A DNA stretch of 63,500 nucleotides from an uncultured Desulfobacteraceae bacterium. GTDB lineage: Bacteria; Desulfobacterota; Desulfobacteria; Desulfobacterales; UBA11574. The notes beneath the pieces were generated by a model. The model made no database searches and was not told the origin of the DNA. It saw only the letters and a list, made by a program, of their open reading frames with translations. The position numbers were made by a program, and so were the translations under genes. Of the stretch, positions 1 through 63,500 are shown in pieces. The stretch is from assembly GCA_964410925.1 (NCBI GenBank), contig CAYPIW010000051.1:1-63500 (forward strand). The letters run 5' to 3'. Every line of letters begins with the position of its first letter. The first letter of the stretch is position 1.

Positions 1-1749
1 CATTAGAGACCCGTTACCGATAAACCTCACTTTATCAGGATTTATTTCAGGCAAAAGACCAATGGTTATCGCCTTTTCCAGATCCACATAACTGCCAAAT
101 CCCCCTGCCAGGAGAATGCGATCAATGTCACCGATACCCAGCCCCACCTCTTCAAGAAGGGTGATACACCCACTGTATATGGCGCCTTTTGCCCGTATGA
201 GATTGTCAAGATCCGGTTCTGTGAGGGTAATATCTCTGTCGATTTGCGTTTCATTTTTCCATGCAAGCACATATTCAAAAATGCCGTCCGTTTCACGGAT
301 GCGCGGGGTATCCAGATCCCGGTTGAATTTTCCCCTGCTGTCAATGACACCCATTTCAAACAACGTGGCTGCAATGATAATGAGTCCCGAGCCGCAGATC
401 CCTTTGGCTTGGACATTGCCAATCGTGAGATTCATAGGTTCCAACGTGATAGGATCCATTGAAAAATCCTCAATGGCCCCTTTTGCAGCCCTCATTCCAA
501 ACTTAAGGCCACCGCCTTCAAATGCCGGTCCTGCAGAACAGGCTGCACAGGCAAGCCAATCTTTGTTGCCAATCACAATTTCGGCATTGGTGCCGATATC
601 CATAAAAAGCGTAATTTCTTCGGAGAGGTACATTCCCGATCCCATGACACCGGCTACAATGTCGCCTCCCACATAACTTGAAATCGCCGGGTATACCAGC
701 GCGGTCACATGGTCTCCCAGGAAAAGACCTAAATCAACCGCCTTTATGGGCGCAAACAATGTTGACGCCGGAATATAAGGTGAAAGCCGTATATATTTTG
801 GGTTGACCTTGAGCATAAGCTGCGTCATGGTTGTATTGCCTGCCAAAGTAATGGTGGAAATCTCATCAGGATCGATTTTCGCCCGCTTGACTATCTTTTT
901 TATTAAATGGTTAATATTTTCAATAATCACCTCGTGGAGCTTTTGCAGGCCTCCGGATTTGCCTGCAAAAATAATTCGACTGATAACGTCTTCGCCATAG
1001 CTGATCTGTCCGTTATATTCACCATATGAGGCCAGTGCATCGCCGGTTATAAGATCGATTAACTGGCTGTAGACGGTTGTTGTGCCGATATCCACGGCAA
1101 TGGCATAGTTCCGGTTCGTTGTGTTTCCCGGCTGAATATTTATTATATGGGTCTTTCTTCCGGAATGGACGGGTCTTGCTAGTGTTACAGTAACCTTGAA
1201 GTCGTCTTTTCTCAAAATATCAGAAATCTTCCGGATCACAGGAAGCTCAACTACAAGACGATGCTCACCGTATTTGGCTTTCAAGAAAGAGATCAGTCTG
1301 GTTACATCCGGCAGATTGTCCTGCAACGTGGGCTCGGGAAGCTCCAGGTATTTCTTCTCGACCGGAGGCATGAAAAGACCTTTTTCCTTTAACTCCTCAA
1401 GGTTCATTTCCCAGATTTTAGCTTTCCGTCTGGGAGTCGTTTGCAGGTTAAGAACACTGATATCAACTTCCGATTCTATGGGAATGCGTACCACGATGTC
1501 ACTGGTAACAGATGCCAGACAGGCCTGACGGTAGCCCTTTTCAATATCTTCTTTGTTTAATTTTTCACTTATTCCTCCCTCAACGCTTCCATCTTCGATC
1601 ATAACACGGCATTTTCCGCATACACCCTCACCCCCGCAGGAAGCATTAATGTGAACTCCTGCTTCCATGGCAGCGCGAAGAAGGTTCTCTCCGTGCATAA
1701 CTGTTATTTCTTTGTTGTGGGGAAGAAATTTGACCTTATGTCTGCTCAT
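1..1749 (-). CDS. 2Fe-2S ferredoxin/ASKHA-domain protein (RACo/DUF4445-type reductive activator of corrinoid proteins), runs off the left edge
   Basis: Absent from the ORF track (no stop in the window). Read by hand from ATG 1749: MSRHKVKFLPHNKEITV..NASCGGEGVCGKCRV..YRQACLA (2Fe-2S motif), AVDIGTTT, DIGTNAEIV, AGPAFEGG, GICGSG, ending IGNGSLM at base 1. Confidence 0.9.
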   Translation of the reverse strand, partial: MSRHKVKFLPHNKEITVMHGENLLRAAMEAGVHINASCGGEGVCGKCRVMIEDGSVEGGISEKLNKEDIEKGYRQACLASVTSDIVVRIPIESEVDISVLNLQTTPRRKAKIWEMNLEELKEKGLFMPPVEKKYLELPEPTLQDNLPDVTRLISFLKAKYGEHRLVVELPVIRKISDILRKDDFKVTVTLARPVHSGRKTHIINIQPGNTTNRNYAIAVDIGTTTVYSQLIDLITGDALASYGEYNGQISYGEDVISRIIFAGKSGGLQKLHEVIIENINHLIKKIVKRAKIDPDEISTITLAGNTTMTQLMLKVNPKYIRLSPYIPASTLFAPIKAVDLGLFLGDHVTALVYPAISSYVGGDIVAGVMGSGMYLSEEITLFMDIGTNAEIVIGNKDWLACAACSAGPAFEGGGLKFGMRAAKGAIEDFSMDPITLEPMNLTIGNVQAKGICGSGLIIIAATLFEMGVIDSRGKFNRDLDTPRIRETDGIFEYVLAWKNETQIDRDITLTEPDLDNLIRAKGAIYSGCITLLEEVGLGIGDIDRILLAGGFGSYVDLEKAITIGLLPEINPDKVRFIGNGSLM

Positions 1750-1963
1750 TATCGATTCCTTTATTTGATAGCGATTTTAAGATCCTCGGCAAAAATCGTT
1801 ATAACTTCATGTTCAACGACCTTAATATCTTATCAGAATCTATAGGTCGGAGCAAACCCAATTTCTGAGGATTTGCCCTTTTCATTTTTTTTGATATGTA
1901 TGTAACGGGAAAAAGATCGTCATTTCAACACCATCTTAATGAAAAAGTAAAAGTGCCGCAAGA

Positions 1964-2387
1964 CTTATAATCAAAAAGATCCTCCAGGCGGACAAGTCCT
2001 CAAGCATTTGGGCTTTTGGGATGTAAAACGGAAGCTGTCATTGAGGCCGATGCGCCGCCCTTGATACCGGATTCATGTTCAACTCTCTCTGCGGATGATT
2101 ATATGATCAATCCTGACTGCCCGATCGAAGCCTGCCTATAACGGCCAGTTCGTTGAGATAAAGTGGTGAGTTTTGTTCGAAGCTTGTCCCCGGGAAAGCG
2201 AGAAACCGGTAATTTTGTGTTGTATCATGCGAAGCGGTGGTTGACACCCCGATGCGCCTTTGGTATATGATTTTTGAGTGTCACCGGAACCGGCAGGCTT
2301 CTATATGTTGCAGTTTCAATAAGTTCCATACACAATTATAACTTACTTTTCTATACATTCCTTGTTAAAATGGGAATTCTTATCAAT
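1964..2387 (+). mobile_element. Degenerate 3' remnant of an IS91/ISCR-like rolling-circle transposase with possible oriIS end
   Basis: Frameshifted fragments LIIKKIL / LKHLGFWDVKRK / ADAPPLIPDSCSTLSADDYMINPDCPIEACL* (stop 2139-2141) resemble IS91-family C-termini as I recall them. GGGAATTCTTATCAA lies about 240 bp downstream and resembles an oriIS end. Confidence 0.5.
2241..2271 (+). promoter_or_regulatory. Putative sigma70 promoter inside the IS remnant, facing the APH/HAD genes
   Basis: TTGACA (2241-2246), 17-bp spacer ending TGG, then TATATGAT. Confidence 0.4.
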
Positions 2388-2488
2388 TTTGTTTAAATGT
2401 TCTTTCTGTCATCAAACTGAATTTGCATCATTGCGTTTTCATATTCGATCAAGACCCATCTTAACATTTGCCGGACGCCGGAAAAAAA

Positions 2489-3493
2489 ATGAACGCAGAC
2501 TATCTCGGATACCTTTCAGATAAAGATCCCCTCTACGAATATTTGCAACACCAAATCACCCCTCAACTCGGATTTTATTTGCCGGATGCCTGTTATCAGG
2601 TCTTCCGATTCGCAGATTCCCGGGATGTCTACTTGTACGCGGAAAAACATCAGAAACTTCAATGGGTCGGGAAATTTTTCAAATCATCCGATGTGAATCG
2701 GGCCGGGAAAAAAGGAGAAACCGAATTCAACAACCTGCTGTTCCTTCGAGGCATTGGCTTTTCCACCCCTCCGCACTATGTCGTGAAGCCCTACGGGTTC
2801 AATCCGTGGATTGACAATGTTCTCGTACTTGAATACCTGTCAGCCCAGTCGCTAAGCAACATTATCAATGAGACCATCTATTTTGCAAGTCACAACCGTC
2901 TATTTAAAAAACTATCTGCGCTGGCGCATTTTTTGGCCACACTGCACAACTGCACGGCAGGCGATTATACCGTTGATTTCGATGATAACTATCACTATAT
3001 GGCACACCTTTTGACGTCTCTGATCAAAAGAAAAGGAATGGAAATAGAGCATGCTGAAGTATTCTGGTCTTTGCGAGAGCGTTGGCGAAAGCGAAGCTGT
3101 ATGTGGGAAGATCGAAACGTCATGGTTCATGGTGACGCGACTCCCGCCAATTTTCTTTTCGGCCATGGAAAGGATGTGATGGCGATAGATCTTGAACGGA
3201 TGAGATGGTCCGACCGTGTGTTTGATCTTGGCCGGCTTTGCGGTGAACTGAAACACTTTTTTTTGAGAGCCACGCAAAATCCATTTGCCTCTGAGCCGTT
3301 CATTGGACATTTTCTGTGGGAATACTGTCACCATTTTCCGGATCAAAAAAGCGCCTTTGGTTCCATCACCCGGCGCATACCCTTTTACATGGGCATCACC
3401 CTGCTTCGCATCGCACGAAATTCATGGATCGACGAAGACTACGGCCGTTGCCTGATTCACGAAGCAGAACAAATTCTCAAGGCGGACATATGA
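2489..3493 (+). CDS. Aminoglycoside phosphotransferase (APH/choline kinase)-family protein
   Basis: VGKFF lysine, HGDATPANF (Brenner motif), IDLE. ATG 2489 preferred over TTG 2468. Confidence 0.85.
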   Translation: MNADYLGYLSDKDPLYEYLQHQITPQLGFYLPDACYQVFRFADSRDVYLYAEKHQKLQWVGKFFKSSDVNRAGKKGETEFNNLLFLRGIGFSTPPHYVVKPYGFNPWIDNVLVLEYLSAQSLSNIINETIYFASHNRLFKKLSALAHFLATLHNCTAGDYTVDFDDNYHYMAHLLTSLIKRKGMEIEHAEVFWSLRERWRKRSCMWEDRNVMVHGDATPANFLFGHGKDVMAIDLERMRWSDRVFDLGRLCGELKHFFLRATQNPFASEPFIGHFLWEYCHHFPDQKSAFGSITRRIPFYMGITLLRIARNSWIDEDYGRCLIHEAEQILKADI

Positions 3494-4227
3494 TCATTCG
3501 AGGTATTATCTTTGACATTAACGGCACCCTCATCGATATCCAAACAGACGAAGGATATGAGGAAATCTATCGGGCAATCAGTCATTTCCTGATCTACCAG
3601 GGAGTATATATGCACCGATGGGACGTGAGGGATGCATATTTCAGGATCATGGATACCCAACGAGAAGCCGGTGGGGAAAAACACCCTGAATTCAACGCAG
3701 TGGCGCTTTGGTGTGAATTTATCCGTCAATATTCGAGCCCCGGTTCCTTTGGCCCCGAAAAGAGAAACCGAATCTCGAGGTTTCTCGCGCAAATGTACCG
3801 GGGAATTTCCCGCAATCGCCTGCAGCTTTATTCGGACGTTAAGGCCGTACTGTCGGAACTGTGCTGCCGTTTCAAACTTGCGGCGGTCTCCGATGGTCAA
3901 CGCATATGGGCAATACCGGAGTTAAAAGCAGTGGGGATCGATTCGTTTTTCAAACCCGTCATCCTATCCGGTGATTATGGTTACAGAAAGCCTGACCCGA
4001 GACTTTTTGAAACGGCCTTGACAAAAATGAGGCTTAAACCCAAGGATGTGCTTTTTGTAGGAAACGATATGCATCGGGATATTTTCGGTGCCCAACAACT
4101 TGGCATAAAAACCGTCTTTTTCTTATCAAATCAGGGAAGGAGCAAAATGGAAGGGATCGCTCCCGATTATATCATTTATCGATTTTCAGAGCTAACACAG
4201 GCTATTATATTCTTTGAAAATCAGTAA
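3490..4227 (+). CDS. HAD-family hydrolase
   Basis: FDINGTL, VSDG, KPDPRLF, FVGND motifs. ATGA overlap with the upstream stop indicates translational coupling. Confidence 0.88.
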   Translation: MIIRGIIFDINGTLIDIQTDEGYEEIYRAISHFLIYQGVYMHRWDVRDAYFRIMDTQREAGGEKHPEFNAVALWCEFIRQYSSPGSFGPEKRNRISRFLAQMYRGISRNRLQLYSDVKAVLSELCCRFKLAAVSDGQRIWAIPELKAVGIDSFFKPVILSGDYGYRKPDPRLFETALTKMRLKPKDVLFVGNDMHRDIFGAQQLGIKTVFFLSNQGRSKMEGIAPDYIIYRFSELTQAIIFFENQ

Positions 4228-4249
4228 CTTCCTCAATGTTGGTTCAGTT

Positions 4250-5665
4250 TTAATGTGCCGGCAAGGCCATCTTATCCGCCTCGTTTATCCAGCCGCCTCC
4301 CATAACCTTATAAATGTTCACCATTGAAGCAAGTAGAGAGGCGCGGGACTGAGCATAGTTGAGTTCTGCGGGAAAAAGCTGTTGCTGGGCCTGGAGTACG
4401 GTAAAATAGGGGGCATACCCCCCATCATACTGGATCTGAGCAAGACGAGCATATTCCTTGCCGGCTTTGACAAGGCGCTCCTGGGCCTGGATTTGCTCAT
4501 TGATCTTCCTGCGAGCGGCCAACGCGTTTTCCACATCTGAAAAAGCGCTCTGGATAGCCAATTCATAGCTGTGAAGTGCCGCTTTCCGGGCTGCCTCGGC
4601 TTGTTTTACCTGTCCGGAAATCGCGCCGGCCGTGAAAATTGGTCCTGTAAAAGACCCAGTATAATTCCAAACCCGCGACGGACTCTTAAACAAATCAGAG
4701 AGATCAGAACTCGCATAACCGTAATCTCCAGATAAAGAGATGGTCGGAAAATAAAGCGCCATGGCCGCGCCAATCTGCGCGTTGGCTGCGATGAGGTTCT
4801 GTTCGGCCTTACGAATGTCGGGGCGGTTTTTGAGAATATCCGATGGAATTCCGGCCGGAACGGCAGGACACATAATCTCATCCATTATTTTACCGCGAGG
4901 AATGTGACTTGGATTCCGCCCAAGAAGAATTGAAAGCGAATTTTCCATCTGTATGATCTGCAATTCTACCTGCGGGATTGTTATTGCAGCAATTTCATAT
5001 TGCGTTCGGGCCTGTTCCACGGTCATTTGCGAGACCTGGCCGTACTTGAATTGCTTCTCAAAAAATTGAACGGATTCGCCATAGGTAGCCAGTGAACTTT
5101 TTGAAATTGCAAGTTGCTCATCGAGTCCAAGCAACTGAATGTAACTGCTTGCCACCAATGCCACAAGAGAAAGGATCACTCCGCGCCGCGCCTCTTCAGT
5201 TACCAACAGGTTTGCCTGCGCGGACTCGGAAAGCCGGCGGATGCGGCCCCACAGATCGATTTCCCAACTGGCACCGGCCAGCGTCTGATAAGACGTATAG
5301 GTATTGTCTGTCAGGCGAGTGCCGCTGAACCTGCCCGCACGTTGTTCTGCTCCGGCGCCGCTGTAGCCGATTTGAGGAAAAAGAGGCGACCGGGTCTCTT
5401 CAAGAACCGCTGCAGCCTGCTCGACATTTGCCGCCGCGATCATGATGTTCTTGTTGCTTGCGAGCGATTCTGCAATTAACTCATCCAAAACCGGGTCCTT
5501 AAATTGTTTCCACCACTGGGTGTTTGCCATCTCGCGAGTCTCTTTATCCTGATATATATAAACGGATGGCACATCGAGTTCAGGCCGAATGTATTCCGGC
5601 CCAATCGCACATCCGACCATAAAAGCGATAAACAGCAATAAGCCTGGAAGAATGGATCGGCGCAT
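4250..5665 (-). CDS. RND efflux outer-membrane lipoprotein (NodT/OprM family)
   Basis: Lipobox MVGC, WWKQFKDPVL, WEIDLWGR, RPDIR, YKVMGGGW. Start MRRSIL with a GGGAG RBS. Confidence 0.92.
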   Translation of the reverse strand: MRRSILPGLLLFIAFMVGCAIGPEYIRPELDVPSVYIYQDKETREMANTQWWKQFKDPVLDELIAESLASNKNIMIAAANVEQAAAVLEETRSPLFPQIGYSGAGAEQRAGRFSGTRLTDNTYTSYQTLAGASWEIDLWGRIRRLSESAQANLLVTEEARRGVILSLVALVASSYIQLLGLDEQLAISKSSLATYGESVQFFEKQFKYGQVSQMTVEQARTQYEIAAITIPQVELQIIQMENSLSILLGRNPSHIPRGKIMDEIMCPAVPAGIPSDILKNRPDIRKAEQNLIAANAQIGAAMALYFPTISLSGDYGYASSDLSDLFKSPSRVWNYTGSFTGPIFTAGAISGQVKQAEAARKAALHSYELAIQSAFSDVENALAARRKINEQIQAQERLVKAGKEYARLAQIQYDGGYAPYFTVLQAQQQLFPAELNYAQSRASLLASMVNIYKVMGGGWINEADKMALPAH

Positions 5666-5666
5666 G

Positions 5667-8600
5667 TCAATTGTCTCCCTGCTTTTCGGTATATATGTCT
5701 TCATGCATGGTACCGCCTGTCAAAGCGTTCTCATTCGATCCTGTTTTGTTTTTTTTTGATTCCAACCGTTCACTCATACGGTCAAACAGATAAAACAGCA
5801 ACGGAACATAAAGCATGGCCAATGTGGTTTCTCCGATCATACCGCCGATGATGCCGGTACCGATGGAATGCCGGGCATTGGCGCCCGCTCCCATGGCGAT
5901 GGCCAGCGGCAGCACGCCGAAGGCGAAGGCCAGCGATGTCATAATGATCGGTCGAAGCCGTTGCTCACCGGCTTCAATGGTGGCTTCCATGATGGATTTG
6001 CCCTGCTTGCGCAACTCAACAGCAAAGGAGACCCTTAAGATAGCGTTTTTCGCGCCAAGACCGATGAGCACCAGTAGACCGATCTGGAAGTAGACATCAT
6101 TTTCCAGCCCGCGCAGCCAGTTTGCAGTCAGCGCCCCCAGAACGCCAAAGGGCACCGCCATCAGTACGGTTCCCGGTAACGTCCATGATTCGTACTGGGC
6201 AGACAGCACCAGAAACACGATGATTAAGCCGAACACAAAGGCAATTGACGATGTTCCGCCTGCTTTCTTTTCCTCGAAAGCAAGTCCCGACCACGAATAT
6301 GTGTATCCCTGGGGGAGTATGTCCCGAGCGACCTCTTCCATTGCTGAAAGCGCCTGACCGGAACTGTACCCTGTTGCCGCATTACCGTTTACCTTTGCGG
6401 CCGGAAACCCGTTGAAATGTGTTACCAGGTCCGGGCCCGCAACCCACCGGGTCTTTACAACAGCAGACAGAGGAACCATGGCCCCCTGGCTTGATCGGGT
6501 ATAAAGGCGCGTCAGATCTGCAGGGTTCTGCCGGAAATTCGGATCAGACTGGAGAATGACCCACCACACGCGGCTGAACTCATTATATTGACTGACGGTC
6601 AATGATCCGAACTGGGCTTGAATGGCACTATAGACATCCTGCACCGGGACCCCGAGAAGGTTGGCCTTTTCTCTGTCCACATGCACGAACAACTGTCGGG
6701 CGGTCGCACGGAAAGTGCTGTTCAACCCTGTCAACTCAGGCCGATCGGATGCCCTGGCAAGGAATTTCCGGGTCAGATCTTCTAATCTCGAAGGGTTGCC
6801 GGCGCCCGTGTCCTGTATCCAGAATTCAAAACCGCCGGTAGTGCCGATCCCGGGTATAGCCGGTGGCGCGATCGGAATAACCAGCCCTTCCCGTATGGTG
6901 GAGGCCTGCCTCCTTAATCCCAGTAACACGGCGCGGGCGTTTTCGGCACGGGCGTTTTTAGTAGAAGAATAACGTTCTTTAAAGGGCTTGAGAGTTACGA
7001 AAAATGTGCCCGCATTGGTTTTGAACCCGCTGTCAAGCAGGCTGTATCCGGTAAGCTGGATACGGTTTTCGACACCTGGAATTTTTGAAAATATCTCATC
7101 CACACGATTGGTAACAGCTTCCGTGCGGTCTATGCTTGCAGCGTCCGGCATGATAATCGCGGCCATGACATACCCCTGGTCTTCGTTGGGCACGAAACTT
7201 GTCGGGAGCACTTCAAAAAGGTAAACGATCATCCAGACCAGAATCGCAAGAACCCCGAAGGCAACGGTCATATGCTTGATAACAAACATCACGGCGTGGC
7301 CGAATCCCCGGGTAATTCCATCCACCTGACGGTTGAACCAGGCAAAGAATCCCCTGGACCGAGGCTCCGTATGCTTCAGCAGAACGCTGCACATGGCTGG
7401 CGTCAGCGTAAGCGCAACAAAACCGGATACTGCCACGGATATGACGATGGTAATCGCAAACTGTTTATAAAGCTGGCCGGTGGTGCCGGGTAGGAAGGCC
7501 GCCGGGATAAACACCGACGCCATCACCAGCACCACTGCCACGAGAGAACTTGATATTTCTCCCATAGCTTTGACGGTTGCGTCTCTGGGCGCAAGGTGAT
7601 GCGTTGTCATGTTGCGCTCTACGTTTTCAACCACGACGATGGCGTCGTCCACCACCATGCCAATAGCCAGCACCAAACCAAATAAGGTGAGCAGATTGAT
7701 GGAAAAGCCCAACGCGAGCATACCGGTAAATGTACTGACAAGGGCGACGATAATTGCAACCACGCAAATGATGGTGGTGCGGAAACTCTGGAGAAACAGA
7801 AATACCACCAGCACTACGAGCAAAATCGCTTCAATCAGGGTCTCTTTGACCTCATTAATCGACAACCTTACGAAATCGTTGGTGTCAAGGGATATGACAT
7901 AATCAATCCCTGCCGGAAATTGTGATTTCATTTGTTCAAGCATTTTGCGGACCGCTGCCGATACGTCAAGGCCATTGGCCCCCGGCTGCTGATAAACTGC
8001 AAGGAAAGTAGCGGGAGTGCCGTTTAACTTGGAGTCGATAATGTACTGCTTAAGTCCCACTTCAGCGCGCGCCACATCTTTTAATCGAACGATTGCGCTT
8101 GCGTCCTGGCTCGCGCGCAAAATGATGTTTTCATATTGTGAGGGGTCGGTAAAAGGCCCTTGAGTGACCACTGGAAACGTCAGTTGCACGGGGCCTGATG
8201 TCGGCTTCTGGCCAATCTGGCCGGCTCCATACAGAGCGTTCTGTTTCGCGACTGCCTGTTGGATGTCGCTGGTAGTAATTCCCAGCGAGGCCATCCGGTC
8301 CGGATTCATCCAGATGCGCATAGCCTGGTCAGGAACGCCCATAATCTGCGCCTGCCCCGCGCCCGGCACCCGTTTGAGCGCATCAAGGACATAAACATTG
8401 GCATAATTGGCGATATAATCGCTGCTATAACGTTCGTCTTTTGCAAAAATGGCAATCAGCATCATGATCGATGACGCTTTCTTCTGCACCGAGACGCCTT
8501 GCTGCGTCACGGCCTCCGGGAGCTGCGGCAGCGCCAGATTAACGCGGTTCTGCACCTGCACCTGAGCTATGTCAGGATCCGTGTTAAGTGAAAAGTACAC

Positions 8601-8876
8601 AGTGAGCGTCAATTGACCGTTTGAGGAGCTGGTCGAGGACATGTAAATCATGTTGTCAACACCGTTGATCTGCGCCTCTATCGGCGCAGCAACGGAATCG
8701 GCAAGTGTTTGAGAGTCGGATCCCGGATATGTTGCAGAAACCGTTACCTGTACGGGGGTAATGGTAGGATACTGTTCAATTGGAAGGGCTGTCAGCGCCA
8801 CAAGACCTGCAAGGCAGATGATGATCGATATGACCGTTGCGAAAATCGGCCGTTCAATGAAGAATTTGGAGAACAT
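5667..8876 (-). CDS. RND efflux permease (HAE1, AcrB/BepE-like)
   Basis: MFSKFFIERPIFA start, GMVVDDAIVVVENVER, AKNAIL, RLRPIIMTSLAF; 1069 aa. Confidence 0.96.
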   Translation of the reverse strand: MFSKFFIERPIFATVISIIICLAGLVALTALPIEQYPTITPVQVTVSATYPGSDSQTLADSVAAPIEAQINGVDNMIYMSSTSSSNGQLTLTVYFSLNTDPDIAQVQVQNRVNLALPQLPEAVTQQGVSVQKKASSIMMLIAIFAKDERYSSDYIANYANVYVLDALKRVPGAGQAQIMGVPDQAMRIWMNPDRMASLGITTSDIQQAVAKQNALYGAGQIGQKPTSGPVQLTFPVVTQGPFTDPSQYENIILRASQDASAIVRLKDVARAEVGLKQYIIDSKLNGTPATFLAVYQQPGANGLDVSAAVRKMLEQMKSQFPAGIDYVISLDTNDFVRLSINEVKETLIEAILLVVLVVFLFLQSFRTTIICVVAIIVALVSTFTGMLALGFSINLLTLFGLVLAIGMVVDDAIVVVENVERNMTTHHLAPRDATVKAMGEISSSLVAVVLVMASVFIPAAFLPGTTGQLYKQFAITIVISVAVSGFVALTLTPAMCSVLLKHTEPRSRGFFAWFNRQVDGITRGFGHAVMFVIKHMTVAFGVLAILVWMIVYLFEVLPTSFVPNEDQGYVMAAIIMPDAASIDRTEAVTNRVDEIFSKIPGVENRIQLTGYSLLDSGFKTNAGTFFVTLKPFKERYSSTKNARAENARAVLLGLRRQASTIREGLVIPIAPPAIPGIGTTGGFEFWIQDTGAGNPSRLEDLTRKFLARASDRPELTGLNSTFRATARQLFVHVDREKANLLGVPVQDVYSAIQAQFGSLTVSQYNEFSRVWWVILQSDPNFRQNPADLTRLYTRSSQGAMVPLSAVVKTRWVAGPDLVTHFNGFPAAKVNGNAATGYSSGQALSAMEEVARDILPQGYTYSWSGLAFEEKKAGGTSSIAFVFGLIIVFLVLSAQYESWTLPGTVLMAVPFGVLGALTANWLRGLENDVYFQIGLLVLIGLGAKNAILRVSFAVELRKQGKSIMEATIEAGEQRLRPIIMTSLAFAFGVLPLAIAMGAGANARHSIGTGIIGGMIGETTLAMLYVPLLFYLFDRMSERLESKKNKTGSNENALTGGTMHEDIYTEKQGDN

Positions 8877-8912
8877 GAATTCGGGTCTCCTCTACTTGCT
8901 TCCCTCGGTGGT

Positions 8913-10112
8913 TTACCTCTTTTGAGCATCCGCTTTCGGCACTTCGACAGTCACGGATAGCGCCTTTTCATCATAAGGTTTCACTGTTACTTTCATACCG
9001 GGTTGAAGCAAAAGCCCCCCATCAACCACTACCTGATCATCTGCTTTAAGTCCTTCCAGGATGAACCATTGGTCCTCATACCAGCCTCCGACCGTTACCG
9101 GACGCTGCTCAGCCGTATTATCCTTGCCCACAACCCAAACATATTGGCCCTTGGAGCCTTGTTGCACCGAGCGCTGGGGTATAAGAACGGCGTTAGGCCG
9201 GATTGCGCCTTTCAGACGGACGCGGACATACTGATTCTGGCGAAGCACGCCGTCAGGATTCTCCACGCTCGCTCGGATGAGGAAAGTTCCGGTCTGCGCA
9301 TTATACGATGGTTCAGCAAAAGTTATCCTTCCTTTGTATGGAAACACGGAATCGTCGACAAGGAGGACTTCAACCTCATAGTTTTGATCCTTTGGGGGGA
9401 GCAACAGCCCTTTTTCGACCTGGTCCCGGAATCTTTGCATTTCGTTTTCTGAGAGACTAAAATTTACCCATATCGGCGAGAGTGCCTCCACGGTTGTGAG
9501 CAGACTGTTCTGCGGGCTGATGTATGTCCCTTCGGCCTGTTGAGCCGAACTGCTGACGCCCGTTATTGGGGAGGCGATCGTAGTATATGACAGGTTCAAC
9601 TTTTGGGTTTCGACCTGTGCCTTGGCCTGCTCTACAGCCGCTGCCGCGGACTGGTAATGGCCAAGTGCATCGTCAAGGTCTTTCTGGGAAAGTGCATTCT
9701 GCTCAGCCAGCGGCTTAACGCGGTTAAGATTCAAACGGGCGGTTTCCAGCGCCGCCTCTTGCTGGGCAAGAGCGGCTTTTGCCTGATCAAGCTGGACTTT
9801 AAACGGCTTGTCATCCATCTGAAAAAGCACCTGGTCTTGCTTTACCACAGCCCCTTCATTATACATACGCTTGTCGAGAAAGCCGGTAACCCTCGCCTGG
9901 ATATTGACAAGTTGAGAACTCTCGGTTTTCGCCACATACTCGACGGACACCGGAACATCGCGGGGAATCACTGTTATGGTTAAAACCGGCGACGGGGACG
10001 GCGCTGACACGCTTTCTTTTTCCTTGCAGCCATTAAGAATCAAAGCTGAGCAACCAAGAATAAAGAATACTAATGTAAACGCTTTCATCTTTTTGTTGTT
10101 TATCAATCTCAT
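8913..10112 (-). CDS. RND periplasmic adaptor (MFP) lipoprotein
   Basis: Lipobox LNGC, IQARVTGFL, LSYTTIASPITG, AVLIPQRSV. Confidence 0.93.
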   Translation of the reverse strand: MRLINNKKMKAFTLVFFILGCSALILNGCKEKESVSAPSPSPVLTITVIPRDVPVSVEYVAKTESSQLVNIQARVTGFLDKRMYNEGAVVKQDQVLFQMDDKPFKVQLDQAKAALAQQEAALETARLNLNRVKPLAEQNALSQKDLDDALGHYQSAAAAVEQAKAQVETQKLNLSYTTIASPITGVSSSAQQAEGTYISPQNSLLTTVEALSPIWVNFSLSENEMQRFRDQVEKGLLLPPKDQNYEVEVLLVDDSVFPYKGRITFAEPSYNAQTGTFLIRASVENPDGVLRQNQYVRVRLKGAIRPNAVLIPQRSVQQGSKGQYVWVVGKDNTAEQRPVTVGGWYEDQWFILEGLKADDQVVVDGGLLLQPGMKVTVKPYDEKALSVTVEVPKADAQKR

Positions 10113-10235
10113 ATGGAAACCTCTTGTTGCGATTCAGCAAAAAAAGGGCTTCGGAGCCACGGTTTGTTAATAGACAAGGATCAGCGCTTACCAACGGCCT
10201 TGATTTACACCCCTTTCCGGTCAGGATTTCGCGGA

Positions 10236-11399
10236 TTAATTATCCTTTTGTGTAGCCCCCTTTTCATAGGGCGGCGATGACTCTGTCGGCTTACCCTGTA
10301 TCGCAGGACTTATTTCTCGGGTTGTTTGTGATTCCTTTTCGCTGTTCAGGCCCGGCAAAAAATCATGAAATGCTTCTCCGTATAAATCCCAGATCGTTAC
10401 AAACAGAGCGGCGACAATCGGCCCCACCACAAAGCCGATGACTCCGAACAGGGCGATACCCCCCAAGGTGCCGAAAAAAATCATCAGGTCGTGCATCTGG
10501 GTGTCCTTGCCGACCAGTCGCGGGCGCACCACATTATCCAGACTGCCGACGACAAAGCCGCAGAATAGCGCCAATCCAACCGCCTTGAAGTAGCTGCCCC
10601 CTATCGCCAGAATAATGGCGGCCGGCACCCAGATCAGGGCTGAACCAACTGCCGGGATGATCGATAAAACGGCCATGACCGTGCCCCAGAAAACCGCGGA
10701 CTCAATGCCCACTGTGGCGAAGGCCAAACCCGCCAGGCCGCCCTGCAGCATGCCGATGACAGCGGTTCCCTTCAGCGTGGCCCGGGTCACCGATGTGAAT
10801 CTGTCTAACAGGCGTTTTTCTTCACGATCCTCAAGCGGTAGATAATACAGGATGCGATCGAGCAACACTCTGCCGTCAATCAGGAAAAAATAACTGCTGT
10901 ACAGAAAGACAAAAAACATAAAGAGGTAATTGACCGTGCCGACTGCCCCGGCCGAAAGGCTGTTGACAAGGAATGCGCTGATTCTGCTTGCCAATTCACC
11001 AGCCTTGCGGATGATCTGGTCGTGATAAGGAAGCATTTCCTCGTAAAGTGGAATTTTTTGCAGGTACTCTGTAAAGGCAGCCGGCTCGGCAATCTGTTGC
11101 TGCACCCAGGGAGTAACCGATTGCCCTACCTTAACGGCCTGGGCGGTTATAACGCCAAGCAGTCCGGATAAAGGCAGCAGAACCACAAGACTGAACAGCA
11201 TTAACGTCAATAGTGAAGACAGTTTCAAACGACCGCCGAGCAGTCGGGCGATTTTGCGGAACGCCGGTTGCGCCATGGCGGAAAAGATGCCCGCCAGCAG
11301 GATCGCCATGAGGAACTGGCGGATCATGGAAAGGAAAAGCACTGAAATCAGAAAAACCAGGATCATCAGGACAAGATTATTAACGGTATGACGCTGCAT
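10236..11399 (-). CDS. AI-2E family transporter
   Basis: Multi-TM protein with IPAVGSALIWVP, DNVVRPRLVG, GFVVGPIVAA. Confidence 0.9.
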   Translation of the reverse strand: MQRHTVNNLVLMILVFLISVLFLSMIRQFLMAILLAGIFSAMAQPAFRKIARLLGGRLKLSSLLTLMLFSLVVLLPLSGLLGVITAQAVKVGQSVTPWVQQQIAEPAAFTEYLQKIPLYEEMLPYHDQIIRKAGELASRISAFLVNSLSAGAVGTVNYLFMFFVFLYSSYFFLIDGRVLLDRILYYLPLEDREEKRLLDRFTSVTRATLKGTAVIGMLQGGLAGLAFATVGIESAVFWGTVMAVLSIIPAVGSALIWVPAAIILAIGGSYFKAVGLALFCGFVVGSLDNVVRPRLVGKDTQMHDLMIFFGTLGGIALFGVIGFVVGPIVAALFVTIWDLYGEAFHDFLPGLNSEKESQTTREISPAIQGKPTESSPPYEKGATQKDN

Positions 11400-11463
11400 T
11401 GATTTTTATCCGTTCAATTGCATGATAACATTAGGAACTTTCCGGTTCGTCTAAAATAAATAG

Positions 11464-11641
11464 GGGAGCATTACCGATTTGTTAAAATGGTTTTTAACCA
11501 TTAATTTATTCATTTTTTGAGCGAAAGCCTTGCAATCAGGTTTCAGGTTTCAGGTGTCAGGAGTAAGAAACGAATTAGCTGATGCCTGAAACCTGACACC
11601 AAAAAGTCTTGGATGGCAATTAACAAACTGGTAATGCACCC
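11464..11641. mobile_element. MITE (family A, copy 1) with 22-bp TIRs, 5-bp TSD and internal TCAGGT(G/T) heptamer hairpin
   Basis: Left GGGAGCATTACCGATTTGTTAA and right TTAACAAACTGGTAATGCACCC match 19/22 as inverted repeats. AATAG is duplicated at 11459-11463 and 11642-11646. Confidence 0.85.
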
Positions 11642-11817
11642 AATAGATAGCCATAGTATACACTAAATTTAAGCGTAGCGAAGACAATATGTCAACAAAT
11701 CAAACAAATCACGAAAATAAATCATAATCAGGTTTACCCGATGGCATCCCCGTCGGGGTGGGACTTCCACCCAAAGGCTCTTCATGGAGGATGTGCCCGC
11801 TTACCCTGCAAGCGGTG

Positions 11818-14532
11818 TTATGTTCCTCTTTTCCACCAAACCTGAAATCCATCCCTTTTTAACCTTTTAAATGACTTTTCTATCTCCACCGCCAGGAAAA
11901 CAACGGATGAAAGCAGGATCGTTACGATCAATTCCCTGGCAGAGAGCGGCTCTGTCTTGAAAATAGAGTTCAAAAACGGAACATAAATGGTAGCCATTTG
12001 AAGGCCGAAGGTCAGCAAGACGGCCCCAAGGAGAGGTTTATTGGACAGGGCCCCCTGCCTGAAAAAGGACTCCTGTTCAGATCGAATAGCCAGCACGTGT
12101 CCCATCTGGCTCAGGCAGAGTACGGTAAAGACCATGGTTTGCCAGTGGGTCTGGCTGCTGTGAATGAACCAGATCTGCGTGAAGATGGAAATGGCACCCA
12201 TGAGGAGACCCACCCAGATGATATGGGCACCGAGACCCTGCGCGAAAATACTCTCCTTCGGGTGCCGGGGAGGGCGGCTCATGATGTTTTTTTCTCCAGG
12301 CTCAGCGGCCAGTGCCAGACCGGGAAAGCCGTCCGTCACCAGGTTGATCCACAGGATGTGGATCGGTAGCAGGGGAATAGGCAGACCCATGAAGGGTGCC
12401 AGGAAAATCGTCCAGATCTCGCCCGAATTGCTGGTCATGGTGTATTTGATGAACTTGCGGATATTATCGAAGATCCGGCGACCTTCCCTGACGGTCTTGA
12501 CGATAGTGGCGAAGTTGTCGTCCAGCAGGATCATGTGGGAGGCCTCCTTGGACACATCGGTACCGGTGATGCCCATGGCAATCCCGATATCCGCCCGTTT
12601 CAGGGCCGGGGCATCATTGACCCCGTCCCCGGTCATGGCCACGAACTGTCCCTTATCCTGCAGGGCCTTTACGATTTTCAGCTTCTGTTCCGGGGCGACC
12701 CGTGCGTAGACCCGTATCTTTTCAACCTGTTTTTCGAATTCCGTCAGAGAAAGCTGATCGAGATCCCGTCCGGTTATCACGGCATTCCCGTCTCCATGGA
12801 TGATGCCCACTCGTCCGGCAATGACCCTCGCCGTCAACGGGTGGTCTCCTGTGATCATCACCGGCCGGATACCTGCCGAACGACACATGGCTACCGCCTC
12901 CGTTGCCTCCGGACGAGGCGGGTCCATCATCCCGACAATACCCAGCAGGATCAGCCGTGTTTCCACCTGGCCGGAGTTCAACTGATCCGGGAGACTCTCC
13001 CAGACTCTCAGGCCAAACCCCAGCGCCCGCAAGCCTTGTCCCGTGATCTGTTCGGTAATCTCCAGGATTTTCGGAAGATCAATCTCTTCCTTTCCCCGAC
13101 GGGTTAATACCCTTTCGGAACGTCCCAGTATTTCTTCTACGGCTCCCTTGGTAAAAGATACCACTCGTGTAGTATCCCATGGATGGAAGGTGGTCATCAA
13201 CTTCCGGTCCGAATCAAAGGGGATCTCAGCCAGCCGGGGAAATTTTACATCGAGTTTCTCCCGAAGGAATCCTCTTTCCAGTGCCAGGTTGAACAGGGCG
13301 GTTTCGGTGGGATCGCCTGTGGCAGTGCCGGATGCATCCAGACGGGCGTCATTGGAAAGGGCCAGAGCCGTAAGCAACAAACCGAGGGGGTTCCGGAGGG
13401 AAAAAGAAATATCTTTATTTTCCTCCTCACCGGATAGGGGCAGGTCTTTGGGATGGAGTAAACGACCGTCCGCATACACCTTTTCCACGGTCATACGGTT
13501 CAGGGTCAAGGTTCCGGTTTTGTCTGAGCAAATATAAGTCACCGAACCCAGGGTCTCCACGGCCGGCAGTTTCCGGATCAATGCCTGCTGTTTGACCAGC
13601 CTTCTGGCACCCAGGGCCAGTGAGATGGTAATTACCGCCGGCAGGGCCTCGGGGATGGCCGCCACCGCAAGGGAGATGGCCGTGAGCAGCATCAAAAGCG
13701 GTGGCTCTCCACGAAAGAGACCTGCGATAAAAACGATACCGCAAACCGCCAGGATGGCGCAGGCCAGCTTCTGACCGAAATAGGCAAGGCGTTTCTGCAG
13801 TGGCGTTCGACCTTCCTCCTGGCCCTGGAGCAGGGTGGCGATCCGGCCGAGTTGTGTCTTCATACCGGTCTCTGTCACCAGACCTCGGCCCCGGCCGTAT
13901 GTGACTAGAGTTCCCTTATAAACCATGTTCTTGCGGTCGCCGATGGGCAGATCCTCTTCATGGAGCGCCACGGTGTGCTTTTCTACCGGAACGGATTCGC
14001 CGGTTAAAGCCGCTTCTTCGGTTCGAAATTGAACTGCTTCGATTAGCCGGATATCGGCAGGCACGACATTGCCGGCTTCCAGGATCACCAGATCTCCGGG
14101 AACGAGGTGTTCCGCTGGTATCGATTCTGACCGCCCGTCCCGAATGACGGTAGCTGAAGGAGCCGCCAGCTTTTTCAGAGCGGCCATGGCCTTTTCGGCT
14201 CGGTATTCCTGAACAAATCCAAGTATGGCATTTAGCAGCACGATCACTGCAATGGCGATGCTATCCGAAGGTTCGCCGATGAAGCCGGCCACCACGGCGG
14301 CAGCAATCAGAACCAGGATCATGAAATCCTTGAATTGATCCATGAACATCATCCATAACGGTTTGGGCTTTTTTTCGATCAGTTCGTTGGGCCCGAAGCG
14401 CCTCATCCGCTGCTGGGCTTCCTCAGGGGTAAGCCCCCCCCTGCCGGATGATTGAAGTATCTCTATCACCTTTTCCAAATCAAGTTGATGCCAGTCACTC
14501 GATTCGTTTCTATTTTGGGTCATAATTTCCAT
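11818..14532 (-). CDS. P2A-type cation-translocating ATPase (Ca2+/Mn2+, YoaB-like)
   Basis: TGES, AAIPEALP, CSDKTGTLT, MITGDH, TGDGVND, INLVTDG. Confidence 0.95.
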   Translation of the reverse strand: MEIMTQNRNESSDWHQLDLEKVIEILQSSGRGGLTPEEAQQRMRRFGPNELIEKKPKPLWMMFMDQFKDFMILVLIAAAVVAGFIGEPSDSIAIAVIVLLNAILGFVQEYRAEKAMAALKKLAAPSATVIRDGRSESIPAEHLVPGDLVILEAGNVVPADIRLIEAVQFRTEEAALTGESVPVEKHTVALHEEDLPIGDRKNMVYKGTLVTYGRGRGLVTETGMKTQLGRIATLLQGQEEGRTPLQKRLAYFGQKLACAILAVCGIVFIAGLFRGEPPLLMLLTAISLAVAAIPEALPAVITISLALGARRLVKQQALIRKLPAVETLGSVTYICSDKTGTLTLNRMTVEKVYADGRLLHPKDLPLSGEEENKDISFSLRNPLGLLLTALALSNDARLDASGTATGDPTETALFNLALERGFLREKLDVKFPRLAEIPFDSDRKLMTTFHPWDTTRVVSFTKGAVEEILGRSERVLTRRGKEEIDLPKILEITEQITGQGLRALGFGLRVWESLPDQLNSGQVETRLILLGIVGMMDPPRPEATEAVAMCRSAGIRPVMITGDHPLTARVIAGRVGIIHGDGNAVITGRDLDQLSLTEFEKQVEKIRVYARVAPEQKLKIVKALQDKGQFVAMTGDGVNDAPALKRADIGIAMGITGTDVSKEASHMILLDDNFATIVKTVREGRRIFDNIRKFIKYTMTSNSGEIWTIFLAPFMGLPIPLLPIHILWINLVTDGFPGLALAAEPGEKNIMSRPPRHPKESIFAQGLGAHIIWVGLLMGAISIFTQIWFIHSSQTHWQTMVFTVLCLSQMGHVLAIRSEQESFFRQGALSNKPLLGAVLLTFGLQMATIYVPFLNSIFKTEPLSARELIVTILLSSVVFLAVEIEKSFKRLKRDGFQVWWKRGT

Positions 14533-14592
14533 CGCTTTATATATTCCATTATTGAAATTTCAAAGAGTTTCTGATTCCTCCCCATTACCTCT

Positions 14593-14634
14593 AAAAAAAA
14601 AGACCTGGGTCACATTTTCATGTGACAAAGGTCT
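14593..14634 (-). terminator. Intrinsic terminator (expression platform of the riboswitch)
   Basis: Minus strand AGACCT-TT-GTCACAT GAAA ATGTGAC-CC-AGGTCT followed by a T8-9 tract; overlaps the 3' strand of the aptamer P1. Confidence 0.85.
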
Positions 14635-14724
14635 TGCTTGTTAGCCAATACTCTAACAGGTTGTACCGGCCTTCTGCTCCGAAGACGTATTGACGATAGC
14701 CACCTTAAAAGCTACTCTTGTCTG
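14624..14724 (-). ncRNA. yybP-ykoY (Mn2+-sensing) riboswitch aptamer
   Basis: Minus strand GACAAGAGTAGC...TATCGTCAATACG...CCGGTACAACCT GTTAG..CTAAC AAGCAAGACCTTTGTC carries the hallmark GAGUAGC, UCAAUA loop and GCAAGACC. It lies between a consensus promoter and a P-type ATPase gene. Confidence 0.82.
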
Positions 14725-14733
14725 GAATCTTGT

Positions 14734-14762
14734 ATTATAATTCGAATTCCTGTCCTTGTCAA
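14734..14762 (-). promoter_or_regulatory. Consensus sigma70 promoter for the riboswitch/ATPase transcript
   Basis: TTGACA (14762-14757), N17, TATAAT (14739-14734). Confidence 0.85.
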
Positions 14763-14841
14763 GAAATAACTCGATATTACCCCTCTTGTCTTAAACCGCT
14801 CGTCAATCACCTGTCAGAAACAGAACCCATAATATTTACGA

Positions 14842-14870
14842 TTGCATTAAGTTTGATTCAATGTTATTAT
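14842..14870 (+). promoter_or_regulatory. Putative sigma70 promoter for the 66-aa gene
   Basis: TTGCAT-N17-TATTAT with an extended TG. Confidence 0.45.
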
Positions 14871-14936
14871 TTTTTGGTAGTATTGTGTTAACCTCGATGG
14901 ATCAATTTATTAAATTACGATTATGAGGAGGAAAAA

Positions 14937-15137
14937 ATGAAATCAGGTAAAACCGGGGGAAATCTCGCTGAGATGATCAAAAAAGCAATCTTTGATTGTG
15001 AACTTACAACTTCCGAACACAATCAAATTCTAGCGATGGCGGATAAGGATGGTGTAATAGACTCGCAGGAGCAAAATCTTTTAAAACAATTGCAGGATCT
15101 GATAGCTAATGGAACCATTAAAAAGGTTCCCGGTTAA
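14937..15137 (+). CDS. Small hypothetical protein with TerB/EF-hand-like acidic loop
   Basis: Strong RBS GAGGAGG; 66 aa containing ADKDGVIDSQE. Confidence 0.75.
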   Translation: MKSGKTGGNLAEMIKKAIFDCELTTSEHNQILAMADKDGVIDSQEQNLLKQLQDLIANGTIKKVPG

Positions 15138-15284
15138 CTATAAGACCACATTTTGGTTTTTTAATAAGGATTGATTGTTAGTGGAGGTACAGGGGGAATA
15201 TTCCCTTGTACATGACTGCTACCTTCTGAGATTTTAAAATAATATCTAATTTTAATGGGGCAAATACAATTTTTTTGAGTTTGC

Positions 15285-15415
15285 CCTTTTCTTTTGTCCC
15301 CCGGTAGCACAGTAAACCGGGCGCTTTCACGGATTGTTTAAAGTTACCCTGAGCTAAAACATCCTTTGGCTCAATATCCAACGAGTTTGTCATTGGTTTC
15401 TATATTTGTTTCCAG
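15285..15415 (-). pseudogene. Possible C-terminal remnant of a Y1 (IS200/REP-associated) transposase
   Basis: LNWKQI*KPMTNSLDIEPKDVLAQGNFKQSVKAPGLLCYRGTKE resembles, from recall, the VKARSLLCYWxxxELG helix-turn-helix tail of deltaproteobacterial Y1 transposases; in-frame stop present. Confidence 0.35.
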
Positions 15416-15465
15416 TTCAGTTTATGATATGTCTTATGAAAAGAAATGAAAAGGGAAAATCTTAA

Positions 15466-16272
15466 ATGACAAATTTGATTATCGTGGGATTTTTTATTTT
15501 AATGGTAGCCATCGTCATGAGCATGGTGGGTAAAGGAGGGGGTAATTTTTATGTTGTGATTCTGGCGATGGCGAATGTTCCCATGCACCAGGCGGCTACA
15601 ACGGGTCAGTTTATTCTTTTTGCCGCGTCTGGTGCAGCGATGATAATTTTTCAAAAGAATAAATCTGTGTTATGGTCATTGGCCATCTTAATTGGAACTT
15701 TCATGGCGGTATCGGCATTTGGAGGAGGTTATTTTTCTCGTTTGTTTAGCGGGTTTTCATTGAAACTGATATTTGCTTTCATGCTGTTGATCGCAGGTGC
15801 AATAATGCTTATCCCGGTTTCAGAGGAAAAAAGCGTGACGAGGAAAAAGGGGTTTGGAATTCTGAATGTTAAATCAGGGGGTCAAACCCATAGTGTAAAC
15901 CTGTGGATTGCATTACCAATAGCTATTTCAGCAGGTTTTGGATCAGGGATGGTGGGGGTTTCGGGAGGATCTTTTTTGGTGCCACTGATGGTATTGGCAT
16001 GCGGTGTTCCCATGCATACAGCGGTTGGAACCGCATCAACATTAATTGCCGCAACTGCCTTTATGGGCTTCACAGGGCATGCCGTTCGGGGAGATTTTAA
16101 TCCTTCATGGGCGATTCCATTAGCTTGTATTACTATTTTCGGAGGAATCATTGGTGGCAGATTCGCTTTAAAAACAAAGCCTAAACATCTTAAAATACTC
16201 TTTGCCTATACGAATTGGGTGGCAGCTCTTTTCATGATGATTAATGCGTTTTATACGAGAGGAATGATATAA
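15466..16272 (+). CDS. Sulfite exporter TauE/SafE family protein
   Basis: Two repeats GKGGG..PMHQAA and GMVGVSGGSFLVP..PMHTAVGT; about 8 TM segments. Confidence 0.88.
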   Translation: MTNLIIVGFFILMVAIVMSMVGKGGGNFYVVILAMANVPMHQAATTGQFILFAASGAAMIIFQKNKSVLWSLAILIGTFMAVSAFGGGYFSRLFSGFSLKLIFAFMLLIAGAIMLIPVSEEKSVTRKKGFGILNVKSGGQTHSVNLWIALPIAISAGFGSGMVGVSGGSFLVPLMVLACGVPMHTAVGTASTLIAATAFMGFTGHAVRGDFNPSWAIPLACITIFGGIIGGRFALKTKPKHLKILFAYTNWVAALFMMINAFYTRGMI

Positions 16273-16314
16273 ATATGAATAGGAATTACAATGCGATGAA
16301 TTGAAATGTAAACA

Positions 16315-16606
16315 CCATTGTTTTTCAATACCTGTTTAATTCATGTTCACATATTGAGTCCGACTACTCAAAATTTAAACAGTCCTACTGTTCAGTTTTT
16401 AAACAGCTTGACAGTTGAATAACAACAAAAATTTTAAACTCGAACTTCAATTCTACCCTTGTTTTATCCGGCAACTGGCAACCTGAACGGGCAATAGGCA
16501 CCCAATCCCAATTGGCATAATTATTGCTTTATATTTAATTGACTGATTTTTAAACCGAGAGCCCTAAACGGACAGGAGGGTTACCATGTTTACGCAGTTT
16601 TTTTAA
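16315..16606 (+). promoter_or_regulatory. Sigma54 promoter cassette, copy A (UAS-like palindromes, -24/-12 box, RBS and micro-ORF)
   Basis: TTGGCATAATTATTGCT at 16512-16528; TGTTCA-N5-TAAACA-type sites at 16344, 16365 and 16389; aligns with 19843-20128 and 51075-51357. Confidence 0.8.
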
Positions 16607-16749
16607 CAAAATGTCGTGAAGAACCTGATCCCCTAATACCATGTCTTAAGATACTGTTTCCCGACACGAGCGTTCCTTTTAGATTTAAGAAAAATAAAAT
16701 AGTTTTCTATAACTTGAAAAATAAACATTCCACACAAAAGGAGGGAAAC

Positions 16750-17352
16750 ATGAAAAAACAAATATTGAATTATGAAACACTGCTTAAGGTTACCGATGCC
16801 ATCTCTTCGACCAGGGATGTGGAAGAGATTATTCTGGTGACGGTGGAGAGTGTCAAAAGAGCTTTGGATGTCAAGGGCTGTGCAATGTTCATGGTTGATC
16901 GAAAAACCAATGAACTGTCTCTGGCCGCCGCATTCGGCCTGAGTGATGAGTATTTGAATAAAGGTCCTTTGAGCGCTTTACGTTCCATTGCTTCGTCCCT
17001 GGAAGATGGGCCTGTGGCGGTTTATGATGTCAGTGACGATCCCAGGCTTCAGTATCCTGAAGCGGCGAAAAAAGAGGGGATCGCCTCAATACTGTCTGTT
17101 CCGATCACGAGTCTGGGCAATGTGATTGGTGCTTTACGAGTCTACACGGCTCAACCTTGGGAAGTTACTTTGGAGGATGTGAATTTTATTCAGGCAGTGG
17201 GGCAGGTTGCCGGGATGGCCATTGACATGTGCCGGCTTAACAGGGGATTGAAAAGCAGCATTGAAATTTTAAAGACCATGCGGGACCCCCGGGAGCTTAA
17301 ATCCAAGAGAAGAACCCCCTACGAAGGTGTCCCGGTGAGTGTTGTGTCGTAA
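16750..17352 (+). CDS. Stand-alone GAF-domain protein
   Basis: FGLSDEYLNKGP, DPRLQYPEAAKKEGIASILSVPI, IGALRVY; RBS AGGAGGG before ATG 16750. Confidence 0.88.
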   Translation: MKKQILNYETLLKVTDAISSTRDVEEIILVTVESVKRALDVKGCAMFMVDRKTNELSLAAAFGLSDEYLNKGPLSALRSIASSLEDGPVAVYDVSDDPRLQYPEAAKKEGIASILSVPITSLGNVIGALRVYTAQPWEVTLEDVNFIQAVGQVAGMAIDMCRLNRGLKSSIEILKTMRDPRELKSKRRTPYEGVPVSVVS

Positions 17353-17399
17353 AAGTGATTTGCACCCTGTGAGATGTTTTGTGAAGAGAGGTGTTAAGT

Positions 17400-17479
17400 C
17401 TTGATGCATACAGGTTCGCGAAAACCGCAGGCATATCCGTGGATATGTCGAGGATTTTCGCGGATCCTTTATGCGCAAG
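17400..17479. repeat. Palindromic REP-like element (family C, copy 1)
   Basis: TGCATA..GGTTCGCGAAAA..CATATCC GT GGATATG..TTTTCGCGGATCC..TATGCG; an inverted homologue lies at 42672-42770. Confidence 0.7.
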
Positions 17480-17634
17480 ACATGGGTGCGGACCGGGTAA
17501 AAAATCCCTTGATTCGGGTTACGGTAATGTGAATACAGAGTTCAGCAAAATTTCTTTGGACCTTTGAATATAACACCCCATTTCCTTTCCGGCCATATTC
17601 TTGCAGAGTTCTTCAAGCTCAGATGCCTTTTTGA

Positions 17635-19641
17635 TTACCTCTCGGGGTTGCCTGCCACCCGTGCTCCAATTTTATTCATATGGATGTGGGAACGATTGGA
17701 TACCGGCAATGTCAGGAATGAAAAAATTTCTTTTGCTGAATTTTTTCCGTATAATATTTTCGGAGAAGTCGCTTTCCGGTTAAGCGCCATATTCAACCGG
17801 CGATCCCTGCCATATATATCATCTCTGAAGTTGACAACTCCATCCTTGTCAACCCAGGCTGTCCAGTAGAGAACATAAATCTTAATGGGCTTTGACAAAA
17901 TTATTATTATGTTTTTTTTTCGTCCGACCGCAGCAACTAATTTTTCGAGACTCCATTTTGAATTATTTTGTAACAGGTAGGCTGCAAGTTCAAGGGGTTT
18001 TTCAATACGGATACAACCGGAACTAAAGGTGCGTGTTGTCATGTTAAATAAGTTGTGAGCCGGCGTATCATGTAAATATACGCCAAACTCATTTGGAAAA
18101 ATAAATTTTACTCGGCCAAGGGCATTTGAACTTGCCGGATCCTGGCGGAGTTTATAGACAAAGTTTTTTCTGGTTATTTTATCCCAATCAATGGATTCAG
18201 GGTTCAGCTCCCTTGCATTTTCCCGCCAGTTTTCAAAAAGCCGGATGTTATGATCACCCAGGTAGCAAGGGTTTTTTTTAATACAGGGTAATATATCATT
18301 CAGGGCAATTTTGTGGGGAACATTCCAATAAGGATTCAATTCAAGATATATTATTTCTCGTGAAAAAACAGGAGTGCGCCGCTTCATTTTTCCGACAATA
18401 ACCTTAATTGACTTTATTGACTGTTTGTTCTCAATAACACTGAGTTTAAAATTGGCTGTGTTAACAATGATATAGCAGTCCCCTAAATCTTGAGGAAGCC
18501 AACGCCAGCGTTCCATATTCAATCTGATTTGTCTAATACGATCTTCCACGGGAACATTCAGTGCGAAGAGTGTCTTTGAGCCCACAATTCCATCAACTTT
18601 AAGCCCGTGTCTTGCCTGGAACCTTCTGACTCCATCTTCCAAAACTTCATCAAAACAGTCCGGATGGCTGTGGGTTGAGTCTTTCAGATCACCTGACTTG
18701 ATCAGGCGTAATCGTAAAGCGACAATCCGCGTTCCATAATCGCCTTTCTGAAGTGTCCCCCCGGCAGGTAATTCATGCCAGCAACCCGATTTTTTAATAT
18801 TTTGGTATGTTAATAATGCCTGTTTCAATCTTAGATATCCGAGATGACGGGGCTGAAGAGAATCAACAAACACTTCCATTTGGTTATCATACAACACGGT
18901 TTGAAAAATCTTTCCCAGATTTTTCTTTGGTTTTTTTACGTACCAGTTCAGTTTGTTGGAATAAGGATCTACGATCCCTTGTGACAGATGAAATCCATAT
19001 GAAAAAAAAGCATCGGTTAAGAGTAAATCAAGTTCCGCCACCTTTGCAGGTTCAGGTGTATGTAACATTATGCCGTGCTTAATATCAGACACTATGTTCA
19101 AAATATCTTTCTGATGGTAGGTTTCGGAATCAAGTCCTTCATGTTCTGCTTCATTAATGGTCTTTATGAGAATTTTCGCCGCATGGTTCAACCCATCTTT
19201 ACTGGCCCATACAGGGTTACCTTCTCGATGAAGATAGAAAGCGAAAAGTAATTTTGGATGGCAAATCAGTGTTATTTTAGAATCTGTTTTATTTCTGCTG
19301 ATCAGGGAGCTAAGCCGTGATATCAAACACTCACGCACTTCATCCGTAAACTTACAAAAATTATTGGTTTCTATATGTTGCATGGGAATAGTTGTCATAC
19401 TCTGATTAAAAGTGTGGATGAATCCGCAGGAACTGTTGGACTTAATCAAGGGAAAAGAACCGGAAATCGTGCTATGGCAGGCAAAATCAATATGATCGTT
19501 GCGGTTCTGTTTGGCAAACGCAAATGAATAGGTAGTTAAAGAATATTTATCCACCTGATCATTTAAATTCAGGGAATAAACATTTCCGGATAAGAACAAA
19601 ATGCTTCCCGACAAAATGAATATAAATACATATGGCTTCAT
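17635..19641 (-). CDS. L,D-transpeptidase (YcbB/LdtD-like) with scaffold and PG-binding domains
   Basis: FQARHGLKVDGIVG, NMERWRWLP, NPYWNVP, VYLHDTP..FSSGCIR. Start MKPYV with a GAGGT RBS. Confidence 0.92.
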   Translation of the reverse strand: MKPYVFIFILSGSILFLSGNVYSLNLNDQVDKYSLTTYSFAFAKQNRNDHIDFACHSTISGSFPLIKSNSSCGFIHTFNQSMTTIPMQHIETNNFCKFTDEVRECLISRLSSLISRNKTDSKITLICHPKLLFAFYLHREGNPVWASKDGLNHAAKILIKTINEAEHEGLDSETYHQKDILNIVSDIKHGIMLHTPEPAKVAELDLLLTDAFFSYGFHLSQGIVDPYSNKLNWYVKKPKKNLGKIFQTVLYDNQMEVFVDSLQPRHLGYLRLKQALLTYQNIKKSGCWHELPAGGTLQKGDYGTRIVALRLRLIKSGDLKDSTHSHPDCFDEVLEDGVRRFQARHGLKVDGIVGSKTLFALNVPVEDRIRQIRLNMERWRWLPQDLGDCYIIVNTANFKLSVIENKQSIKSIKVIVGKMKRRTPVFSREIIYLELNPYWNVPHKIALNDILPCIKKNPCYLGDHNIRLFENWRENARELNPESIDWDKITRKNFVYKLRQDPASSNALGRVKFIFPNEFGVYLHDTPAHNLFNMTTRTFSSGCIRIEKPLELAAYLLQNNSKWSLEKLVAAVGRKKNIIIILSKPIKIYVLYWTAWVDKDGVVNFRDDIYGRDRRLNMALNRKATSPKILYGKNSAKEIFSFLTLPVSNRSHIHMNKIGARVAGNPER

Positions 19642-19674
19642 GTTTACCTCGCCAAATATCCTGTATAAATAAAC

Positions 19675-19691
19675 AGCAAATATAATGCCAG
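19675..19691 (-). promoter_or_regulatory. Sigma54 promoter of the L,D-transpeptidase gene
   Basis: Minus strand CTGGCATTATATTTGCT (GG-N10-GC), about 35 bp upstream of the ATG. Confidence 0.7.
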
Positions 19692-19842
19692 AATATGCAG
19701 ACATTGCAATTTAATGTCGTACAGAGTTTCCCCAAGGACCTTTTGTTTTAGAATGCCCGGCAGCTGTTTCAATCGCCCTGGTAATCGAACTTATGACGTT
19801 TTTGTGTCCATAATTATGACCCCCTCCTGAATCGAATCATCC

Positions 19843-20128
19843 GTCACTGTTTTCCAATACTTGTTTAATTTCTGTTCAAACATTGATAGCAACTATTCAA
19901 TATTTAAACAGTTATGCTGTTCAGCTTTTAAACAGCTTGACGGTTGGACGACAACAAAAATTTTAAACTCAAACTTCAATTCAACCCTGTTTTATCCGGC
20001 AACTGGCAAATCCTGACGGGCAGCCTGAATCCAATCTCAATTGGCATATTTATTGCTTTATATTCAAGATAATTGATTGTCAGACCCACAGCCCGCAAGC
20101 GGTCAGAGGGTTTGCGATGATAAAATAA
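19843..20128 (+). promoter_or_regulatory. Sigma54 promoter cassette, copy B
   Basis: TTGGCATATTTATTGCT at 20041-20057; palindromic sites at 19873, 19894 and 19918; homologous to copies A and C. Confidence 0.8.
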
Positions 20129-20246
20129 TTCTTTTAACAGACTGTCCTGAAAGCTGAACTCTGGTGTAAAAAGAGTTTTTGGCAATGAATCGAAAAGCCG
20201 GAGTACAAAAACACTTACATTCATATGAGCAAAGGAGGAAAAAGTC

Positions 20247-20867
20247 ATGAAGAAATGGTCTATTGGTTTAATGGCTATCGCTTTAATCATCTTCTGTTTT
20301 CACAATCCGGCGTTGGCCGGTGATACCAAAGCCGTGAACTTTTCACTGTTTGACCCTGTTCAGATCTTTGATTCCGACACCTCCATCAAGGGGTTCCGTT
20401 TAAACCTGATCTATGGTGTTAACCAGGATATGACGGGTCTTGACATCGGTCTCGGCAACCATGCCAAAGGCAACATGACCGGTCTCCAGCTTGGCCTGGT
20501 AAATATTGTGGGCGCCGATTTCAAGGGCTGGCAAACCAGTTTGGCAAACGTGGTCTATGGTTCTGGTGCCGGTGTCCAGTTCGGTCTGGTAAATATTGTG
20601 GAGAGTGATTTCAAAGGTTGGCAAACCAGCCTGGCAAACGTGGTCTATGGTTCTGGCACCGGTCTCCAGATAGGGGGCTATAATTACGGAAATTCATTCC
20701 GTGGAATGCAGGTGGCTGCCATCAATCACACGAAAAAGTTCAGCGGTCTGGCCATCGGTGCGGTCAACTATACGGAAATTCTTAATGGTCTTCAAATCGG
20801 CGTGCTCAATTTCAACTGGCGCGGAGAACCCCTTAAGTTCTTTCCTGTTTTTAATTTCTCTTTCTAG
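20247..20867 (+). CDS. Secreted/outer-membrane protein with GxQxGxxN repeats (LA_2272-like surface repeat family)
   Basis: Signal peptide ending ALA, about 15-aa repeats GLQLGLVN/GWQTSLAN, C-terminal FNFSF; RBS AAGGAGG. Confidence 0.8.
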   Translation: MKKWSIGLMAIALIIFCFHNPALAGDTKAVNFSLFDPVQIFDSDTSIKGFRLNLIYGVNQDMTGLDIGLGNHAKGNMTGLQLGLVNIVGADFKGWQTSLANVVYGSGAGVQFGLVNIVESDFKGWQTSLANVVYGSGTGLQIGGYNYGNSFRGMQVAAINHTKKFSGLAIGAVNYTEILNGLQIGVLNFNWRGEPLKFFPVFNFSF

Positions 20868-20910
20868 TTTTTCATGTAATGCTTTGAAACAAAAAAAGCT
20901 TTCAAAGCGG

Positions 20911-20942
20911 CAAAGGCAGAGTTAGCATTAGCTCTGCCTTTT
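20911..20942. terminator. Bidirectional intrinsic terminator between convergent genes
   Basis: AAAGGCAGAGTTA GCAT TAGCTCTGCCTTTT hairpin. Confidence 0.75.
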
Positions 20943-20984
20943 AAATTTGCAACAGGATTAAAAGAGATTTGTAAAAAACTAGGA

Positions 20985-23879
20985 TTAATGCATAAAATCA
21001 TCCCAGATTTTCTCGACTTTTTTCCGTAAGTTGCAAAATTTAATCTCAGGAACTTTGGCAGATTTTTCCTGGAGGCTGAGTTGGTGAACCGCCGCCCGAT
21101 AGGTCAGATAGGCAACTTTGAGAAAGTGGGCGACATGAGCTTCAATGATACCGGTCTGGTTCAAGGTTTCGAGAAGACGAACCGTGTCGGTCCACCGGGT
21201 CAGTTCGTTATATTCACTGGATTTTAAAAGCACCAGATACTGAACCAGAAATTCAATATCAACAATTCCGCCCGTATCCTGTTTGAGATCGAAAACTTCC
21301 GCTTCATGGGCTGAGAGTTCTCTGCGCATTCGGTCGCGCATATCCACAACCTCTTCTTGAAGCTTGCTCATGATTCTGGGCCGGGACAGCACCTGATTTC
21401 GTATCTGATCAAAGCGTTGGGCCATCCGACGATCACCGCTTATGAATCTTGCCTTGATAATGGCCTGATGTTCCCATGTCCAGGCTTTGTTCATTTGATA
21501 GTCTTTAAACCCTTGGATGTGGCTGACCAGAATGCCTGAACTCCCACTGGGCCGCAGCCGCATATCCGGCTGGTACAGGACGCCGGAAGGCGTATGTGCG
21601 GTTAAAATGTGAACGACTCTCTGTCCCAGCCGGGCAAAAAACTGGGCATTATCTATAGGGTACTTGCCGCCACGGGTCTGCCCCCGGGTTCCGGCATGAA
21701 GAAAAACCAGATCAAGGTCCGATCCATATCCGAGCTCAAATCCGCCAAGCTTTCCATAGGCAATGACCGCAAATCCTTTACCAATCTTTTCACCATCCAG
21801 TTCACAGTTTGGAGTCCCGTGTCTTTGAGCAAGATGGTCCCAAGACAGTGCCACAACCTTATTTAAAACCGTTTCTGCAATTTCGGAAAGATGATCGCTG
21901 GTCCTCATCAGCGGAACAGCACCTGTGACATCTGCTGCGGCCACACGCAATATGTTCGCCTGTTTAAAAATACATAATTCCTGAATCTTAACCTCAAGGT
22001 CCACAGAAGGTATTAAATCGAACTTTTTGCGTATCTCCTCTTCAAGATCCGATTTTTCCGGAGGCAGATAAAGCGTACGGGGGTCTAAAAGTTCATCCAG
22101 GAGGACGGGATGGCGCGCCAGAAATGAGATCACCCATGAACTGGCAGCGGCCAGCTTAACCAGGTGCACAATAGCAATTCGATTTTCCAGCAGAAGCGCC
22201 AGGTAGTTGCTTCGTCGCTCAATGGCTTTGATCAGGTCTACGATTCGACTCAAAACAACAAGAGATTGTTCAGACCGGCCAATGACTTTCAGTATAACCG
22301 GGATGAGTTTGTCCAGGCGATTCCGGCCGTAGCTGCTGAGTAACCGTGTTTCCGGATCATTCCGAAGATCATTTAAAAGATGCATCACACGATCCGGATT
22401 TTCAAAACCCGCTTCAGCAAGCACCTTCCGGACCTGATCGTCTTCTAATACATTCTGCCATACCGCTTGCAACCCGCTTTCAATTTTTTCGCCCTGTTCA
22501 TCGAAACGCCTTGAATCCCCGGTTCCCAGCAATTGGTTAAAATGATCGTGTACAATTCTCCTGTGTTGTTCGAGACAACGGGCATAGGATTCAAAATCCC
22601 AAAATCCCATGGATGCGGCCAGACGAATTCTTGCAACCGGTTCTTCGGGAATCTCATGGGTCTGCCGATCTGAAAATTCCTGAAGACGATGCTCCGTGTT
22701 GCGCAAAAATTCATATGCGCGGGTAAGTTCATCACATGCTTTTTGAGGGATATAGTTTTCTCGGGCAAGAGCCTTCAATACCTTTCCAAGACCCTGTTCC
22801 TGAAGCGCAGGGGCAACGCCTCCCCGTATAAGCTGAAATATCTGACCGAAGAATTCAATTTCACGGATTCCCCCGGGACCGAGCTTGATATTGTGTGACA
22901 TGTGTTTGCGTTTTACTTCAAGAGAGATTTTTTCCTTCATATTTCTTAAAGACTCAAAGGCGCCAAAGTCCAAATATCTGCGATATACAAAAGGGTTAAG
23001 TTTCTCCATAAGTTGAGCGCCGGCTCTTTTATCACCCGCAACGACTCTGGCTTTGATCCATGCGTATCGTTCCCATTCCCGCCCCTGTTCCTGGTAATAT
23101 GCCTCCATGGCATCAAAATTCATAACCAAAGGACCGATGTCACCATAGGGTCGAAGATTCATGTCCACCCGAAACACGATGCCGTCTGAAGTGCAGGAAC
23201 CGATTGTTTTTATCAACTCCCGACAAAGGCGCACAAAAAATTCTTCATTACTGATTGGGTCGGATACGCCACGGGTTTGACCCGCTGAAGGATAAGCAAA
23301 AATAAGATCCACGTCAGAGGAAAAGTTTAACTCCCCGCCGCCGAGTTTTCCCATTCCTAAAACAACAAGGCACTGCGGTGAACCGTCATTTCCTTCAGGA
23401 ATGCCGTATTTCCGGCACGCCCATTCATAAAGAAGCAAAAGAGCCTGATGGATACAAACCTCGGCCAGGGCAGAAAGATCTGCCATGGTTTGGGAAAGAT
23501 CGGCCCATCCTGCAAGGTCACGCCAGGCAATCCGAATCATTTCACGTAGTCGAAACTTGCGAAGAATAGAGGATAGTTTGTCCACTTGTTCCGGTTTATA
23601 CAGTCTCGACAAATCCTTTTGAAGCTTGTAATTGTAATAATCGGCCGGAGACTGTCCGTAAAGTTCACCGCTTTGAACGAGGTCGGCCAGCATGGCCGGG
23701 TTCTGAATGCAACTTCTGGCTATAAAATTGCTAAAAGCAAAGACCCGTTTTAAAACTTCTATAAACTCGGAATCATCCCGCAAAAAAATATTGGCGTGCT
23801 TTGCAGCATTGGAGAATGCATCCCATTTGCGCTGGGAATCGTTGATCATCTCATGTGGAAGGTCAATTGTAGGTTCCAT
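20985..23879 (-). CDS. glnE: Bifunctional glutamine synthetase adenylyltransferase/adenylyl-removing enzyme
   Basis: Two nucleotidyltransferase motifs GMGKLGGGELNFSSDVD and AYGKLGGFELGYGSDLD, plus NIKLGPGGIREIEF; 964 aa. Confidence 0.96.
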   Translation of the reverse strand: MEPTIDLPHEMINDSQRKWDAFSNAAKHANIFLRDDSEFIEVLKRVFAFSNFIARSCIQNPAMLADLVQSGELYGQSPADYYNYKLQKDLSRLYKPEQVDKLSSILRKFRLREMIRIAWRDLAGWADLSQTMADLSALAEVCIHQALLLLYEWACRKYGIPEGNDGSPQCLVVLGMGKLGGGELNFSSDVDLIFAYPSAGQTRGVSDPISNEEFFVRLCRELIKTIGSCTSDGIVFRVDMNLRPYGDIGPLVMNFDAMEAYYQEQGREWERYAWIKARVVAGDKRAGAQLMEKLNPFVYRRYLDFGAFESLRNMKEKISLEVKRKHMSHNIKLGPGGIREIEFFGQIFQLIRGGVAPALQEQGLGKVLKALARENYIPQKACDELTRAYEFLRNTEHRLQEFSDRQTHEIPEEPVARIRLAASMGFWDFESYARCLEQHRRIVHDHFNQLLGTGDSRRFDEQGEKIESGLQAVWQNVLEDDQVRKVLAEAGFENPDRVMHLLNDLRNDPETRLLSSYGRNRLDKLIPVILKVIGRSEQSLVVLSRIVDLIKAIERRSNYLALLLENRIAIVHLVKLAAASSWVISFLARHPVLLDELLDPRTLYLPPEKSDLEEEIRKKFDLIPSVDLEVKIQELCIFKQANILRVAAADVTGAVPLMRTSDHLSEIAETVLNKVVALSWDHLAQRHGTPNCELDGEKIGKGFAVIAYGKLGGFELGYGSDLDLVFLHAGTRGQTRGGKYPIDNAQFFARLGQRVVHILTAHTPSGVLYQPDMRLRPSGSSGILVSHIQGFKDYQMNKAWTWEHQAIIKARFISGDRRMAQRFDQIRNQVLSRPRIMSKLQEEVVDMRDRMRRELSAHEAEVFDLKQDTGGIVDIEFLVQYLVLLKSSEYNELTRWTDTVRLLETLNQTGIIEAHVAHFLKVAYLTYRAAVHQLSLQEKSAKVPEIKFCNLRKKVEKIWDDFMH

Positions 23880-24312
23880 TTGTGTCTTTAATTCATATCG
23901 TTGATAAATATCGCTACATGTATCTTAATGTCTATCGACGGTATCGCACAAAGAGCGCCCGCTAAGACCGGTAATGTTATATCCCGAATATAATAATAAA
24001 AGCCGTTTAATATCTCAATACTTTTTCTTTAAGCGGGTCCGTTCAGAGTAAACGCATTTGATTTTTCTCCAGCCTAACCACGGCGTGTTTCTCTTGGAAA
24101 GGGAGCCTTACCAATACCCGGATCTCCGTCGGGCCGGATCTGGACTTTTTACGATGGTTGTGTCATAAATATAAAACAGTGTCCATCCATACCGGAAACC
24201 AAAATCTACCATTTCCGAATGGACGCCAAATAGTGTCGTTCAACGCCAGGGCCAGGGCCGGTGTAAGCCCTTGTCCCCCGAAGCGATATAGAAAGACCAG
24301 GGAGCTTATACC

Positions 24313-25659
24313 ATGACTTTAGAACTCGAGAGCTTTGAATTGCTATACGAATCTTTGAAGCATCTGGATGAAGGATTCCGCAAGTTACCTGAATTCACGC
24401 CAAAAGTTGACTTGAAAAGGATGCAGCGGGTATTAGGAGAAGTCACAGAGCGCATGCGGGATAACTACCCATACCCGCATCCTCTGTATGCCGGTCAGAT
24501 GCTTAAACCACCGCATTCGATTGCACGTTTGGCATACGCTCTGGCCATGTGGATCAACCCCAACAATCATGCGTTGGAGGGAGGACGTGCCAGTTCTGAG
24601 ATGGAAAAGGAGGCTGTTGCTCAAATTGCGCATATGTACGGATGGAAAGACCATCTCGGGCATCTTTGCGGAGGGGGAACCATGGCGAACATGGAGGCAC
24701 TTTGGATTGCCGGCAGGCTCCATCCGGGCCGGAAAATTGTTGCATCCAGCCAGGCGCACTATACGCACCGTCGTATTTCTGATGTACTGCAACTCGATTT
24801 TACATCCGTTCCCGTTGACACCTGTGCCAGAATGGACCTTAGTGCGCTGGAAAAACTCCTCCGTCAGGAAGACATCGGCACTGTGGTGGCAACCCTTGGA
24901 ACAACCGGTTGCGGTTCGGTGGATCCTCTGCATGAACTCCTTGATCTTCAGCACTATTATGGGTTCCGCGTGCACGTGGATGCTGCCTATGGCGGCTATT
25001 TTACACTGGTTGATAATCTTGATTCCGAGGCACAAGCCTCTTTCGATTGTCTGAATAAGGTGGATTCTATTGTTGTGGATCCCCACAAGCACGGATTACA
25101 GCCCTATGGATGCGGCTGTGTATTATTTCGCGACCCTGCCGTCGGTACCATTTACAAGCATGACTCGCCCTATACTTATTTCAGCTCAAATGAACTGCAC
25201 CTGGGAGAGATAAGTCTGGAGTGTTCCCGACCCGGTGCCTCGGCAGTGGGTCTTTGGGCCACCTTGAAGCTTATGCCCCTGGTAAAATCCGGGGAATTCG
25301 CCCAGGGCCTGGCCCGGTGCCGGGATACGGCATGCGCCCTGTTTCAACGCCTAAAGGAAGACAACCGGTTCTTAACCGTGTTTCCTCCCGAACTGGACAT
25401 TATTGTCTGGGCTCCCCGGGCATCCAATAGCAGTACAATCTCTAAACGTTCCAGAGCTTGTTTTGATCTGGCCGCCAAGGCCCATTTGCATCTGGCGCTG
25501 GTAGATCTGCCCGCGGAGTTGGTCCGGCCTCACTGGCCTGGTGTCAACTTTGATGAGCCTGCCGTCACCTGCCTCAGGTCTTGCCTGATGAAGCCGGAGC
25601 ATTTTGAATGGATGGACAGAATCTGGCGCATTCTCGCAAGAATAGCAGACACGGGTTAA
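24313..25659 (+). CDS. Group II PLP-dependent decarboxylase
   Basis: GGGTMANMEAL, HVDAAYGG, DPHKHG (PLP lysine). Substrate not determinable from sequence. Confidence 0.9.
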   Translation: MTLELESFELLYESLKHLDEGFRKLPEFTPKVDLKRMQRVLGEVTERMRDNYPYPHPLYAGQMLKPPHSIARLAYALAMWINPNNHALEGGRASSEMEKEAVAQIAHMYGWKDHLGHLCGGGTMANMEALWIAGRLHPGRKIVASSQAHYTHRRISDVLQLDFTSVPVDTCARMDLSALEKLLRQEDIGTVVATLGTTGCGSVDPLHELLDLQHYYGFRVHVDAAYGGYFTLVDNLDSEAQASFDCLNKVDSIVVDPHKHGLQPYGCGCVLFRDPAVGTIYKHDSPYTYFSSNELHLGEISLECSRPGASAVGLWATLKLMPLVKSGEFAQGLARCRDTACALFQRLKEDNRFLTVFPPELDIIVWAPRASNSSTISKRSRACFDLAAKAHLHLALVDLPAELVRPHWPGVNFDEPAVTCLRSCLMKPEHFEWMDRIWRILARIADTG

Positions 25660-25745
25660 ATCAAATCCAGATGAATTCATAATTCAGAGTTTAACGGGAA
25701 TCTCATGGCTTGGTTCCGTCATTCTCACGACATCAAAGGGGAACT

Positions 25746-26609
25746 ATGAAAAATTTAATATCGGGAATTATTCTTAATCTGATCCTGTGCCTGTCTGTTT
25801 CGGCAGACACTTCTTTATGGAAGGTTCAGCTGCATAACTCCGTAACATACATAGGAGGGACCTGTCATATACTGCGAAAATTTGATTATCCTTTGCCGGA
25901 GGAATTTGTAAAAGCATACCAGGATTCTGATGTAATTGTTTTCGAAACTCAACTTGAAGAGTTGAATAGTCCGGAAACCCAGGAGATGATAATCAAAAAA
26001 GGCTTTTATAACGATGAGTTGAGTCTTGACAACGTGTTATCGCCCCGGACTTACGATTTTTTAAAAAAATATTGTGAAGGTTTGGGAATTCCAGTCCTTT
26101 CATTGAACAAATTAAAGCCGTCCATGGTTGTTTTAACGTTGCTTGGCCTGGAGTTGCAGAACCTGGGTATCAATCAAGCCGGTGTTGACCATTATTTTCA
26201 CCATATGGCAACGATGGAAGGAAAAAAGATTGAAGGGTTAGAAAGCATTACCAAACAAATCGAATTTGTTGTATCCATGGGCGAAGGTAGCGAGGATGAT
26301 TTCATTGAACACTCAATTAAAGACTTAAAGAAAACCAGGCAAATAATCAGTGACCTCATTGCGGCTTGGAGGCAAGGTGATGAGGATAAACTTTATCAGC
26401 TCTACATCGCACCCATGAAAAAGGATTTTCCGAATCTTTATTCAACCTTAATCGCCGAAAGAAACTATGAATGGCTGTCAAAAATTAAACACTATCTTCA
26501 AACTTCCCAAAATGAATTTATTCTGGTGGGTGTAGCACACCTGATCGGAACAGACGGAATTATCGATCATTTGAAAAGATCCGGCTATACAATCAACAAA
26601 CTCGAATAG
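25746..26609 (+). CDS. TraB/GumN family protein
   Basis: Signal peptide, SLWKV, GTCH, GLES, ERN, VGVAHL. Confidence 0.85.
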   Translation: MKNLISGIILNLILCLSVSADTSLWKVQLHNSVTYIGGTCHILRKFDYPLPEEFVKAYQDSDVIVFETQLEELNSPETQEMIIKKGFYNDELSLDNVLSPRTYDFLKKYCEGLGIPVLSLNKLKPSMVVLTLLGLELQNLGINQAGVDHYFHHMATMEGKKIEGLESITKQIEFVVSMGEGSEDDFIEHSIKDLKKTRQIISDLIAAWRQGDEDKLYQLYIAPMKKDFPNLYSTLIAERNYEWLSKIKHYLQTSQNEFILVGVAHLIGTDGIIDHLKRSGYTINKLE

Positions 26610-26615
26610 GTGGAT

Positions 26616-28067
26616 ATGGCAATCAAAACCTACACAAAACGTCCTTCTAAAAGAACCAAGATTGTTGCCACACTGGGTCCGGCCTGCGACAAGGAAGACA
26701 CGCTGCGCAAGATGATACTGGCCGGCTTAGACGTAGTCCGTATTAACTTTTCTCACAGCAGCCACGATTACCTGGATCCTCTGATCAAACAAATTCGGAA
26801 ATTAAGCCGGGAAACGGGAGTTCCTGTTCCCATTATCGGCGATTTGCGCGGCCCTCGTGTTCGCGTGGGAGAAATTCAAGGAGATAGTGTTGACTTAAAA
26901 ACAGATCAAAAAATTTGTTTGACCCCGCAAAAATCAGCAGGAACCCATGAGTTTATTTCCGTAAGTTACCCCGACATGGCCAAAGATGTAAAAGTCGGCA
27001 GCCTGATTTTACTTGATGACGGAAACATCGAGCTTGAGGTGGAAAAAATTGAAATCAACGGCAACGTATGGTGTCGCATACTCCAGGGAGATAAGCTGTC
27101 CAGCCACCGGGGCATTAATCTTCCGGGGCTGCGGGTCAGCCTGCCGTCAATCAGCCGGAAGGATTACGGTGATATTGACTTTGCCGTTACGCAAGATATT
27201 GATTTTCTGGCGTTGTCTTTTGTTCAGTGTGCCGATGATGTGCGTCAGTTGAAAGATTATCTGTCCCAAAAAGGATCAGACATTCAGGTCATCGCCAAAA
27301 TTGAACGACAGAATGCTTTAGATGATATTGAGGCAATTGTTCGGGAAGCCAATGGGGTTATGGTGGCCCGGGGGGATCTGGCTTTGGAGATGAGTTTGCA
27401 AGAAGTGCCCATTGCCCAAAAACACATAATTAACATTTGCCGTAGCGCTGCCACTCCGGTAATCACGGCCACCCAAATGCTCGAATCCATGATTGACATG
27501 CGCAAACCCACTCGGGCCGAGGCCACAGATGTAACCAACGCTATTTTAGACGGCACTGACGCCCTGATGCTGTCCGCTGAAACGGCCATCGGGAGGTATC
27601 CGGTTGAAACCGTGGCCATCATGTCAACGCTTGCCGTTTCCACCGAGACGGCCTGGTTTGAGGGTAAGTTGTCCGGTGCCCTGCCGTTTAGCCCGCCCCG
27701 GGAAATTGAGCCGGCCGTTGCGCACGCCGGCAATTTGGTAGCCAACACGGTATCCGCCAAAGCCATTGTGGCCTACACCTCCTCCGGCATGACCGCCGGC
27801 CGGGTGGTCTGCCACCGGCCTCACCAGCCCGTGCTGGCCCTGGCTGCATCTTTTAAAGTGCAGCGACGACTGGCCCTGACCTGGGGAGTGCAAAGCGCGC
27901 TATCCAAAATAATAAAAGAAACGGACGATATCGTTGCCGTTGCGATCAATGAGGTACACCGTTACGGTCTCGCAGGAAAAGGAGACACAATTGTAATTAT
28001 TGCCGGTACACCCCCCCATGGCCGAAGTGGTCGTACCAATACTCTTAAGGTCGAACGAATTCCCTGA
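26616..28067 (+). CDS. pyk: Pyruvate kinase
   Basis: TKIVATLGP, RINFSH, AKIE, MVARGDL, ATQMLESM, MLSAET. Confidence 0.96.
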   Translation: MAIKTYTKRPSKRTKIVATLGPACDKEDTLRKMILAGLDVVRINFSHSSHDYLDPLIKQIRKLSRETGVPVPIIGDLRGPRVRVGEIQGDSVDLKTDQKICLTPQKSAGTHEFISVSYPDMAKDVKVGSLILLDDGNIELEVEKIEINGNVWCRILQGDKLSSHRGINLPGLRVSLPSISRKDYGDIDFAVTQDIDFLALSFVQCADDVRQLKDYLSQKGSDIQVIAKIERQNALDDIEAIVREANGVMVARGDLALEMSLQEVPIAQKHIINICRSAATPVITATQMLESMIDMRKPTRAEATDVTNAILDGTDALMLSAETAIGRYPVETVAIMSTLAVSTETAWFEGKLSGALPFSPPREIEPAVAHAGNLVANTVSAKAIVAYTSSGMTAGRVVCHRPHQPVLALAASFKVQRRLALTWGVQSALSKIIKETDDIVAVAINEVHRYGLAGKGDTIVIIAGTPPHGRSGRTNTLKVERIP

Positions 28068-28159
28068 CTATGGGGTCAGCCGATTTCGTTTAAAATCAAC
28101 AGATTATAGTTGAACTTTCTAAAATCGACACCCCGCAACCGGCAACGGACTGCTAATAT

Positions 28160-28888
28160 ATGAAAACCGCAATTATTTCAGATATTCATGGTAATCTGGA
28201 TGCGTTTGGACAAGTCTTGAGCGATATCGACGCTTCGGGTATTGATGCCGTTGTTTGCCTGGGGGACAATGTCGGGTATGGACCTGAGCCCGAACAGGTG
28301 ATTCGACAGATTCGAAAACGCAATATTCCCTGTGTTATGGGAAATCATGAGCAGGCAGTAACGGATTGCTCGCATTTGGACTGGTTTAATCCCGCCGCCC
28401 GAAAATCTTTGCAAAAAACAATGACCCTGCTGTCCGAGGAATCCTTTAATTACATACGCGGGATGAAAGCATCTTTGGTGATTTACCAAAGCCGATTTGT
28501 TCACGGGTTTCCCCCGGATTCCACGGACATCTATTTATTTCAGGTTGCCAACGACACCCTCAATCAAACTTTCGGAAAAATGAAAGAAAGACTTTGTTTT
28601 GTGGGACATACCCATGAACTGAAACTCATCGCGTTTGACGGAAAGGTATCCCAGCGTATTCCTCTGAAAGAAGGAATTATAACACATTTGGATAACGACA
28701 GAAAATATATCATCAATGTGGGCAGTGTGGGACAACCCAGAGACGGCAATAACAATGCAAAATACGTGATTTGGAATACATCGGAGGATTCCCTTGAAGT
28801 AAGATTTGTTCCGTATGATATTGCAGCGGTCGTCGGCAAAATCATGGCCGCGGGACTTCCCAAAGTGCACGCGAATCGGTTATGGTAA
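28160..28888 (+). CDS. Metallophosphoesterase (YfcE-like)
   Basis: DIHGN, GD, GNHE, GHTH, NVGSVGQPRD. Confidence 0.92.
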   Translation: MKTAIISDIHGNLDAFGQVLSDIDASGIDAVVCLGDNVGYGPEPEQVIRQIRKRNIPCVMGNHEQAVTDCSHLDWFNPAARKSLQKTMTLLSEESFNYIRGMKASLVIYQSRFVHGFPPDSTDIYLFQVANDTLNQTFGKMKERLCFVGHTHELKLIAFDGKVSQRIPLKEGIITHLDNDRKYIINVGSVGQPRDGNNNAKYVIWNTSEDSLEVRFVPYDIAAVVGKIMAAGLPKVHANRLW

Positions 28889-28976
28889 CCATAAAGTTCA
28901 TGAGGCTTTAGGCTTTTTTTCCCTTAAATAGTACACTAGCGGGCAAGCTTGAAACCAGCACGAAAATAAGCAGAAT

Positions 28977-28993
28977 TGCATATGAAATGCCAA
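28977..28993 (-). promoter_or_regulatory. Orphan sigma54-type promoter pointing left
   Basis: Minus strand TTGGCATTTCATATGCA (GG-N10-GC); no minus-strand gene follows it. Confidence 0.4.
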
Positions 28994-29024
28994 ACCTTAA
29001 AGCAGCCCGGCTAAACCCTCTACC

Positions 29025-29216
29025 GGGAGCATTACCGATTTGTTAAAATGCTTTTCACCACTTAACTTATTCATTTTTTGAGCGAAAGCCTTGCAATCAG
29101 ATTTCAGGTGTCAGGTTTCAGGTGTCAGGAGTAAGAAACGAATTGGCTGATACCTGAAACCTGACACCTGAAACCAAAAAGTCTTGGATAGCAGTTAACA
29201 AACTGGTAATGAACCC
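29025..29216. mobile_element. MITE family A, copy 2
   Basis: Same TIRs (GGGAGCATTACCGATTTGTTAA / TTAACAAACTGGTAATGAACCC) and core as 11464-11641, with extra heptamer units. Confidence 0.85.
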
Positions 29217-29258
29217 CTTTGAACCTTAAGCCCTTGAACAGGGACTATCTTTTTAAAA

Positions 29259-30653
29259 ATGAAACCCATTTTAGAAATTTTAAATCAGGAAGGATTTCTA
29301 AAAAGCCTGTTTGAATCGATTCCCTGCGGAGTTCTGATCATTGACGGGGACAGACGAATTTTGGCGGTGAACAACGTGCTGGAACAGACTTTTGGAATTT
29401 CCGGAGCAGAGATAATAGATCAGCGCGGCGGCGAAGCGTTAAAATGCGTGAATGCATTTAAAAACCCGAAAGGCTGTGGGTTTGCTGAAGAATGTGTCAA
29501 CTGTAGAGTTCGCAGCACAGCGCTTGAGGCGCTTTCAGGGAATCAAATACACAGGGAAAAGGCATCGCTTCAGCTGCTGGTCGACGGTAAGACAAGAAAT
29601 TTGCAGTTACTTATCAGCGCTGCTCCCTTCGACCATGGAGGGAAACGGCTGGCGGTTATTATTCTTGAAGACATGACCGAATTGAACACCCTTCGGAGGC
29701 GCCTGAAAACAGATCAGAGCTTTGCCGGGATCATCGGGCGCGATGTCAAGATGCAGGAGCTATTCGAAACCATAAGGGAGGTTGCGGAAGTCGATGTTCC
29801 TGTTCTTATCCAGGGAGAAAGCGGGACCGGGAAAGAGCTGGTTGCCGCAGCGATTCACAACGAGGGCCTTCGTGCAAAAAAACCCTTTGTGCCGGTCAAC
29901 TGTGGTGCACTGCCCGAGGGATTGCTGGCAAGCGAATTGTTCGGACATGTGAAAGGTTCTTTTACCGGGGCGCTGCGGGATAAGAAAGGTCGTTTTGAAC
30001 TGGCGGACGGTGGCACCCTGTTCCTGGACGAAGTGGTGGATTTGCCCAGGGATATGCAGGCAAAACTGTTGCGAGTACTCCAGGAAGGAACATTCGAGCG
30101 GGTGGGTGACGAAAAAACCAAATCCGTGGACGTCCGTATTATCAGTGCCGCCAATCGGGATCTGAAAAACGAAGTAAAAAGGGGTAATTTCCGCGATGAT
30201 CTATACTACCGTATTGCTGTAGTCCCCATCTATCTGCCGTCCCTCAGAGAGCGAAAAAACGATATTCCGCTTCTTATTGACCATTTTTTCAGAAGGATTG
30301 TAAAGGATGGCAGACAAACTAATCCGGACATTTCCGATGAGGCCGTTTCCCTGTTGATGGACTACCACTGGCCGGGCAATGTCAGGGAGCTTGAAAACGT
30401 TATTCAATTTGCCATCGTTAAATGCAGGGGCCGGAAGATTTTACCCAAAGATCTTCCCGTTGAACTTTACAGACATGATGTGATTGGAACTTCTCGGGGG
30501 CACTCTCGGAAACTTAGTCTTGAGAGGGTAACCTCAGCGCTTGTAAAAAGCGGGGGCAATAAAGCAAAGGCAGCGCGGCTTCTTGGTGTGGGCCGGGCCA
30601 CGTTATATCGGTTTTTATCCGACTATCCGGAAGTAATGTCGGACACTAAATAA
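29259..30653 (+). CDS. Sigma54-dependent activator with Cys-rich PAS domain, AAA+ and Fis-type HTH
   Basis: GESGTGKE, GSFTGA, LFLDEV, WPGNVREL, GNKAKAARLLGVGRATLYR; PAS contains CVNA..GCG..ECVNC. Confidence 0.93.
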   Translation: MKPILEILNQEGFLKSLFESIPCGVLIIDGDRRILAVNNVLEQTFGISGAEIIDQRGGEALKCVNAFKNPKGCGFAEECVNCRVRSTALEALSGNQIHREKASLQLLVDGKTRNLQLLISAAPFDHGGKRLAVIILEDMTELNTLRRRLKTDQSFAGIIGRDVKMQELFETIREVAEVDVPVLIQGESGTGKELVAAAIHNEGLRAKKPFVPVNCGALPEGLLASELFGHVKGSFTGALRDKKGRFELADGGTLFLDEVVDLPRDMQAKLLRVLQEGTFERVGDEKTKSVDVRIISAANRDLKNEVKRGNFRDDLYYRIAVVPIYLPSLRERKNDIPLLIDHFFRRIVKDGRQTNPDISDEAVSLLMDYHWPGNVRELENVIQFAIVKCRGRKILPKDLPVELYRHDVIGTSRGHSRKLSLERVTSALVKSGGNKAKAARLLGVGRATLYRFLSDYPEVMSDTK

Positions 30654-30723
30654 GCACGGAAACCGGGGTCGCGATAAGAAACCAGGCTTTGGTTATCCCC
30701 GGAGCCATCTATTTTTGACTTGG

Positions 30724-30757
30724 CCCAAAGGACCAGGTTTTCAATGTAAAACTAAAA
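30724..30757 (+). repeat. 34-bp direct repeat, copy 1
   Basis: CCCAAAGGACCAGGTTTTCAATGTAAAACTAAAA versus 37668-37701 (3 mismatches). Confidence 0.7.
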
Positions 30758-30785
30758 CGGGGCTCCGGAATTGAGAGCCCCGTTT
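30755..30785. terminator. Intrinsic terminator between the activator gene and cooS
   Basis: AAACGGGGCTC-loop-GAGCCCCGTTT. Confidence 0.8.
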
Positions 30786-30835
30786 GTTATTAATGCATTA
30801 TTAGAGAGTTATGCTTTTTGTTCTTAACCTTTCTA

Positions 30836-32809
30836 TTAAGCGGCCTCAATTTTCCGACGATCATCCATATCCATGAGGACCCTTTCTCTGGCCTTATCAA
30901 TGCCAAGCTCTTTTCTCTTTTTATCGATATGGGCAATCATCATGCGGGCCATTTCCCTGGGATCGGGGGAAAATCCCCATTTGCCCAAACCCTGCTGTTC
31001 AAGTCCCTCAAACAGAAGCTTGTGGAATTTCGTTTCGTTAACAATGGGGAATGTTACCCCAAAAACGGTGAATACGCCCGAGGCAACGAAGTACTGTCCG
31101 ATACTTATGGCTTTTTCACTCATCCATTCGGGTGCGGCACCGGCTACGGGCAACTCGGCGATACTATGTCCCAAACCCCCTTCTTTAACCATGGCAGAAG
31201 CTGCAATCAGAATCCGGCTGTTATCCACGCAAGACCCCATACCCAGGACCGGGGGCATACCCACGGTCTCACATACTTCCTGCAGTCCGGGACCCGCGAG
31301 GATTGCGGCTTCCGGAGCGGTCAATCCGGCTTTGGCAAGGGAAATTTGGGCACATCCTGTCAGTAGGACCAGGACGTCATTTTTGATTAATTCTTTAACC
31401 AGTTCCACATGGACCCAGTCATGTTTGACTCTAGGATTGGTGCAACCCACCACGCCGGCAACTCCACGGATCCTGCCGTTGATGATATTGTCATTGAGTG
31501 GGGTATAAGACCCTCGAAAGGATCCCCCAAGCATGTAGTTGATGTACTCGTGGGAAAACCCGTGGACCCCGATATTCTTAATTCTTGGGATTTCTATTTC
31601 TCCGGTTCTGTTTTTGAACCGGGAAATGGCCTTGATGACGATTTCGTCGGTGCAGGCACTTGGATTATGTTCATCCAGCGCAATGTGCTGTGCGCCTTCG
31701 ATATGACATCTGGGATTGGTGGTGATGAGATGGGTTCCATAGCATTCAGCCACCTTGGCCAGTCCCTGTTTGATGCACTGGACGTCCACGGTCATCGCAT
31801 CCACCGCACCGGTGACGAGCACGGCTTCCGTGGACATAAAGTTCCCTACATGGGGAATGCCGTGACGAGACATCATTTCCGCACCTGAACAGCACATTCC
31901 CACCAGATTGATACCCGCGGCCCCGGCTTTCCGGGCTTCTTCAATGAGGGCGGGCTTATTGACAGACACGAGCATGGATTCAAAAAGATTGGGTTCATGG
32001 CCATGAACGATAACATTGACATGGTCTTCTTTAAGAACTCCCATGTTCACTTCCACACTGACCGGAGTCGGGGTTCCGAATAGAATGTCGGATATCTCCG
32101 TGGCCACCATGGATCCCCCCCATCCGTCGGCAAGGGCGGTACGGTTGATCTGAGTGGTAATATTCTTATAATCCTGATCCACACCCATGTGAGTCCGATG
32201 CATCAGCTCCATGATCTCCCGCATGGCTCCCCTGGGGACGATACCAAGTTTTCGCCAGGTATCCAGTGTTTTTTCAGGAACCCGTTTGGCAAAGGGAATT
32301 TCCCCTTCCACCTGGGTATAGGTACGTTCCAGTTCTTCGTAAAGATCCATTGCAATATCCTGAATCTCGCGCCCTTCAACTTCAATGCCGATGGAAGTTG
32401 CAACGTCCTTAAGCTTGTTTGGGTCCTTAATTTTATAATCCGTGATATTCCCCTTTACCACTTCACGAAAAAGATCGAGCATGCTCATTCCGTGGTCCGT
32501 ATGGGCGGCACTTCCGGAAGCAACCATTCGTGCAAAATTACGAGCCATAATTGTGTCAATGGTTGCACCGCAAACACCTGCTTTTCCATAGGGATCTTTA
32601 GAACTCAACCGGCAAGGTCCCATGGAACAATGTTTGCAACAGGCTGAATCCGCACCAATGGGGCATGCTTTCATGTTGGCCGCCCGGTCAAATGCGGTTT
32701 CTACACCGTCTCTTTTGGCTTTTTCCAGCATTTGTGCAGTGGCCTCACAGATGGTGACATCCCTCGGGATAATCTCTTTTTTCTTGGTCAAAACTTTTTT
32801 TTCTTCCAT
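30836..32809 (-). CDS. cooS: Anaerobic Ni-dependent carbon monoxide dehydrogenase catalytic subunit
   Basis: CPIGADSACCKHCSMGPC (D/B clusters); C-cluster ligands in HGHEP, GMCC, GCTN, TGCA, GSCVD; SEKA lysine. Confidence 0.96.
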   Translation of the reverse strand: MEEKKVLTKKKEIIPRDVTICEATAQMLEKAKRDGVETAFDRAANMKACPIGADSACCKHCSMGPCRLSSKDPYGKAGVCGATIDTIMARNFARMVASGSAAHTDHGMSMLDLFREVVKGNITDYKIKDPNKLKDVATSIGIEVEGREIQDIAMDLYEELERTYTQVEGEIPFAKRVPEKTLDTWRKLGIVPRGAMREIMELMHRTHMGVDQDYKNITTQINRTALADGWGGSMVATEISDILFGTPTPVSVEVNMGVLKEDHVNVIVHGHEPNLFESMLVSVNKPALIEEARKAGAAGINLVGMCCSGAEMMSRHGIPHVGNFMSTEAVLVTGAVDAMTVDVQCIKQGLAKVAECYGTHLITTNPRCHIEGAQHIALDEHNPSACTDEIVIKAISRFKNRTGEIEIPRIKNIGVHGFSHEYINYMLGGSFRGSYTPLNDNIINGRIRGVAGVVGCTNPRVKHDWVHVELVKELIKNDVLVLLTGCAQISLAKAGLTAPEAAILAGPGLQEVCETVGMPPVLGMGSCVDNSRILIAASAMVKEGGLGHSIAELPVAGAAPEWMSEKAISIGQYFVASGVFTVFGVTFPIVNETKFHKLLFEGLEQQGLGKWGFSPDPREMARMMIAHIDKKRKELGIDKARERVLMDMDDRRKIEAA

Positions 32810-32875
32810 TTTGCCTCCCTTCCTGGAAAGATTTTTTATTTAAGGAATTCATTAAAAGTTAATTATTTAACTTTT

Positions 32876-32894
32876 AATAGTAACGATTACTGAT
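32876..32894. promoter_or_regulatory. PerR/Fur-type operator
   Basis: AATAGTAACGATTACTGAT (AGTAA-N3-TTACT palindrome) directly after the cooS -10 box; a Fur-family gene is divergent. Confidence 0.6.
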
Positions 32895-32895
32895 A

Positions 32896-32924
32896 ATAAT
32901 AAGTACCACAATGTGTATTGTCAA
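32896..32924 (-). promoter_or_regulatory. Sigma70 promoter of cooS
   Basis: TTGACA (32924-32919), N17, TATTAT (32901-32896). Confidence 0.75.
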
Positions 32925-33054
32925 CCCCGAAAGATCTGCAATAATCGTACCGAAAATTTTGAGGAGGCCGATACAGACTTGACATGGACCTTTTTTCAGC
33001 ATAAAAGATATAAGGAAAACAGTGGTTCCATCCAGAAGTTGAAAGGATAAGGAA

Positions 33055-33498
33055 TTGGTAAAAGAAAATAAAATGAGGATGACCCAACAGCGCAAGATAA
33101 TTTTAGAAGAGGTGCGAAAGGTCAACACCCATCCGAGTGCCGACGAGATTTACGAAATGGTTCGTTTGCGGTTGCCCAGGATCAGTCTTGGTACGGTTTA
33201 CCGAAATTTGGAAATTCTTTCCGAATTGGGTGAAATTCAGAAGCTTCAACTTAGCGGTTCATTGAAACGTTTTGACTGGAATACAAAAAAGCATTACCAT
33301 ATCCGCTGTGTACGATGTAACCGGGTGGATGATGTTCCAATCGCACCGCTGAACCAGATTGAAGATGAGGTTTATGAGTCAACTGTTTTTGAAATAATAG
33401 GCCACAACCTTGAATTTGTGGGGCTTTGTCCCAAATGCTCAAAAAAAATCAACAAAGTTGACCCAAAAAAATCATCTGTTATGACACATGTCTCATGA
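33055..33498 (+). CDS. perR: Fur-family regulator, PerR-like
   Basis: MTQQR, HPSADEIY, ISLGTVYRNL, HYHIRCVRC, GLCPKC. The PerR subtype is an inference; the start may be ATG 33073. Confidence 0.8.
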   Translation: MVKENKMRMTQQRKIILEEVRKVNTHPSADEIYEMVRLRLPRISLGTVYRNLEILSELGEIQKLQLSGSLKRFDWNTKKHYHIRCVRCNRVDDVPIAPLNQIEDEVYESTVFEIIGHNLEFVGLCPKCSKKINKVDPKKSSVMTHVS

Positions 33499-33602
33499 TA
33501 CATCTATGTATCACGCATCAAATATGAGACGTTTTTTCTACTCTGTGCCACAGGTTTCCCACATCACTAACTTATGTGAACACGTGAGTGACTTCGCCCC
33601 AA

Positions 33603-33903
33603 TTGGAATAATGGAAAAATGGAATAATGGGTTCCGGGAAAATGCAATAATAGGTTCATGGTGAAATTTGATGAACTCGCAAAAAGTCATAAAATCCCTT
33701 TTTCTCTCCGAGCCGTAGGCCGTCATTCCGGCGGAAGCCGGAATCCAGTCTTTTCAATCAGTTGCAGAGCACCTGGACTCCGGTTTTCACCGGAGTGACG
33801 ACTTTTTGCAAATTCATCAAATTTGTAATGACGATAAAATTAAAAATGGCGATTACCCATTTAAAAACCAACCTTCCAGTATTCCACTATTCCATTAATC
33901 CAT
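33603..33903. repeat. Octamer-arm palindromic repeat (TGGAA(T/A)AA arms), interrupted by a MITE
   Basis: Left arm TTGGAATAATGGAAAAATGGAATAATGG; right arm TTCCAGTATTCCACTATTCCATTAATCC. Confidence 0.7.
33670..33818. mobile_element. MITE family B with internal long palindrome
   Basis: TIRs GATGAACTCGCAAAAAGTC / GACTTTTTGCAAATTCATC, flanked by AAATTT on both sides. Internal GTCATTCCGGCGGAAGCCGGAATCCA..TGGACTCCGGTTTTCACCGGAGTGAC. Confidence 0.8.
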
Positions 33904-33992
33904 AGTCGAGATTTGAAGAATTTATGTCGTTTTTATTCACCACTGGCGCTTTGGTTACGGTTACCCGGGTTTTGATTCTTATATCGTCAAAT

Positions 33993-34009
33993 TTGGCACG
34001 AATTTTGAT
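33993..34009 (+). promoter_or_regulatory. Putative sigma54 promoter of the citrate synthase operon
   Basis: TTGGCACGAATTTTGAT: perfect -24 element, but the -12 reads GA instead of GC. Confidence 0.45.
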
Positions 34010-34152
34010 TAATTATCAGAAAAAGAGTAAATTATCACCAGAGCATGAGATTTTAACAAATTGAAAACAAGCAGTGATTTTTATTTTGGTTTGGGTTATT
34101 TTGCTTCATTGGTAATGAGTTCCAACAAAAAATACAGAAATGGAGGTGTACC

Positions 34153-35337
34153 ATGGAAACCTGTCAACCTATCTTAAATACCGGTCTCCGGGGTTTTACA
34201 GTCGCGACAACCAATATCAGCGATGTTGACGGTACTGCCGGCAGATTGATTTACAGAGGGTATCTTGTTCAGGATCTGGCGGGAAAGGCTTCATTTGAAG
34301 AGATCGCCTATCTTCTTCTATATGAAAGACTGCCTCAAAAACAAGAACTTGAAACCTTCAAGAAACAGCTTGCCGGAGAAAGGAGGATACCGTCTGAAGT
34401 GATCGCAGCCCTTGAAACGAGACCCGAAGACGCACTTCCCATGGATGTCCTCCAGGCGGCGGTTGCGATGTTGGCGCACCATGATACGGACACCAGAGAA
34501 CATTCCGCTGAGGCGGCGCTTCGTATGGCCAAGAAGCTTATCGCAAAATTTCCAACCATCGTTGCAGTCTGGGACCGAATCCGTAACAATAAAACACCTG
34601 TTGATCCGGATCCAAACTTGAGTCATGCAGCCAATTTCCTTTATATGCTCAACGGAAAAATTCCCGATGATGAATTGGCCGGATTTTTTGATACGTGTTT
34701 GGTTCTGCATGCAGAACATTCATTTAATGCTTCCACATTTTCGGCAAGACAGGTTGCATCAACGAGGGCCCACATGTACGCTGCCGTGTCTGCCGGCGTG
34801 GGGTCCTTATCCGGAGAATTACATGGTGGTGCGAACACACGGGTTATGGAAATGCTCCTTGATATCGGCGATGCTGACCCTGATCGGGTCGAAGCTTACG
34901 TGAACAATTTATTTGACACCGGCGGAAAGATCATGGGTATGGGCCATGCGGTGTATAAAACCGATGACCCCCGTGCGCATATCCTCGCACCCATGTCCCA
35001 AAAAATGGGGGAACGTACGGGCGAGCCTAAATGGTATGACCTGTCTAAAATTCTCGAAAAAAAAGGCAAGGAAATCTTTAAACGGAAAAAAGGCAGGGAT
35101 ATTTATGTAAACGTTGATTTTTATAGTGCATCTCTTTATTATTACATGGGTATACCGGTGGATCTCTTTACCCCCTTATTTGCAATGGCCAGAATTTCCG
35201 GCTGGGCTGCTCATGTTATCGAAGAGCAATTTGGAGGTGCTGCATCCAAACCGGTGCTTTACCGTCCCGATTCCCAATATGTCGGTGAGTATTGCGGACC
35301 GGATCAGTGTGCTTTTGTACCCATGGAAGAAAGATAG
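34153..35337 (+). CDS. gltA: Citrate synthase (short dimeric type; citrate or 2-methylcitrate)
   Basis: HAEHSFNAST, LHGGAN, GMGHAVY..DPR, NVDFYS, RISGWAAH; RBS GGAGG. Confidence 0.9.
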   Translation: METCQPILNTGLRGFTVATTNISDVDGTAGRLIYRGYLVQDLAGKASFEEIAYLLLYERLPQKQELETFKKQLAGERRIPSEVIAALETRPEDALPMDVLQAAVAMLAHHDTDTREHSAEAALRMAKKLIAKFPTIVAVWDRIRNNKTPVDPDPNLSHAANFLYMLNGKIPDDELAGFFDTCLVLHAEHSFNASTFSARQVASTRAHMYAAVSAGVGSLSGELHGGANTRVMEMLLDIGDADPDRVEAYVNNLFDTGGKIMGMGHAVYKTDDPRAHILAPMSQKMGERTGEPKWYDLSKILEKKGKEIFKRKKGRDIYVNVDFYSASLYYYMGIPVDLFTPLFAMARISGWAAHVIEEQFGGAASKPVLYRPDSQYVGEYCGPDQCAFVPMEER

Positions 35338-35378
35338 TTTATGGCCTGAAAAAGATGAATTCGTAAAAAGGAGGTTCT

Positions 35379-36008
35379 GTGAGAAAATGGCAATGTACGG
35401 TGTGCGGTTATATACATGAGGGGAATGAACCTCCTGAAGAATGTCCGGTGTGCGGAGCGGATCGAAGCAAATTTGTTGAGATTGTTTCTGAAAAACCGGT
35501 AGAAACTCAAATGGATCAGCCGGAATCTGACGACAAAAGCATGGAGTCAAAACCCGAATCAGCTATTTTCCACTCCAAACTAAACTCGATTTTTGATCTG
35601 ATGGTAAGGCATCATGTGCATCCGATTTCGGTCCACATCCCAAACGGAGTCCTTCCGGCTTCTGTTACATTTATTGTTTTAGCCGCAGTGTTTAATTTCA
35701 GCGGTCTAAGTAAAGCAGCTTTTTACAATCTTATATTTGTTGTTCTTACCCTGCCGCTGGTCCTTTTTTCAGGGTATATCGAATGGCAGAAAAAATACAG
35801 AGGCCGACTGACCCGGCTGTTTAAAATCAAGATCATTAGCGCCGCCGTGGTATCATTAACGGCGGTTATTCTGGTGGTATGGCTTTTCATTGATCCCCAG
35901 GCAGCAACTTCATCGGGTAATTGGTTATTTCTTTTGATTAACCTGGTCATGCTTGCTGCAGCCGGCATTGCGGGATTTATTGGGGGAAAATTTGTTTTTA
36001 AAGACTAA
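35379..36008 (+). CDS. Rubredoxin-like domain fused to a DUF2231-like 4-TM membrane domain
   Basis: WQCTVCGYIH..PEECPVCG, HPISVHIP, C-terminal GFIGGKFVF; GTG start with an AGGAGG RBS. Confidence 0.85.
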   Translation: MRKWQCTVCGYIHEGNEPPEECPVCGADRSKFVEIVSEKPVETQMDQPESDDKSMESKPESAIFHSKLNSIFDLMVRHHVHPISVHIPNGVLPASVTFIVLAAVFNFSGLSKAAFYNLIFVVLTLPLVLFSGYIEWQKKYRGRLTRLFKIKIISAAVVSLTAVILVVWLFIDPQAATSSGNWLFLLINLVMLAAAGIAGFIGGKFVFKD

Positions 36009-37622
36009 ATGAAACGAGAGAGTATAATGGATCAACGGGAAGATATTCAAATTCAGCAAATTCAGAGAGAACTTGCCCAACTGTTTCAGGCAATTCATGT
36101 TGAAATACCGGTTTTTTTATTTGCTCAGCCCGGTAAAAATGATGTTTTCAGTGATATTGCCAGGCAGGCGTTACGTTTTTTTCGCCAGATCACCGATAAA
36201 ATTGTATTGCGCGAATACACGTTATCCCATGAAACCGCACAAAAATGGGAAGTCAATCATACGCCCACGCTGATTTTAGATCCGGACCACTATAATATTC
36301 GCTGGCTGGGAGCCCCAATGGGTGAAGAGGGACGCATTTTTCTGGAAGCGCTCCTTCTTATCGGGTCACAGAAGAGCAATCTTAATAAACACTCCCTACA
36401 GGTACTAAAGAAAATAGATCAACCCCGGCATATTAAGGTGTTTGTCAGTGCCAGTTGCCCGTATTGCCCGCAGCAGGCGTTGAACGCCTTGAAAGCGGCG
36501 GTGGAAAAACCCGATTTGATTTCTCTTGAGATCATAGATATTCAGGCGAATCCGGAACTCACCACCCAATATTCGGCGCACTCTGTTCCCCAGACCTATG
36601 CCAATGATATCCTGATCGCCCAGGGCGCCCAACCCGAAGAGCTTTTCATGCTCTCACTGGATACAATGGAGCAGCAGGCGGTTTTCATACCTGAAAGTGA
36701 TGAACAGGAGATTGAAACCGATCTGGTGATCGTGGGCGGAGGCCCCGCCGGGCTCAGTGCCGGTATATATGCATCACGCAGCGGTCTCAAAACCGTGGTG
36801 GTGGAAAAAGGAGTTCTCGGGGGTCAGGTGGCAACAACTCCCATTGTCGAAAATTATCCCGGCTTTAAACAGGTGGGCGGAAAAACGCTTGTGGACATCA
36901 TGGTTACCCATGCATTGGAATATGTGCAGATCTTTCCCGGAGAAGAAGTTACTGGGGTTGAACCCGGAAAACCCATCTTCGTTCAAACCAGCAGACGAAG
37001 GTTCAAAACCAGGGCAGTGCTCATGGCGACCGGAGCCACCCACAGGAATCTCGGTGTGCCCGGAGAATTGCGTCTTGCCGGACATGGGGTGAGTTATTGC
37101 AGCACATGTGACGGCCCGCTTTTCAAAAATAAAAAAGTGATCATTGTGGGCGGCGGAAATAGCGCCGTTACCGAAGCCCTTCATATGCATCATATCGGCG
37201 TTCATGTAACCCTGGTCCATAGAAGAGACACCTTAAGAGCTCAGGACTTTTTAGTTAAAAACCTCGTTCAAAACAACATCCCGATTCTGTTCAATACACA
37301 AGTCAAGGAAATCAAGGGAAAACACAATGTTGAAGAAGTTCTGCTTTACAATAATAAAACTGAAGAACTCTCCACCTTGCCCGTAAACGGCGTCTTTATT
37401 GCCATTGGCTACGATCCTGCCGTAGGCCTGGCTCAAAAATTAGGACTTGAGCTTACCGAGGAAGGTTACATCAGGCACGATCAATACCGAACCAATATCC
37501 CGGGAATTTATACTTCCGGTGATGTGGCGGGAGGTTACAAGCAAATCGTAACTGCTGCCGGACACGGCGCCGAGGCGGCACTCACCATATTTGAAGACAT
37601 GATAAATCCATATTGGACCTGA
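36009..37622 (+). CDS. Thioredoxin-fold (PDO/AhpF-NTD-like) domains fused to thioredoxin reductase
   Basis: SCPYCP, GGGPAGLSA, GVSYCSTCDG, GGGNSA, GDVAG. The start may be ATG 36027. Confidence 0.9.
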   Translation: MKRESIMDQREDIQIQQIQRELAQLFQAIHVEIPVFLFAQPGKNDVFSDIARQALRFFRQITDKIVLREYTLSHETAQKWEVNHTPTLILDPDHYNIRWLGAPMGEEGRIFLEALLLIGSQKSNLNKHSLQVLKKIDQPRHIKVFVSASCPYCPQQALNALKAAVEKPDLISLEIIDIQANPELTTQYSAHSVPQTYANDILIAQGAQPEELFMLSLDTMEQQAVFIPESDEQEIETDLVIVGGGPAGLSAGIYASRSGLKTVVVEKGVLGGQVATTPIVENYPGFKQVGGKTLVDIMVTHALEYVQIFPGEEVTGVEPGKPIFVQTSRRRFKTRAVLMATGATHRNLGVPGELRLAGHGVSYCSTCDGPLFKNKKVIIVGGGNSAVTEALHMHHIGVHVTLVHRRDTLRAQDFLVKNLVQNNIPILFNTQVKEIKGKHNVEEVLLYNNKTEELSTLPVNGVFIAIGYDPAVGLAQKLGLELTEEGYIRHDQYRTNIPGIYTSGDVAGGYKQIVTAAGHGAEAALTIFEDMINPYWT

Positions 37623-37667
37623 ATTTCCTATAAACGGGTTTTAAAGGGAGTTTAATAAAATTGCTGT

Positions 37668-37701
37668 CCCATAGGACCATGTTTTCAATGTAAAAATAAA
37701 A
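37668..37701 (+). repeat. 34-bp direct repeat, copy 2
   Basis: CCCATAGGACCATGTTTTCAATGTAAAAATAAAA. Confidence 0.7.
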
Positions 37702-37824
37702 TTCCGTGGTGGTTATGTTTGACAAAATTTTCAGAGAATGCGAAAAGATTAAAATATAAGCTGAGGAAAAAAGCGGAGCTTAATAAATTACTATAGAATA
37801 CGATTGATCGAAAGGAGTATCTAA

Positions 37825-38442
37825 ATGGCCGTAATTACCATCAGCAAGGAATTTGGAACCGAAAGCGAAAAGGTGGCGTCCCAGGCAGCCCAAAGACTCG
37901 GTTATGAGTATATTGGAGAACGTTTACTCGCCGAAATTGCCAAGGAACTTCGTGTGTCTGAAAGCGAAGCAGAGATGTTTCGCAAGACCTCCCAGTCTCG
38001 AATCCTTCGTTTTGTCGATCGTTATACCTGTTCTCTTGTTCAAAAGGTGGTGGACCGTGAGCATGGTTGTCTGGTCGACAAGAATTATTATGAAACCACG
38101 AAAAAGCTGGTTTTAAAGGTGTATGAAGCCGGTAATGCGATTATTCTCGGATGGGGCGGCCAGTGTATCTTAAGGGGAAACCCCAATACCCTGCATGTTC
38201 GTCTGATAAAGGATGAGGAAATAAAAATCAAGGAGGTTATGCAAAACAGAAACCTGGATCATAAAGCAGCAAAAGCATTCATTGAAAGAGAAGAAGGCGA
38301 TTTAAAGGCTTACATCGAACATTACTTCAATGAAGACTGGAACGCGGCACACCTTTATGATCTGATTATCGATATGGGAAAAACCTCGGTTGAAAAGGCC
38401 GTTGATTTAATCTGTGATAACCTGAAGCATAAGGATCAGTAA
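37825..38442 (+). CDS. Cytidylate kinase-like family protein
   Basis: MAVITISKEFG, IILGWGGQCIL, LHVRL, YDLIID; RBS AAGGAG. Confidence 0.85.
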   Translation: MAVITISKEFGTESEKVASQAAQRLGYEYIGERLLAEIAKELRVSESEAEMFRKTSQSRILRFVDRYTCSLVQKVVDREHGCLVDKNYYETTKKLVLKVYEAGNAIILGWGGQCILRGNPNTLHVRLIKDEEIKIKEVMQNRNLDHKAAKAFIEREEGDLKAYIEHYFNEDWNAAHLYDLIIDMGKTSVEKAVDLICDNLKHKDQ

Positions 38443-38592
38443 CATCCAATGCCACAGATTCAACCGTTATAATTATAAAATGAGTAAGTCCGCCTGACAT
38501 TTGATTATTACCCAATGGGTAACCCCCTGTTTTCAACACGCTGCCGGACAGATCCCCATGGGGTCTGTTCAGCCTTTGGGAAATGAGATATT

Positions 38593-39990
38593 ATGCCGCT
38601 GAGCTCAAGTACGTATATGGCAGTTACCAGGCAACTGATTGCCAATCAAATTTTAAGACCCACCCAGGAATTTTTCAGAAAAGAGGTTGCAAGCAGCGTG
38701 TTACTCCTTTCTGCTACGGTTATTGCCCTGGTTTGGGCCAATTCCAATTTTGCGGAAACTTACCACAGCTTCTGGCACACCAAAATTTCTCTGGTTTTCG
38801 GAGAGTTTCATGTCAGCAAATCACTGGTCCATTGGATAAACGACGGTTTAATGGCGCTGTTTTTTTTCACCGTGGGACTGGAAATCAAGCGCGAGCTTCT
38901 GGTAGGAGAACTCGCATCACCTAAAAATGCCTTGCTGCCGGCGATTGCCGCGCTGGGGGGAATGCTGGTTCCCGGGCTTATCTATATGGCTTTTAACCTG
39001 GGATCCTCAACCATGGACGGATGGGGGATTCCCATGGCCACGGATATTGCCTTTGCTTTAGGTGCCATTGCCATATTCGGACACAAGCTGCCTGTAAATC
39101 TCCGGGTCTTTCTTGCCGCTTTTGCCATTGCAGATGACTTGGGTGCGGTATTGGTTATCGCCATATTCTATACCAAGGAAATTGTTTGGTTCTATGTCTT
39201 TGTCTGTGCAATACTTACCCTTTGCCTTGCCCTGGCCAATCTTCTTTGGATCAGATGGACACTGGTCTATGCTGTTTTGGGACTTGCCATATGGTTTTTT
39301 GTATTGGGCTCGGGGATTCATCCCACAGTGGCAGGTGTCATCGTTTCTCTGTTCATTCCGGCCCGCGGCAGGTATGATACCGATCATTTTTTGCAGAACG
39401 TCAATCAAATAATGGAAAAATTCAAGTGCGAGGACCAGAGCTGTGGGTATTCAATTCTTCTGAATCAAGAACATATGCATGCCGTACATGCACTGGAGTT
39501 GGCCTGCCACGACGTGGAAACTCCCTTGCAGCGGCTCATGCACGCCCTGCATCCATGGGTGGCATTTACGATTCTGCCTTTTTTCGCCCTGAGCAACGCG
39601 GGACTGAGTTTTCATGGCGTAAATTTTTCAGAAGTCGCGGCACATACGGTAAGCCTGGGCATTTTTTTCGGACTGGTATTTGGAAAACCGTTGGGAGTGT
39701 TGCTTTTTTCTTATATCGCGGTAAAAAGCGGAGCGGGTTCTTTGCCGAAAGATGTCAATTGGTTACATATTTTAGGAAGTGGGATGCTCGGAGGAATCGG
39801 TTTCACCATGTCCCTGTTTATTGCTGATCTTTCATTCTCATCATTTCACATGCTCGGCTATGCAAAGATGGCAATTCTTTTGGCATCCGTGGTATCAGCC
39901 ATCATTGGGATTGGTTTCCTCGGTATCATCGGCACCATCATTCCGTTCTCTGCCGGAAGTATGGACAAATTGGGACTAAAAAACAATTGA
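38593..39990 (+). CDS. nhaA: Na+/H+ antiporter NhaA
   Basis: WINDGLMALFFF, GLEIKRE, ATDIAFA, AIADDLGAV, GKPLG, GIGFTMSLFI. Confidence 0.95.
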   Translation: MPLSSSTYMAVTRQLIANQILRPTQEFFRKEVASSVLLLSATVIALVWANSNFAETYHSFWHTKISLVFGEFHVSKSLVHWINDGLMALFFFTVGLEIKRELLVGELASPKNALLPAIAALGGMLVPGLIYMAFNLGSSTMDGWGIPMATDIAFALGAIAIFGHKLPVNLRVFLAAFAIADDLGAVLVIAIFYTKEIVWFYVFVCAILTLCLALANLLWIRWTLVYAVLGLAIWFFVLGSGIHPTVAGVIVSLFIPARGRYDTDHFLQNVNQIMEKFKCEDQSCGYSILLNQEHMHAVHALELACHDVETPLQRLMHALHPWVAFTILPFFALSNAGLSFHGVNFSEVAAHTVSLGIFFGLVFGKPLGVLLFSYIAVKSGAGSLPKDVNWLHILGSGMLGGIGFTMSLFIADLSFSSFHMLGYAKMAILLASVVSAIIGIGFLGIIGTIIPFSAGSMDKLGLKNN

Positions 39991-40048
39991 TGACAAAAGA
40001 ATGTGCGATTTCCGCGGGACTTCTCAATACGTTCCGGTGCATTAAACT

Positions 40049-40909
40049 CTAAATATGTTTCTCAAGAATCGATCTTATATTATTCGGCTTTAATTTACCG
40101 GGAATTCTTCCCTTCAAAAGCTTTTCGTCGTAAGTCGGCCTTTCTGCCTGATAAAAGATGCCGATAGGAATGCGCTCAGCTTCTCCATAGGCCCATTCTC
40201 GGGCCCTGGCAAAGGCGGCGTCTCTATCGGAAGAATCATACTCCCCATCCGGGAGTTCGTAAACCTTTTGGTTGTAAAAATCATACGTATTAAAAAAAGT
40301 AAAACAGGGTTGCAGAACGTCGATAAAGGCAAAACCCTGGTGTTTGATACCGGCTTTAATCAAGAGCTGGAGATGCTTTGGTTTACCCGCGAAGCCCCTG
40401 GCCACAAAACCGGCTCCCGCAGCAAGCATCAGTTCGATGGGATTCAGGGGGTCTTCAGGGCTTCCCCCGGGCGTGGATCGCCCGATAAAGCCGGCGGGGC
40501 TGGTCGGGGTAAACTGACCGGTTGTCAGTCCGTATACCCTGTTGTTATGGACGATGAACGTCACATTAATATTTCTCTTGGCGCTGAAAATCAGATGTTC
40601 AATACCCTCGCCGTAGGCATCTCCATCACCGGCATGACCGATTACCACCAGATCCGGATTGGCCAGCTTGATTCCGGTAATCGGGGGAGGCACCCGCCCG
40701 TGAATGGAATAAAAACTGTTCACATTTACATAGTCGACGATCTTCGCATGGCATCCTATCCCGGATGCCAGCACCACCTTGCTAAGGTTGAGGCCTTCTT
40801 CTTTGAGATCCGCCAACACCTTTTTTATAGAGGTTAAAATGCCGAAATTGCCACATCCCGGACACCAGGTGTTTGGAGCATAGGTTTCCAATTCTTTAGC
40901 TGTTGTCAC
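40049..40909 (-). CDS. 2-oxoacid:ferredoxin oxidoreductase beta subunit
   Basis: WCPGCG, SGIGC, HGR, GDGD..N TPP-binding motif. Confidence 0.93.
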   Translation of the reverse strand: MTTAKELETYAPNTWCPGCGNFGILTSIKKVLADLKEEGLNLSKVVLASGIGCHAKIVDYVNVNSFYSIHGRVPPPITGIKLANPDLVVIGHAGDGDAYGEGIEHLIFSAKRNINVTFIVHNNRVYGLTTGQFTPTSPAGFIGRSTPGGSPEDPLNPIELMLAAGAGFVARGFAGKPKHLQLLIKAGIKHQGFAFIDVLQPCFTFFNTYDFYNQKVYELPDGEYDSSDRDAAFARAREWAYGEAERIPIGIFYQAERPTYDEKLLKGRIPGKLKPNNIRSILEKHI

Positions 40910-42558
40910 GAGAGCACCTCCTTTATTTTATCTATCAGAAAATCTACTGTAAAAGGACGACCGTCGAAACGTAAAATCATATCGTCAACACAAATACCGT
41001 AACTGGAAAGATGTGCTGCCAGTTGGCCGGTGGCATTAACCTCGATATTGACGATCTTATCCGAATCGGACAAAGCTTTTTTTAAAGCCTCTACGGGCAA
41101 CGGCTCGAGCACCAGAGGCTGAACCACCTTAAGCCCTAATTCCTCGGCCGCTTCTACACAGGATCCTTTGGTGGAGCCCCAACAAAGGAGAACCGTATTG
41201 GATTCAAGATTACCGTAAACCTTTACCTGCTCATGCCGGGAAAGTTCATCCTCCAGTGTCTTTTTTTTACGTAAACGTTTTTTCTGCATCCTGGCGATTT
41301 GTTCGGAGTCTTCAGTGGTCAACCCATATTCATCATGCTCGTAAGAGGTCGCTTTAACCGTAGCCGAAGAATTACCGGGAAAGGCCAGGGGGGAAATGCC
41401 GTTTTGAGTATCCAGATATCGTTTATACTCCCCTTGACTCTCCCAAAGCAGAGGATCTTCGGGTTTGATCTTGTCCGGATCCGCGTCAAAACTGAATATG
41501 CTTTCACTTAAGTGTTTGTCGGAAAGGACAAAGCAAGGAATCTGAAACTTCCAGGCCAGGTTCATGGCCAGGCCGGTCAGATAAAAGGCTTCCTCAGCAT
41601 CTCCGGGAGCCACAACGACCTTTACAAATTCTCCATGACCGGAATGGATAACAAAAGAAAGATCGCCCTGCATGGTGTAAGTGGGCACTCCCGTACTCGG
41701 GCCGGGTCTTTGACATTCCACAAAGACAATGGGGAGTTCACCCTGACCGGATAAACTTAAGGCCTCGGTCATCAGAGCAAATCCACCGCCCGAGGTGCCA
41801 ACCATGGTTTTGGCGCCGGCATACGCTGCTCCCAGAGCCATAAGGACAACGCCAATTTCGCTTTCGGGGTGTATGGTTACCACCCCCAGATCATTTTCAT
41901 GCTCTGCCAGGTAGTGAAGAATGGAAGATGCGGGCGTCATGGGGTAGGCGATATACATATCGAGTCCTGCCTGAACTGCCCCCAGGGCAATGGCTTCGTT
42001 GCCCGACACCAATGGAAGCATTTTTTGATCCAGCCTGGAAACGGATAAACCGGCTTTTTCTGCCCGATGATATGCCGACTGAGCGATCTTAAGATTCAAA
42101 TCAAGTTTTTTTTCTATTGTATCTGTTATGACCCTTTCCAGTAACTCCCAGTCAATATTCAACACTTTGGCCAGCACCCCCAAGGCGGCTGTATTTCTCA
42201 TAATGGGCGCTCCTTCCAACTCCTTAACCACACCCATAAAGTCAATACCCACGCCTTGAGCCTCCACTTTTTCAGAATCATAGAGAATTATTCCATTGGC
42301 GTTGAGGCGATGTTTGTGTTTTTCTACCGTATCCTGATTTAAGGCTATGATGAGGTCAACCGTTTCATTGTGGGCTTGGATTTTCTTTTTTGAGGCCCTT
42401 ATAATAGAAAAATTGTGGCCGCCCCGGATCAGTGAGGGATAATCATCATAGAAAAAAATACGGTAGCCTAATCTATTTAAAAGTTTGGCCAGGGTCTGGC
42501 CGGCCTGCCGGATGCCGTCACCCGCTTTTCCACCAATAAGAATCGACAGATCTTCCAT
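40906..42558 (-). CDS. 2-oxoacid:ferredoxin oxidoreductase alpha subunit (gamma-alpha fusion)
   Basis: GGKAGDG, IRGGHN, GNEAIALG, YPMTP, QRPGPSTG; start MEDLS with an AGGAG RBS. Confidence 0.93.
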   Translation of the reverse strand: MEDLSILIGGKAGDGIRQAGQTLAKLLNRLGYRIFFYDDYPSLIRGGHNFSIIRASKKKIQAHNETVDLIIALNQDTVEKHKHRLNANGIILYDSEKVEAQGVGIDFMGVVKELEGAPIMRNTAALGVLAKVLNIDWELLERVITDTIEKKLDLNLKIAQSAYHRAEKAGLSVSRLDQKMLPLVSGNEAIALGAVQAGLDMYIAYPMTPASSILHYLAEHENDLGVVTIHPESEIGVVLMALGAAYAGAKTMVGTSGGGFALMTEALSLSGQGELPIVFVECQRPGPSTGVPTYTMQGDLSFVIHSGHGEFVKVVVAPGDAEEAFYLTGLAMNLAWKFQIPCFVLSDKHLSESIFSFDADPDKIKPEDPLLWESQGEYKRYLDTQNGISPLAFPGNSSATVKATSYEHDEYGLTTEDSEQIARMQKKRLRKKKTLEDELSRHEQVKVYGNLESNTVLLCWGSTKGSCVEAAEELGLKVVQPLVLEPLPVEALKKALSDSDKIVNIEVNATGQLAAHLSSYGICVDDMILRFDGRPFTVDFLIDKIKEVLS

Positions 42559-42671
42559 GACAAATCTCCTATACACTTACACGTCTCGATAATGTAATTT
42601 TCTGATACCTTACTGAATCAACTCAATATAGCACTGATTAAATGATTTTCTTTTTGATCTGTACCGGTCTT

Positions 42672-42770
42672 TTGTGCATAAGAATCCGCGAAAATCATAG
42701 ACATATCCACAGCTATACCTGTCAAAGGTCCCGATGTCTTTACAGGGCGGTTTTCAACCCTTATGCATCA
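42672..42770. repeat. REP-like family C, copy 2 (inverted), carrying an extra small hairpin
   Basis: Matches the reverse complement of 17400-17479, with an inserted CCTGTCAAAG..CTTTACAGG. Confidence 0.6.
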
Positions 42771-42977
42771 TGTAATATGTAGAGACAGAGAAGTTCTTCT
42801 AAGGGCCTGTGGTATGCTGTATCCGATGTCATCAGTATAATCGCCCCTGCTCGAGACACAGCTTTCTTCCGCCACCATCTGCAAATCCTGAATCGCGTTA
42901 AGTAGCTTACAATCCTTTGCACACTCTTTTTTCGGCAAATGTCTTTTGGGACAATTTTTACAGGGTGAAGATATCAT
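42768..42977 (-). CDS. Small Cys-rich hypothetical protein
   Basis: RBS AAGGAGG; SPCKNC..ECAKDC motif; same orientation as, and just downstream of, the response regulator. Confidence 0.7.
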   Translation of the reverse strand: MISSPCKNCPKRHLPKKECAKDCKLLNAIQDLQMVAEESCVSSRGDYTDDIGYSIPQALRRTSLSLHIT

Positions 42978-42995
42978 AATTCCTCCTTTAACCCG

Positions 42996-43358
42996 TTATC
43001 CTAAAAGTATATTATTTATTTCTTCCAAAAGCTCATCCATATCAAAAGGCTTGTCGATAAATCCGTTACATTGATGATGCATGGCCTCGACCACAAGACC
43101 TTCATCACCATAGGCCGTCATTAGGATTACCGGTATGGTTTTATTGTGTTCACGAATTTTTTGCAGAAGTTTTATTCCGTTCATTTCCGGCATGGCGTAA
43201 TCTGTTAAAACAATATCAATTTTATTCTCCCTGATCAGATGATCCAGAGCTTCTTTGCCGCTAATTGCTTCAACAACCTGGTATCCCTTGATTCTCAATC
43301 CCCTTCTGAGCGTTTTGAGCTGCACTCTTTTATCATCAACGACAAGGATGGTTTTCAC
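42996..43358 (-). CDS. Single-domain response regulator (REC)
   Basis: VVDD, LTDYAMP, MTAYG, KPF. Confidence 0.9.
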   Translation of the reverse strand: MKTILVVDDKRVQLKTLRRGLRIKGYQVVEAISGKEALDHLIRENKIDIVLTDYAMPEMNGIKLLQKIREHNKTIPVILMTAYGDEGLVVEAMHHQCNGFIDKPFDMDELLEEINNILLG

Positions 43359-43394
43359 AGGTTATCTTCCTTTACAAAATCCATATCCAATCCT

Positions 43395-44555
43395 TTAATC
43401 TCCATATGCGCAGATCTTTTCTTGCAACTCGGGATAATCGTTAATAAACCTATAAAGGGTTGCCCGCCCGACATTAAGAAGCCTTGCCGCTTTTGCCTTG
43501 TTGCCGCCTGTTTTTTTTATGGCGGACTCGACTTGAACTCTGTCAAGTTTGCGTGAAGGTCCGCGTACGGTTTGAAAAAGGCGGTTGTCATTAATCTCCA
43601 TGGGAAGATTATCAGGGGTTATCTCATCACCCCTGCTTTTAACAAAAGCAAACTGAATAGCGTTCTGAAGCTCTCTGACATTGCCGGACCATTTATATTC
43701 GGTGAGCAACATCATGGCACTATGCGAGACAACAACAGAGTTCCGGTTATACCGTCTGGACGCCTGTTTTAAAAAATGATTGACCAGAAGCGGAATATCG
43801 CTTTTGCGCTCACGAAGCGGGGGAAGAGAAATGGGTACCACGTTAATTCTGTAGTACAGGTCATCCCGAAATCTGTTTTTTTTCATTTCTTCTTTAAGGT
43901 TTTTATTGGTTGCGCTGATAACCCTTACATTGATCCGAACCGTTTTTTCTCCACCCACCTTTTCAAATTTGCCATCCTGAAGAAAACGCAAGAGCTTTGC
44001 CTGCATGTGCTTTGAAAGTTCAGCAATCTCATCCAAAAAAATTGTGCCACCGTCCGCCAGTTCAAGTCTTCCCTTTTTATCACGAATGGCACCGGAGAAA
44101 GAGCCTTTCACATGTCCAAACAGTTCGCTTTCAACAAGCCCTTCCGGCATAGCTCCACAATTGATCGGTACAAAAGGCCCGTCCTTGCGGGAACTTGTCT
44201 GATGAATAGCTTCCGCAACCAGCTCCTTTCCCGTGCCGGTTTCACCGAAAATATGAACAGGATAATCGTATTCGGCAACATTGATAATTTGCCGAAAAAC
44301 CTCGATCATTTTTCTGTTTCTACCGATAATTCCAGAAAAGTTAACCGGATTTTTATTTTCTGTTTTGTGGTGGCCTGAATTTAAAATTTCCCTGAATGAT
44401 ATAATCTCTGCAGGTGTGTTTCGATGATTACCGTGCTTTTCCAGGATCTCGACTTTCACATCCTGGGGATTAAAAAACGCTTCAGAAGGCAAGGTATCCG
44501 TACTTCCGAATCGGATTCTCTTATATTGGTCATAGGCTTTGTTTGAATAATCCAT
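43395..44555 (-). CDS. Sigma54-dependent activator lacking a recognisable sensory domain
   Basis: GETGTGKE, GSFSGA, IFLDEI, GNVRELQN, Fis-type HTH. Confidence 0.9.
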   Translation of the reverse strand: MDYSNKAYDQYKRIRFGSTDTLPSEAFFNPQDVKVEILEKHGNHRNTPAEIISFREILNSGHHKTENKNPVNFSGIIGRNRKMIEVFRQIINVAEYDYPVHIFGETGTGKELVAEAIHQTSSRKDGPFVPINCGAMPEGLVESELFGHVKGSFSGAIRDKKGRLELADGGTIFLDEIAELSKHMQAKLLRFLQDGKFEKVGGEKTVRINVRVISATNKNLKEEMKKNRFRDDLYYRINVVPISLPPLRERKSDIPLLVNHFLKQASRRYNRNSVVVSHSAMMLLTEYKWSGNVRELQNAIQFAFVKSRGDEITPDNLPMEINDNRLFQTVRGPSRKLDRVQVESAIKKTGGNKAKAARLLNVGRATLYRFINDYPELQEKICAYGD

Positions 44556-44603
44556 GGTAACTTTTCCCCTAAATTCCGGTTTTAAAGATTTCTGCTTTTC
44601 TAA

Positions 44604-44620
44604 AGCATTAAGTATGCCAT
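44604..44620 (-). promoter_or_regulatory. Sigma54 promoter of the activator-REC-Cys-rich operon
   Basis: Minus strand ATGGCATACTTAATGCT (GG-N10-GC). Confidence 0.7.
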
Positions 44621-44727
44621 CAGGAAAGAATAGCGGGAAAAGGGTGATAAGTGCTGAATAATCAAAAGGATGGATCGATAAAATTCCAGACGGAAAGATA
44701 TCCTGCCGGGTGGTAACCGGGTCGTGA

Positions 44728-44809
44728 AGATATGCAGAAATTGCATATCTAAATACAAAATCCTTAGTATTATCAAATAATTATCTTTAAACTATGCAAA
44801 AATTGATCA
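44728..44809. promoter_or_regulatory. Putative enhancer (UAS) sites and IHF site
   Basis: Palindrome AGATATGCA-GAAAT-TGCATATCT (44728-44750), a weaker copy at 44793-44809, and TATCAA-N4-TTA at 44771-44783. Confidence 0.55.
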
Positions 44810-44828
44810 TCTATATTTGAGCGGGCCC

Positions 44829-46199
44829 TTACTTCACACCATAGATTTTGAGTTTTTTTCTGAGGGTATTCAGAGCAATGTCGAGCAGTTTTGCGGTTTG
44901 AGACTTGTTGTTTCCGGTTTGATTATAAACGTTGAGGATATAGGACTTTTCCATTTGTTCAAGAGGGACTACCGGTGCTGTTCCCGGCCCATGTTTCGGT
45001 TTTGTCTTTGGTTTTTGCTTTTGAATATTGTCGGGAAGGAATATTTTAGAGATTCTTCGTCCCCGGGCAAGGTTTGCCGCCGATTCGATAATGGACTTCA
45101 GCTCTCTGATATTCCCCGGATAATCATAAGTTAAAAGCAGCGTCATGGCGTCTTCTTCCATGCCCGTATTTTTATCGTTACCTAGAAACCCATTCAAAAA
45201 ATGGTTGGCCAGCAAAGGGATGTCTTCTTTTCTTTGTCTGAGAGCCGGCAGGTGAAGCCATCCTCCTTTCAGGCGGTAGTACAAATCCTTTCGAAATTTC
45301 CGGTTGGCCATGAGCTTTTCCAGATCCTCATTTGTTGCGGCAATAAAACGGATATCTATTTTCCTTGGGGTGTCTGTTCCGAGCTTTATATATTCTCCGT
45401 CCTGTAACACCCGAAGCAGTTTTCCCTGAAGCTCCATTGGCAGGTTGCTTACTTCATCCAGAAACAGCGTGCCCTTGTCTGAGTACTCGAGATAACCGGT
45501 ACGATCTTTTTCAGCTCCTGTGAAGGCTCCCTTTGTGTGTCCAAAAAATTCGGCGTCAAATAGGGAACCCGTAAGCGAGGCCATATTGACGGGGGTAAAT
45601 ACGGATTCTGACCTTGCACTGGCCGCGTGGACCGCCCTTGCCAGAAGTTCTTTTCCGGTTCCGCTCTCTCCGGTAATCAATATTGGGATATCGCTTGCCG
45701 CATGAAGTTCGGCTTCTTTTAATATTTTCAATACATCTGACGATCCGAAGATAATTGATTTGAAGGCATGTTCATTAAGAAATTCCGGCGGGCGAATTCC
45801 CTTGCCGATGTCCGTGATATTAAACAGCCGCTTTCTTTCAAGAGCACGGTTGATGGATAACACAAGATCGTCCTTTTCGACAGGTTTCACAAGGTAATCA
45901 TAGGCCCCTCTTTTCATGGCACGGACCGCAGTCACCGCTTCATCCAGAGCCGTAATCATGATGCATTCGGTCTCGGGGCTGTTGTTCTTTATGACTTCAA
46001 GAAGTTCCAGGCCGTCCATGCCGGGCATGGATACATCGATCAGGGCAATATCAAAGGGGTCCCCCTGTTTAAAAACTGAAGCCGCTTTTTTAGAGTCATG
46101 TTCAAGTGTAACGGACGTAAATCCTGAAGTAATCAGAGCCCTTCGGATGCTTTTGAGAAAGATCTGATTGTCATCTATGGCTATGATTCGGCTTGGCAA
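44829..46199 (-). CDS. NtrC-family sigma54 response regulator (REC-AAA+-HTH)
   Basis: AIDD, IDVSMP, GESGTGKE, GAFTGA, YPGNIREL. Confidence 0.93.
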   Translation of the reverse strand: MPSRIIAIDDNQIFLKSIRRALITSGFTSVTLEHDSKKAASVFKQGDPFDIALIDVSMPGMDGLELLEVIKNNSPETECIMITALDEAVTAVRAMKRGAYDYLVKPVEKDDLVLSINRALERKRLFNITDIGKGIRPPEFLNEHAFKSIIFGSSDVLKILKEAELHAASDIPILITGESGTGKELLARAVHAASARSESVFTPVNMASLTGSLFDAEFFGHTKGAFTGAEKDRTGYLEYSDKGTLFLDEVSNLPMELQGKLLRVLQDGEYIKLGTDTPRKIDIRFIAATNEDLEKLMANRKFRKDLYYRLKGGWLHLPALRQRKEDIPLLANHFLNGFLGNDKNTGMEEDAMTLLLTYDYPGNIRELKSIIESAANLARGRRISKIFLPDNIQKQKPKTKPKHGPGTAPVVPLEQMEKSYILNVYNQTGNNKSQTAKLLDIALNTLRKKLKIYGVK

Positions 46200-46261
46200 G
46201 ATATCCCTCGTTTCTGAATTTGGAACTGTATTTGTACCCGATATATATTTATGGATGGAAA

Positions 46262-48268
46262 CTAACTAATATCCAATATTACTTTAAACTTACTCCCCAC
46301 CCCTAATTTGCTTTCAACTTGAATACGTCCCCCTATTTTCTCAATGAGATTATGGACAATGTACATTCCGAGCCCGGTTCCTTTCTGTAATGGGTTGGTC
46401 GTGAAAAAAGGATCAAATATTTTTTCTAATGTGTTTTCATCCATCCCTCTGCCATTGTCACTGACCTGAATGATCAGTTGATTTTTTTTTGAATCATCCA
46501 TGAAAACCACCAGGTCGACTCGCGAATCTTTATCAAGCGGTGTGTCGAAGGCATTAGCGGCATTGATCAGAAGATTAATTAAAATCTGCTCCAGAAGTTG
46601 TGAATCCACAGGAATCTCCGGCAGGGTTTCCGGAATATTCACATCAAAGGTTTTTACGGTTTTTCGAATTTTGCTCCAGCAAAACGCAAAAATTTTTTCA
46701 AACATGGGTTTCAGGTCAATTTTTTCTATTGGCCTGTCCGGGTCCGGTTTTGAAAATACTTTTAAGTTCTTAACAATGGATTTAATTTGCCTGGAACCAT
46801 GTTGGATATTATCTAAAAGTTCAAAAATATCCTCACGAAATTCAGGGTAAGGCATGTGCAATATTCTCAGATCCGGATGCTTTTCAGCATATTCATCAAG
46901 TATCGGTATCACCCTGTTAATATAATCCCTTAAGATCGGAATATTGACGGAAATATAATTATTCGGATTGTTGATCTCATGGGCGATCCCTGATACCAGA
47001 ACCCCGATGGAGGCCAGCTTTTCACTCTGTATGAGCTGCTTTTCCATGCGCTTTTCTTCGGTAATATCCTGGATGCGAATGATGGTGGCTTCAATGTTGC
47101 CGCTATTATTTATTATCGGGTATAATGAAACCTCTTCGAATTGTTCGGAGTTTACTAGACTTCGGCGCTGAAACTTCTGCTCCTTCCCCTCTGATACTGC
47201 CCCGGGGATTGTGCATCCATTACATATTTCGCTTTGGTTGCTCAATCCCGCAAAACAGGGTTTTCCGATGAGCTGATCAGGATTTTTTATCGTATAATAA
47301 TCCAGCGCAGGCCGATTAACAGCATGAACGGTAAGCCCTTCTCCCAGGAGGATCAGCGGATCTGAGATCCCGTCAAAGATCGATTGGAGCATGGCCTTGC
47401 TTTTTCGGAGTTCATCTTTCGTACGTTCGAATTCAGTGATATCCTGTATCGTGCCAATCATCTGAATCGGTCTGCCGGTTTCATCAAAAATCACTTCAGC
47501 CTGTTCGTGAACAATGCGTTCCCTGCCGTCCGATAGAATGATACGATGGTCGATTCGGTATGGCCTGTTCTCATATAAAGCTTCATCAACAGATCGAATA
47601 ACAAAATCTCTGTCTTCCGGATGTACGAAACTCAGAAATCTGTCATAAGTGACCTCGAATTCTTGAGGTACCCGCCCGAAAATTCGATATATCTCATCGG
47701 ACCAATCCAGCTCGTTGGTCACTATATTCCACGTCCAGTTTCCCAAGTGGGCGATGCGCTCAACCTGCGCAAGGCGTCCCGCACTTCGCTTCAGTTTCAT
47801 CTCCGCCAAATTGCGCTCAGTCACATCTTCAAATGTCAAAAAAATCAGCGGTATGTTGTTCGCCTCTCCGGATATGCGTCGGGCATTCAGTCGCATCATC
47901 CGCCGGCCGATATGTTCAAACTCATGTTCAACATCATAGCCGTCCAAAGAAGTATCCATGTAAAGGATATGCTCAATCAGTTTTCGCAGTTTGGGGATAT
48001 CCCATTGTCCATTGCCCAGATCATATAATAATTTCCCAACGGTTTCTCGGGGGGTTACCTTAAAAACCTGATAAAAAGATCTATTCGCAAATATCGCCTT
48101 CAACTTAGCGTCCAGCACCAGCAAGGGTTCGCGAACTATGGCCACGATGGGTTCAGCATGTTCGCGAATTTCTTTGGTGCTTCTTTCTAACGGGCTGATG
48201 CGACTGACCTGTTTTTCCAAATTCTTGAGTTTTTGTACCAATTCTTCATATGTTGGTTTATTGGCCAT
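46262..48268 (-). CDS. Cytoplasmic multi-PAS sensor histidine kinase
   Basis: MANKPTYEEL start, three PAS domains, IAHEINNP H-box, DNGRG, FDPFFTT, GTGLG. Confidence 0.92.
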   Translation of the reverse strand: MANKPTYEELVQKLKNLEKQVSRISPLERSTKEIREHAEPIVAIVREPLLVLDAKLKAIFANRSFYQVFKVTPRETVGKLLYDLGNGQWDIPKLRKLIEHILYMDTSLDGYDVEHEFEHIGRRMMRLNARRISGEANNIPLIFLTFEDVTERNLAEMKLKRSAGRLAQVERIAHLGNWTWNIVTNELDWSDEIYRIFGRVPQEFEVTYDRFLSFVHPEDRDFVIRSVDEALYENRPYRIDHRIILSDGRERIVHEQAEVIFDETGRPIQMIGTIQDITEFERTKDELRKSKAMLQSIFDGISDPLILLGEGLTVHAVNRPALDYYTIKNPDQLIGKPCFAGLSNQSEICNGCTIPGAVSEGKEQKFQRRSLVNSEQFEEVSLYPIINNSGNIEATIIRIQDITEEKRMEKQLIQSEKLASIGVLVSGIAHEINNPNNYISVNIPILRDYINRVIPILDEYAEKHPDLRILHMPYPEFREDIFELLDNIQHGSRQIKSIVKNLKVFSKPDPDRPIEKIDLKPMFEKIFAFCWSKIRKTVKTFDVNIPETLPEIPVDSQLLEQILINLLINAANAFDTPLDKDSRVDLVVFMDDSKKNQLIIQVSDNGRGMDENTLEKIFDPFFTTNPLQKGTGLGMYIVHNLIEKIGGRIQVESKLGVGSKFKVILDIS

Positions 48269-48700
48269 TAAAACTTTTCCAAACGCTCCGAAAAAATAAA
48301 GGCTCATACACTCTTGTTCAAACCAAAAAAGGTGTATGTGCCTTAATGAGTTACATCGGGATGACTCTCCAAGTTAGGTTACCGTATAGATACTGTTTCA
48401 GGATGGATTCATTTTTTTCAAAACCTCTAATGATATTTTTGAGATGCATCTAATATCATGGCAGGGCCGAAACTGCAAATATTTTTATGGACAAAGGTTC
48501 GTGCGTTTGACCCGGTTGGAAAAGAGGTTTTTTTTATCGGGCAAAAAGTGTCTATTTGACGAATCAAATGGAATTTCAATTGGTTATTCATTGTCTTTAA
48601 TTTTCCGGACAGAAGAAGCAAAACCCGTGGAGACACAATGAAACGCACTTGTCTTATGACAGATATAAGATTTATAACCACAAGTGCCCAGATTTCGGTA

Positions 48701-49525
48701 TCACTCGCACTGATCCAGAGCGCGAACCAGCATTCGCATATGGCTTTTTTCGGCCTGGGCAATGGATAAAAAGCTGTCCCGGACAGTCTGATCATTTTCT
48801 TGCTCGGCCATGGTTTTGTACAGATCAAAGGCGGCATATTCCATATGAATGGCCAGTTCTAAAATTCGAAGACACGGGTTTTCTTCAATATTTTTAACGT
48901 ATTCCATCACCTCCACCAGGCTTTCCCCACCTTCAAGGATTTCTCCTTTAAGACTTTCGTAGAGTTGGTCAAAGGCCATGGGAATGCTTGCCGCTTTTTC
49001 CCAGAACCCGTAAACGGTTCTGGCATGTGCGATTTCCGCCCTGGACAACTGCTCCAGGGTAGGAATAATCGGATCGACTGCAAAGTTTTTTAGAATATTA
49101 GTATAAAATCGCCAGGCCCCTTTTTCCAGGTCCATGGCGGTAAGCAAAAGTTCCACAGGCCCTTTGGTTTTATCAAAGACCTGTATTTTGGGAAATCCTT
49201 TCAGGGTCTTGCCTTCCCAGGACAGGATCCCTCCTTCCAGATTGTGTATGGTTTTTTCACTAATACCTTCCTCAGAAAACATGGATGCCGCCGCCAGAGA
49301 TCGACCTCCACTGTGGCAGTAGAAAATAACATCCCTGTTTGCAGGCAAACCGGAAAAATCGGATATAAGTTTATTCAAAGGAATAAACTTAGCTCCGGGA
49401 AGGTGGCCTTTTCTGTATTCATCCGGCTGCCGGACATCCACAACCAGGTATTCCTTTTCATTGTGGGATTTGATAAATTGCTTCAATTCTTCAGCCGTAA
49501 TGTCTTTAAATCCCGAATCGAACAT
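48701..49525 (-). CDS. Rhodanese domain fused to a ferritin/rubrerythrin-like domain
   Basis: DVRQPDEY..HLPGA, YCHSGGRS; E..ExxH pairs (AEIAH, AEKSH); start MFDSG with a GAGGAG RBS. Confidence 0.88.
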   Translation of the reverse strand: MFDSGFKDITAEELKQFIKSHNEKEYLVVDVRQPDEYRKGHLPGAKFIPLNKLISDFSGLPANRDVIFYCHSGGRSLAAASMFSEEGISEKTIHNLEGGILSWEGKTLKGFPKIQVFDKTKGPVELLLTAMDLEKGAWRFYTNILKNFAVDPIIPTLEQLSRAEIAHARTVYGFWEKAASIPMAFDQLYESLKGEILEGGESLVEVMEYVKNIEENPCLRILELAIHMEYAAFDLYKTMAEQENDQTVRDSFLSIAQAEKSHMRMLVRALDQCE

Positions 49526-49529
49526 TTTT

Positions 49530-50885
49530 TTATCTCCTCTCAGATACCCCTTTACTGCGGTCATACCATCGTGCAATAACCTTCGGGGCAATACCCATAA
49601 CATACGATATAATCACCAGCTGGTTGATTAACGTGGTTTTTAATATGCCGAAGTTTTGCCAGCGGCGGGATGATGTGAAAACAGGCACGGGCAGAGTTAC
49701 TATATTTCCTTGTTTTCTCAAGCGTCTGACCAGTTCAAAATCTTCCATTATCGGAATATCCGGAAATCCTCCGATCTCTCGAAAAACTTTGGATGAAATG
49801 AAAATCGCCTGGTCACCGTAAGGCATTTTTAAATATCGGGATCGCCAGTTTGCAAGGTATTCAATAAGCCGAAGGCCCGGCACCGTGGAATCCATACCAA
49901 GTTCGAATGCGCCGGCAATCATTTTGAGGTGTTTGAAGCCGTTAAAAATAAGGTCTTCAAATCTTTCGGGCAACCGTGTATCGGCATGAAGAAAAACGAG
50001 TACTTCACCCGTGGCTTGATCGGCGCCCCGGTTCATTTGCCGTGCCCGAGGCGGTGCGCTGGCAATAACTCTTGCCCCCAGTGATTTCGCAATCCCAACG
50101 GTATCGTCATTACTTCCCCCATCCACCACAATGACTTCCTTTTTGTTCCCGGTACCGATACTTTTTATGGTATTTGCAATATAATCCGCTTCGTTTATGG
50201 CCGGTATGATAATTGAGATGCGATTGGGTTTAAAAACACCAGGGGGTGTATGTTGGGACCGTTCCCGGATCATAAGATCCTCAGGGTGGTCCAGATCTTG
50301 TAACACGTCCAACAGAGCATAATTCAATCGCGAATGTTTTGCAATTGTTATTGTTTTTTTGAGAACATCACCTGATCCCCAGGTTATACCGCGAAACAAA
50401 TCAGGGATAGTCTGTGATAAAGAATTTTTTTGCAGCCCAATTAAATAATAGCCGCCGTCTTTGGCCGGACCCAGCACCATGTTTTTTTGTTGAAGGGCCT
50501 CAAACGCTTTTTGAATGATACCATTTGTCATATCCGGGATATCGCTGCCTATAATCACAGCCGTGGTCGCCCCGGCTCCAAAGGCATCTTCCAAAGAACA
50601 TTTCATGCGCTGTCCAAGATCGCCACTGCTCTGGGGGCGATACTCAAAATTCCGGCCGAGCCAGGTTCGCATTCGATTTTTATCCCCGCCCTCATAACGG
50701 ATCTCAACGCTCAATTCACGCCGTACTGATAACCTTTTTACCTGTGACAGGGTGTGTTCCGTCATTTTGCGCTGAAGATCCGCAGCCCCTTCCGCCCCTA
50801 ACAGGGGAATAAGCCGGGTCTTGGTTTTTCCCGGTTCCGGATAGCGGGTGAAGACAATCAAATGTTCTTTAAAGTGTATTGACAT
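49530..50885 (-). CDS. Fused TIGR04282 + TIGR04283 glycosyltransferases (rSAM/selenodomain- or arsenosugar-associated)
   Basis: N-half FTRYPEPGKTKTRL, GDLGQRM, IGSDIP, LGPAKDGGYYLIG; C-half ISIIIPA, VDGGS, RARQMNRGA, FLHADT, PYGDQ, MEDFE, TSSRRW. Confidence 0.88.
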   Translation of the reverse strand: MSIHFKEHLIVFTRYPEPGKTKTRLIPLLGAEGAADLQRKMTEHTLSQVKRLSVRRELSVEIRYEGGDKNRMRTWLGRNFEYRPQSSGDLGQRMKCSLEDAFGAGATTAVIIGSDIPDMTNGIIQKAFEALQQKNMVLGPAKDGGYYLIGLQKNSLSQTIPDLFRGITWGSGDVLKKTITIAKHSRLNYALLDVLQDLDHPEDLMIRERSQHTPPGVFKPNRISIIIPAINEADYIANTIKSIGTGNKKEVIVVDGGSNDDTVGIAKSLGARVIASAPPRARQMNRGADQATGEVLVFLHADTRLPERFEDLIFNGFKHLKMIAGAFELGMDSTVPGLRLIEYLANWRSRYLKMPYGDQAIFISSKVFREIGGFPDIPIMEDFELVRRLRKQGNIVTLPVPVFTSSRRWQNFGILKTTLINQLVIISYVMGIAPKVIARWYDRSKGVSERR

Positions 50886-51074
50886 ATTCCGTCCCAAAAT
50901 TTGTTGTACCGGTTTGTTCTTCGAAATGATTCCTCGGTTAATCTTATCCCCCTGTTCTCCTGTCGCGGGTAAAATACAAAATCCTTGACCAGTCATCTCA
51001 TTTTAGTTAATTTTTTCTTAGTTTTCAAGATAGTTTGCGTTAATATTTATAATCCTGTCCCGAATCGTATCGTC

Positions 51075-51357
51075 CATCACTGTTTTCCAATACTTGTTTA
51101 ATTGATGTTCAATATTAACATGAGCTGTTCATATATTAAACAGGTCTAATGTCCAGTTGTTAAACAACTTCACGGTTGGATAACAACAAAGATTTTGAAT
51201 CCGACCTTAAATCATAGGCTGTTTTATCCATCAACCGGCAACCGGTAACGGGCAGCCAGCACCCGATCTTAATTGGCATAATTATTGCTGTTCTAATAAA
51301 ACAATTGAGTTTTAAATCCACAGGACTCAAACGGACAGGAGGGTTACAATGATATAA
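51075..51357 (+). promoter_or_regulatory. Sigma54 promoter cassette, copy C
   Basis: TTGGCATAATTATTGCT at 51273-51289; palindromic sites at 51106, 51126 and 51150. Confidence 0.8.
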
Positions 51358-51774
51358 ATCGGGCAGGGCGGCGGGTGTGTTGTGCAGAATTTTTTGAGCA
51401 CAGATGTGGTAATGCCTTTAAAGAGGATGGGGGCTCACCTTCGGCCTTGCCTTAAATGAAAGGAGGTGAGAGAGAAATGAAAAATTAGTCTATATCTTTG
51501 TACTCGTAAGGTTAATGTTGTAGTAATCTTTTGCACAATATCTGAGGCAGACTGTTTGACAGTCACAGATTGTAGCAATTCATGCCTTTTAGGTCATGCC
51601 TTTCAGGTGCACAAAGGAGAATTAAAATTCTAAGAATTTTAAACAATCAGACAATAGCAGTTGCTAAGGTGTTGACTATAACATTTACCCGGCAGTGAAA
51701 ATTTAAATAACATATTGTGGCGTAATGATTGTGTCACAAGCTCAAAGAAAGACAATTTGTCAGGAGGTAAAAAG

Positions 51775-52344
51775 ATGGAAATAATAAAAAAATATAGATT
51801 CTTTGGTATTATTTTAATTGCTCTATTTATCTCCGGTTTTACTCCATTGGAAAAGGCATACGGCAAGCTCGAAATCGTACCCATGGGAAGTAACCAGTTG
51901 ACCATTCAAGATTTAGTCGACAAATGGGATGATTACAACATTTATTATTCCGATAAGTATGCCGGATACAGTGCACGATCACCTATGGGTATCATATTCG
52001 ATCCGAAAAATAATGATACAATGCTGGTGGGGGATCGGTGGAAAAAGGTCAAAAATCAAGAAGACTTGATAGAGATGACAGAATGGATTTGTCCGACCAC
52101 TCTTCATGAGCCCTTCCTCAACGAGATTTTTGGCCCGGACGGCCAGTTTTACGGATATCTTTATTATTCATGTGGATGTGTAAACTGTAAAATGGCTGGT
52201 GATAAAAAGATGTATGTATTTAACTTGGAGGCGCCTATTGAAGAGGACGGTGTTACGAGCGTCAATAGTAAAAAGCTCTCTTTCCCTTTTCATTTTACTT
52301 TGCAGTCGAAATACAAAAACGCTATAGTCCTTGAGAATCCATAA
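51775..52344 (+). CDS. Exported hypothetical protein
   Basis: RBS AGGAGG before ATG 51775; N-terminal hydrophobic signal; no family recognised. Confidence 0.65.
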   Translation: MEIIKKYRFFGIILIALFISGFTPLEKAYGKLEIVPMGSNQLTIQDLVDKWDDYNIYYSDKYAGYSARSPMGIIFDPKNNDTMLVGDRWKKVKNQEDLIEMTEWICPTTLHEPFLNEIFGPDGQFYGYLYYSCGCVNCKMAGDKKMYVFNLEAPIEEDGVTSVNSKKLSFPFHFTLQSKYKNAIVLENP

Positions 52345-52444
52345 TTCAGGCCCCAGGCCGCCTCGCTTTGCCCGTCCGCCATCGGCTGCGCCTCAGGCGA
52401 ATGCCGGGCGGACTTGGCTGAAGGGCGAGCTTGCAATGCAGGCA

Positions 52445-52612
52445 CTACTTAAGCAGGGTGGCACAATATGCCGCACCGATAAGGGCTGCTTTATCGTTCA
52501 GAATGACGTTAACGGGTATATTCTCAAGCAACTCCTTAAACCTTCCTTTATTCGTCAAAGCGGCTTCAGTGATGCTTTTTGCCGGGTCCACTTCTCTGAT
52601 CCTTTCCTTCAT
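52445..52612 (-). pseudogene. glk: Glucokinase C-terminal remnant, internally deleted and 5'-truncated
   Basis: Manual translation MKERIREVDPAKSITEAAL-TNKGRFKELLENIPVNVILNDKAALIGAAYCATLLK*. KGRF..L..IPV..I....AL.GAA is the Glk C-terminal signature. Confidence 0.75.
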
Positions 52613-52733
52613 TTTTTAAGCGAAAGCCTTGCAATCAGGTGTCAGCTGTCAGGTGTCAGGAGGAAGAAACGAATTAGCTGATACCTGAAACCAAAAAGTC
52701 CTGGATAGCAATTAACAAACTGGTAATGCACCC
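52608..52733. mobile_element. MITE family A, copy 3 (left TIR missing)
   Basis: TTCATTTTTTAAGCGAAAGCCTTGCAATCAGG.. through the right TIR TTAACAAACTGGTAATGCACCC. Confidence 0.8.
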
Positions 52734-52957
52734 ATATTTTGCTCTTCCATTCTCTATAGAAATACTTTAAAATGCTTTAAGCAAATTGCAAAAAAAGAAT
52801 GGTAGTTTTCTGAGCATGAATGCCAAAAGAAAGACCCAGATTAAAGATTTGCTGTTACACATCATAATTGTATTATCCTCCAATCCGTGGAGCGAAGAAA
52901 ACGATGGCCGACAAAAACCTGCCGGCTAAATTCCGATAATCTCTGGAGGGAACCATC

Positions 52958-55303
52958 TTGCCGTTTGAGGTTATAATACTGCTCACGATTGTTGCCGCGG
53001 CATTCGTCCTGTTTATCGGTGGCTGGCTGCGTGTGGATGTGGTTGGACTGCTGGTGCTGTCGGCCCTTGCATTGACGAATTTGGTCACTGCGCAAGAGGC
53101 TTTGGCCGGCTTCAGCAGCCCTGCAGTGGTCACCGTGTGGGCTTTGTTTATCCTGTCCGCGGGACTGACCCGCACCGGTATTGCCCATCAGCTCGGACAG
53201 CCGTTGCAGCGCTTCGCAAAAAGCAGCGAAGCCACGCTCATGGTTGCTTTGATGCTTGCCGCCAGTCTGCTGTCGGCGCTCATTAACACCGTGACCGTCG
53301 CAGCCATTCTACTGCCGACGACGATGGAGCTGGCCCGGCGCAGCGGGCGCCCACCCTCCCGGCTTCTTATGCCGCTGGCGCTCGGTTGCCTCCTCGGCGG
53401 TCCATTCACCGGCATCTCAACTCCACCCAACATCCTGGTGACCGATTTAGTCCGCAACGCAGGCTTGCCCCCCTTCGCCCTTTTCGACTTCACGCCCATA
53501 ACCGCAGCCATCGTTGTGGCCGGTATCGCCTTCATGGTGCTCGTCGGCCGTCGCCTGCTCCCCAGCCGCACCGCGGGGGTGGACACAGACAACCGTTTGG
53601 CACTTGGAGCTTCCTACCAGCTCGACACGCACATCTTCACCACCCGCATCCCATCGGAATCGCCGCTTGACGGCCGCACACTCGCCGAGAGCCGGCTCGG
53701 CTCAGCGCTTTATATGACTGTGCTGGCGCTCCAGCGAAAGGGTGGGTTGATACTCGCTCCCCGTCCAAATGACGTCCTTCAGTCAGGAGACACGCTCATC
53801 GCACACGGTAGTCCCTACCACTTGCAGCGCTATTATGCCAGCCAGCACCTCCAGATCGAGTCGCCCGACCAAGTCCAGAATCTGCTCCCCAAATATCTGC
53901 AAGTGGCTGAGGGACTTGTCACCGAGGGTTCGCCGCTGCTTGGCTCCACGCTTGCGGAGAGCGGCTTGCGGCGGGAGCATCGCGTTCATGTGCTGGCACT
54001 CTACCATCCAGCCGGAGGCGAGGTTAAGGATCTGCGACGGCATCAGTTTTCAACTGGAGAGAGACTGCTGCTGCAGGGAGAACGGGCAGATCTGGAAGAG
54101 TTGTCACGCCTGGGCTTTGTCACGGAACTGCGCTTCGTAGCGGCGGATAAGCTGAAGGCACTTGCCGGTGACCGTAACGAACTGCTGTCGGTACGCGTTC
54201 CACTGGGATCGGTGCTGGCCGAGCATAACCTGGTCGAAAGTCGCTTGGGGAATGCATTCGGTTTGACCGTCATAGGACTTGTACGTGGTGAAAAACTGCT
54301 GTGCATGCCTTCGCCGGATGAAAAGGTGCAGGCCGGTGATCTGCTTGTGCTGCAGGGTTCGCCTCGTGATCTCGAGGTTCTCGAAGGTCTCCAGGATCTG
54401 GAGATCGCAGAGCAATCCTCCAGCCTGGTTGCCGAACTGGAATCACAACAAATCGGCGTAACGGAAGTTCTGCTTTCACCCAGGACGACCCTTGCAGGAC
54501 AATCTCTTGCCGATCTGCTTTTCCGCGAGCGGTATGGCATCAGCGTGCTCGCCATCTGGAGAAGGGGCCGTGCCTATCGCACCGGGCTTCAGGACATGCC
54601 TTTGCAGTTCGGCGATGCTCTGCTGGTTTACGGACAACGCCGCAACCTGGAGGCCCTGGCTCGCGATTCCGACTTTCTCGTGCTGGATGAGTCAGTGGTG
54701 CGGGCGCCGCGCCTGGAGAAGGCTCGCATGGCCGTTGCCATCATGCTGGCGGTCATTTTGAGCGCTATCCTCGGCCTTGTTCCGATTGCCATTGCCGCCC
54801 TTACCGGAGCAGCGCTGATGGTACTCGTCGGATGCTTGAGCATGGAGGAAGCCTACCGGGCCATTGAGTGGAAGGTCGTGTTTGTTATCGCCAGCATGCT
54901 GCCGCTGGGAGCTGCCATCGAAAACACGGGAGCTGCGCAGATGGGCGCAGCTGCCTTGATCGCTGCGGTCGGTGATCTCGGCCCTCGCTGGGTTGTTGCG
55001 GCGCTCTTTATCGTGACCGTGCTCGGCACGCAAATCATTCCTACGGCTGCTCTGGTGGTGTTGATGGCTCCGGTGGCACTCAGCGCTGCCAGCATTTTGG
55101 GAATCTCGCCGCATTTGCTGATGATGACCGTGGCAATTTCGGCATCATCGAGCTTTGCCAGCCCGCTGTCGCATCCTGCACATCTACTTGTCATGGGCCC
55201 CGGCGGCTATCGCTTCATCGACTACGTGAAAGTCGGCGTGCCCATCACAATTATCTCGCTACTCGTGTCGGTGGGGCTGCTGCCCATCCTGTGGCCACCC
55301 TAA
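52958..55303 (+). CDS. SLC13/CitMHS-type permease with four TrkA-C (RCK_C) domains
   Basis: LRVDVVG, GFSSPAV, STPPNIL, four (S/T)xLxG(T/S)L..R repeats, EEAYRAIEW, GPGGYRFIDYVKVG; visibly GC-richer than the flanks. Confidence 0.9.
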   Translation: MPFEVIILLTIVAAAFVLFIGGWLRVDVVGLLVLSALALTNLVTAQEALAGFSSPAVVTVWALFILSAGLTRTGIAHQLGQPLQRFAKSSEATLMVALMLAASLLSALINTVTVAAILLPTTMELARRSGRPPSRLLMPLALGCLLGGPFTGISTPPNILVTDLVRNAGLPPFALFDFTPITAAIVVAGIAFMVLVGRRLLPSRTAGVDTDNRLALGASYQLDTHIFTTRIPSESPLDGRTLAESRLGSALYMTVLALQRKGGLILAPRPNDVLQSGDTLIAHGSPYHLQRYYASQHLQIESPDQVQNLLPKYLQVAEGLVTEGSPLLGSTLAESGLRREHRVHVLALYHPAGGEVKDLRRHQFSTGERLLLQGERADLEELSRLGFVTELRFVAADKLKALAGDRNELLSVRVPLGSVLAEHNLVESRLGNAFGLTVIGLVRGEKLLCMPSPDEKVQAGDLLVLQGSPRDLEVLEGLQDLEIAEQSSSLVAELESQQIGVTEVLLSPRTTLAGQSLADLLFRERYGISVLAIWRRGRAYRTGLQDMPLQFGDALLVYGQRRNLEALARDSDFLVLDESVVRAPRLEKARMAVAIMLAVILSAILGLVPIAIAALTGAALMVLVGCLSMEEAYRAIEWKVVFVIASMLPLGAAIENTGAAQMGAAALIAAVGDLGPRWVVAALFIVTVLGTQIIPTAALVVLMAPVALSAASILGISPHLLMMTVAISASSSFASPLSHPAHLLVMGPGGYRFIDYVKVGVPITIISLLVSVGLLPILWPP

Positions 55304-55395
55304 GGATAAATGGTGTCCCTTCACAAACGACTTCTGGACCCTGATTAGTTTCCAGGCCAGAAATAAGGATTTTTTGTCATGAACCAGGATATCAA

Positions 55396-56556
55396 TCAGT
55401 TTGCTGAAAAACCCGATGACCATTTGTCTTGGTACCAATTGGCAATATCAGATGCTCGAGCGAATAAATACACCCCGATGAAGGCGGTGATCAAAATATA
55501 GACACCGCTGAAAATCCGCAACTGCGGCAGGGCCATGCCGGCGATGATGGCGGAGAACTCGCCGCGGTGCACCATTGAAAATGCGGCGCGACAGGCGACT
55601 TTCGGGCTCAATCCAAACCAGCGACTGCCGGCGTAGGCCGTGACGACCTTGCCCACAACCGCCAGAATGACAAGGGCGATCATCAAGCCAACGAAAGGAA
55701 TACCTTCACCGAACTGGAGGGTTGTTCCAAACCAGAAGAAAAAAAACGGCAGGGTAATATCTCGAACAGGCAGCAGCAGGCGTTCGATTTCGGTGGATCT
55801 TCCGGTTTCTGACAGCATGACGCCGGCCATAAACGCGCCCAGGATTTCAGATAAACCCATGGCTATGGCGAGGCCGGCGTAGGCCAGTGCCAAACCTGCC
55901 GCCAGAAGCGGCATGAAATCGTTTTCGATGTATCTTGCGATGAAATGCTTCATTTGTTTAAAGCCGTAATGTCCCATAAGGATGGCTCCTGCCATCAGAA
56001 CCACGATTTTAAAAGATAAAATTCCCATAAACGTCATGGAAAGCGCTTTCCCGCCGTAAATGCCGGCAATGAAAGAGACCAGGATGGGAGCCACCAGGTC
56101 TTCAAAAATGAGCAGCGCCAGGATAAACTCTGCTTCGGGATTTGCCAGACGTTTTTTTTCTTCCAGCATTTTGGCAGATATGGATGAACTTGTGGCATAG
56201 GTAACCGACCCGATGATGAACGCGGTTACAATGTCGAGGCCGAAAAGCATGGTGACGGTCATGGCGCCGCCCAGATTGACGGCAACATCGAGAAATCCGG
56301 CAGGCCAGACTCTTTTGGATATGGTAATCATCCGGGCCAGCGGAAATTCGAGCCCCAAAATAAAAAACAGCAAAACAATGCCGATTTCGGCCACGATATG
56401 AATCAATTCATTTTTAAAAAATAAGGAGGAAACCAAGGCGCCCAGCACGATATAAATCAAAACCGACGGAAGCCTGAATTTTTGTGAGGCAAAGCTGATG
56501 GCAAAAAATGTGCAGAGCATCAGCCCGGCTATCAGCAGAAAGGGTAGATTTTGCAT
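55396..56556 (-). CDS. khtU: CPA2 K+/H+ antiporter membrane subunit (KhtU/YhaU-like)
   Basis: LLFFILGLEF, TSSSISAK, LIFEDL, LGAFMAG, RGEFS; no C-terminal RCK domain; follows khtT. Confidence 0.82.
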   Translation of the reverse strand: MQNLPFLLIAGLMLCTFFAISFASQKFRLPSVLIYIVLGALVSSLFFKNELIHIVAEIGIVLLFFILGLEFPLARMITISKRVWPAGFLDVAVNLGGAMTVTMLFGLDIVTAFIIGSVTYATSSSISAKMLEEKKRLANPEAEFILALLIFEDLVAPILVSFIAGIYGGKALSMTFMGILSFKIVVLMAGAILMGHYGFKQMKHFIARYIENDFMPLLAAGLALAYAGLAIAMGLSEILGAFMAGVMLSETGRSTEIERLLLPVRDITLPFFFFWFGTTLQFGEGIPFVGLMIALVILAVVGKVVTAYAGSRWFGLSPKVACRAAFSMVHRGEFSAIIAGMALPQLRIFSGVYILITAFIGVYLFARASDIANWYQDKWSSGFSAN

Positions 56557-56568
56557 GCCTTAATATTC

Positions 56569-57099
56569 CTATGGATTCTCATTATGGTTCGGATCAACAT
56601 CATAGGTTGTCAGGGTGCATGATTTGCACAGAGATTCCAGTCTCTTGGTCTGTTCCCGATTGCCGATGACCATGAGAACATCACCAGGCAGGATGACCTC
56701 GTTAACATCCGGACTGCCGATCATTTTTTCGCCTCTCTGCACTCCGATGATGGTTACTCCGGTCTTGGTCCTGATTTGGGAGTCGATGATTTTTTTATTG
56801 GCGAGTTCACTGTCCGGCAAAATGTTGAGCCATTCGATCCGGATGTTTTTCAACAGCAGTTCCACCCGGTCATCGGCTACGGGCTGGTAATCGGCACCGA
56901 GAAGAATGGTCCCTAACTGGCGAGCCTCTTCATCGGTCAATTTTATCGTAAAATCCGGTTCGTCCTCATCGGATTTGGGAAAATGGTATAACTCCCGGTA
57001 TCCGCTGTGATGCAAAATAGTTACAAAATTGTCCCCTTCCGCCGTTATAAAGGAATAGCGTTTCCCAATTCCCGGCAGGTCGCTGGTTTTAATTTTCAT
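56569..57099 (-). CDS. khtT: K+/H+ antiporter regulatory subunit (KhtT/YhaT-like, RCK_C)
   Basis: TSDLPGIGKRY, LTDEEARQLG N-domain; IRTKTGVTIIGVQR..SP..GDVL RCK_C. Confidence 0.88.
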   Translation of the reverse strand: MKIKTSDLPGIGKRYSFITAEGDNFVTILHHSGYRELYHFPKSDEDEPDFTIKLTDEEARQLGTILLGADYQPVADDRVELLLKNIRIEWLNILPDSELANKKIIDSQIRTKTGVTIIGVQRGEKMIGSPDVNEVILPGDVLMVIGNREQTKRLESLCKSCTLTTYDVDPNHNENP

Positions 57100-57154
57100 T
57101 TTCGCCTCCGTGGTCGGCCTTCACCGATTTTTTTTTCAAACACGTTCTTAAAGG

Positions 57155-58147
57155 TTATGGGTCCGCCCCGATACTCCCGCCAACGGCGTCCTTGCCTTTT
57201 GACTTAATATCAAACATGGCGCGATCCGCCTGAGCGAGCAGTCCGGTCATATCAATGGCATCATCCGGACAGGTAGAAACACCATAGCTTGCCTTCAGAC
57301 GGACCTGGTGTCCTCTATTAACCAAATAGAGCGTTCCCTTCATTCTGGTTCGAATTTCCTCTGCTTTTTGCATGGCCTGTTTTTTATTAAACTCCGGAAG
57401 CACAACCACAAACTCATCACCGCCATAGGCCACGCCATAAGCCGGCTTGGCAATAGATTCCCGGATGGTTGCAGACACTTCGGCCAAGGCTTGACTGCCG
57501 TTAAGGTGGCCGTATTTATCCACTACCTGCTTGAAGTTGTCTATGTCTAAAAAGATAAGCGAAAAAGGATTGCCGTCCGCCGCGCTGGCAGTGATGAGAT
57601 CACTCAAAGACTGGTAAAGATAACGGGTATTTTTAAGGCCGGTCAGATTGTCGTGGACGGCCAGATAACGAAACTTCTCCTCACTTTTTCTAAGATCCTC
57701 CTCGACCTGCATGCGTTCGGCGATTTCATCCTTTAGCTGCTGATTTACTTTTTTTAATTCTTCTCTTGAACGAAATAATTCCAGATGCGTCTTAACCCTG
57801 GCCAACAATTCGGCCCCATGAAAAGGTTTGGTTACATAGTCCATGGCGCCCACTTCAAATCCTTTGACAATACTTTCAGAAAGATTTTTTGCTGTGAGAA
57901 AAATAAGAGGAATATTCCTGGTGGCAGAATTTTTTCTTAATTGCTCACAAACAGCGAATCCATCCATGTCCGGCATCATTACATCGAGCAGAATGAGGTC
58001 GAACCGGTTGGATTGGGCCTGGGAAAGGGCTGATTTGCCGTTTTGGGCAAATGCCATCTGATAACCTTCTTTTTGCAGGATATTTGCGGCCAACTGGATG
58101 TTTTTGGGAATGTCGTCCACAATTAATATTTTAAACTTTGTTTTCAT
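57155..58147 (-). CDS. REC-GGDEF dinucleotide cyclase with non-canonical base-specificity residues (Hypr-like)
   Basis: Intact REC (IVDD, LLDVMMP, LTAK, KPF), then DNLTGLKNTRY, DIDNFKQVVDKYGHLNGS, AYGGDEF; no RxxD I-site. Confidence 0.9.
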   Translation of the reverse strand: MKTKFKILIVDDIPKNIQLAANILQKEGYQMAFAQNGKSALSQAQSNRFDLILLDVMMPDMDGFAVCEQLRKNSATRNIPLIFLTAKNLSESIVKGFEVGAMDYVTKPFHGAELLARVKTHLELFRSREELKKVNQQLKDEIAERMQVEEDLRKSEEKFRYLAVHDNLTGLKNTRYLYQSLSDLITASAADGNPFSLIFLDIDNFKQVVDKYGHLNGSQALAEVSATIRESIAKPAYGVAYGGDEFVVVLPEFNKKQAMQKAEEIRTRMKGTLYLVNRGHQVRLKASYGVSTCPDDAIDMTGLLAQADRAMFDIKSKGKDAVGGSIGADP

Positions 58148-60441
58148 TGTCCATGTCCGTCTGCCTTTTTCTCTCCATGAAGTAATAATCTTATTCTTTC
58201 GATTAATTCAGGATAGGAGTCTAAAGTGACATTCATATTTTCTACGTCAAAATGACTGACCTGAGTACTTAACTCATCTCCGAATCTCTTAAGAACCTCC
58301 AATGAATATTTTTCGCCCAATTCTTTCATCTGATGCCCGAACGCTGCGATATCATCAAAAAAAAGGTTTTTACGAGTCGATTCCCATAATTTCATATATT
58401 CGTTATCAAGGGTATCAATAACACCGGGCAGCTGTTCGATAACTTCAGGCGACAGCCTCACAACTTCTTGTGTTTTTTCATTTCTTTCCTTTTTTGAATA
58501 TTTAATAAACCGACTGACTTCCCGAAATAATTCTGACTGTTGTATGGGTTTGCTCAAGAACCCGTGAAAACCGCTGCGCAGGATTTGTTCTTTCTCTTCT
58601 TTCATTCCGAAAGCGGTTAAAGCGATGATGGGAATAGTCATTGTTTCCGCATCTCTGCGGATTAGTTTTGCTGCTTCATGTCCATCCATGCCCGGGAGTC
58701 TTATGTCCATTAAAATGATATCGGGCCTGTGCTCTTTGGCAAGAAGGATTGCTTTTTCACCATCTTCTGCTTCGATAATAGTGATATTTGTTTGCCAAAA
58801 ATATTCTTTTATTAATTCCCGGTTGATTTCAATATCATCCACAACCAAAATGAGCGACTTTTCAAAAATGATATCTTCACTGTCAAAAATGTCCTCTATT
58901 TCGGATTTAGCTTCTTCAGGGGCAATAGGTACATGAGGAAGAATTATTTCAAAGCGAGTGCCCTTATTCTCCTCACTTTGAAGAGAAATATATCCGCCCA
59001 TTATTTCAACCAATCGTTTTGTGATTGCCAGACCCAATCCAGTACCGCCGTATCGTTTGGTACTTTGACCATATCCCTGTTTGAAAGCCTCAAATATTTC
59101 ATCCCGGGATTCGGAAGGAATGCCGATCCCGGTATCCTCCAAAGCGATAATCAGATCCAAATGGTGCTGATCTTTTTTTATATCTTTTTTTTTGGCACTG
59201 ACCTTTATATATCCTTTTTCTGTAAACTTTATTGCATTGTCGATCAGGTTAAATAATATTTGCCTCAAACGCAATTCATCCAAAATTAAGTTTTTAGGAA
59301 TATCCTGAGCAATATCTACAATAAAATCAAGATCTTTTTCTAGTGCCGTCAAGGAAAAAATATGTTTGATTTCATTAAAAAATGAGTAAGGATCAACAGG
59401 CTCGCATTGAAGTTCTATCTTTCTGGCCTCAATTTTCGATAGATCGAGAATACTATTAATCAGCGTCAACAAACTTTTACCGCTGGATTGAATCGATTCA
59501 AGATAATTTTTCTGCCTTTTATCCGTGATCAAAGAATTGAGTAAGTCAGCGAAACCTAACACAGTATTCAAGGGGGTACGAATCTCATGGGACATGTTGG
59601 CCAGAAACTCGCTCTTTGCACGGTTCGCAGATTCAGCGGAATCTTTGGCCGCAAGCAATTCCTTGTTAACCTGATGAAGTTCGGCGGTACGAAGGGTTAC
59701 CTGTTCTTCCAGGTGCTCTCTATTCTGCTTCAGCTCATTATCGCGAGACTGAATCCGGGCCAACATCTCATTGAAACCGTCAATAAGGATTCCAATTTCA
59801 TCCTGGCTGTGCTTTTCTGCCCGGACGGAGAAATCTTTTTCTTTTGAAATGGTTCTGGCGGTTTCCGTCAAGCTCAAAATCGGCTCGGAAATAACGCGCT
59901 GGAGCCAGGATGACAATATCCAGGCGATAAAAAAAGCAACCAATACAATAACAGCAAAGATAGCGGCGGACTGTATCATTTCAATATTCATCCTGCTCAA
60001 ATCATATTGAATGCAGACTGTCCCGATAATATCATTTTCAAAAAGGATTTTTTGAAACATAAACAAATAATTCCCCTCATAGTAGTGGCCTTCTTTCTGA
60101 AGATCAGGGGGAACCATTTCTTTGTCAGCGTCCTGGCGATGATATGTGGCAAAGACTTTCCCGTTATTATCATAAATACAGGCAAAGAAGATATCCGGTT
60201 TGGCGCGCAGTGCTGCCAGATTCTTCTCAGCCGTTCGTTTATCAAAGAAAACCAGCGCTCCCTCACTATTTAGCCCGATCACCTGCGCTAAACTGGAAAG
60301 ATCATGGCGCAGGGCTTTCCGAGATGTGGTGACATCTTTAAAAATAAAGGCTATGGAAGCAAACAGTATGGTAATACCGCTGGTGAGCATAATAATTGTT
60401 TTTAGCTTCCATTTAATGGAAAGGTTTTGGAAGGCGCCCAT
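58144..60441 (-). CDS. Hybrid sensor kinase: TM-CHASE8-TM-HAMP-HisKA-HATPase-REC plus helical tail
   Basis: GLNSEGALVFFD periplasmic domain, DEIGILIDGFNEML HAMP, FLANMSHEIRTPL, DTGIGI, GGTGLG, LMDIRLP. Confidence 0.92.
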   Translation of the reverse strand: MGAFQNLSIKWKLKTIIMLTSGITILFASIAFIFKDVTTSRKALRHDLSSLAQVIGLNSEGALVFFDKRTAEKNLAALRAKPDIFFACIYDNNGKVFATYHRQDADKEMVPPDLQKEGHYYEGNYLFMFQKILFENDIIGTVCIQYDLSRMNIEMIQSAAIFAVIVLVAFFIAWILSSWLQRVISEPILSLTETARTISKEKDFSVRAEKHSQDEIGILIDGFNEMLARIQSRDNELKQNREHLEEQVTLRTAELHQVNKELLAAKDSAESANRAKSEFLANMSHEIRTPLNTVLGFADLLNSLITDKRQKNYLESIQSSGKSLLTLINSILDLSKIEARKIELQCEPVDPYSFFNEIKHIFSLTALEKDLDFIVDIAQDIPKNLILDELRLRQILFNLIDNAIKFTEKGYIKVSAKKKDIKKDQHHLDLIIALEDTGIGIPSESRDEIFEAFKQGYGQSTKRYGGTGLGLAITKRLVEIMGGYISLQSEENKGTRFEIILPHVPIAPEEAKSEIEDIFDSEDIIFEKSLILVVDDIEINRELIKEYFWQTNITIIEAEDGEKAILLAKEHRPDIILMDIRLPGMDGHEAAKLIRRDAETMTIPIIALTAFGMKEEKEQILRSGFHGFLSKPIQQSELFREVSRFIKYSKKERNEKTQEVVRLSPEVIEQLPGVIDTLDNEYMKLWESTRKNLFFDDIAAFGHQMKELGEKYSLEVLKRFGDELSTQVSHFDVENMNVTLDSYPELIERIRLLLHGEKKADGHGQ

Positions 60442-60442
60442 C

Positions 60443-61039
60443 TTATTCCTGTCCTCCTTTAACAATTTCAGCTGACATAAGAATTTGTGAGCTTAATTTC
60501 AATCCCGCCTTCCTGGCGGCATCGACGTTGACTTCAAAACGGAGCCGTTTTTGTTCCATAAAAAAATTGATGATTCCCCCCATTTGAGCAAAGCCGTCTA
60601 TTTCTCCCACGGTTAATATGTTTCGATTTTTTAAATCAATTAATTTTTGCTGAATGAATGCCTTGTCCTCTGTTCCAAAGAAAAAAATGTTACACCCTTC
60701 GGTGCCATGGTCATCTTCATATTTTCTTACTTCTATTTTTTTTCCGCTGACGATCTTATCGTTAAGGTCAAAAAGAATATCGCTTAAAGGATTATTCGAG
60801 GCAAAACAGAGGACAATAACGTTATTGTTATTCACAAACGCGTCGGGCGGCCACTCAACAAATTTTGCAAAATTATAAATAAAGCCGGCCTTAACGTGAT
60901 ATTCCAAACCGGAAAGAGTTTCCGTGTGGGCGTATTTAGCGACGAGCATCATCAGGCAACACACGATCATGGCGACGTGTCGGCCGATATTTCCCCCCGC
61001 TTTAGTTTTTTGAAGCCTGTCTTTCATGCAGCATTTCAT
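60443..61039 (-). CDS. yfiR: YfiR family (DUF4154) periplasmic protein
   Basis: EYHVKAGFIYNFAKFVEWP, LTVGE, GGIINF, RFEVN, GLKLSSQIL. Confidence 0.88.
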   Translation of the reverse strand: MKCCMKDRLQKTKAGGNIGRHVAMIVCCLMMLVAKYAHTETLSGLEYHVKAGFIYNFAKFVEWPPDAFVNNNNVIVLCFASNNPLSDILFDLNDKIVSGKKIEVRKYEDDHGTEGCNIFFFGTEDKAFIQQKLIDLKNRNILTVGEIDGFAQMGGIINFFMEQKRLRFEVNVDAARKAGLKLSSQILMSAEIVKGGQE

Positions 61040-63118
61040 TCAGAAACTCCACACCAGTTTTCCATAAACACTGCGCTCGATTTCAAGGGAAGAATACTCG
61101 GAGTGTCCCTTCTCAAAAAGATTCTGTCCCACAATCGAAAGTTCTATATTTTGGATGGGCCTCCATGCCAGTCGAGCATCTAAAGTTGTATAATCGTCAA
61201 CATTTATTTCAGAGAGGCGGCCGACATAGCGAAGCCACAAGTCGAAATCGATCTGTTTTGTTATATCGAACAAGGAGCGTACGGAAAATTGATTTCGGGG
61301 ATTGCTTCTCATAAAGAAATATTCTGAGAAATCATTGGCTCCGGTATCGTCTCCGTGTATTTTAGCATGCAGGTAAGTATAAGACGCCATCAGACGCCAC
61401 TGCCGAATAACCTGCCAGTCCGCCGCCATCTCGAGTCCGTAGGCTTCACCGGTTAAATTGTTGTCGTATGTTAGCGGGATGATATAGTGTGGAAGGGGGT
61501 CGTTTACCAAATACGGATCACCTGATTTAAGTCCGATTACCTTATCATAATCATTATAAAATATAGTCGTATTCAACCACAGGGAGTTCATTGGCTGTAC
61601 ACGGTAACCGAGTTCATAGGCGATGAGTTCTTCCGAAGCCAAATTATTGTTACCAAGGGTGACGATTACCTCCGGATCACGACTAGGGTCTCGAATCACC
61701 ACAGCTTCATTGGTCCTCACGTCGTTTTCGAGTCGGGAAGGCATTCTCACGGCCCGTGATATCGCCCCCCAGAGGGCATGTCGCCTTTCAGGAGTATATA
61801 AAATCCTGAGACTGGGCTGAACCTCAAGACCGGTGAAATCATTATGCTCGAACTTCGATCCAACGATCAGGGTTAACCGATCCGGCGTAAGTTGTATTTC
61901 ATCCTGGACAAACACACTGAACAGGTCCTGATTAAGACGATCCGGATCCATTTCGATTTCAAAGCTATCGTCGAACTTGTCCGAAATGAACCGATATCCC
62001 AGCCCCCAGACAACATCATGTTGCTCAAACAGGTTGAAGCGATGCTGAAAATCAAGGTCAAAGGTATTTACGCGACCACTGCTCGGATCATAATCTTTCT
62101 CGGCATGATCATAATAAAATTGCAGGACAGTATCGGAGGTTGTGGAAATTTTATGCTGCCATCGGCCCAGCAGGTGCCCACCGAAAGCCTTGGAAGTATC
62201 CCTTTCCAGAATGGAAAAGGGCGGTGTGAGGGACACGCGATCAATCTTCGTCTTATACTCGTTTTTATAGGCCTCACCTTGCAATGTAAGGGAATTCGTC
62301 GGATCCATTGCGGGTAATTTTCCCGGCTCCCAGTCGATTCGAAATCCACCGCGACCCGATTGCCAGTCACTGGTCGGCTGGACATCCGTATCATCCTCAA
62401 CGATTCCGGCAAGCCGACCTCTGTTGAAGTACTTTACATAGGTCCGATAATGTATCTCCTCACCTGAGGCGCCTCCGTATCGAATGCTTCCGATTCCTTC
62501 TTCATCTCCACCCAGAGCGCTGATTTGCCATCCCTGGGTCTTCTTTGCTTGTTTGGTAATGATGTTAATGACCCCGTTTACGGCATTTACACCCCACAGG
62601 GTTGCCCCGGGCCCACGAATCACTTCGATACGGTCAATGTCTTCCAAAACCGTATCCTGCACATCCCAAAGCACGCCGGAAAAGACGGGCGTATAGACAC
62701 TGCGACCATCGATCAGCACGAGAAGATTGTTGGCGAATCGATCATTCAAGCCACGGATATTGATCGCCCAGTCAGTTGATGTGATTTGGGCCACATGAAC
62801 GCCCGGAGCCAGACGCAGTGCCTCGGGAATACTGGTGGCCCCGGATCGCCGGATGTCTTCTTGGGTAATCACAAAGACGGCCGCCGCCACCTCGGAAAGT
62901 TTTTCCGGCTTTTTCGAAACCGAGATAATTTCAATATTCTTGAGTTCTTCAAAAGTGAACCTGGTAAAATCGTGCAAAATGTTCCCTGCCGGATTTCCAT
63001 CTTTCCCATGACAATCCGGTACGCGTGGATCCATTGCCAATATACACATTAAAAGGACGGCACCCTTTAAGATCCGGGTCCATGGGACGGGAATGCGAAT
63101 CCTAACAATGTCTTTCAT
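61040..63118 (-). CDS. TonB-dependent receptor
   Basis: Plug domain SVSKKPE..AAVFVITQEDIRRSG, LIDGRSVY, RIEVIRGPGATLWG..GVINIIT; C-terminal WSF. Start uncertain (63118 or 63157). Confidence 0.93.
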   Translation of the reverse strand: MKDIVRIRIPVPWTRILKGAVLLMCILAMDPRVPDCHGKDGNPAGNILHDFTRFTFEELKNIEIISVSKKPEKLSEVAAAVFVITQEDIRRSGATSIPEALRLAPGVHVAQITSTDWAINIRGLNDRFANNLLVLIDGRSVYTPVFSGVLWDVQDTVLEDIDRIEVIRGPGATLWGVNAVNGVINIITKQAKKTQGWQISALGGDEEGIGSIRYGGASGEEIHYRTYVKYFNRGRLAGIVEDDTDVQPTSDWQSGRGGFRIDWEPGKLPAMDPTNSLTLQGEAYKNEYKTKIDRVSLTPPFSILERDTSKAFGGHLLGRWQHKISTTSDTVLQFYYDHAEKDYDPSSGRVNTFDLDFQHRFNLFEQHDVVWGLGYRFISDKFDDSFEIEMDPDRLNQDLFSVFVQDEIQLTPDRLTLIVGSKFEHNDFTGLEVQPSLRILYTPERRHALWGAISRAVRMPSRLENDVRTNEAVVIRDPSRDPEVIVTLGNNNLASEELIAYELGYRVQPMNSLWLNTTIFYNDYDKVIGLKSGDPYLVNDPLPHYIIPLTYDNNLTGEAYGLEMAADWQVIRQWRLMASYTYLHAKIHGDDTGANDFSEYFFMRSNPRNQFSVRSLFDITKQIDFDLWLRYVGRLSEINVDDYTTLDARLAWRPIQNIELSIVGQNLFEKGHSEYSSLEIERSVYGKLVWSF

Positions 63119-63335
63119 CTGTTTTTCCTTTTTTTTACCCGGAAATCTGCATACCAATATGTTATATATGCCTTAAAAGGTAAAGCCTGACTGCCCATTA
63201 AATTTCGCGCTTTTTCGATAATTATGTGTGAGCTGTGACAAACGACCGAACAATAGAGTTTGCAGGTGGGGTGATTAAAATTGCCCATAGTATGGCTTTA
63301 AAAAATATCCCATATTTATTCGTTCCCGTATACCT

Positions 63336-63439
63336 GGTGTCAGGTTTCAGGTGTCAGGTTTCAGGTGTCAGGTTTCAGGTGTCAGGTTTCAGGTGTCAGG
63401 TTTCAGCGCCTCTGTTCATCATTCCTGACACCTGAAACC
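63336..63439. repeat. Tandem array of 5 x GGTGTCAGGTTTCA with a short inverted arm
   Basis: Five perfect 14-mers at 63336-63405, then CCTGACACCTGAAACC at 63424-63439; same heptamers as inside MITE family A. Confidence 0.9.
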
Positions 63440-63500
63440 TTAGGATATGGAACAAAAATTGGATTAAAATTCCATCTGTATACATGGCGATTTTCACCAC

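Follow-up and report, generated by a model that had tools for sequence, protein, structure and literature searches.

The window analysed here, a stretch of 63,500 nt (contig CAYPIW010000051.1 of assembly GCA_964410925.1; its own genome is called G000 below, and all coordinates are those of the window), appears likely to hold two independent modules that have come to lie side by side: a conserved envelope-sensing cassette (57155-63157) and an apparently acquired block of khtTU and an SLC13 permease gene (~52813-57131). The initial annotation had read across both, drawing six genes into a possible complete circuit from an outer-membrane receptor to potassium transport. Because the cassette adjoins the acquired khtTU in G000 only, this sensor-to-potassium circuit is probably an accident of neighbourhood and not a wired pathway. 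The features concerned are as follows.

61040-63157, minus strand: TonB-dependent receptor (TBDR), first gene of the cassette, with a Plug and a 22-strand-type barrel
60443-61039, minus strand: YfiR-like periplasmic protein (DUF4154; PF13689, E = 1.7e-42)
58144-60465, minus strand: hybrid sensor kinase, CHASE8-HAMP-HisKA-HATPase_c-REC by Pfam, plus a ~120-residue tail of unassigned fold
57155-58147, minus strand: REC-GGDEF response regulator by Pfam; its active site is Hypr-like (Thr/Val/Ser and GGDEF) and the RxxD I-site is missing
57100-57154, minus strand: 55-nt gap between cassette and khtT, carrying the GGAGG ribosome-binding site of khtT
56569-57099, minus strand: KhtT, K+/H+ antiporter regulatory subunit (KhtT N-domain and RCK_C; PF02080; match to PDB 7agv)
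55396-56556, minus strand: KhtU-like CPA2 cation/proton antiporter membrane subunit (PF00999, Na_H_Exchanger, E = 9.4e-48)
52958-55303, plus strand: SLC13/CitMHS-type permease (59.9% GC) whose central loop holds four TrkA_C (RCK_C) domains
~52813-57131: 4.3-kb block of SLC13, khtU and khtT, likely acquired and absent among the matches listed for five same-genus genomes
52608-52735: ~127-bp dispersed repeat bordering the block on its left

The six minus-strand genes are co-directional, with gaps of 0, 1, -4, 55 and 12 nt in the open reading frame list at the starts chosen in the initial annotation, and a consensus scan of the minus strand detected no terminator-like site in the five intergenic gaps and nothing promoter-like from 57100 to 58100, confirming the arrangement as first described. 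The lack of either kind of site before khtT fits a single-operon view for the G000 strain. The TBDR probably starts at the ATG at 63118, codon 14 of the longest frame, and the kinase at the ATG at 60441. Pfam backs the original domain assignments of the TonB receptor (PF07715 and PF00593), YfiR, CHASE8 kinase, cyclase, KhtT and KhtU, and it resolves the convergent SLC13 permease, singled out earlier for its four RCK_C domains, into CitMHS and four TrkA_C stretches.

The first three cassette genes are adjacent, and their products all exceed the curated cut-offs of a triad of NCBIfam models: NF053590 (TOL_0244 family) for the TBDR, at 678.2 bits (cut-off 645); NF053591 (TOL_0243 family) for the YfiR-like protein, at 129.4 against 125; and NF053592 ('sensor histidine kinase, YfiR-like protein-associated', HK_near_YfiR_like) for the kinase, at 241.7 against 194. 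These models supply names without function, and the fourth gene, that of the Hypr-like cyclase, lies outside them. Against the specific YfiR equivalog NF053586 the YfiR-like protein scores 42.7 bits, below the cut-off of 85. An HPt domain was looked for in the ~120-residue C-terminal tail of the kinase, and none was detected. The closest relative, the same-genus genome G014, carries the series TBDR-YfiR-HK-REC-GGDEF, and its DNA is 87.7% identical to window 63131-57132 across 6003 nt. In the order's 20 best-scoring NF053592 loci, G000 and G014 excluded, the TBDR, YfiR and kinase genes are adjacent, and in that order, without exception (20/20), and a same-strand downstream GGDEF gene with Thr/Val/Ser follows in 15; the other five comprise one locus whose contig ends past the kinase and four with no GGDEF match over the signature positions. 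At three loci (L019, L023 and L026) the genes downstream of the GGDEF gene are different each time. The initial proposal that YfiR-like protein, CHASE8 kinase and REC-GGDEF form one unit is upheld by this conservation in other genomes and, judged from gene order, the real unit is the four genes (TBDR, YfiR-like, CHASE8 hybrid kinase, REC-GGDEF), recurring across Desulfobacterales.

The cassette resembles YfiBNR (TpbB/DgcN) of Pseudomonas and E. coli, described in PMC4655355 and PMC8085984 as an envelope-stress c-di-GMP system: in both, the gene for a YfiR-family periplasmic protein adjoins that for a CHASE8-HAMP membrane sensor, and a GGDEF cyclase is the output. However, YfiN combines CHASE8, HAMP and GGDEF in one protein, whereas in the window YfiN is in effect split into a hybrid kinase and a separate REC-GGDEF; at the outer membrane a TonB-dependent receptor takes the place of the OmpA/Pal-like lipoprotein YfiB; and the gene order differs, being outer-membrane protein, YfiR, sensor in the window. 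From the parallel with YfiBNR, the most likely role of the YfiR-like protein is to restrain the CHASE8 domain of the kinase, and it would be freed or captured via the outer-membrane partner. The kinase would then phosphorylate the REC-GGDEF, which would dimerise and make a cyclic dinucleotide.

The cyclase had been called atypical from the outset, and alignment to PleD and to GacA (6d9m) bears this out. Its GGDEF domain (PF00990, E = 1.6e-35; YGGDEF present) taken alone has GacA as its best solved match (6d9m, 102.8 bits versus 90.1 for PleD). It has Ser at the PleD Asp344/GacA Ser348 position, on the Watson-Crick face (gap-free alignments to PleD and 6d9m), Thr at the position of the cross-dimer Arg/GacA Tyr304, Val at the PleD Asn335/GacA Asn339 position, and GGDEF, not GGEEF; the numbering was checked by the spacings 304/339/348/374. 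As set out in PMC6456294 (sections 12 and 13), the cross-dimer Arg occurs in 94% of diguanylate cyclases, with Tyr, Ser, Ala or Gln in its place in Hypr enzymes; Asn339 of GacA makes a sugar-face hydrogen bond to the base; and by a 'Goldilocks' rule (section 12) Ser/Thr348 pairs with GGDE[F/Y], never with GGEEF. By these residues the window cyclase has the Hypr (GacA-type) active-site signature, except that Val stands in for Asn339. It shares with Geobacter GacA, a GMP-AMP cyclase of the Hypr type (product 3',3'-cGAMP) described in the same source, the REC-GGDEF architecture, Ser348, Asp374 of GGDEF and a non-Arg residue at 304, as well as the GHLxGSQ and K..GK context. Apart from the Val, it differs from GacA in missing the I-site RxxD (REVD in GacA, 6d9m alignment) and in having its gene at the output end of a TBDR-YfiR-CHASE8 kinase cassette; its cyclic product is predicted from residues.

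An adenine-containing product is plausible on these grounds, and because the clade of this cyclase has a Hypr/GacA-like active site, cGAMP, or a mixture including adenine-containing dinucleotides, is more likely than pure c-di-GMP. It could still be that the enzyme is an ordinary diguanylate cyclase, its Val, Ser and Thr leaving the product unchanged and the cassette acting as a two-component YfiBNR that raises c-di-GMP on envelope stress, although we consider this unlikely. The full set of catalytic GGDEF residues is present, with the motif's D, E and F, like the Asp residues of DxD, invariant across the clade alignment; a PleD-family NCBIfam model matches at 263 bits, though below its cut-off of 474; two GEMM-I-class riboswitches lie upstream of surface-protein genes in the genome; and PMC6456294 (sections 12 and 13) describes a canonical GGDEF enzyme that, in one D-to-S mutant, remained a pure diguanylate cyclase, and states that Hypr enzymes with the cross-dimer Arg yield more c-di-GMP. 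The clade members scored, however, argue otherwise. Val and Ser occur together in 76 of the 78 scoreable loci among the best 80 of at least 567 confirmed relatives' loci, and all 76 of these pair Ser with GGDEF (51) or AGDEF (25) and never with GGEEF, as in the Ser/Thr348 rule of PMC6456294; the other two, the weakest, have Asn/Asp with GGEE[F/C]. Thr replaces the cross-dimer Arg in all 15 cassette GGDEFs. The missing RxxD I-site and the Val in place of a guanine-contacting Asn likewise speak against an ordinary diguanylate cyclase.

DNA homology with the G014 cassette stops at 57132, in a run of nine A within the 55-nt gap; five same-genus genomes match the window over 40007-51060 and from 57132 onward, and 52813-57131 has no match in them among the best 150 of 238 matches listed. 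GC3 is 67% in SLC13, 59% in khtU and 57% in khtT against 41-51% in the cassette genes, and the GC of SLC13 falls in the top 0.3% of the genome's 2-kb windows. The repeat at the left edge is present in 50-70 copies in G000 and in dozens in same-genus genomes. The block is likely a recent acquisition, and its distribution and composition, as opposed to a rooted tree, suggest gain in G000 and not loss elsewhere. Insertion would have left khtT with ~30 nt of its own leader and a ribosome-binding site (GGAGG, 9 nt upstream of the ATG); the 55-nt gap folds no better than shuffles (z = 0.84). Since this leader has no recognisable promoter or terminator, khtTU may be transcribed by read-through from the cassette in the G000 strain, which would amount to transcriptional coupling, not nucleotide coupling.

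Neighbourhood surveys, made by tblastn and with an RCK_C profile built here on contigs of which many are short, found the proposed link of the cyclase/kinase cassette to KhtTU and SLC13 to be absent from related genomes. KhtT or KhtU was found beside none of the best 80 (of at least 567) GGDEF-clade loci within <=10 kb, none of the 20 cassette loci and none of the first set of 11 loci compared, and 19 khtTU pairs from other genomes of the order all lack the cassette and a window-type GGDEF beside them. The initial annotation had also looked to co-occurrence with RCK_C genes; here the clade loci yielded one marginal match to the profile (E = 7e-4) and the cassette loci yielded none. Full-length KhtT is itself patchy, being found in 19 of 400 further genomes from the order, in none of 12 of the window's own family and in none of 40 other relatives searched (15 of them same genus); khtU directly follows khtT in all 19 relatives that have it. 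Of the six-gene proposal, then, the four-gene cassette and its atypical cyclase stand, whereas the connection to KhtTU and SLC13 is unsupported, being seen in G000 alone among the genomes and loci surveyed.

The khtT-khtU pair is predicted to encode a K+/H+ antiporter whose regulatory subunit carries RCK_C, and c-di-AMP is its likely ligand. KhtT aligns end to end with Bacillus subtilis KhtT (PDB 7agv, E = 1.6e-22, residues 2-154 on 5-158), and its Arg110 aligns with KtrC Arg169, the Arg used for c-di-AMP binding; KhtU scores 128 bits against TIGR00932, below the cut-off of 238. The likeness to B. subtilis KhtTU thus extends to the RCK_C Arg and to the conserved gene pair, but the window's host belongs to a Gram-negative sulfate-reducer lineage, in an order where the pair is patchy, and c-di-AMP is here a predicted ligand. 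It could be supplied by the genome's own cyclases: a check for DAC-domain genes, proposed initially, was positive for two, a CdaA-type CdaA_N-DAC-YbbR fusion and a DACND-DAC protein, and KhtT therefore needs no GGDEF-made ligand.

These canonical DAC genes weigh against a single six-gene operon, with the REC-GGDEF activated by the kinase and its product, c-di-AMP or cGAMP, binding the RCK_C domain of KhtT, and perhaps those of SLC13, to gate K+ export. Such a circuit would suit the close co-directional packing of the genes, the lack of any terminator- or promoter-like site upstream of khtT, the Hypr-like active site, and a KhtT that is a full-length homologue, conserved Arg included, of the B. 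subtilis protein whose activation by c-di-AMP is reported in bioRxiv 10.64898/2026.03.23.713699. Cross-talk between cyclase and KhtT is chemically conceivable because a Hypr-type enzyme such as GacA can form some c-di-AMP in vitro (PMC6456294) and KhtT keeps the c-di-AMP Arg. Yet the linkage occurs in G000 only among the genomes and loci surveyed, synteny is broken within the 55-bp gap, the khtTU/SLC13 block is of foreign composition, our literature search found no RCK_C domain reported to bind cGAMP, and an Arg at the KhtT Arg110 position is present in only one of three alignable SLC13 RCK_C domains; we regard the circuit as very improbable. We would be similarly sceptical of a combination in which the insertion put khtTU under read-through from the envelope operon and the Val/Ser GGDEF, deprived of the guanine-contacting Asn, makes mainly c-di-AMP/cGAMP that also reaches the KhtT RCK_C domain. 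If true, this would make a GGDEF enzyme the ligand source of an RCK_C receptor and tie outer-membrane sensing to K+ export.

A chimeric assembly joining two organisms is a scarcely credible source of the adjacency: the record is a metagenome-assembled genome in 244 contigs, GC climbs from 0.40 to 0.60 across the region and the break falls in a run of A, but nine bases are too short a run for a graph mis-join, a separately built 595-nt contig from another DNA run (X3) crosses the junction (57021-57615) with 0 differences, and contigs from RNA libraries X8 and X10, identical save one letter, cover pieces on either side. The X3 sample is a different one, yet it belongs to a study that also includes one possible source sample, so X3 is not fully independent; because its contig bridges the junction, the latter is not an artefact of the G000 record alone.

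A circuit with synthase and receptor in one operon would have been the first of its kind, and the comparative evidence points against it. With two adjacent modules as the preferred reading, the interest shifts to the cassette, in which YfiR/CHASE8 envelope sensing appears to have been rebuilt as a phosphorelay of TBDR, kinase and REC-GGDEF, conserved in many Desulfobacterales, with a cyclase bearing Hypr-type residues as its dedicated output. Our literature search found no publication uniting GGDEF, cGAMP and Desulfobacter*, while the 2016 Hypr paper and papers' supplements, outside that search, may already list such sequences. The cyclase clade is large (at least 567 confirmed loci), and almost all the members scored combine the Hypr Ser with Val for the base-contacting Asn; if this clade makes cGAMP or c-di-AMP, GGDEF signalling by dinucleotides besides c-di-GMP would be commonplace among sulfate reducers and not limited to Geobacter, Myxococcus and Bdellovibrio.

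The window spans the complete contig C51 (63,500 nt) from a genome, here G000, of 3.93 Mb in 244 contigs at 44.8% GC, and carries the following genes:

61040-63157, minus strand, TonB-dependent receptor
60443-61039, minus strand, YfiR-like DUF4154 protein
58144-60465, minus strand, hybrid kinase (CHASE8-HAMP-HisKA-HATPase-REC)
57155-58147, minus strand, REC-GGDEF protein
56569-57099, minus strand, KhtT
55396-56556, minus strand, KhtU, CPA2 antiporter subunit
52958-55303, convergent on the six minus-strand genes, CitMHS/SLC13 permease with four TrkA_C stretches

The initial annotation read the six co-directional genes, with the permease next to them, as a possible single circuit leading from the envelope through an atypical cyclase to potassium transport. 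Open reading frames, domains and a site scan confirm the layout on which this reading was built, with intergenic gaps of 0, 1, -4, 55 and 12 nt (using the start codons of that annotation); none of the five contains anything terminator-like on the strand of the operon. Within the 55-nt gap a GGAGG precedes khtT and no significant fold was found, and no Rfam family matched anywhere in the window. The tail of the kinase, searched for an HPt domain, matched no Pfam family and had no PDB match below E = 0.027.

It is unlikely that the junction between the REC-GGDEF gene and khtT is an assembly chimera: an independently assembled 595-nt contig from another DNA run (X3; a different sample, taken in the study that also supplied one possible source sample) spans 57021-57615 with 0 differences. 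Contigs from two RNA libraries of one study (X8 and X10) differ from the window by a single letter at most and include parts of the SLC13, khtU, khtT, GGDEF and kinase genes; none spans 57100-57155, an absence that is uninformative on transcription because such contigs reveal neither transcripts nor their ends. In an independent study (X6), khtU and khtT are represented as far as 57101 by contigs 95-99% alike; these leave the upstream genes almost uncovered, a lack that carries no weight as evidence.

The conserved unit at this locus is four genes, from the receptor to the REC-GGDEF, and the part of the proposed circuit running from sensor to cyclase is supported. The receptor, YfiR-like and kinase proteins of this cassette all exceed the curated cut-offs of an existing NCBIfam set of models (TOL_0244 receptor, TOL_0243 YfiR-like protein and 'YfiR-like protein-associated' kinase). 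The kinase family is above cut-off in 58 of 401 genomes of the order. Among the 20 best matches to the kinase sensor in those genomes, with G000 and its closest same-genus counterpart (G014) left out, the order receptor-YfiR-kinase is identical in all 20 loci and a same-clade GGDEF gene follows on the same strand in 15; of the others, one reaches a contig end after the kinase, and in four no GGDEF match extends across the signature positions. The complete cassette of G014 is 87.7% identical to the window in DNA over 6003 nt, the alignment ending at 57132, where the 55-nt gap has a stretch of A. There the cassette is followed by a convergent CxxCxxCC-domain gene, whose G000 homolog lies on a different contig (C116), and the genes after the cassette GGDEF are different in each of three mapped loci. 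At one further locus (L056:7667-14612) a 512-residue Val/Ser AGDEF protein is encoded upstream, not downstream, of a receptor, a YfiR and a CHASE8 kinase that belongs to another cluster.

The other half of the circuit, in which the cyclase was linked to KhtT and the SLC13 permease, does not extend to related genomes, an outcome that the initial annotation itself took as refuting: the linkage of the cassette to khtTU is unique to G000 among the genomes and loci searched. A neighborhood survey of the GGDEF clade returned no match to KhtT or KhtU within 10 kb or less in any of 80 loci, and an RCK_C profile built for the analysis gave one marginal match (E = 7e-4) in the clade loci; an initial set of 11 loci likewise had no KhtT or KhtU match. 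No KhtT, KhtU or SLC13 match occurs in the 20 cassette loci, which also gave 0 matches to the RCK_C profile, and neither the cassette nor this GGDEF lies beside any of 19 khtT genes of other genomes. Five same-genus genomes align to window 40007-51060 at 82-97% identity, with only dispersed repeats beyond; the G014 alignment resumes from 57132, and 52813-57131 is left uncovered by all five among the best 150 of 238 matches. Composition also differs, GC3 being 67% in the SLC13 gene, 59% in khtU and 57% in khtT versus 41-51% in the cassette, and by GC the SLC13 gene ranks with the highest 0.3% of the 2-kb windows in G000. The SLC13-khtU-khtT segment is thus probably a separate, acquired block. 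Its left edge abuts a dispersed intergenic repeat of ~127 bp (52608-52735), with the SLC13 start ~220 bp downstream; the repeat is present in 50-70 copies in G000 at 74-89% identity, and several same-genus genomes each have dozens. A second repeat of ~300 bp (51034-51358) has further copies in the window at 16313-16588 and 19801-20125 (75-76% identity), and several contigs of related genomes also match it.

By alignment, the window KhtT is a genuine KhtT, residues 2-154 matching that of B. subtilis (7agv, E = 1.6e-22) with the family-specific N-domain included. Full-length KhtT occurs in 19 of 400 other genomes of the order (46-75% identity), in none of 12 genomes from the same family as G000 and in none of 40 other relatives searched, 15 of them same-genus. 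In all 19 khtU directly follows khtT, and khtT upstream regions elsewhere are long and non-coding; in G000 only ~30 nt separate the khtT ATG from the start of cassette homology. In three genomes of one family (f46; L128, L129 and L130) khtTU has within a few kb a further CPA2 gene together with an RCK_C protein and an SLC13-RCK permease 33-37% identical to that of the window, which suggests that khtTU with SLC13-RCK genes is a recurrent ion-transport cluster. Three of the four RCK_C domains of the window permease can be aligned to KhtT, and the Arg110 position is Arg in one and Gly in two.

KhtTU is activated by c-di-AMP, as a preprint describes (bioRxiv 10.64898/2026.03.23.713699), and a check of G000 for DAC-domain genes found two diadenylate cyclases:

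C172, L001:763-2187, minus strand, CdaA_N-DAC-YbbR fusion (CdaA with a CdaR-type partner domain)
C117, L002:1426-2013, minus strand, DACND-DAC protein

Because both are encoded, G000 would need no GGDEF for c-di-AMP synthesis, and KhtTU would most simply be a c-di-AMP-regulated K+/H+ antiporter supplied by CdaA. The genome also has two GEMM-I-class riboswitch aptamers (C233:2204-2280 and C58:15143-15257; L136 and L137), the first scoring best as a c-di-GMP-I-GGC variant (59.8 bits versus a gathering score of 59); the genes downstream encode a PEP-CTERM protein and a TPR/CsgG-like protein.

The description of the cyclase as atypical is upheld by alignment to PleD and 6d9m, which gives Hypr-like Thr/Val/Ser residues with GGDEF. 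The best solved match to the isolated domain is 6d9m, the Hypr GGDEF of GacA (102.8 bits versus 90.1 for PleD), and active-site positions were read from gap-free alignments to both, with spacings in GacA numbering (304/339/348/374) that agree with PMC6456294. The window cyclase shares Ser with GacA Ser348 (PleD Asp344) and has Asp, within GGDEF, at position 374, whereas it has Thr at the cross-dimer position (GacA Tyr304), Val in place of GacA Asn339 (PleD Asn335), and AKPA where GacA has the I-site RxxD. According to PMC6456294, the cross-dimer residue is Arg in 94% of diguanylate cyclases and its replacement moves the product toward cGAMP, Ser/Thr348 enzymes carry GGDE[F/Y] exclusively, and Asn339 touches the sugar face of the base.

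A pattern scan confirmed at least 567 relatives of this GGDEF. Residues were scored in the best 80 loci, 78 of them scoreable, and 76 have Val + Ser (51 with GGDEF, 25 with AGDEF and 0 with GGEEF); the two weakest have canonical Asn/Asp with GGEE[F/C]. The 25 AGDEF proteins (L041, L042, L048 and 22 others) group among the more distant members, at 50-60% identity. All 15 cassette-linked GGDEFs have Thr/Val/Ser, and N-terminal sensor domains vary across the clade. When neighbors of the 78 loci were clustered, no family apart from the cassette occurred in more than 7, so none stands out as a candidate for a general effector. G000 has four other GGDEF domains with canonical Asn/Asp, and a second of Ser/Thr type (C86:68965-69462) with Ser at the cross-dimer position, Val at the sugar-face position, Thr at the Watson-Crick position and GGDEY; two separate paralogs therefore pair Ser/Thr with Val in place of the Asn. 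With Hypr-like residues in the window cyclase and in most scored members of its clade, an adenine-containing product is a reasonable prediction from sequence, and loss of the Asn may relax guanine preference further.

YfiBNR is the model for a YfiR-repressed sensor (PMC4655355; PMC8085984), and the current classification places the YfiN periplasmic domain in CHASE8 (PMC8085984). By analogy, we hypothesize that the CHASE8 kinase is repressed by the YfiR-like protein and relieved through an outer-membrane partner, which is YfiB in YfiBNR whereas the cassette has a TonB-dependent receptor in that place. The kinase would then phosphorylate the REC-GGDEF, directly or via the kinase's REC domain and an HPt that escaped detection, and the REC-GGDEF would dimerize and make a dinucleotide, probably rich in cGAMP. 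Since insertion of the block left no recognizable promoter or terminator before khtT, read-through from the cassette into khtTU may occur in this strain; such coupling would be a by-product of rearrangement, not conserved design. A literature search, with the 2016 Hypr paper and all supplements outside its reach, returned no paper joining GGDEF, cGAMP and Desulfobacter*. What remains of interest is a conserved phosphorelay form of the YfiR system, the output of which is a member of a large Val/Ser branch among Hypr-type GGDEFs, one that has apparently not been described before.

Follow-up and report, generated by a model that had tools for sequence, protein, structure and literature searches.

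Does a GGDEF protein whose guanine-reading residues have been replaced still make c-di-GMP, or does it make another messenger? Few signalling enzymes are as common in bacteria as GGDEF domains, which are nearly always annotated as diguanylate cyclases. In the Hypr enzymes, one residue change can redirect the domain to cGAMP. The stretch of DNA analysed here (63,500 nucleotides from an uncultured Desulfobacteraceae bacterium; hereafter, the window) encodes such a protein, P0001. A preliminary description of the sequence had proposed that it may prefer ATP, acting as a diadenylate or mixed cyclase of the GGDEF fold.

Anatomy of P0001 and its substituted positions

The gene and the sites discussed below are the following.

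57155..58147, minus strand: gene of the REC-linker-GGDEF response regulator P0001, 330 aa (single open reading frame and its translation; Pfam)
57791..58129, minus strand: REC domain, residues 7-119 (Pfam PF00072 Response_reg, E 1.5e-32)
57662..57790, minus strand: long helical linker, residues 120-162, running into the DxLT motif, D166..T169 (AF2 model)
57188..57661, minus strand: GGDEF catalytic domain, residues 163-320 (Pfam PF00990, E 1.6e-35)
57626..57628, minus strand: T174, the cross-dimer position, within NTR (HMMER alignment)
57521..57523, minus strand: V209, codon GTG, replacing the sugar-face Asn (PleD N335, GacA Asn339; ungapped alignment)
57494..57496, minus strand: S218, codon AGT, at the Watson-Crick-face position (PleD D344, GacA Ser348; ungapped alignment)
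57440..57451, minus strand: AKPA, residues 233-236, where PleD and GacA carry the RxxD inhibitory site (I-site), which is absent (alignment)
57428..57430, minus strand: A240, replacing the Arg two residues before GGDEF (alignment)
57410..57424, minus strand: GGDEF motif, residues 242-246, Asp third (codons checked)
57212..57214, minus strand: F312, Phe where other GGDEF domains have Tyr (column counts)

The GGDEF domain scores 122.7 bits against PF00990 (cut-off 23.8) and 137.1 bits against TIGR00254 (cut-off 37.4), and no DAC domain is matched in P0001 by Pfam. In the REC domain, D11, D12 and the phospho-acceptor D55 are present, as checked at the codon level, and T85 and K107 were assigned by reading the sequence. 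The AF2 model of P0001 (mean pLDDT 93.5) has residues 111-164 as a single helix; the logic of linker and DxLT motif in Rec-GGDEF enzymes is taken from sections of PMC8041772. Asn216, a conceivable substitute for the lost Asn, falls within the opening turn of helix 214-231 in the same model.

The preliminary description had called the catalytic elements intact, and this was borne out: DID (201-203), FK (205-206), GGDEF and the distal lysines K315 and K319 are all there, and the alignment assigns the metal, phosphate and catalytic residues to D201, D203, K206, GGDEF 242-246, K315 and K319. Among 22 members of the clade described below (30-87% identity), D201, D203, K206, G243, D244, E245 and K315 are invariant. 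Because its catalytic and metal-binding residues do not vary, the clade is likely to consist of active cyclases.

Residue equivalences were read from HMMER alignments with two references, PleD and 6d9m (the Hypr GGDEF domain from Geobacter); since these alignments are ungapped through all motifs, the equivalences are independent of alignment choices. Residues were counted per position in 87 non-identical domains with Val at position 209 (Val-type), 41 with Asn and Ser at the two guanine-reading sites, and 176 with Asn and Asp. The translation contains NTR at 173-175, VVDKYGHLNGS at 208-218 and AYGGDEF at 240-246, just as quoted beforehand, and the Ser codon occupies exactly the reported 57494-57496. 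The guanine-reading pair is N335/D344 in PleD and N182/D191 in DgcR (excerpts of PMC8041772), and the comparison with PleD and the Geobacter enzyme, which had been suggested as a check, puts Val209 and Ser218 at these sites.

At position 209, Val occupies 100% of the 87 Val-type domains and Asn 100% of both the 41 Asn+Ser and the 176 Asn+Asp domains; on these counts, V209 is the clade-defining change. Position 218 in the Val-type group is Ser in 82 domains, Ala in 4 and Gly in 1. A Ser or Thr at the position of PleD D344 defines Hypr enzymes (PMC8835794, section 7, and PMC9140294, both in part), so P0001, with its Ser218, falls under that definition. The "Goldilocks" rule, by which Ser/Thr enzymes carry GGDE[F/Y] and never GGEEF according to the relevant passages of PMC6456294, is likewise obeyed, Ser218 being paired with GGDEF. 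Over the Val-type group the motif reads G/A-G-D-E-F/Y, with D244 in 100% of 87 domains and Ala in 31% at position 242.

The cross-dimer position, T174, is Thr in 74%, Arg in 10% and Gln in 9% of the Val-type group. The corresponding residue is Arg in ca. 94% of predicted diguanylate cyclases and Tyr304 in GacA; among Hypr enzymes the non-Arg residue is this Tyr or, elsewhere, Ser, Ala or Gln (excerpts of PMC6456294), and it is Met in Bd0367 (excerpts of PMC9140294). The preliminary description had listed Asn-to-Val, Arg-to-Ala and Arg-to-Thr as going beyond the Hypr signature. The first two do so, the Arg-to-Ala change lying two residues before GGDEF, while Arg-to-Thr is an already published Hypr trait. 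Position 240 is Ala in 67%, Ser in 16% and Arg in 16% of Val-type domains, compared with Arg in 100% of Asn+Ser and 79% of Asn+Asp domains; a full-text literature search found no role for this Arg (PleD Arg366). Phe fills position 312 in 94% of Val-type domains, whereas Tyr stands there in 100% of the Asn+Ser domains and in 78% of the Asn+Asp domains, and a Val at 239 is conserved in the Val-type group. The RxxD positions hold Arg and Asp in 90% each of the Asn+Ser Hypr domains and are unconserved in the Val-type group; the reported lack of this site in P0001 was confirmed. Judged by these columns, what lies beyond Hypr is Asn to Val, Arg to Ala before GGDEF, Tyr to Phe at 312, Val at 239, and loss of the I-site.

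A conserved clade beside the Hypr enzymes

The proposal would have been refuted had the substitutions been private to one decaying allele. They are not: Val and Ser occupy the guanine-reading sites in all 120 closest homologues (58-100% identity). VAYGGDEF was found in 118 of them, the other two giving no match to the search expression (one, P0078, is a 244-aa partial sequence), and NTR in 110, the remaining ten being missed by the expression for the preceding motif. Over 40 Val-type loci, the V209 codon is GTG in 17, GTC in 11, GTT in 10 and GTA in 2. With four Val codons in use, the residue has been held while the codon drifts, and Val209 and Ser218 appear to be under purifying selection.

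The homologues, whose collection had been suggested as a check, give a group of 87 non-identical Val-type domains, and those sampled form a clade. In a tree of 136 domains, 57 of them Val-type (quick search, random subsample, midpoint root), a single branch sets all 57 apart; its SH-aLRT support is 86 from all columns and 95 after removal of the seven trait columns. With the trait columns removed, Val-type and Asn+Ser domains group together with support of 97, and under midpoint rooting the Val-type branch is nested inside the classical Asn+Ser Hypr GGDEFs. On this tree, the Val-type group is monophyletic and branches off from within the Hypr (GacA-type) lineage, and common descent with Hypr enzymes is indicated to the extent that a quick-search, midpoint-rooted tree allows. 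The link to Hypr enzymes drawn earlier from the Asp-to-Ser change is upheld by this grouping and by 6d9m, which is the best PDB sequence match of the GGDEF domain (E 1.1e-28, compared with 7.9e-25 for PleD) and also the closest structure to the AF2 model (Foldseek; rmsd 1.1 Å over 164 columns, 40% identity).

The sensor domains of the clade are varied (REC, PAS, GAF); a cultured Desulfonema, for instance, has a REC-PAS member (P0042). This genome encodes two Val-type paralogues, of which the second is a GAF-GGDEY protein with Thr at the Watson-Crick site, and up to three pattern matches occur in a single genome. Varied sensors and several paralogues are what is expected of enzymes that write second messengers. 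The clade is frequent in one sulfate-reducing Desulfobacterota order: of 301 genomes sampled there, at least 75 contain a DNA pattern for the Val-Ser combination, which has known false negatives in genomes G024, G027 and G063. A literature search found no paper describing an Asn-to-Val clade, though the supplementary logos of the eLife survey (Fig. 6 supplement 1) may show Val-type sequences, and no characterised member of the clade was found. According to its methods passage, the published Hypr survey took just two sites into account, the Ser and the cross-dimer residue, so that any Val-type enzymes would have been overlooked or counted as ordinary Hypr members.

A point against the reading favoured below is that five of the 87 Val-type domains have Ala or Gly at the Watson-Crick site, so that base reading may differ altogether from that of GacA. 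Two readings would take the clade further from the known enzymes. The clade might be a distinct class with a pocket blind to guanine, preferring ATP and making c-di-AMP or a dinucleotide hitherto unassigned to GGDEF enzymes, which we consider unlikely. If this were so, Desulfobacterota would have a second way of making an adenine messenger, under sensor control and separate from DAC enzymes, wired to REC, PAS and GAF inputs without I-site feedback. Less probable still, and in our estimate quite improbable, is that P0001 makes some other product (a dinucleotide that is non-canonical or contains a different purine, or else a linear molecule) or is a nucleotide-binding sensor inactive as a cyclase. 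The same Ala and Gly residues, with the Thr of the second copy, suggest base reading unlike that of characterised GGDEFs; Hypr enzymes are reported to accept other purine NTPs; and in about one-third of the clade the motif is AGDEF rather than GGDEF. Against this reading, the residues that bind metal and phosphate and the general base do not vary across the clade, which is unusual for degenerate receptor-type GGDEFs, and the Goldilocks argument, as given in excerpts of PMC6456294, disfavours pyrimidines in this geometry.

Gene neighbourhood and receptors

Two further genes of the window precede that of P0001 on the same strand.

58144..60465, minus strand: hybrid histidine kinase with CHASE8, HAMP, HisKA, HATPase_c and REC domains followed by 119 aa (Pfam)
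60443..61039, minus strand: YfiR-like periplasmic protein, DUF4154 (Pfam PF13689, E 1.7e-42)

The kinase stop codon overlaps the start of the GGDEF gene in a 4-nt ATGA. The CHASE8 domain (PF17152, E 2.6e-17) is a periplasmic sensor. The C-terminal 119 aa of the kinase matched no Pfam family at E up to 1, and an Hpt domain, considered for this part, was rejected on the same search. The YfiR-like protein scores 129.4 against NCBIfam NF053591 (cut-off 125). The gene order YfiR-like protein, CHASE8 kinase, REC-GGDEF is kept beside the orthologues at loci L120 (87% identity) and L010 (63%). A model of the complex between the YfiR-like protein and CHASE8 gave an ipSAE of 0.76, compared with 0.37 for the best control. 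Of the solved complexes, 58 of 80 attain that mark, and of the mismatched pairs, 2 of 110. Contacts agreed in 100% between runs, and the partner pLDDT was at least 84. The modelling thus supports a contact between the YfiR-like protein and CHASE8, and the former is likely to be a repressor or ligand of the latter. An all-against-all BLAST of 165 open reading frames flanking 30 Val-type loci revealed no recurring effector gene; the sole recurrent neighbour cluster comprised seven frames in six loci, including the kinase frame at L010.

Downstream of the GGDEF gene, 55 nt away and on the same strand, lie a KhtT homologue (full-length match to 7agv, E 1.6e-22) and a Na_H_Exchanger protein (Pfam), with no terminator-like site between the GGDEF gene and the KhtT homologue. 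KhtTU of B. subtilis is a K+/H+ antiporter activated by c-di-AMP. The adjacency was seen at none of 80 related loci; the pair is absent from the ca. 960 nt downstream of the L120 orthologue, which belongs to the same genus, and is absent at L010 too. KhtT/KhtU was rejected as a c-di-AMP effector link, being unconserved and possibly a local arrangement.

The downstream pair is nevertheless one of the points in favour of P0001 being a dedicated diadenylate cyclase of the GGDEF fold, making essentially only c-di-AMP under two-component control, in parallel to a CdaA-type enzyme. Such an enzyme would also fit the disappearance of both side chains that bond guanine-specific groups, the uniformly polar-to-apolar direction of the changes lining the pocket (N to V, R to A, Y to F), and the fact that GacA and Bd0367 already make some c-di-AMP (excerpts of PMC6456294 and PMC9140294). 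We nonetheless judge it improbable: the adjacency just described does not extend to related loci; a CdaA_N-DAC-YbbR protein encoded elsewhere in this genome leaves no c-di-AMP gap to fill; and Ser218 retains the ability to bond guanine, a contact that the GacA structure shows for its serine (excerpts of PMC6456294).

Riboswitches were considered as receptors. Two GEMM-I riboswitches occur in this genome, both with G20 and of c-di-GMP type, and no cGAMP-type riboswitch receptor was seen in it. A match to the variant c-di-GMP-I-GGC element (59.8 bits, cut-off 59) was rejected; its hallmark position is A, not G, and it is therefore an ordinary c-di-GMP-type aptamer. In ten Val-type genomes there were 32 GEMM-I matches, three of them with A20, and in the three A20 genomes the Val-type enzyme is the only Ser-type GGDEF. 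A wider scan of the 301 genomes with a single A20 pattern produced 23 matches, spread over 22 genomes; a reversed-pattern control matched nine genomes. By eye, 13 matches and one doubtful match were judged real. A Val-type enzyme is present in 5 of these 14 genomes, against the base rate of at least 75 in 301, and in the other nine neither a Val-type nor an Asn+Ser enzyme was among the matches passing E 1e-22. We conclude that A20 GEMM-I candidates are not enriched alongside Val-type GGDEFs, a neutral result.

Only riboswitch receptors of c-di-GMP type were seen in this genome, which could mean that P0001 is still mainly a diguanylate cyclase, its substitutions retuning affinity or regulation (for example, by removing feedback) and leaving the messenger unchanged. 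GGDEF genes are few here (7 matches), the database names of clade members are all "diguanylate cyclase", although automatic, and two Ser-type enzymes, Cabther_A1065 and Ddes1475, make more c-di-GMP than cGAMP. Those two, however, have the cross-dimer Arg where P0001 has Thr (both points from excerpts of PMC6456294). Both guanine-reading residues are replaced, moreover, and the replacements do not vary among the 120 closest homologues; Asp-to-Ser alone inactivated four of five canonical cyclases in published work; and four ordinary Asn+Asp GGDEF proteins for c-di-GMP are kept in this genome. A diguanylate cyclase thus strikes us as a doubtful interpretation.

Proposed product and comparison with known systems

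The reading that we favour, to which we give about an even chance, is that P0001 is a phosphorylation-activated, adenine-biased cyclic-dinucleotide cyclase and the output of an envelope-sensing YfiR/CHASE8 phosphorelay. An envelope signal would pass from the periplasmic YfiR-like protein to the CHASE8-HAMP hybrid histidine kinase and on to REC-GGDEF, where phosphorylation of REC would lead to dimerisation and cyclase activity. The pairing of Ser with GGDEF, which is what lets Hypr enzymes take ATP besides GTP, is kept, while the sugar-face Asn has become Val, the Arg before GGDEF Ala, and Tyr Phe, and the RxxD feedback site is lost. The lost Asn can bond the guanine-specific 2-amino group and the N3 shared by purines, so Val should cost GTP more than ATP, although its loss could just as well weaken the binding of both purines. 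If GTP does lose more, P0001 is expected to cyclise purine nucleotides with a stronger leaning to adenine than GacA shows. Its main product would most likely be 3',3'-cGAMP, with more c-di-AMP than GacA makes. A non-Arg cross-dimer residue goes with Hypr enzymes that make mainly cGAMP (excerpts of PMC6456294), and Thr174 matches these. Lacking an I-site, the enzyme would escape feedback by its product or by c-di-GMP.

The Val-type clade is a conserved second step past Hypr, in which the other base reader has been lost, as have the feedback site and two more polar residues. Its product would show how far nucleotide choice can drift within the GGDEF fold and whether "diguanylate cyclase", the name given automatically to these organisms' enzymes, is a mislabelling; Val209, Ser218 and Ala240 are three sites informative on purine selection.

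Of the known enzymes, GacA (GSU1658 / Gmet_1914; 6D9M) shares with P0001 the Rec-GGDEF architecture, the Watson-Crick Ser, GGDEF with Asp third, a non-Arg cross-dimer residue (Tyr in GacA, Thr in P0001) and the larger tree group. Unlike P0001, it keeps Asn339, the Arg before GGDEF, the Tyr that is Phe312 in P0001, and the RxxD I-site. The Rec domain of MxGacA is described as an orphan, its partner kinases being reported as unidentified, whereas translation of the P0001 gene is coupled to that of a hybrid kinase. The Hypr enzyme Bd0367 (DgcA) of Bdellovibrio bacteriovorus is also a response-regulator GGDEF with the specificity serine; it differs in its retained I-site (R260) and in the Met at the cross-dimer site (excerpts of PMC9140294). 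PleD, WspR and DgcR resemble P0001 in architecture, fold, DxLT motif, helical linker and catalytic residues, but have guanine reading by Asn and Asp, the cross-dimer Arg, the RxxD I-site and GGEEF, all of which P0001 lacks. The I-site, five residues before GGDEF, is common but not universal in canonical cyclases. The DAC-domain cyclases CdaA and DisA are unrelated to P0001 in fold and family, and only a product could be shared.

The locus as a whole is most like the YfiBNR (TpbB/DgcN) envelope-stress system, in that a YfiR-family protein adjoins a CHASE8 sensor controlling a GGDEF output. YfiN carries CHASE8-HAMP and a canonical GGDEF domain as a direct fusion, whereas here CHASE8 is part of a hybrid kinase and the GGDEF domain resides on a separate response regulator.

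The REC-GGDEF protein and its substrate-site residues

P0001, the protein under study, consists of a receiver domain and a GGDEF domain that are connected, in an AlphaFold2 model (mean pLDDT 93.5), by a single long helix (residues 111-164).

57155..58147, minus strand: P0001 gene (ORF, 330 aa)
Residues 7-119 of P0001: receiver domain (E 1.5e-32)
Residues 163-320 of P0001: GGDEF domain (E 1.6e-35)

D11, D12 and the phospho-acceptor D55 were all found in the receiver. The motifs on which the preliminary description based its view that guanine-reading residues are replaced were likewise all found in place, including the serine codon (AGT, 57494-57496). The GGDEF domain was aligned, using HMMER, with those of PleD and of 6d9m, a T4-lysozyme fusion of a Geobacter metallireducens Hypr GGDEF; the alignment was gapless.

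Aligned regions of PleD, 6d9m and P0001
Cross-dimer region: PleD LTGLHNRRYM; 6d9m LTGLFNYRYL; P0001 LTGLKNTRYL
Base-reading region: PleD DIDFFKKINDTFGHDIGDE; 6d9m DLDFFKGVNDTHGHLVGSQ; P0001 DIDNFKQVVDKYGHLNGSQ
I-site and GGDEF: PleD RAIDLPCRYGGEEF; 6d9m REVDIVIRYGGDEF; P0001 AKPAYGVAYGGDEF

P0001 shares with 6d9m a Ser at the Watson-Crick position (218), GGDEF rather than GGEEF, and a non-Arg residue directly after the motif Asn, at the cross-dimer site (174). Three features set it apart from PleD and 6d9m alike: Val replaces Asn at the sugar-face site (209), Ala replaces Arg at position -2 of GGDEF, and AKPA stands in place of the RxxD of the I-site. The link to Hypr enzymes proposed earlier is borne out, since 6d9m is both the top PDB match of the GGDEF domain (E 1.1e-28, versus 7.9e-25 for PleD) and the structure nearest to the P0001 model (rmsd 1.1 Å over 164 columns, 40% identity).

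The Watson-Crick serine is termed 'Hypr-defining' in the field (PMC8835794, section 7). According to PMC6456294, GGDE[F/Y] is exclusive in Ser/Thr enzymes; the Arg after the motif Asn is found in 94% of predicted cyclases and acts on the other substrate across the dimer; the cross-dimer residue of GacA is Tyr; and cGAMP is the main product of Hypr enzymes in which this site holds Tyr, Ser, Ala or Gln, while two with Arg produce more c-di-GMP. Two other reports describe a Met at the cross-dimer site and a kept I-site in Bd0367 (PMC9140294), and guanine bound by N182 and D191 of DgcR, in a pocket between helices α1 and α2 (PMC8041772). Because several published Hypr enzymes have non-Arg cross-dimer residues, the Arg-to-Thr change, previously listed as going beyond the Hypr signature, is already a Hypr trait; the Asn-to-Val and Arg-to-Ala changes, which differ from 6d9m, do go beyond it. 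No discussion of the Asn-to-Val change was found in the accessible literature (article text). By its methods, a published survey of 139,801 GGDEF proteins scored the GG[D/E]EF motif and GsGacA positions 347 (the Ser site) and 303 (the cross-dimer site) only, leaving the Asn site unscored.

Conservation, phylogeny and distribution of Val-type domains

Searching 5.8 billion proteins by word index supplied the best 120 matches (58-100% identity). They came mostly from Desulfobacterales-type sources and had REC-GGDEF or REC-PAS-GGDEF architectures. Val-Asp and Ser occupied the two base-reading sites in all 120; the substitutions are not private to this allele, a possibility raised in the preliminary description. 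VAYGGDEF was present in 118 (the other two, including P0078, a 244-aa partial protein, were unmatched by the regular expression) and NTR in 110 (the other ten were missed by the expression for the preceding motif).

When 1.84 billion cluster representatives were scanned in full with HMMER, 442,401 GGDEF matches were obtained at E <=0.001, but just 188 at E <=1e-30. Among the best 150, single-domain matches down to ~40% identity all had Val plus a small Watson-Crick residue. The next single-domain matches (P0215, P0252 and P0257; 37-43% identity) were Asn+Ser, the classical Hypr signature, with Arg before GGDEF in all three and RxxD in P0215 and P0257; the remainder were canonical Asn+Asp domains from tandem-GGDEF proteins. 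HMMER matches and ORFs of fetched loci were pooled into 313 domain rows, no two of them identical: 87 Val-type (Val at position 209), 41 Asn+Ser/Thr, 176 Asn+Asp and 9 other.

Residues by domain type
Position 209: Val-type V 100%; Asn+Ser and Asn+Asp both N 100%
Position 239: Val-type V 98%; other groups not conserved
Position 240: Val-type A 67%, S 16%, R 16%; Asn+Ser R 100%; Asn+Asp R 79%
Position 312: Val-type F 94%; Asn+Ser Y 100%; Asn+Asp Y 78%
Position 216: Val-type N 70%; Asn+Ser V/I/A; Asn+Asp A/V/T
Positions 233 and 236: Val-type no R..D; Asn+Ser R 90%, D 90%

The Watson-Crick residue of the 87 Val-type rows was Ser in 82, Ala in 4 and Gly in 1. All four valine codons were used for Val209 in 40 Val-type loci (GTG 17, GTC 11, GTT 10, GTA 2). 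Across 22 Val-type members with 30-87% identity and REC, PAS or GAF N-termini, residues D201, D203, F205, K206, V209, D210, H214, G217, S218, G243, D244, E245 and K315 were invariant. We conclude that the Val-type residue changes are under selection.

A tree of 136 domains (57 Val-type, 30 Asn+Ser, 49 Asn+Asp; random subsamples plus paralogues from the genome of P0001) was built by a quick IQ-TREE search with LG+G4. One branch separated all Val-type rows from the rest (SH-aLRT 86, all columns). With seven trait columns removed, its support was 95, and Val-type and Asn+Ser rows were grouped with a support of 97, one Asn+Asp row being included. Midpoint rooting placed the Val-type branch among Asn+Ser rows, and would fit an order from canonical through Ser-type (Hypr) to Val-type, though neither root nor order is proven by it. 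The Arg and Asp of RxxD are still kept in deeper Val-type members (e.g., loci L042, L044 and L047) and are lost in the crown group, which includes P0001. The best place for P0001 is among the Val-type domains, a distinct and conserved sub-lineage within the Hypr GGDEFs.

Eighty loci from species-representative genomes comprised 30 Val-type, 38 Asn+Ser, 10 Asn+Asp and 2 untyped domains. Most Val-type loci belonged to Desulfobacterota, but one Spirochaetes bin, one Verrucomicrobia bin and some unclassified bins were also among them; the Asn+Ser loci were from Acidobacteriota, Nitrospirota, Myxococcota, Bdellovibrionota, Geobacteraceae and others. Within the window's order, at least 75 of 301 sampled genomes matched F-K-x-x-V-D-x-x-G-H-x-x-G-S(AGY) when it was searched as a DNA pattern, a lower bound because the pattern misses three known carriers; there were 0 control matches. 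An Asn+Ser query of 151 genomes of the order returned Asn+Ser domains at 2 of the 30 best loci, both from one genus. Canonical domains with Ser, not Arg, at the cross-dimer site, otherwise Asn+Asp, RxxD and GGEEF, are common in the order (e.g., loci L133, L144, L123, L145, L130 and L139).

A P0001 orthologue was present in 1 of 15 other genomes of the genus (G014, 87% identity). Seven GGDEF matches were found in the genome of P0001 itself (G000): four Asn+Asp, P0001, a second Val-type copy and one fragment. The second copy (G000:C86:68986-69453 (+); locus L006, 943..1986), a 347-aa GAF-GGDEF protein, was placed in the Val-type branch. Its cross-dimer, Asn and Watson-Crick sites hold Ser, Val and Thr, respectively, and its motif is GGDEY, preceded by Lys. 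An ORF just upstream of its gene looks, by eye, like a mechanosensitive channel that carries a cyclic-nucleotide-binding domain.

Candidate product and genomic context

The invariance of all catalytic residues makes a case for P0001 being an active enzyme. Hypr ancestry, Ser together with GGDEF, the non-Arg cross-dimer residue and loss of the sugar-face Asn suggest that it may be adenine-tolerant or adenine-leaning, which, as to the Asn, we in part infer: the 2-amino group of guanine would lose its partner, and adenine would offer Val only C2-H. In the likeliest reading, to which we give an even chance, P0001 works as a cyclase for purine dinucleotides under phosphorelay control, with a shift toward adenine. 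Among rival readings, an ordinary c-di-GMP cyclase seems unlikely, and another product, or no catalysis, very unlikely.

Three lines of context gave no help with the product. The genes downstream of P0001 are as follows:

55396-57099, minus strand: KhtT-like (TrkA_C) and Na_H_Exchanger (KhtU-like) genes, the next two genes, 55 nt downstream of the P0001 gene
52958-55303, plus strand: 781-aa CitMHS/SLC13-type transporter, convergent with the antiporter genes, with four TrkA_C stretches between its two membrane halves

KhtTU of B. subtilis is a c-di-AMP-activated K+/H+ antiporter. The KhtT homologue is full-length (7agv, E 1.6e-22), and no terminator-like site was found between the P0001 gene and the pair. 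None of 80 related loci shows KhtT/KhtU adjacency, nor do the two orthologues (loci L120 and L010), and G000 has a diadenylate cyclase of its own, a single 474-aa CdaA-type protein (CdaA_N-DAC-YbbR; G000:C172:15454-15807 (-); locus L008, 763..2187) in which the N-terminal membrane domain of CdaA, a DAC domain and YbbR (CdaR-like) repeats are joined. With both in view, we consider it unlikely that P0001 is a dedicated c-di-AMP synthase.

An A at position 20 of GEMM-I riboswitches is a cGAMP-type signature; A20 alone is insufficient for cGAMP selectivity. Two GEMM-I riboswitches, with G at position 20 in both, were found in G000:

C233:2204-2280, plus strand: GEMM-I riboswitch (locus L090)
C58:15143-15257, plus strand: GEMM-I riboswitch (locus L091)

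L090 was rejected as a c-di-GMP-I-GGC variant (59.8, cut-off 59), having A, not G, at the hallmark position; the element is followed, judged by eye, by a small predicted lipoprotein whose tail is PEP-CTERM-like.

In ten other Val-type genomes, A20 was present in 3 of 32 GEMM-I elements, and in the three genomes that bear it the Val-type enzyme is the sole Ser-type GGDEF. A scan of 301 genomes revealed 14 A20-type candidates, only five of them in genomes with a Val-type enzyme. In the other nine (G237, G135, G155, G143, G122, G065, G138, G126 and G022; elements at loci L195, L196, L202, L203, L205, L208, L209, L212 and L213), neither a Val-type nor an Asn+Ser enzyme was among matches at E <=1e-22. 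Since A20 alone is not sufficient, this co-occurrence result is neutral, not negative. Around 30 Val-type loci, the only recurrent neighbours found were those of a single cluster, a kinase ORF among them.

The operon and its relation to known systems

60443..61039, same strand as and upstream of the P0001 gene: YfiR-like periplasmic protein gene (PF13689; NF053591 above cut-off)
58144..60465, same strand: hybrid kinase gene, 773 aa (CHASE8, HAMP, HisKA, HATPase_c, REC)
58147-58503, minus strand: C-terminal 119 residues of the kinase, after its receiver domain

The kinase stop codon and the P0001 start codon overlap (ATGA), and the order YfiR-like, kinase, REC-GGDEF is kept around the orthologues in L120 and L010. 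The last 119 residues of the kinase, for which no Pfam match was obtained at E <=1, are kept in both orthologous kinases and might be an unrecognised phosphotransfer domain. A complex model of the mature YfiR-like protein and the periplasmic part of the kinase scored 0.76, versus 0.37 for the best control, with 100% contact agreement between runs and a partner pLDDT of at least 84. Of 80 solved complexes, 58 reached that score mark, as did 2 of 110 mismatched pairs; these counts are only rough here because custom three-row alignments were used.

YfiR acts on the CHASE8 domain of YfiN. The module in the window resembles this arrangement but differs from it by an intervening kinase and a separate response regulator; P0001 in turn differs from the characterised Hypr enzymes, whose sugar-face Asn and I-site are both missing from it.
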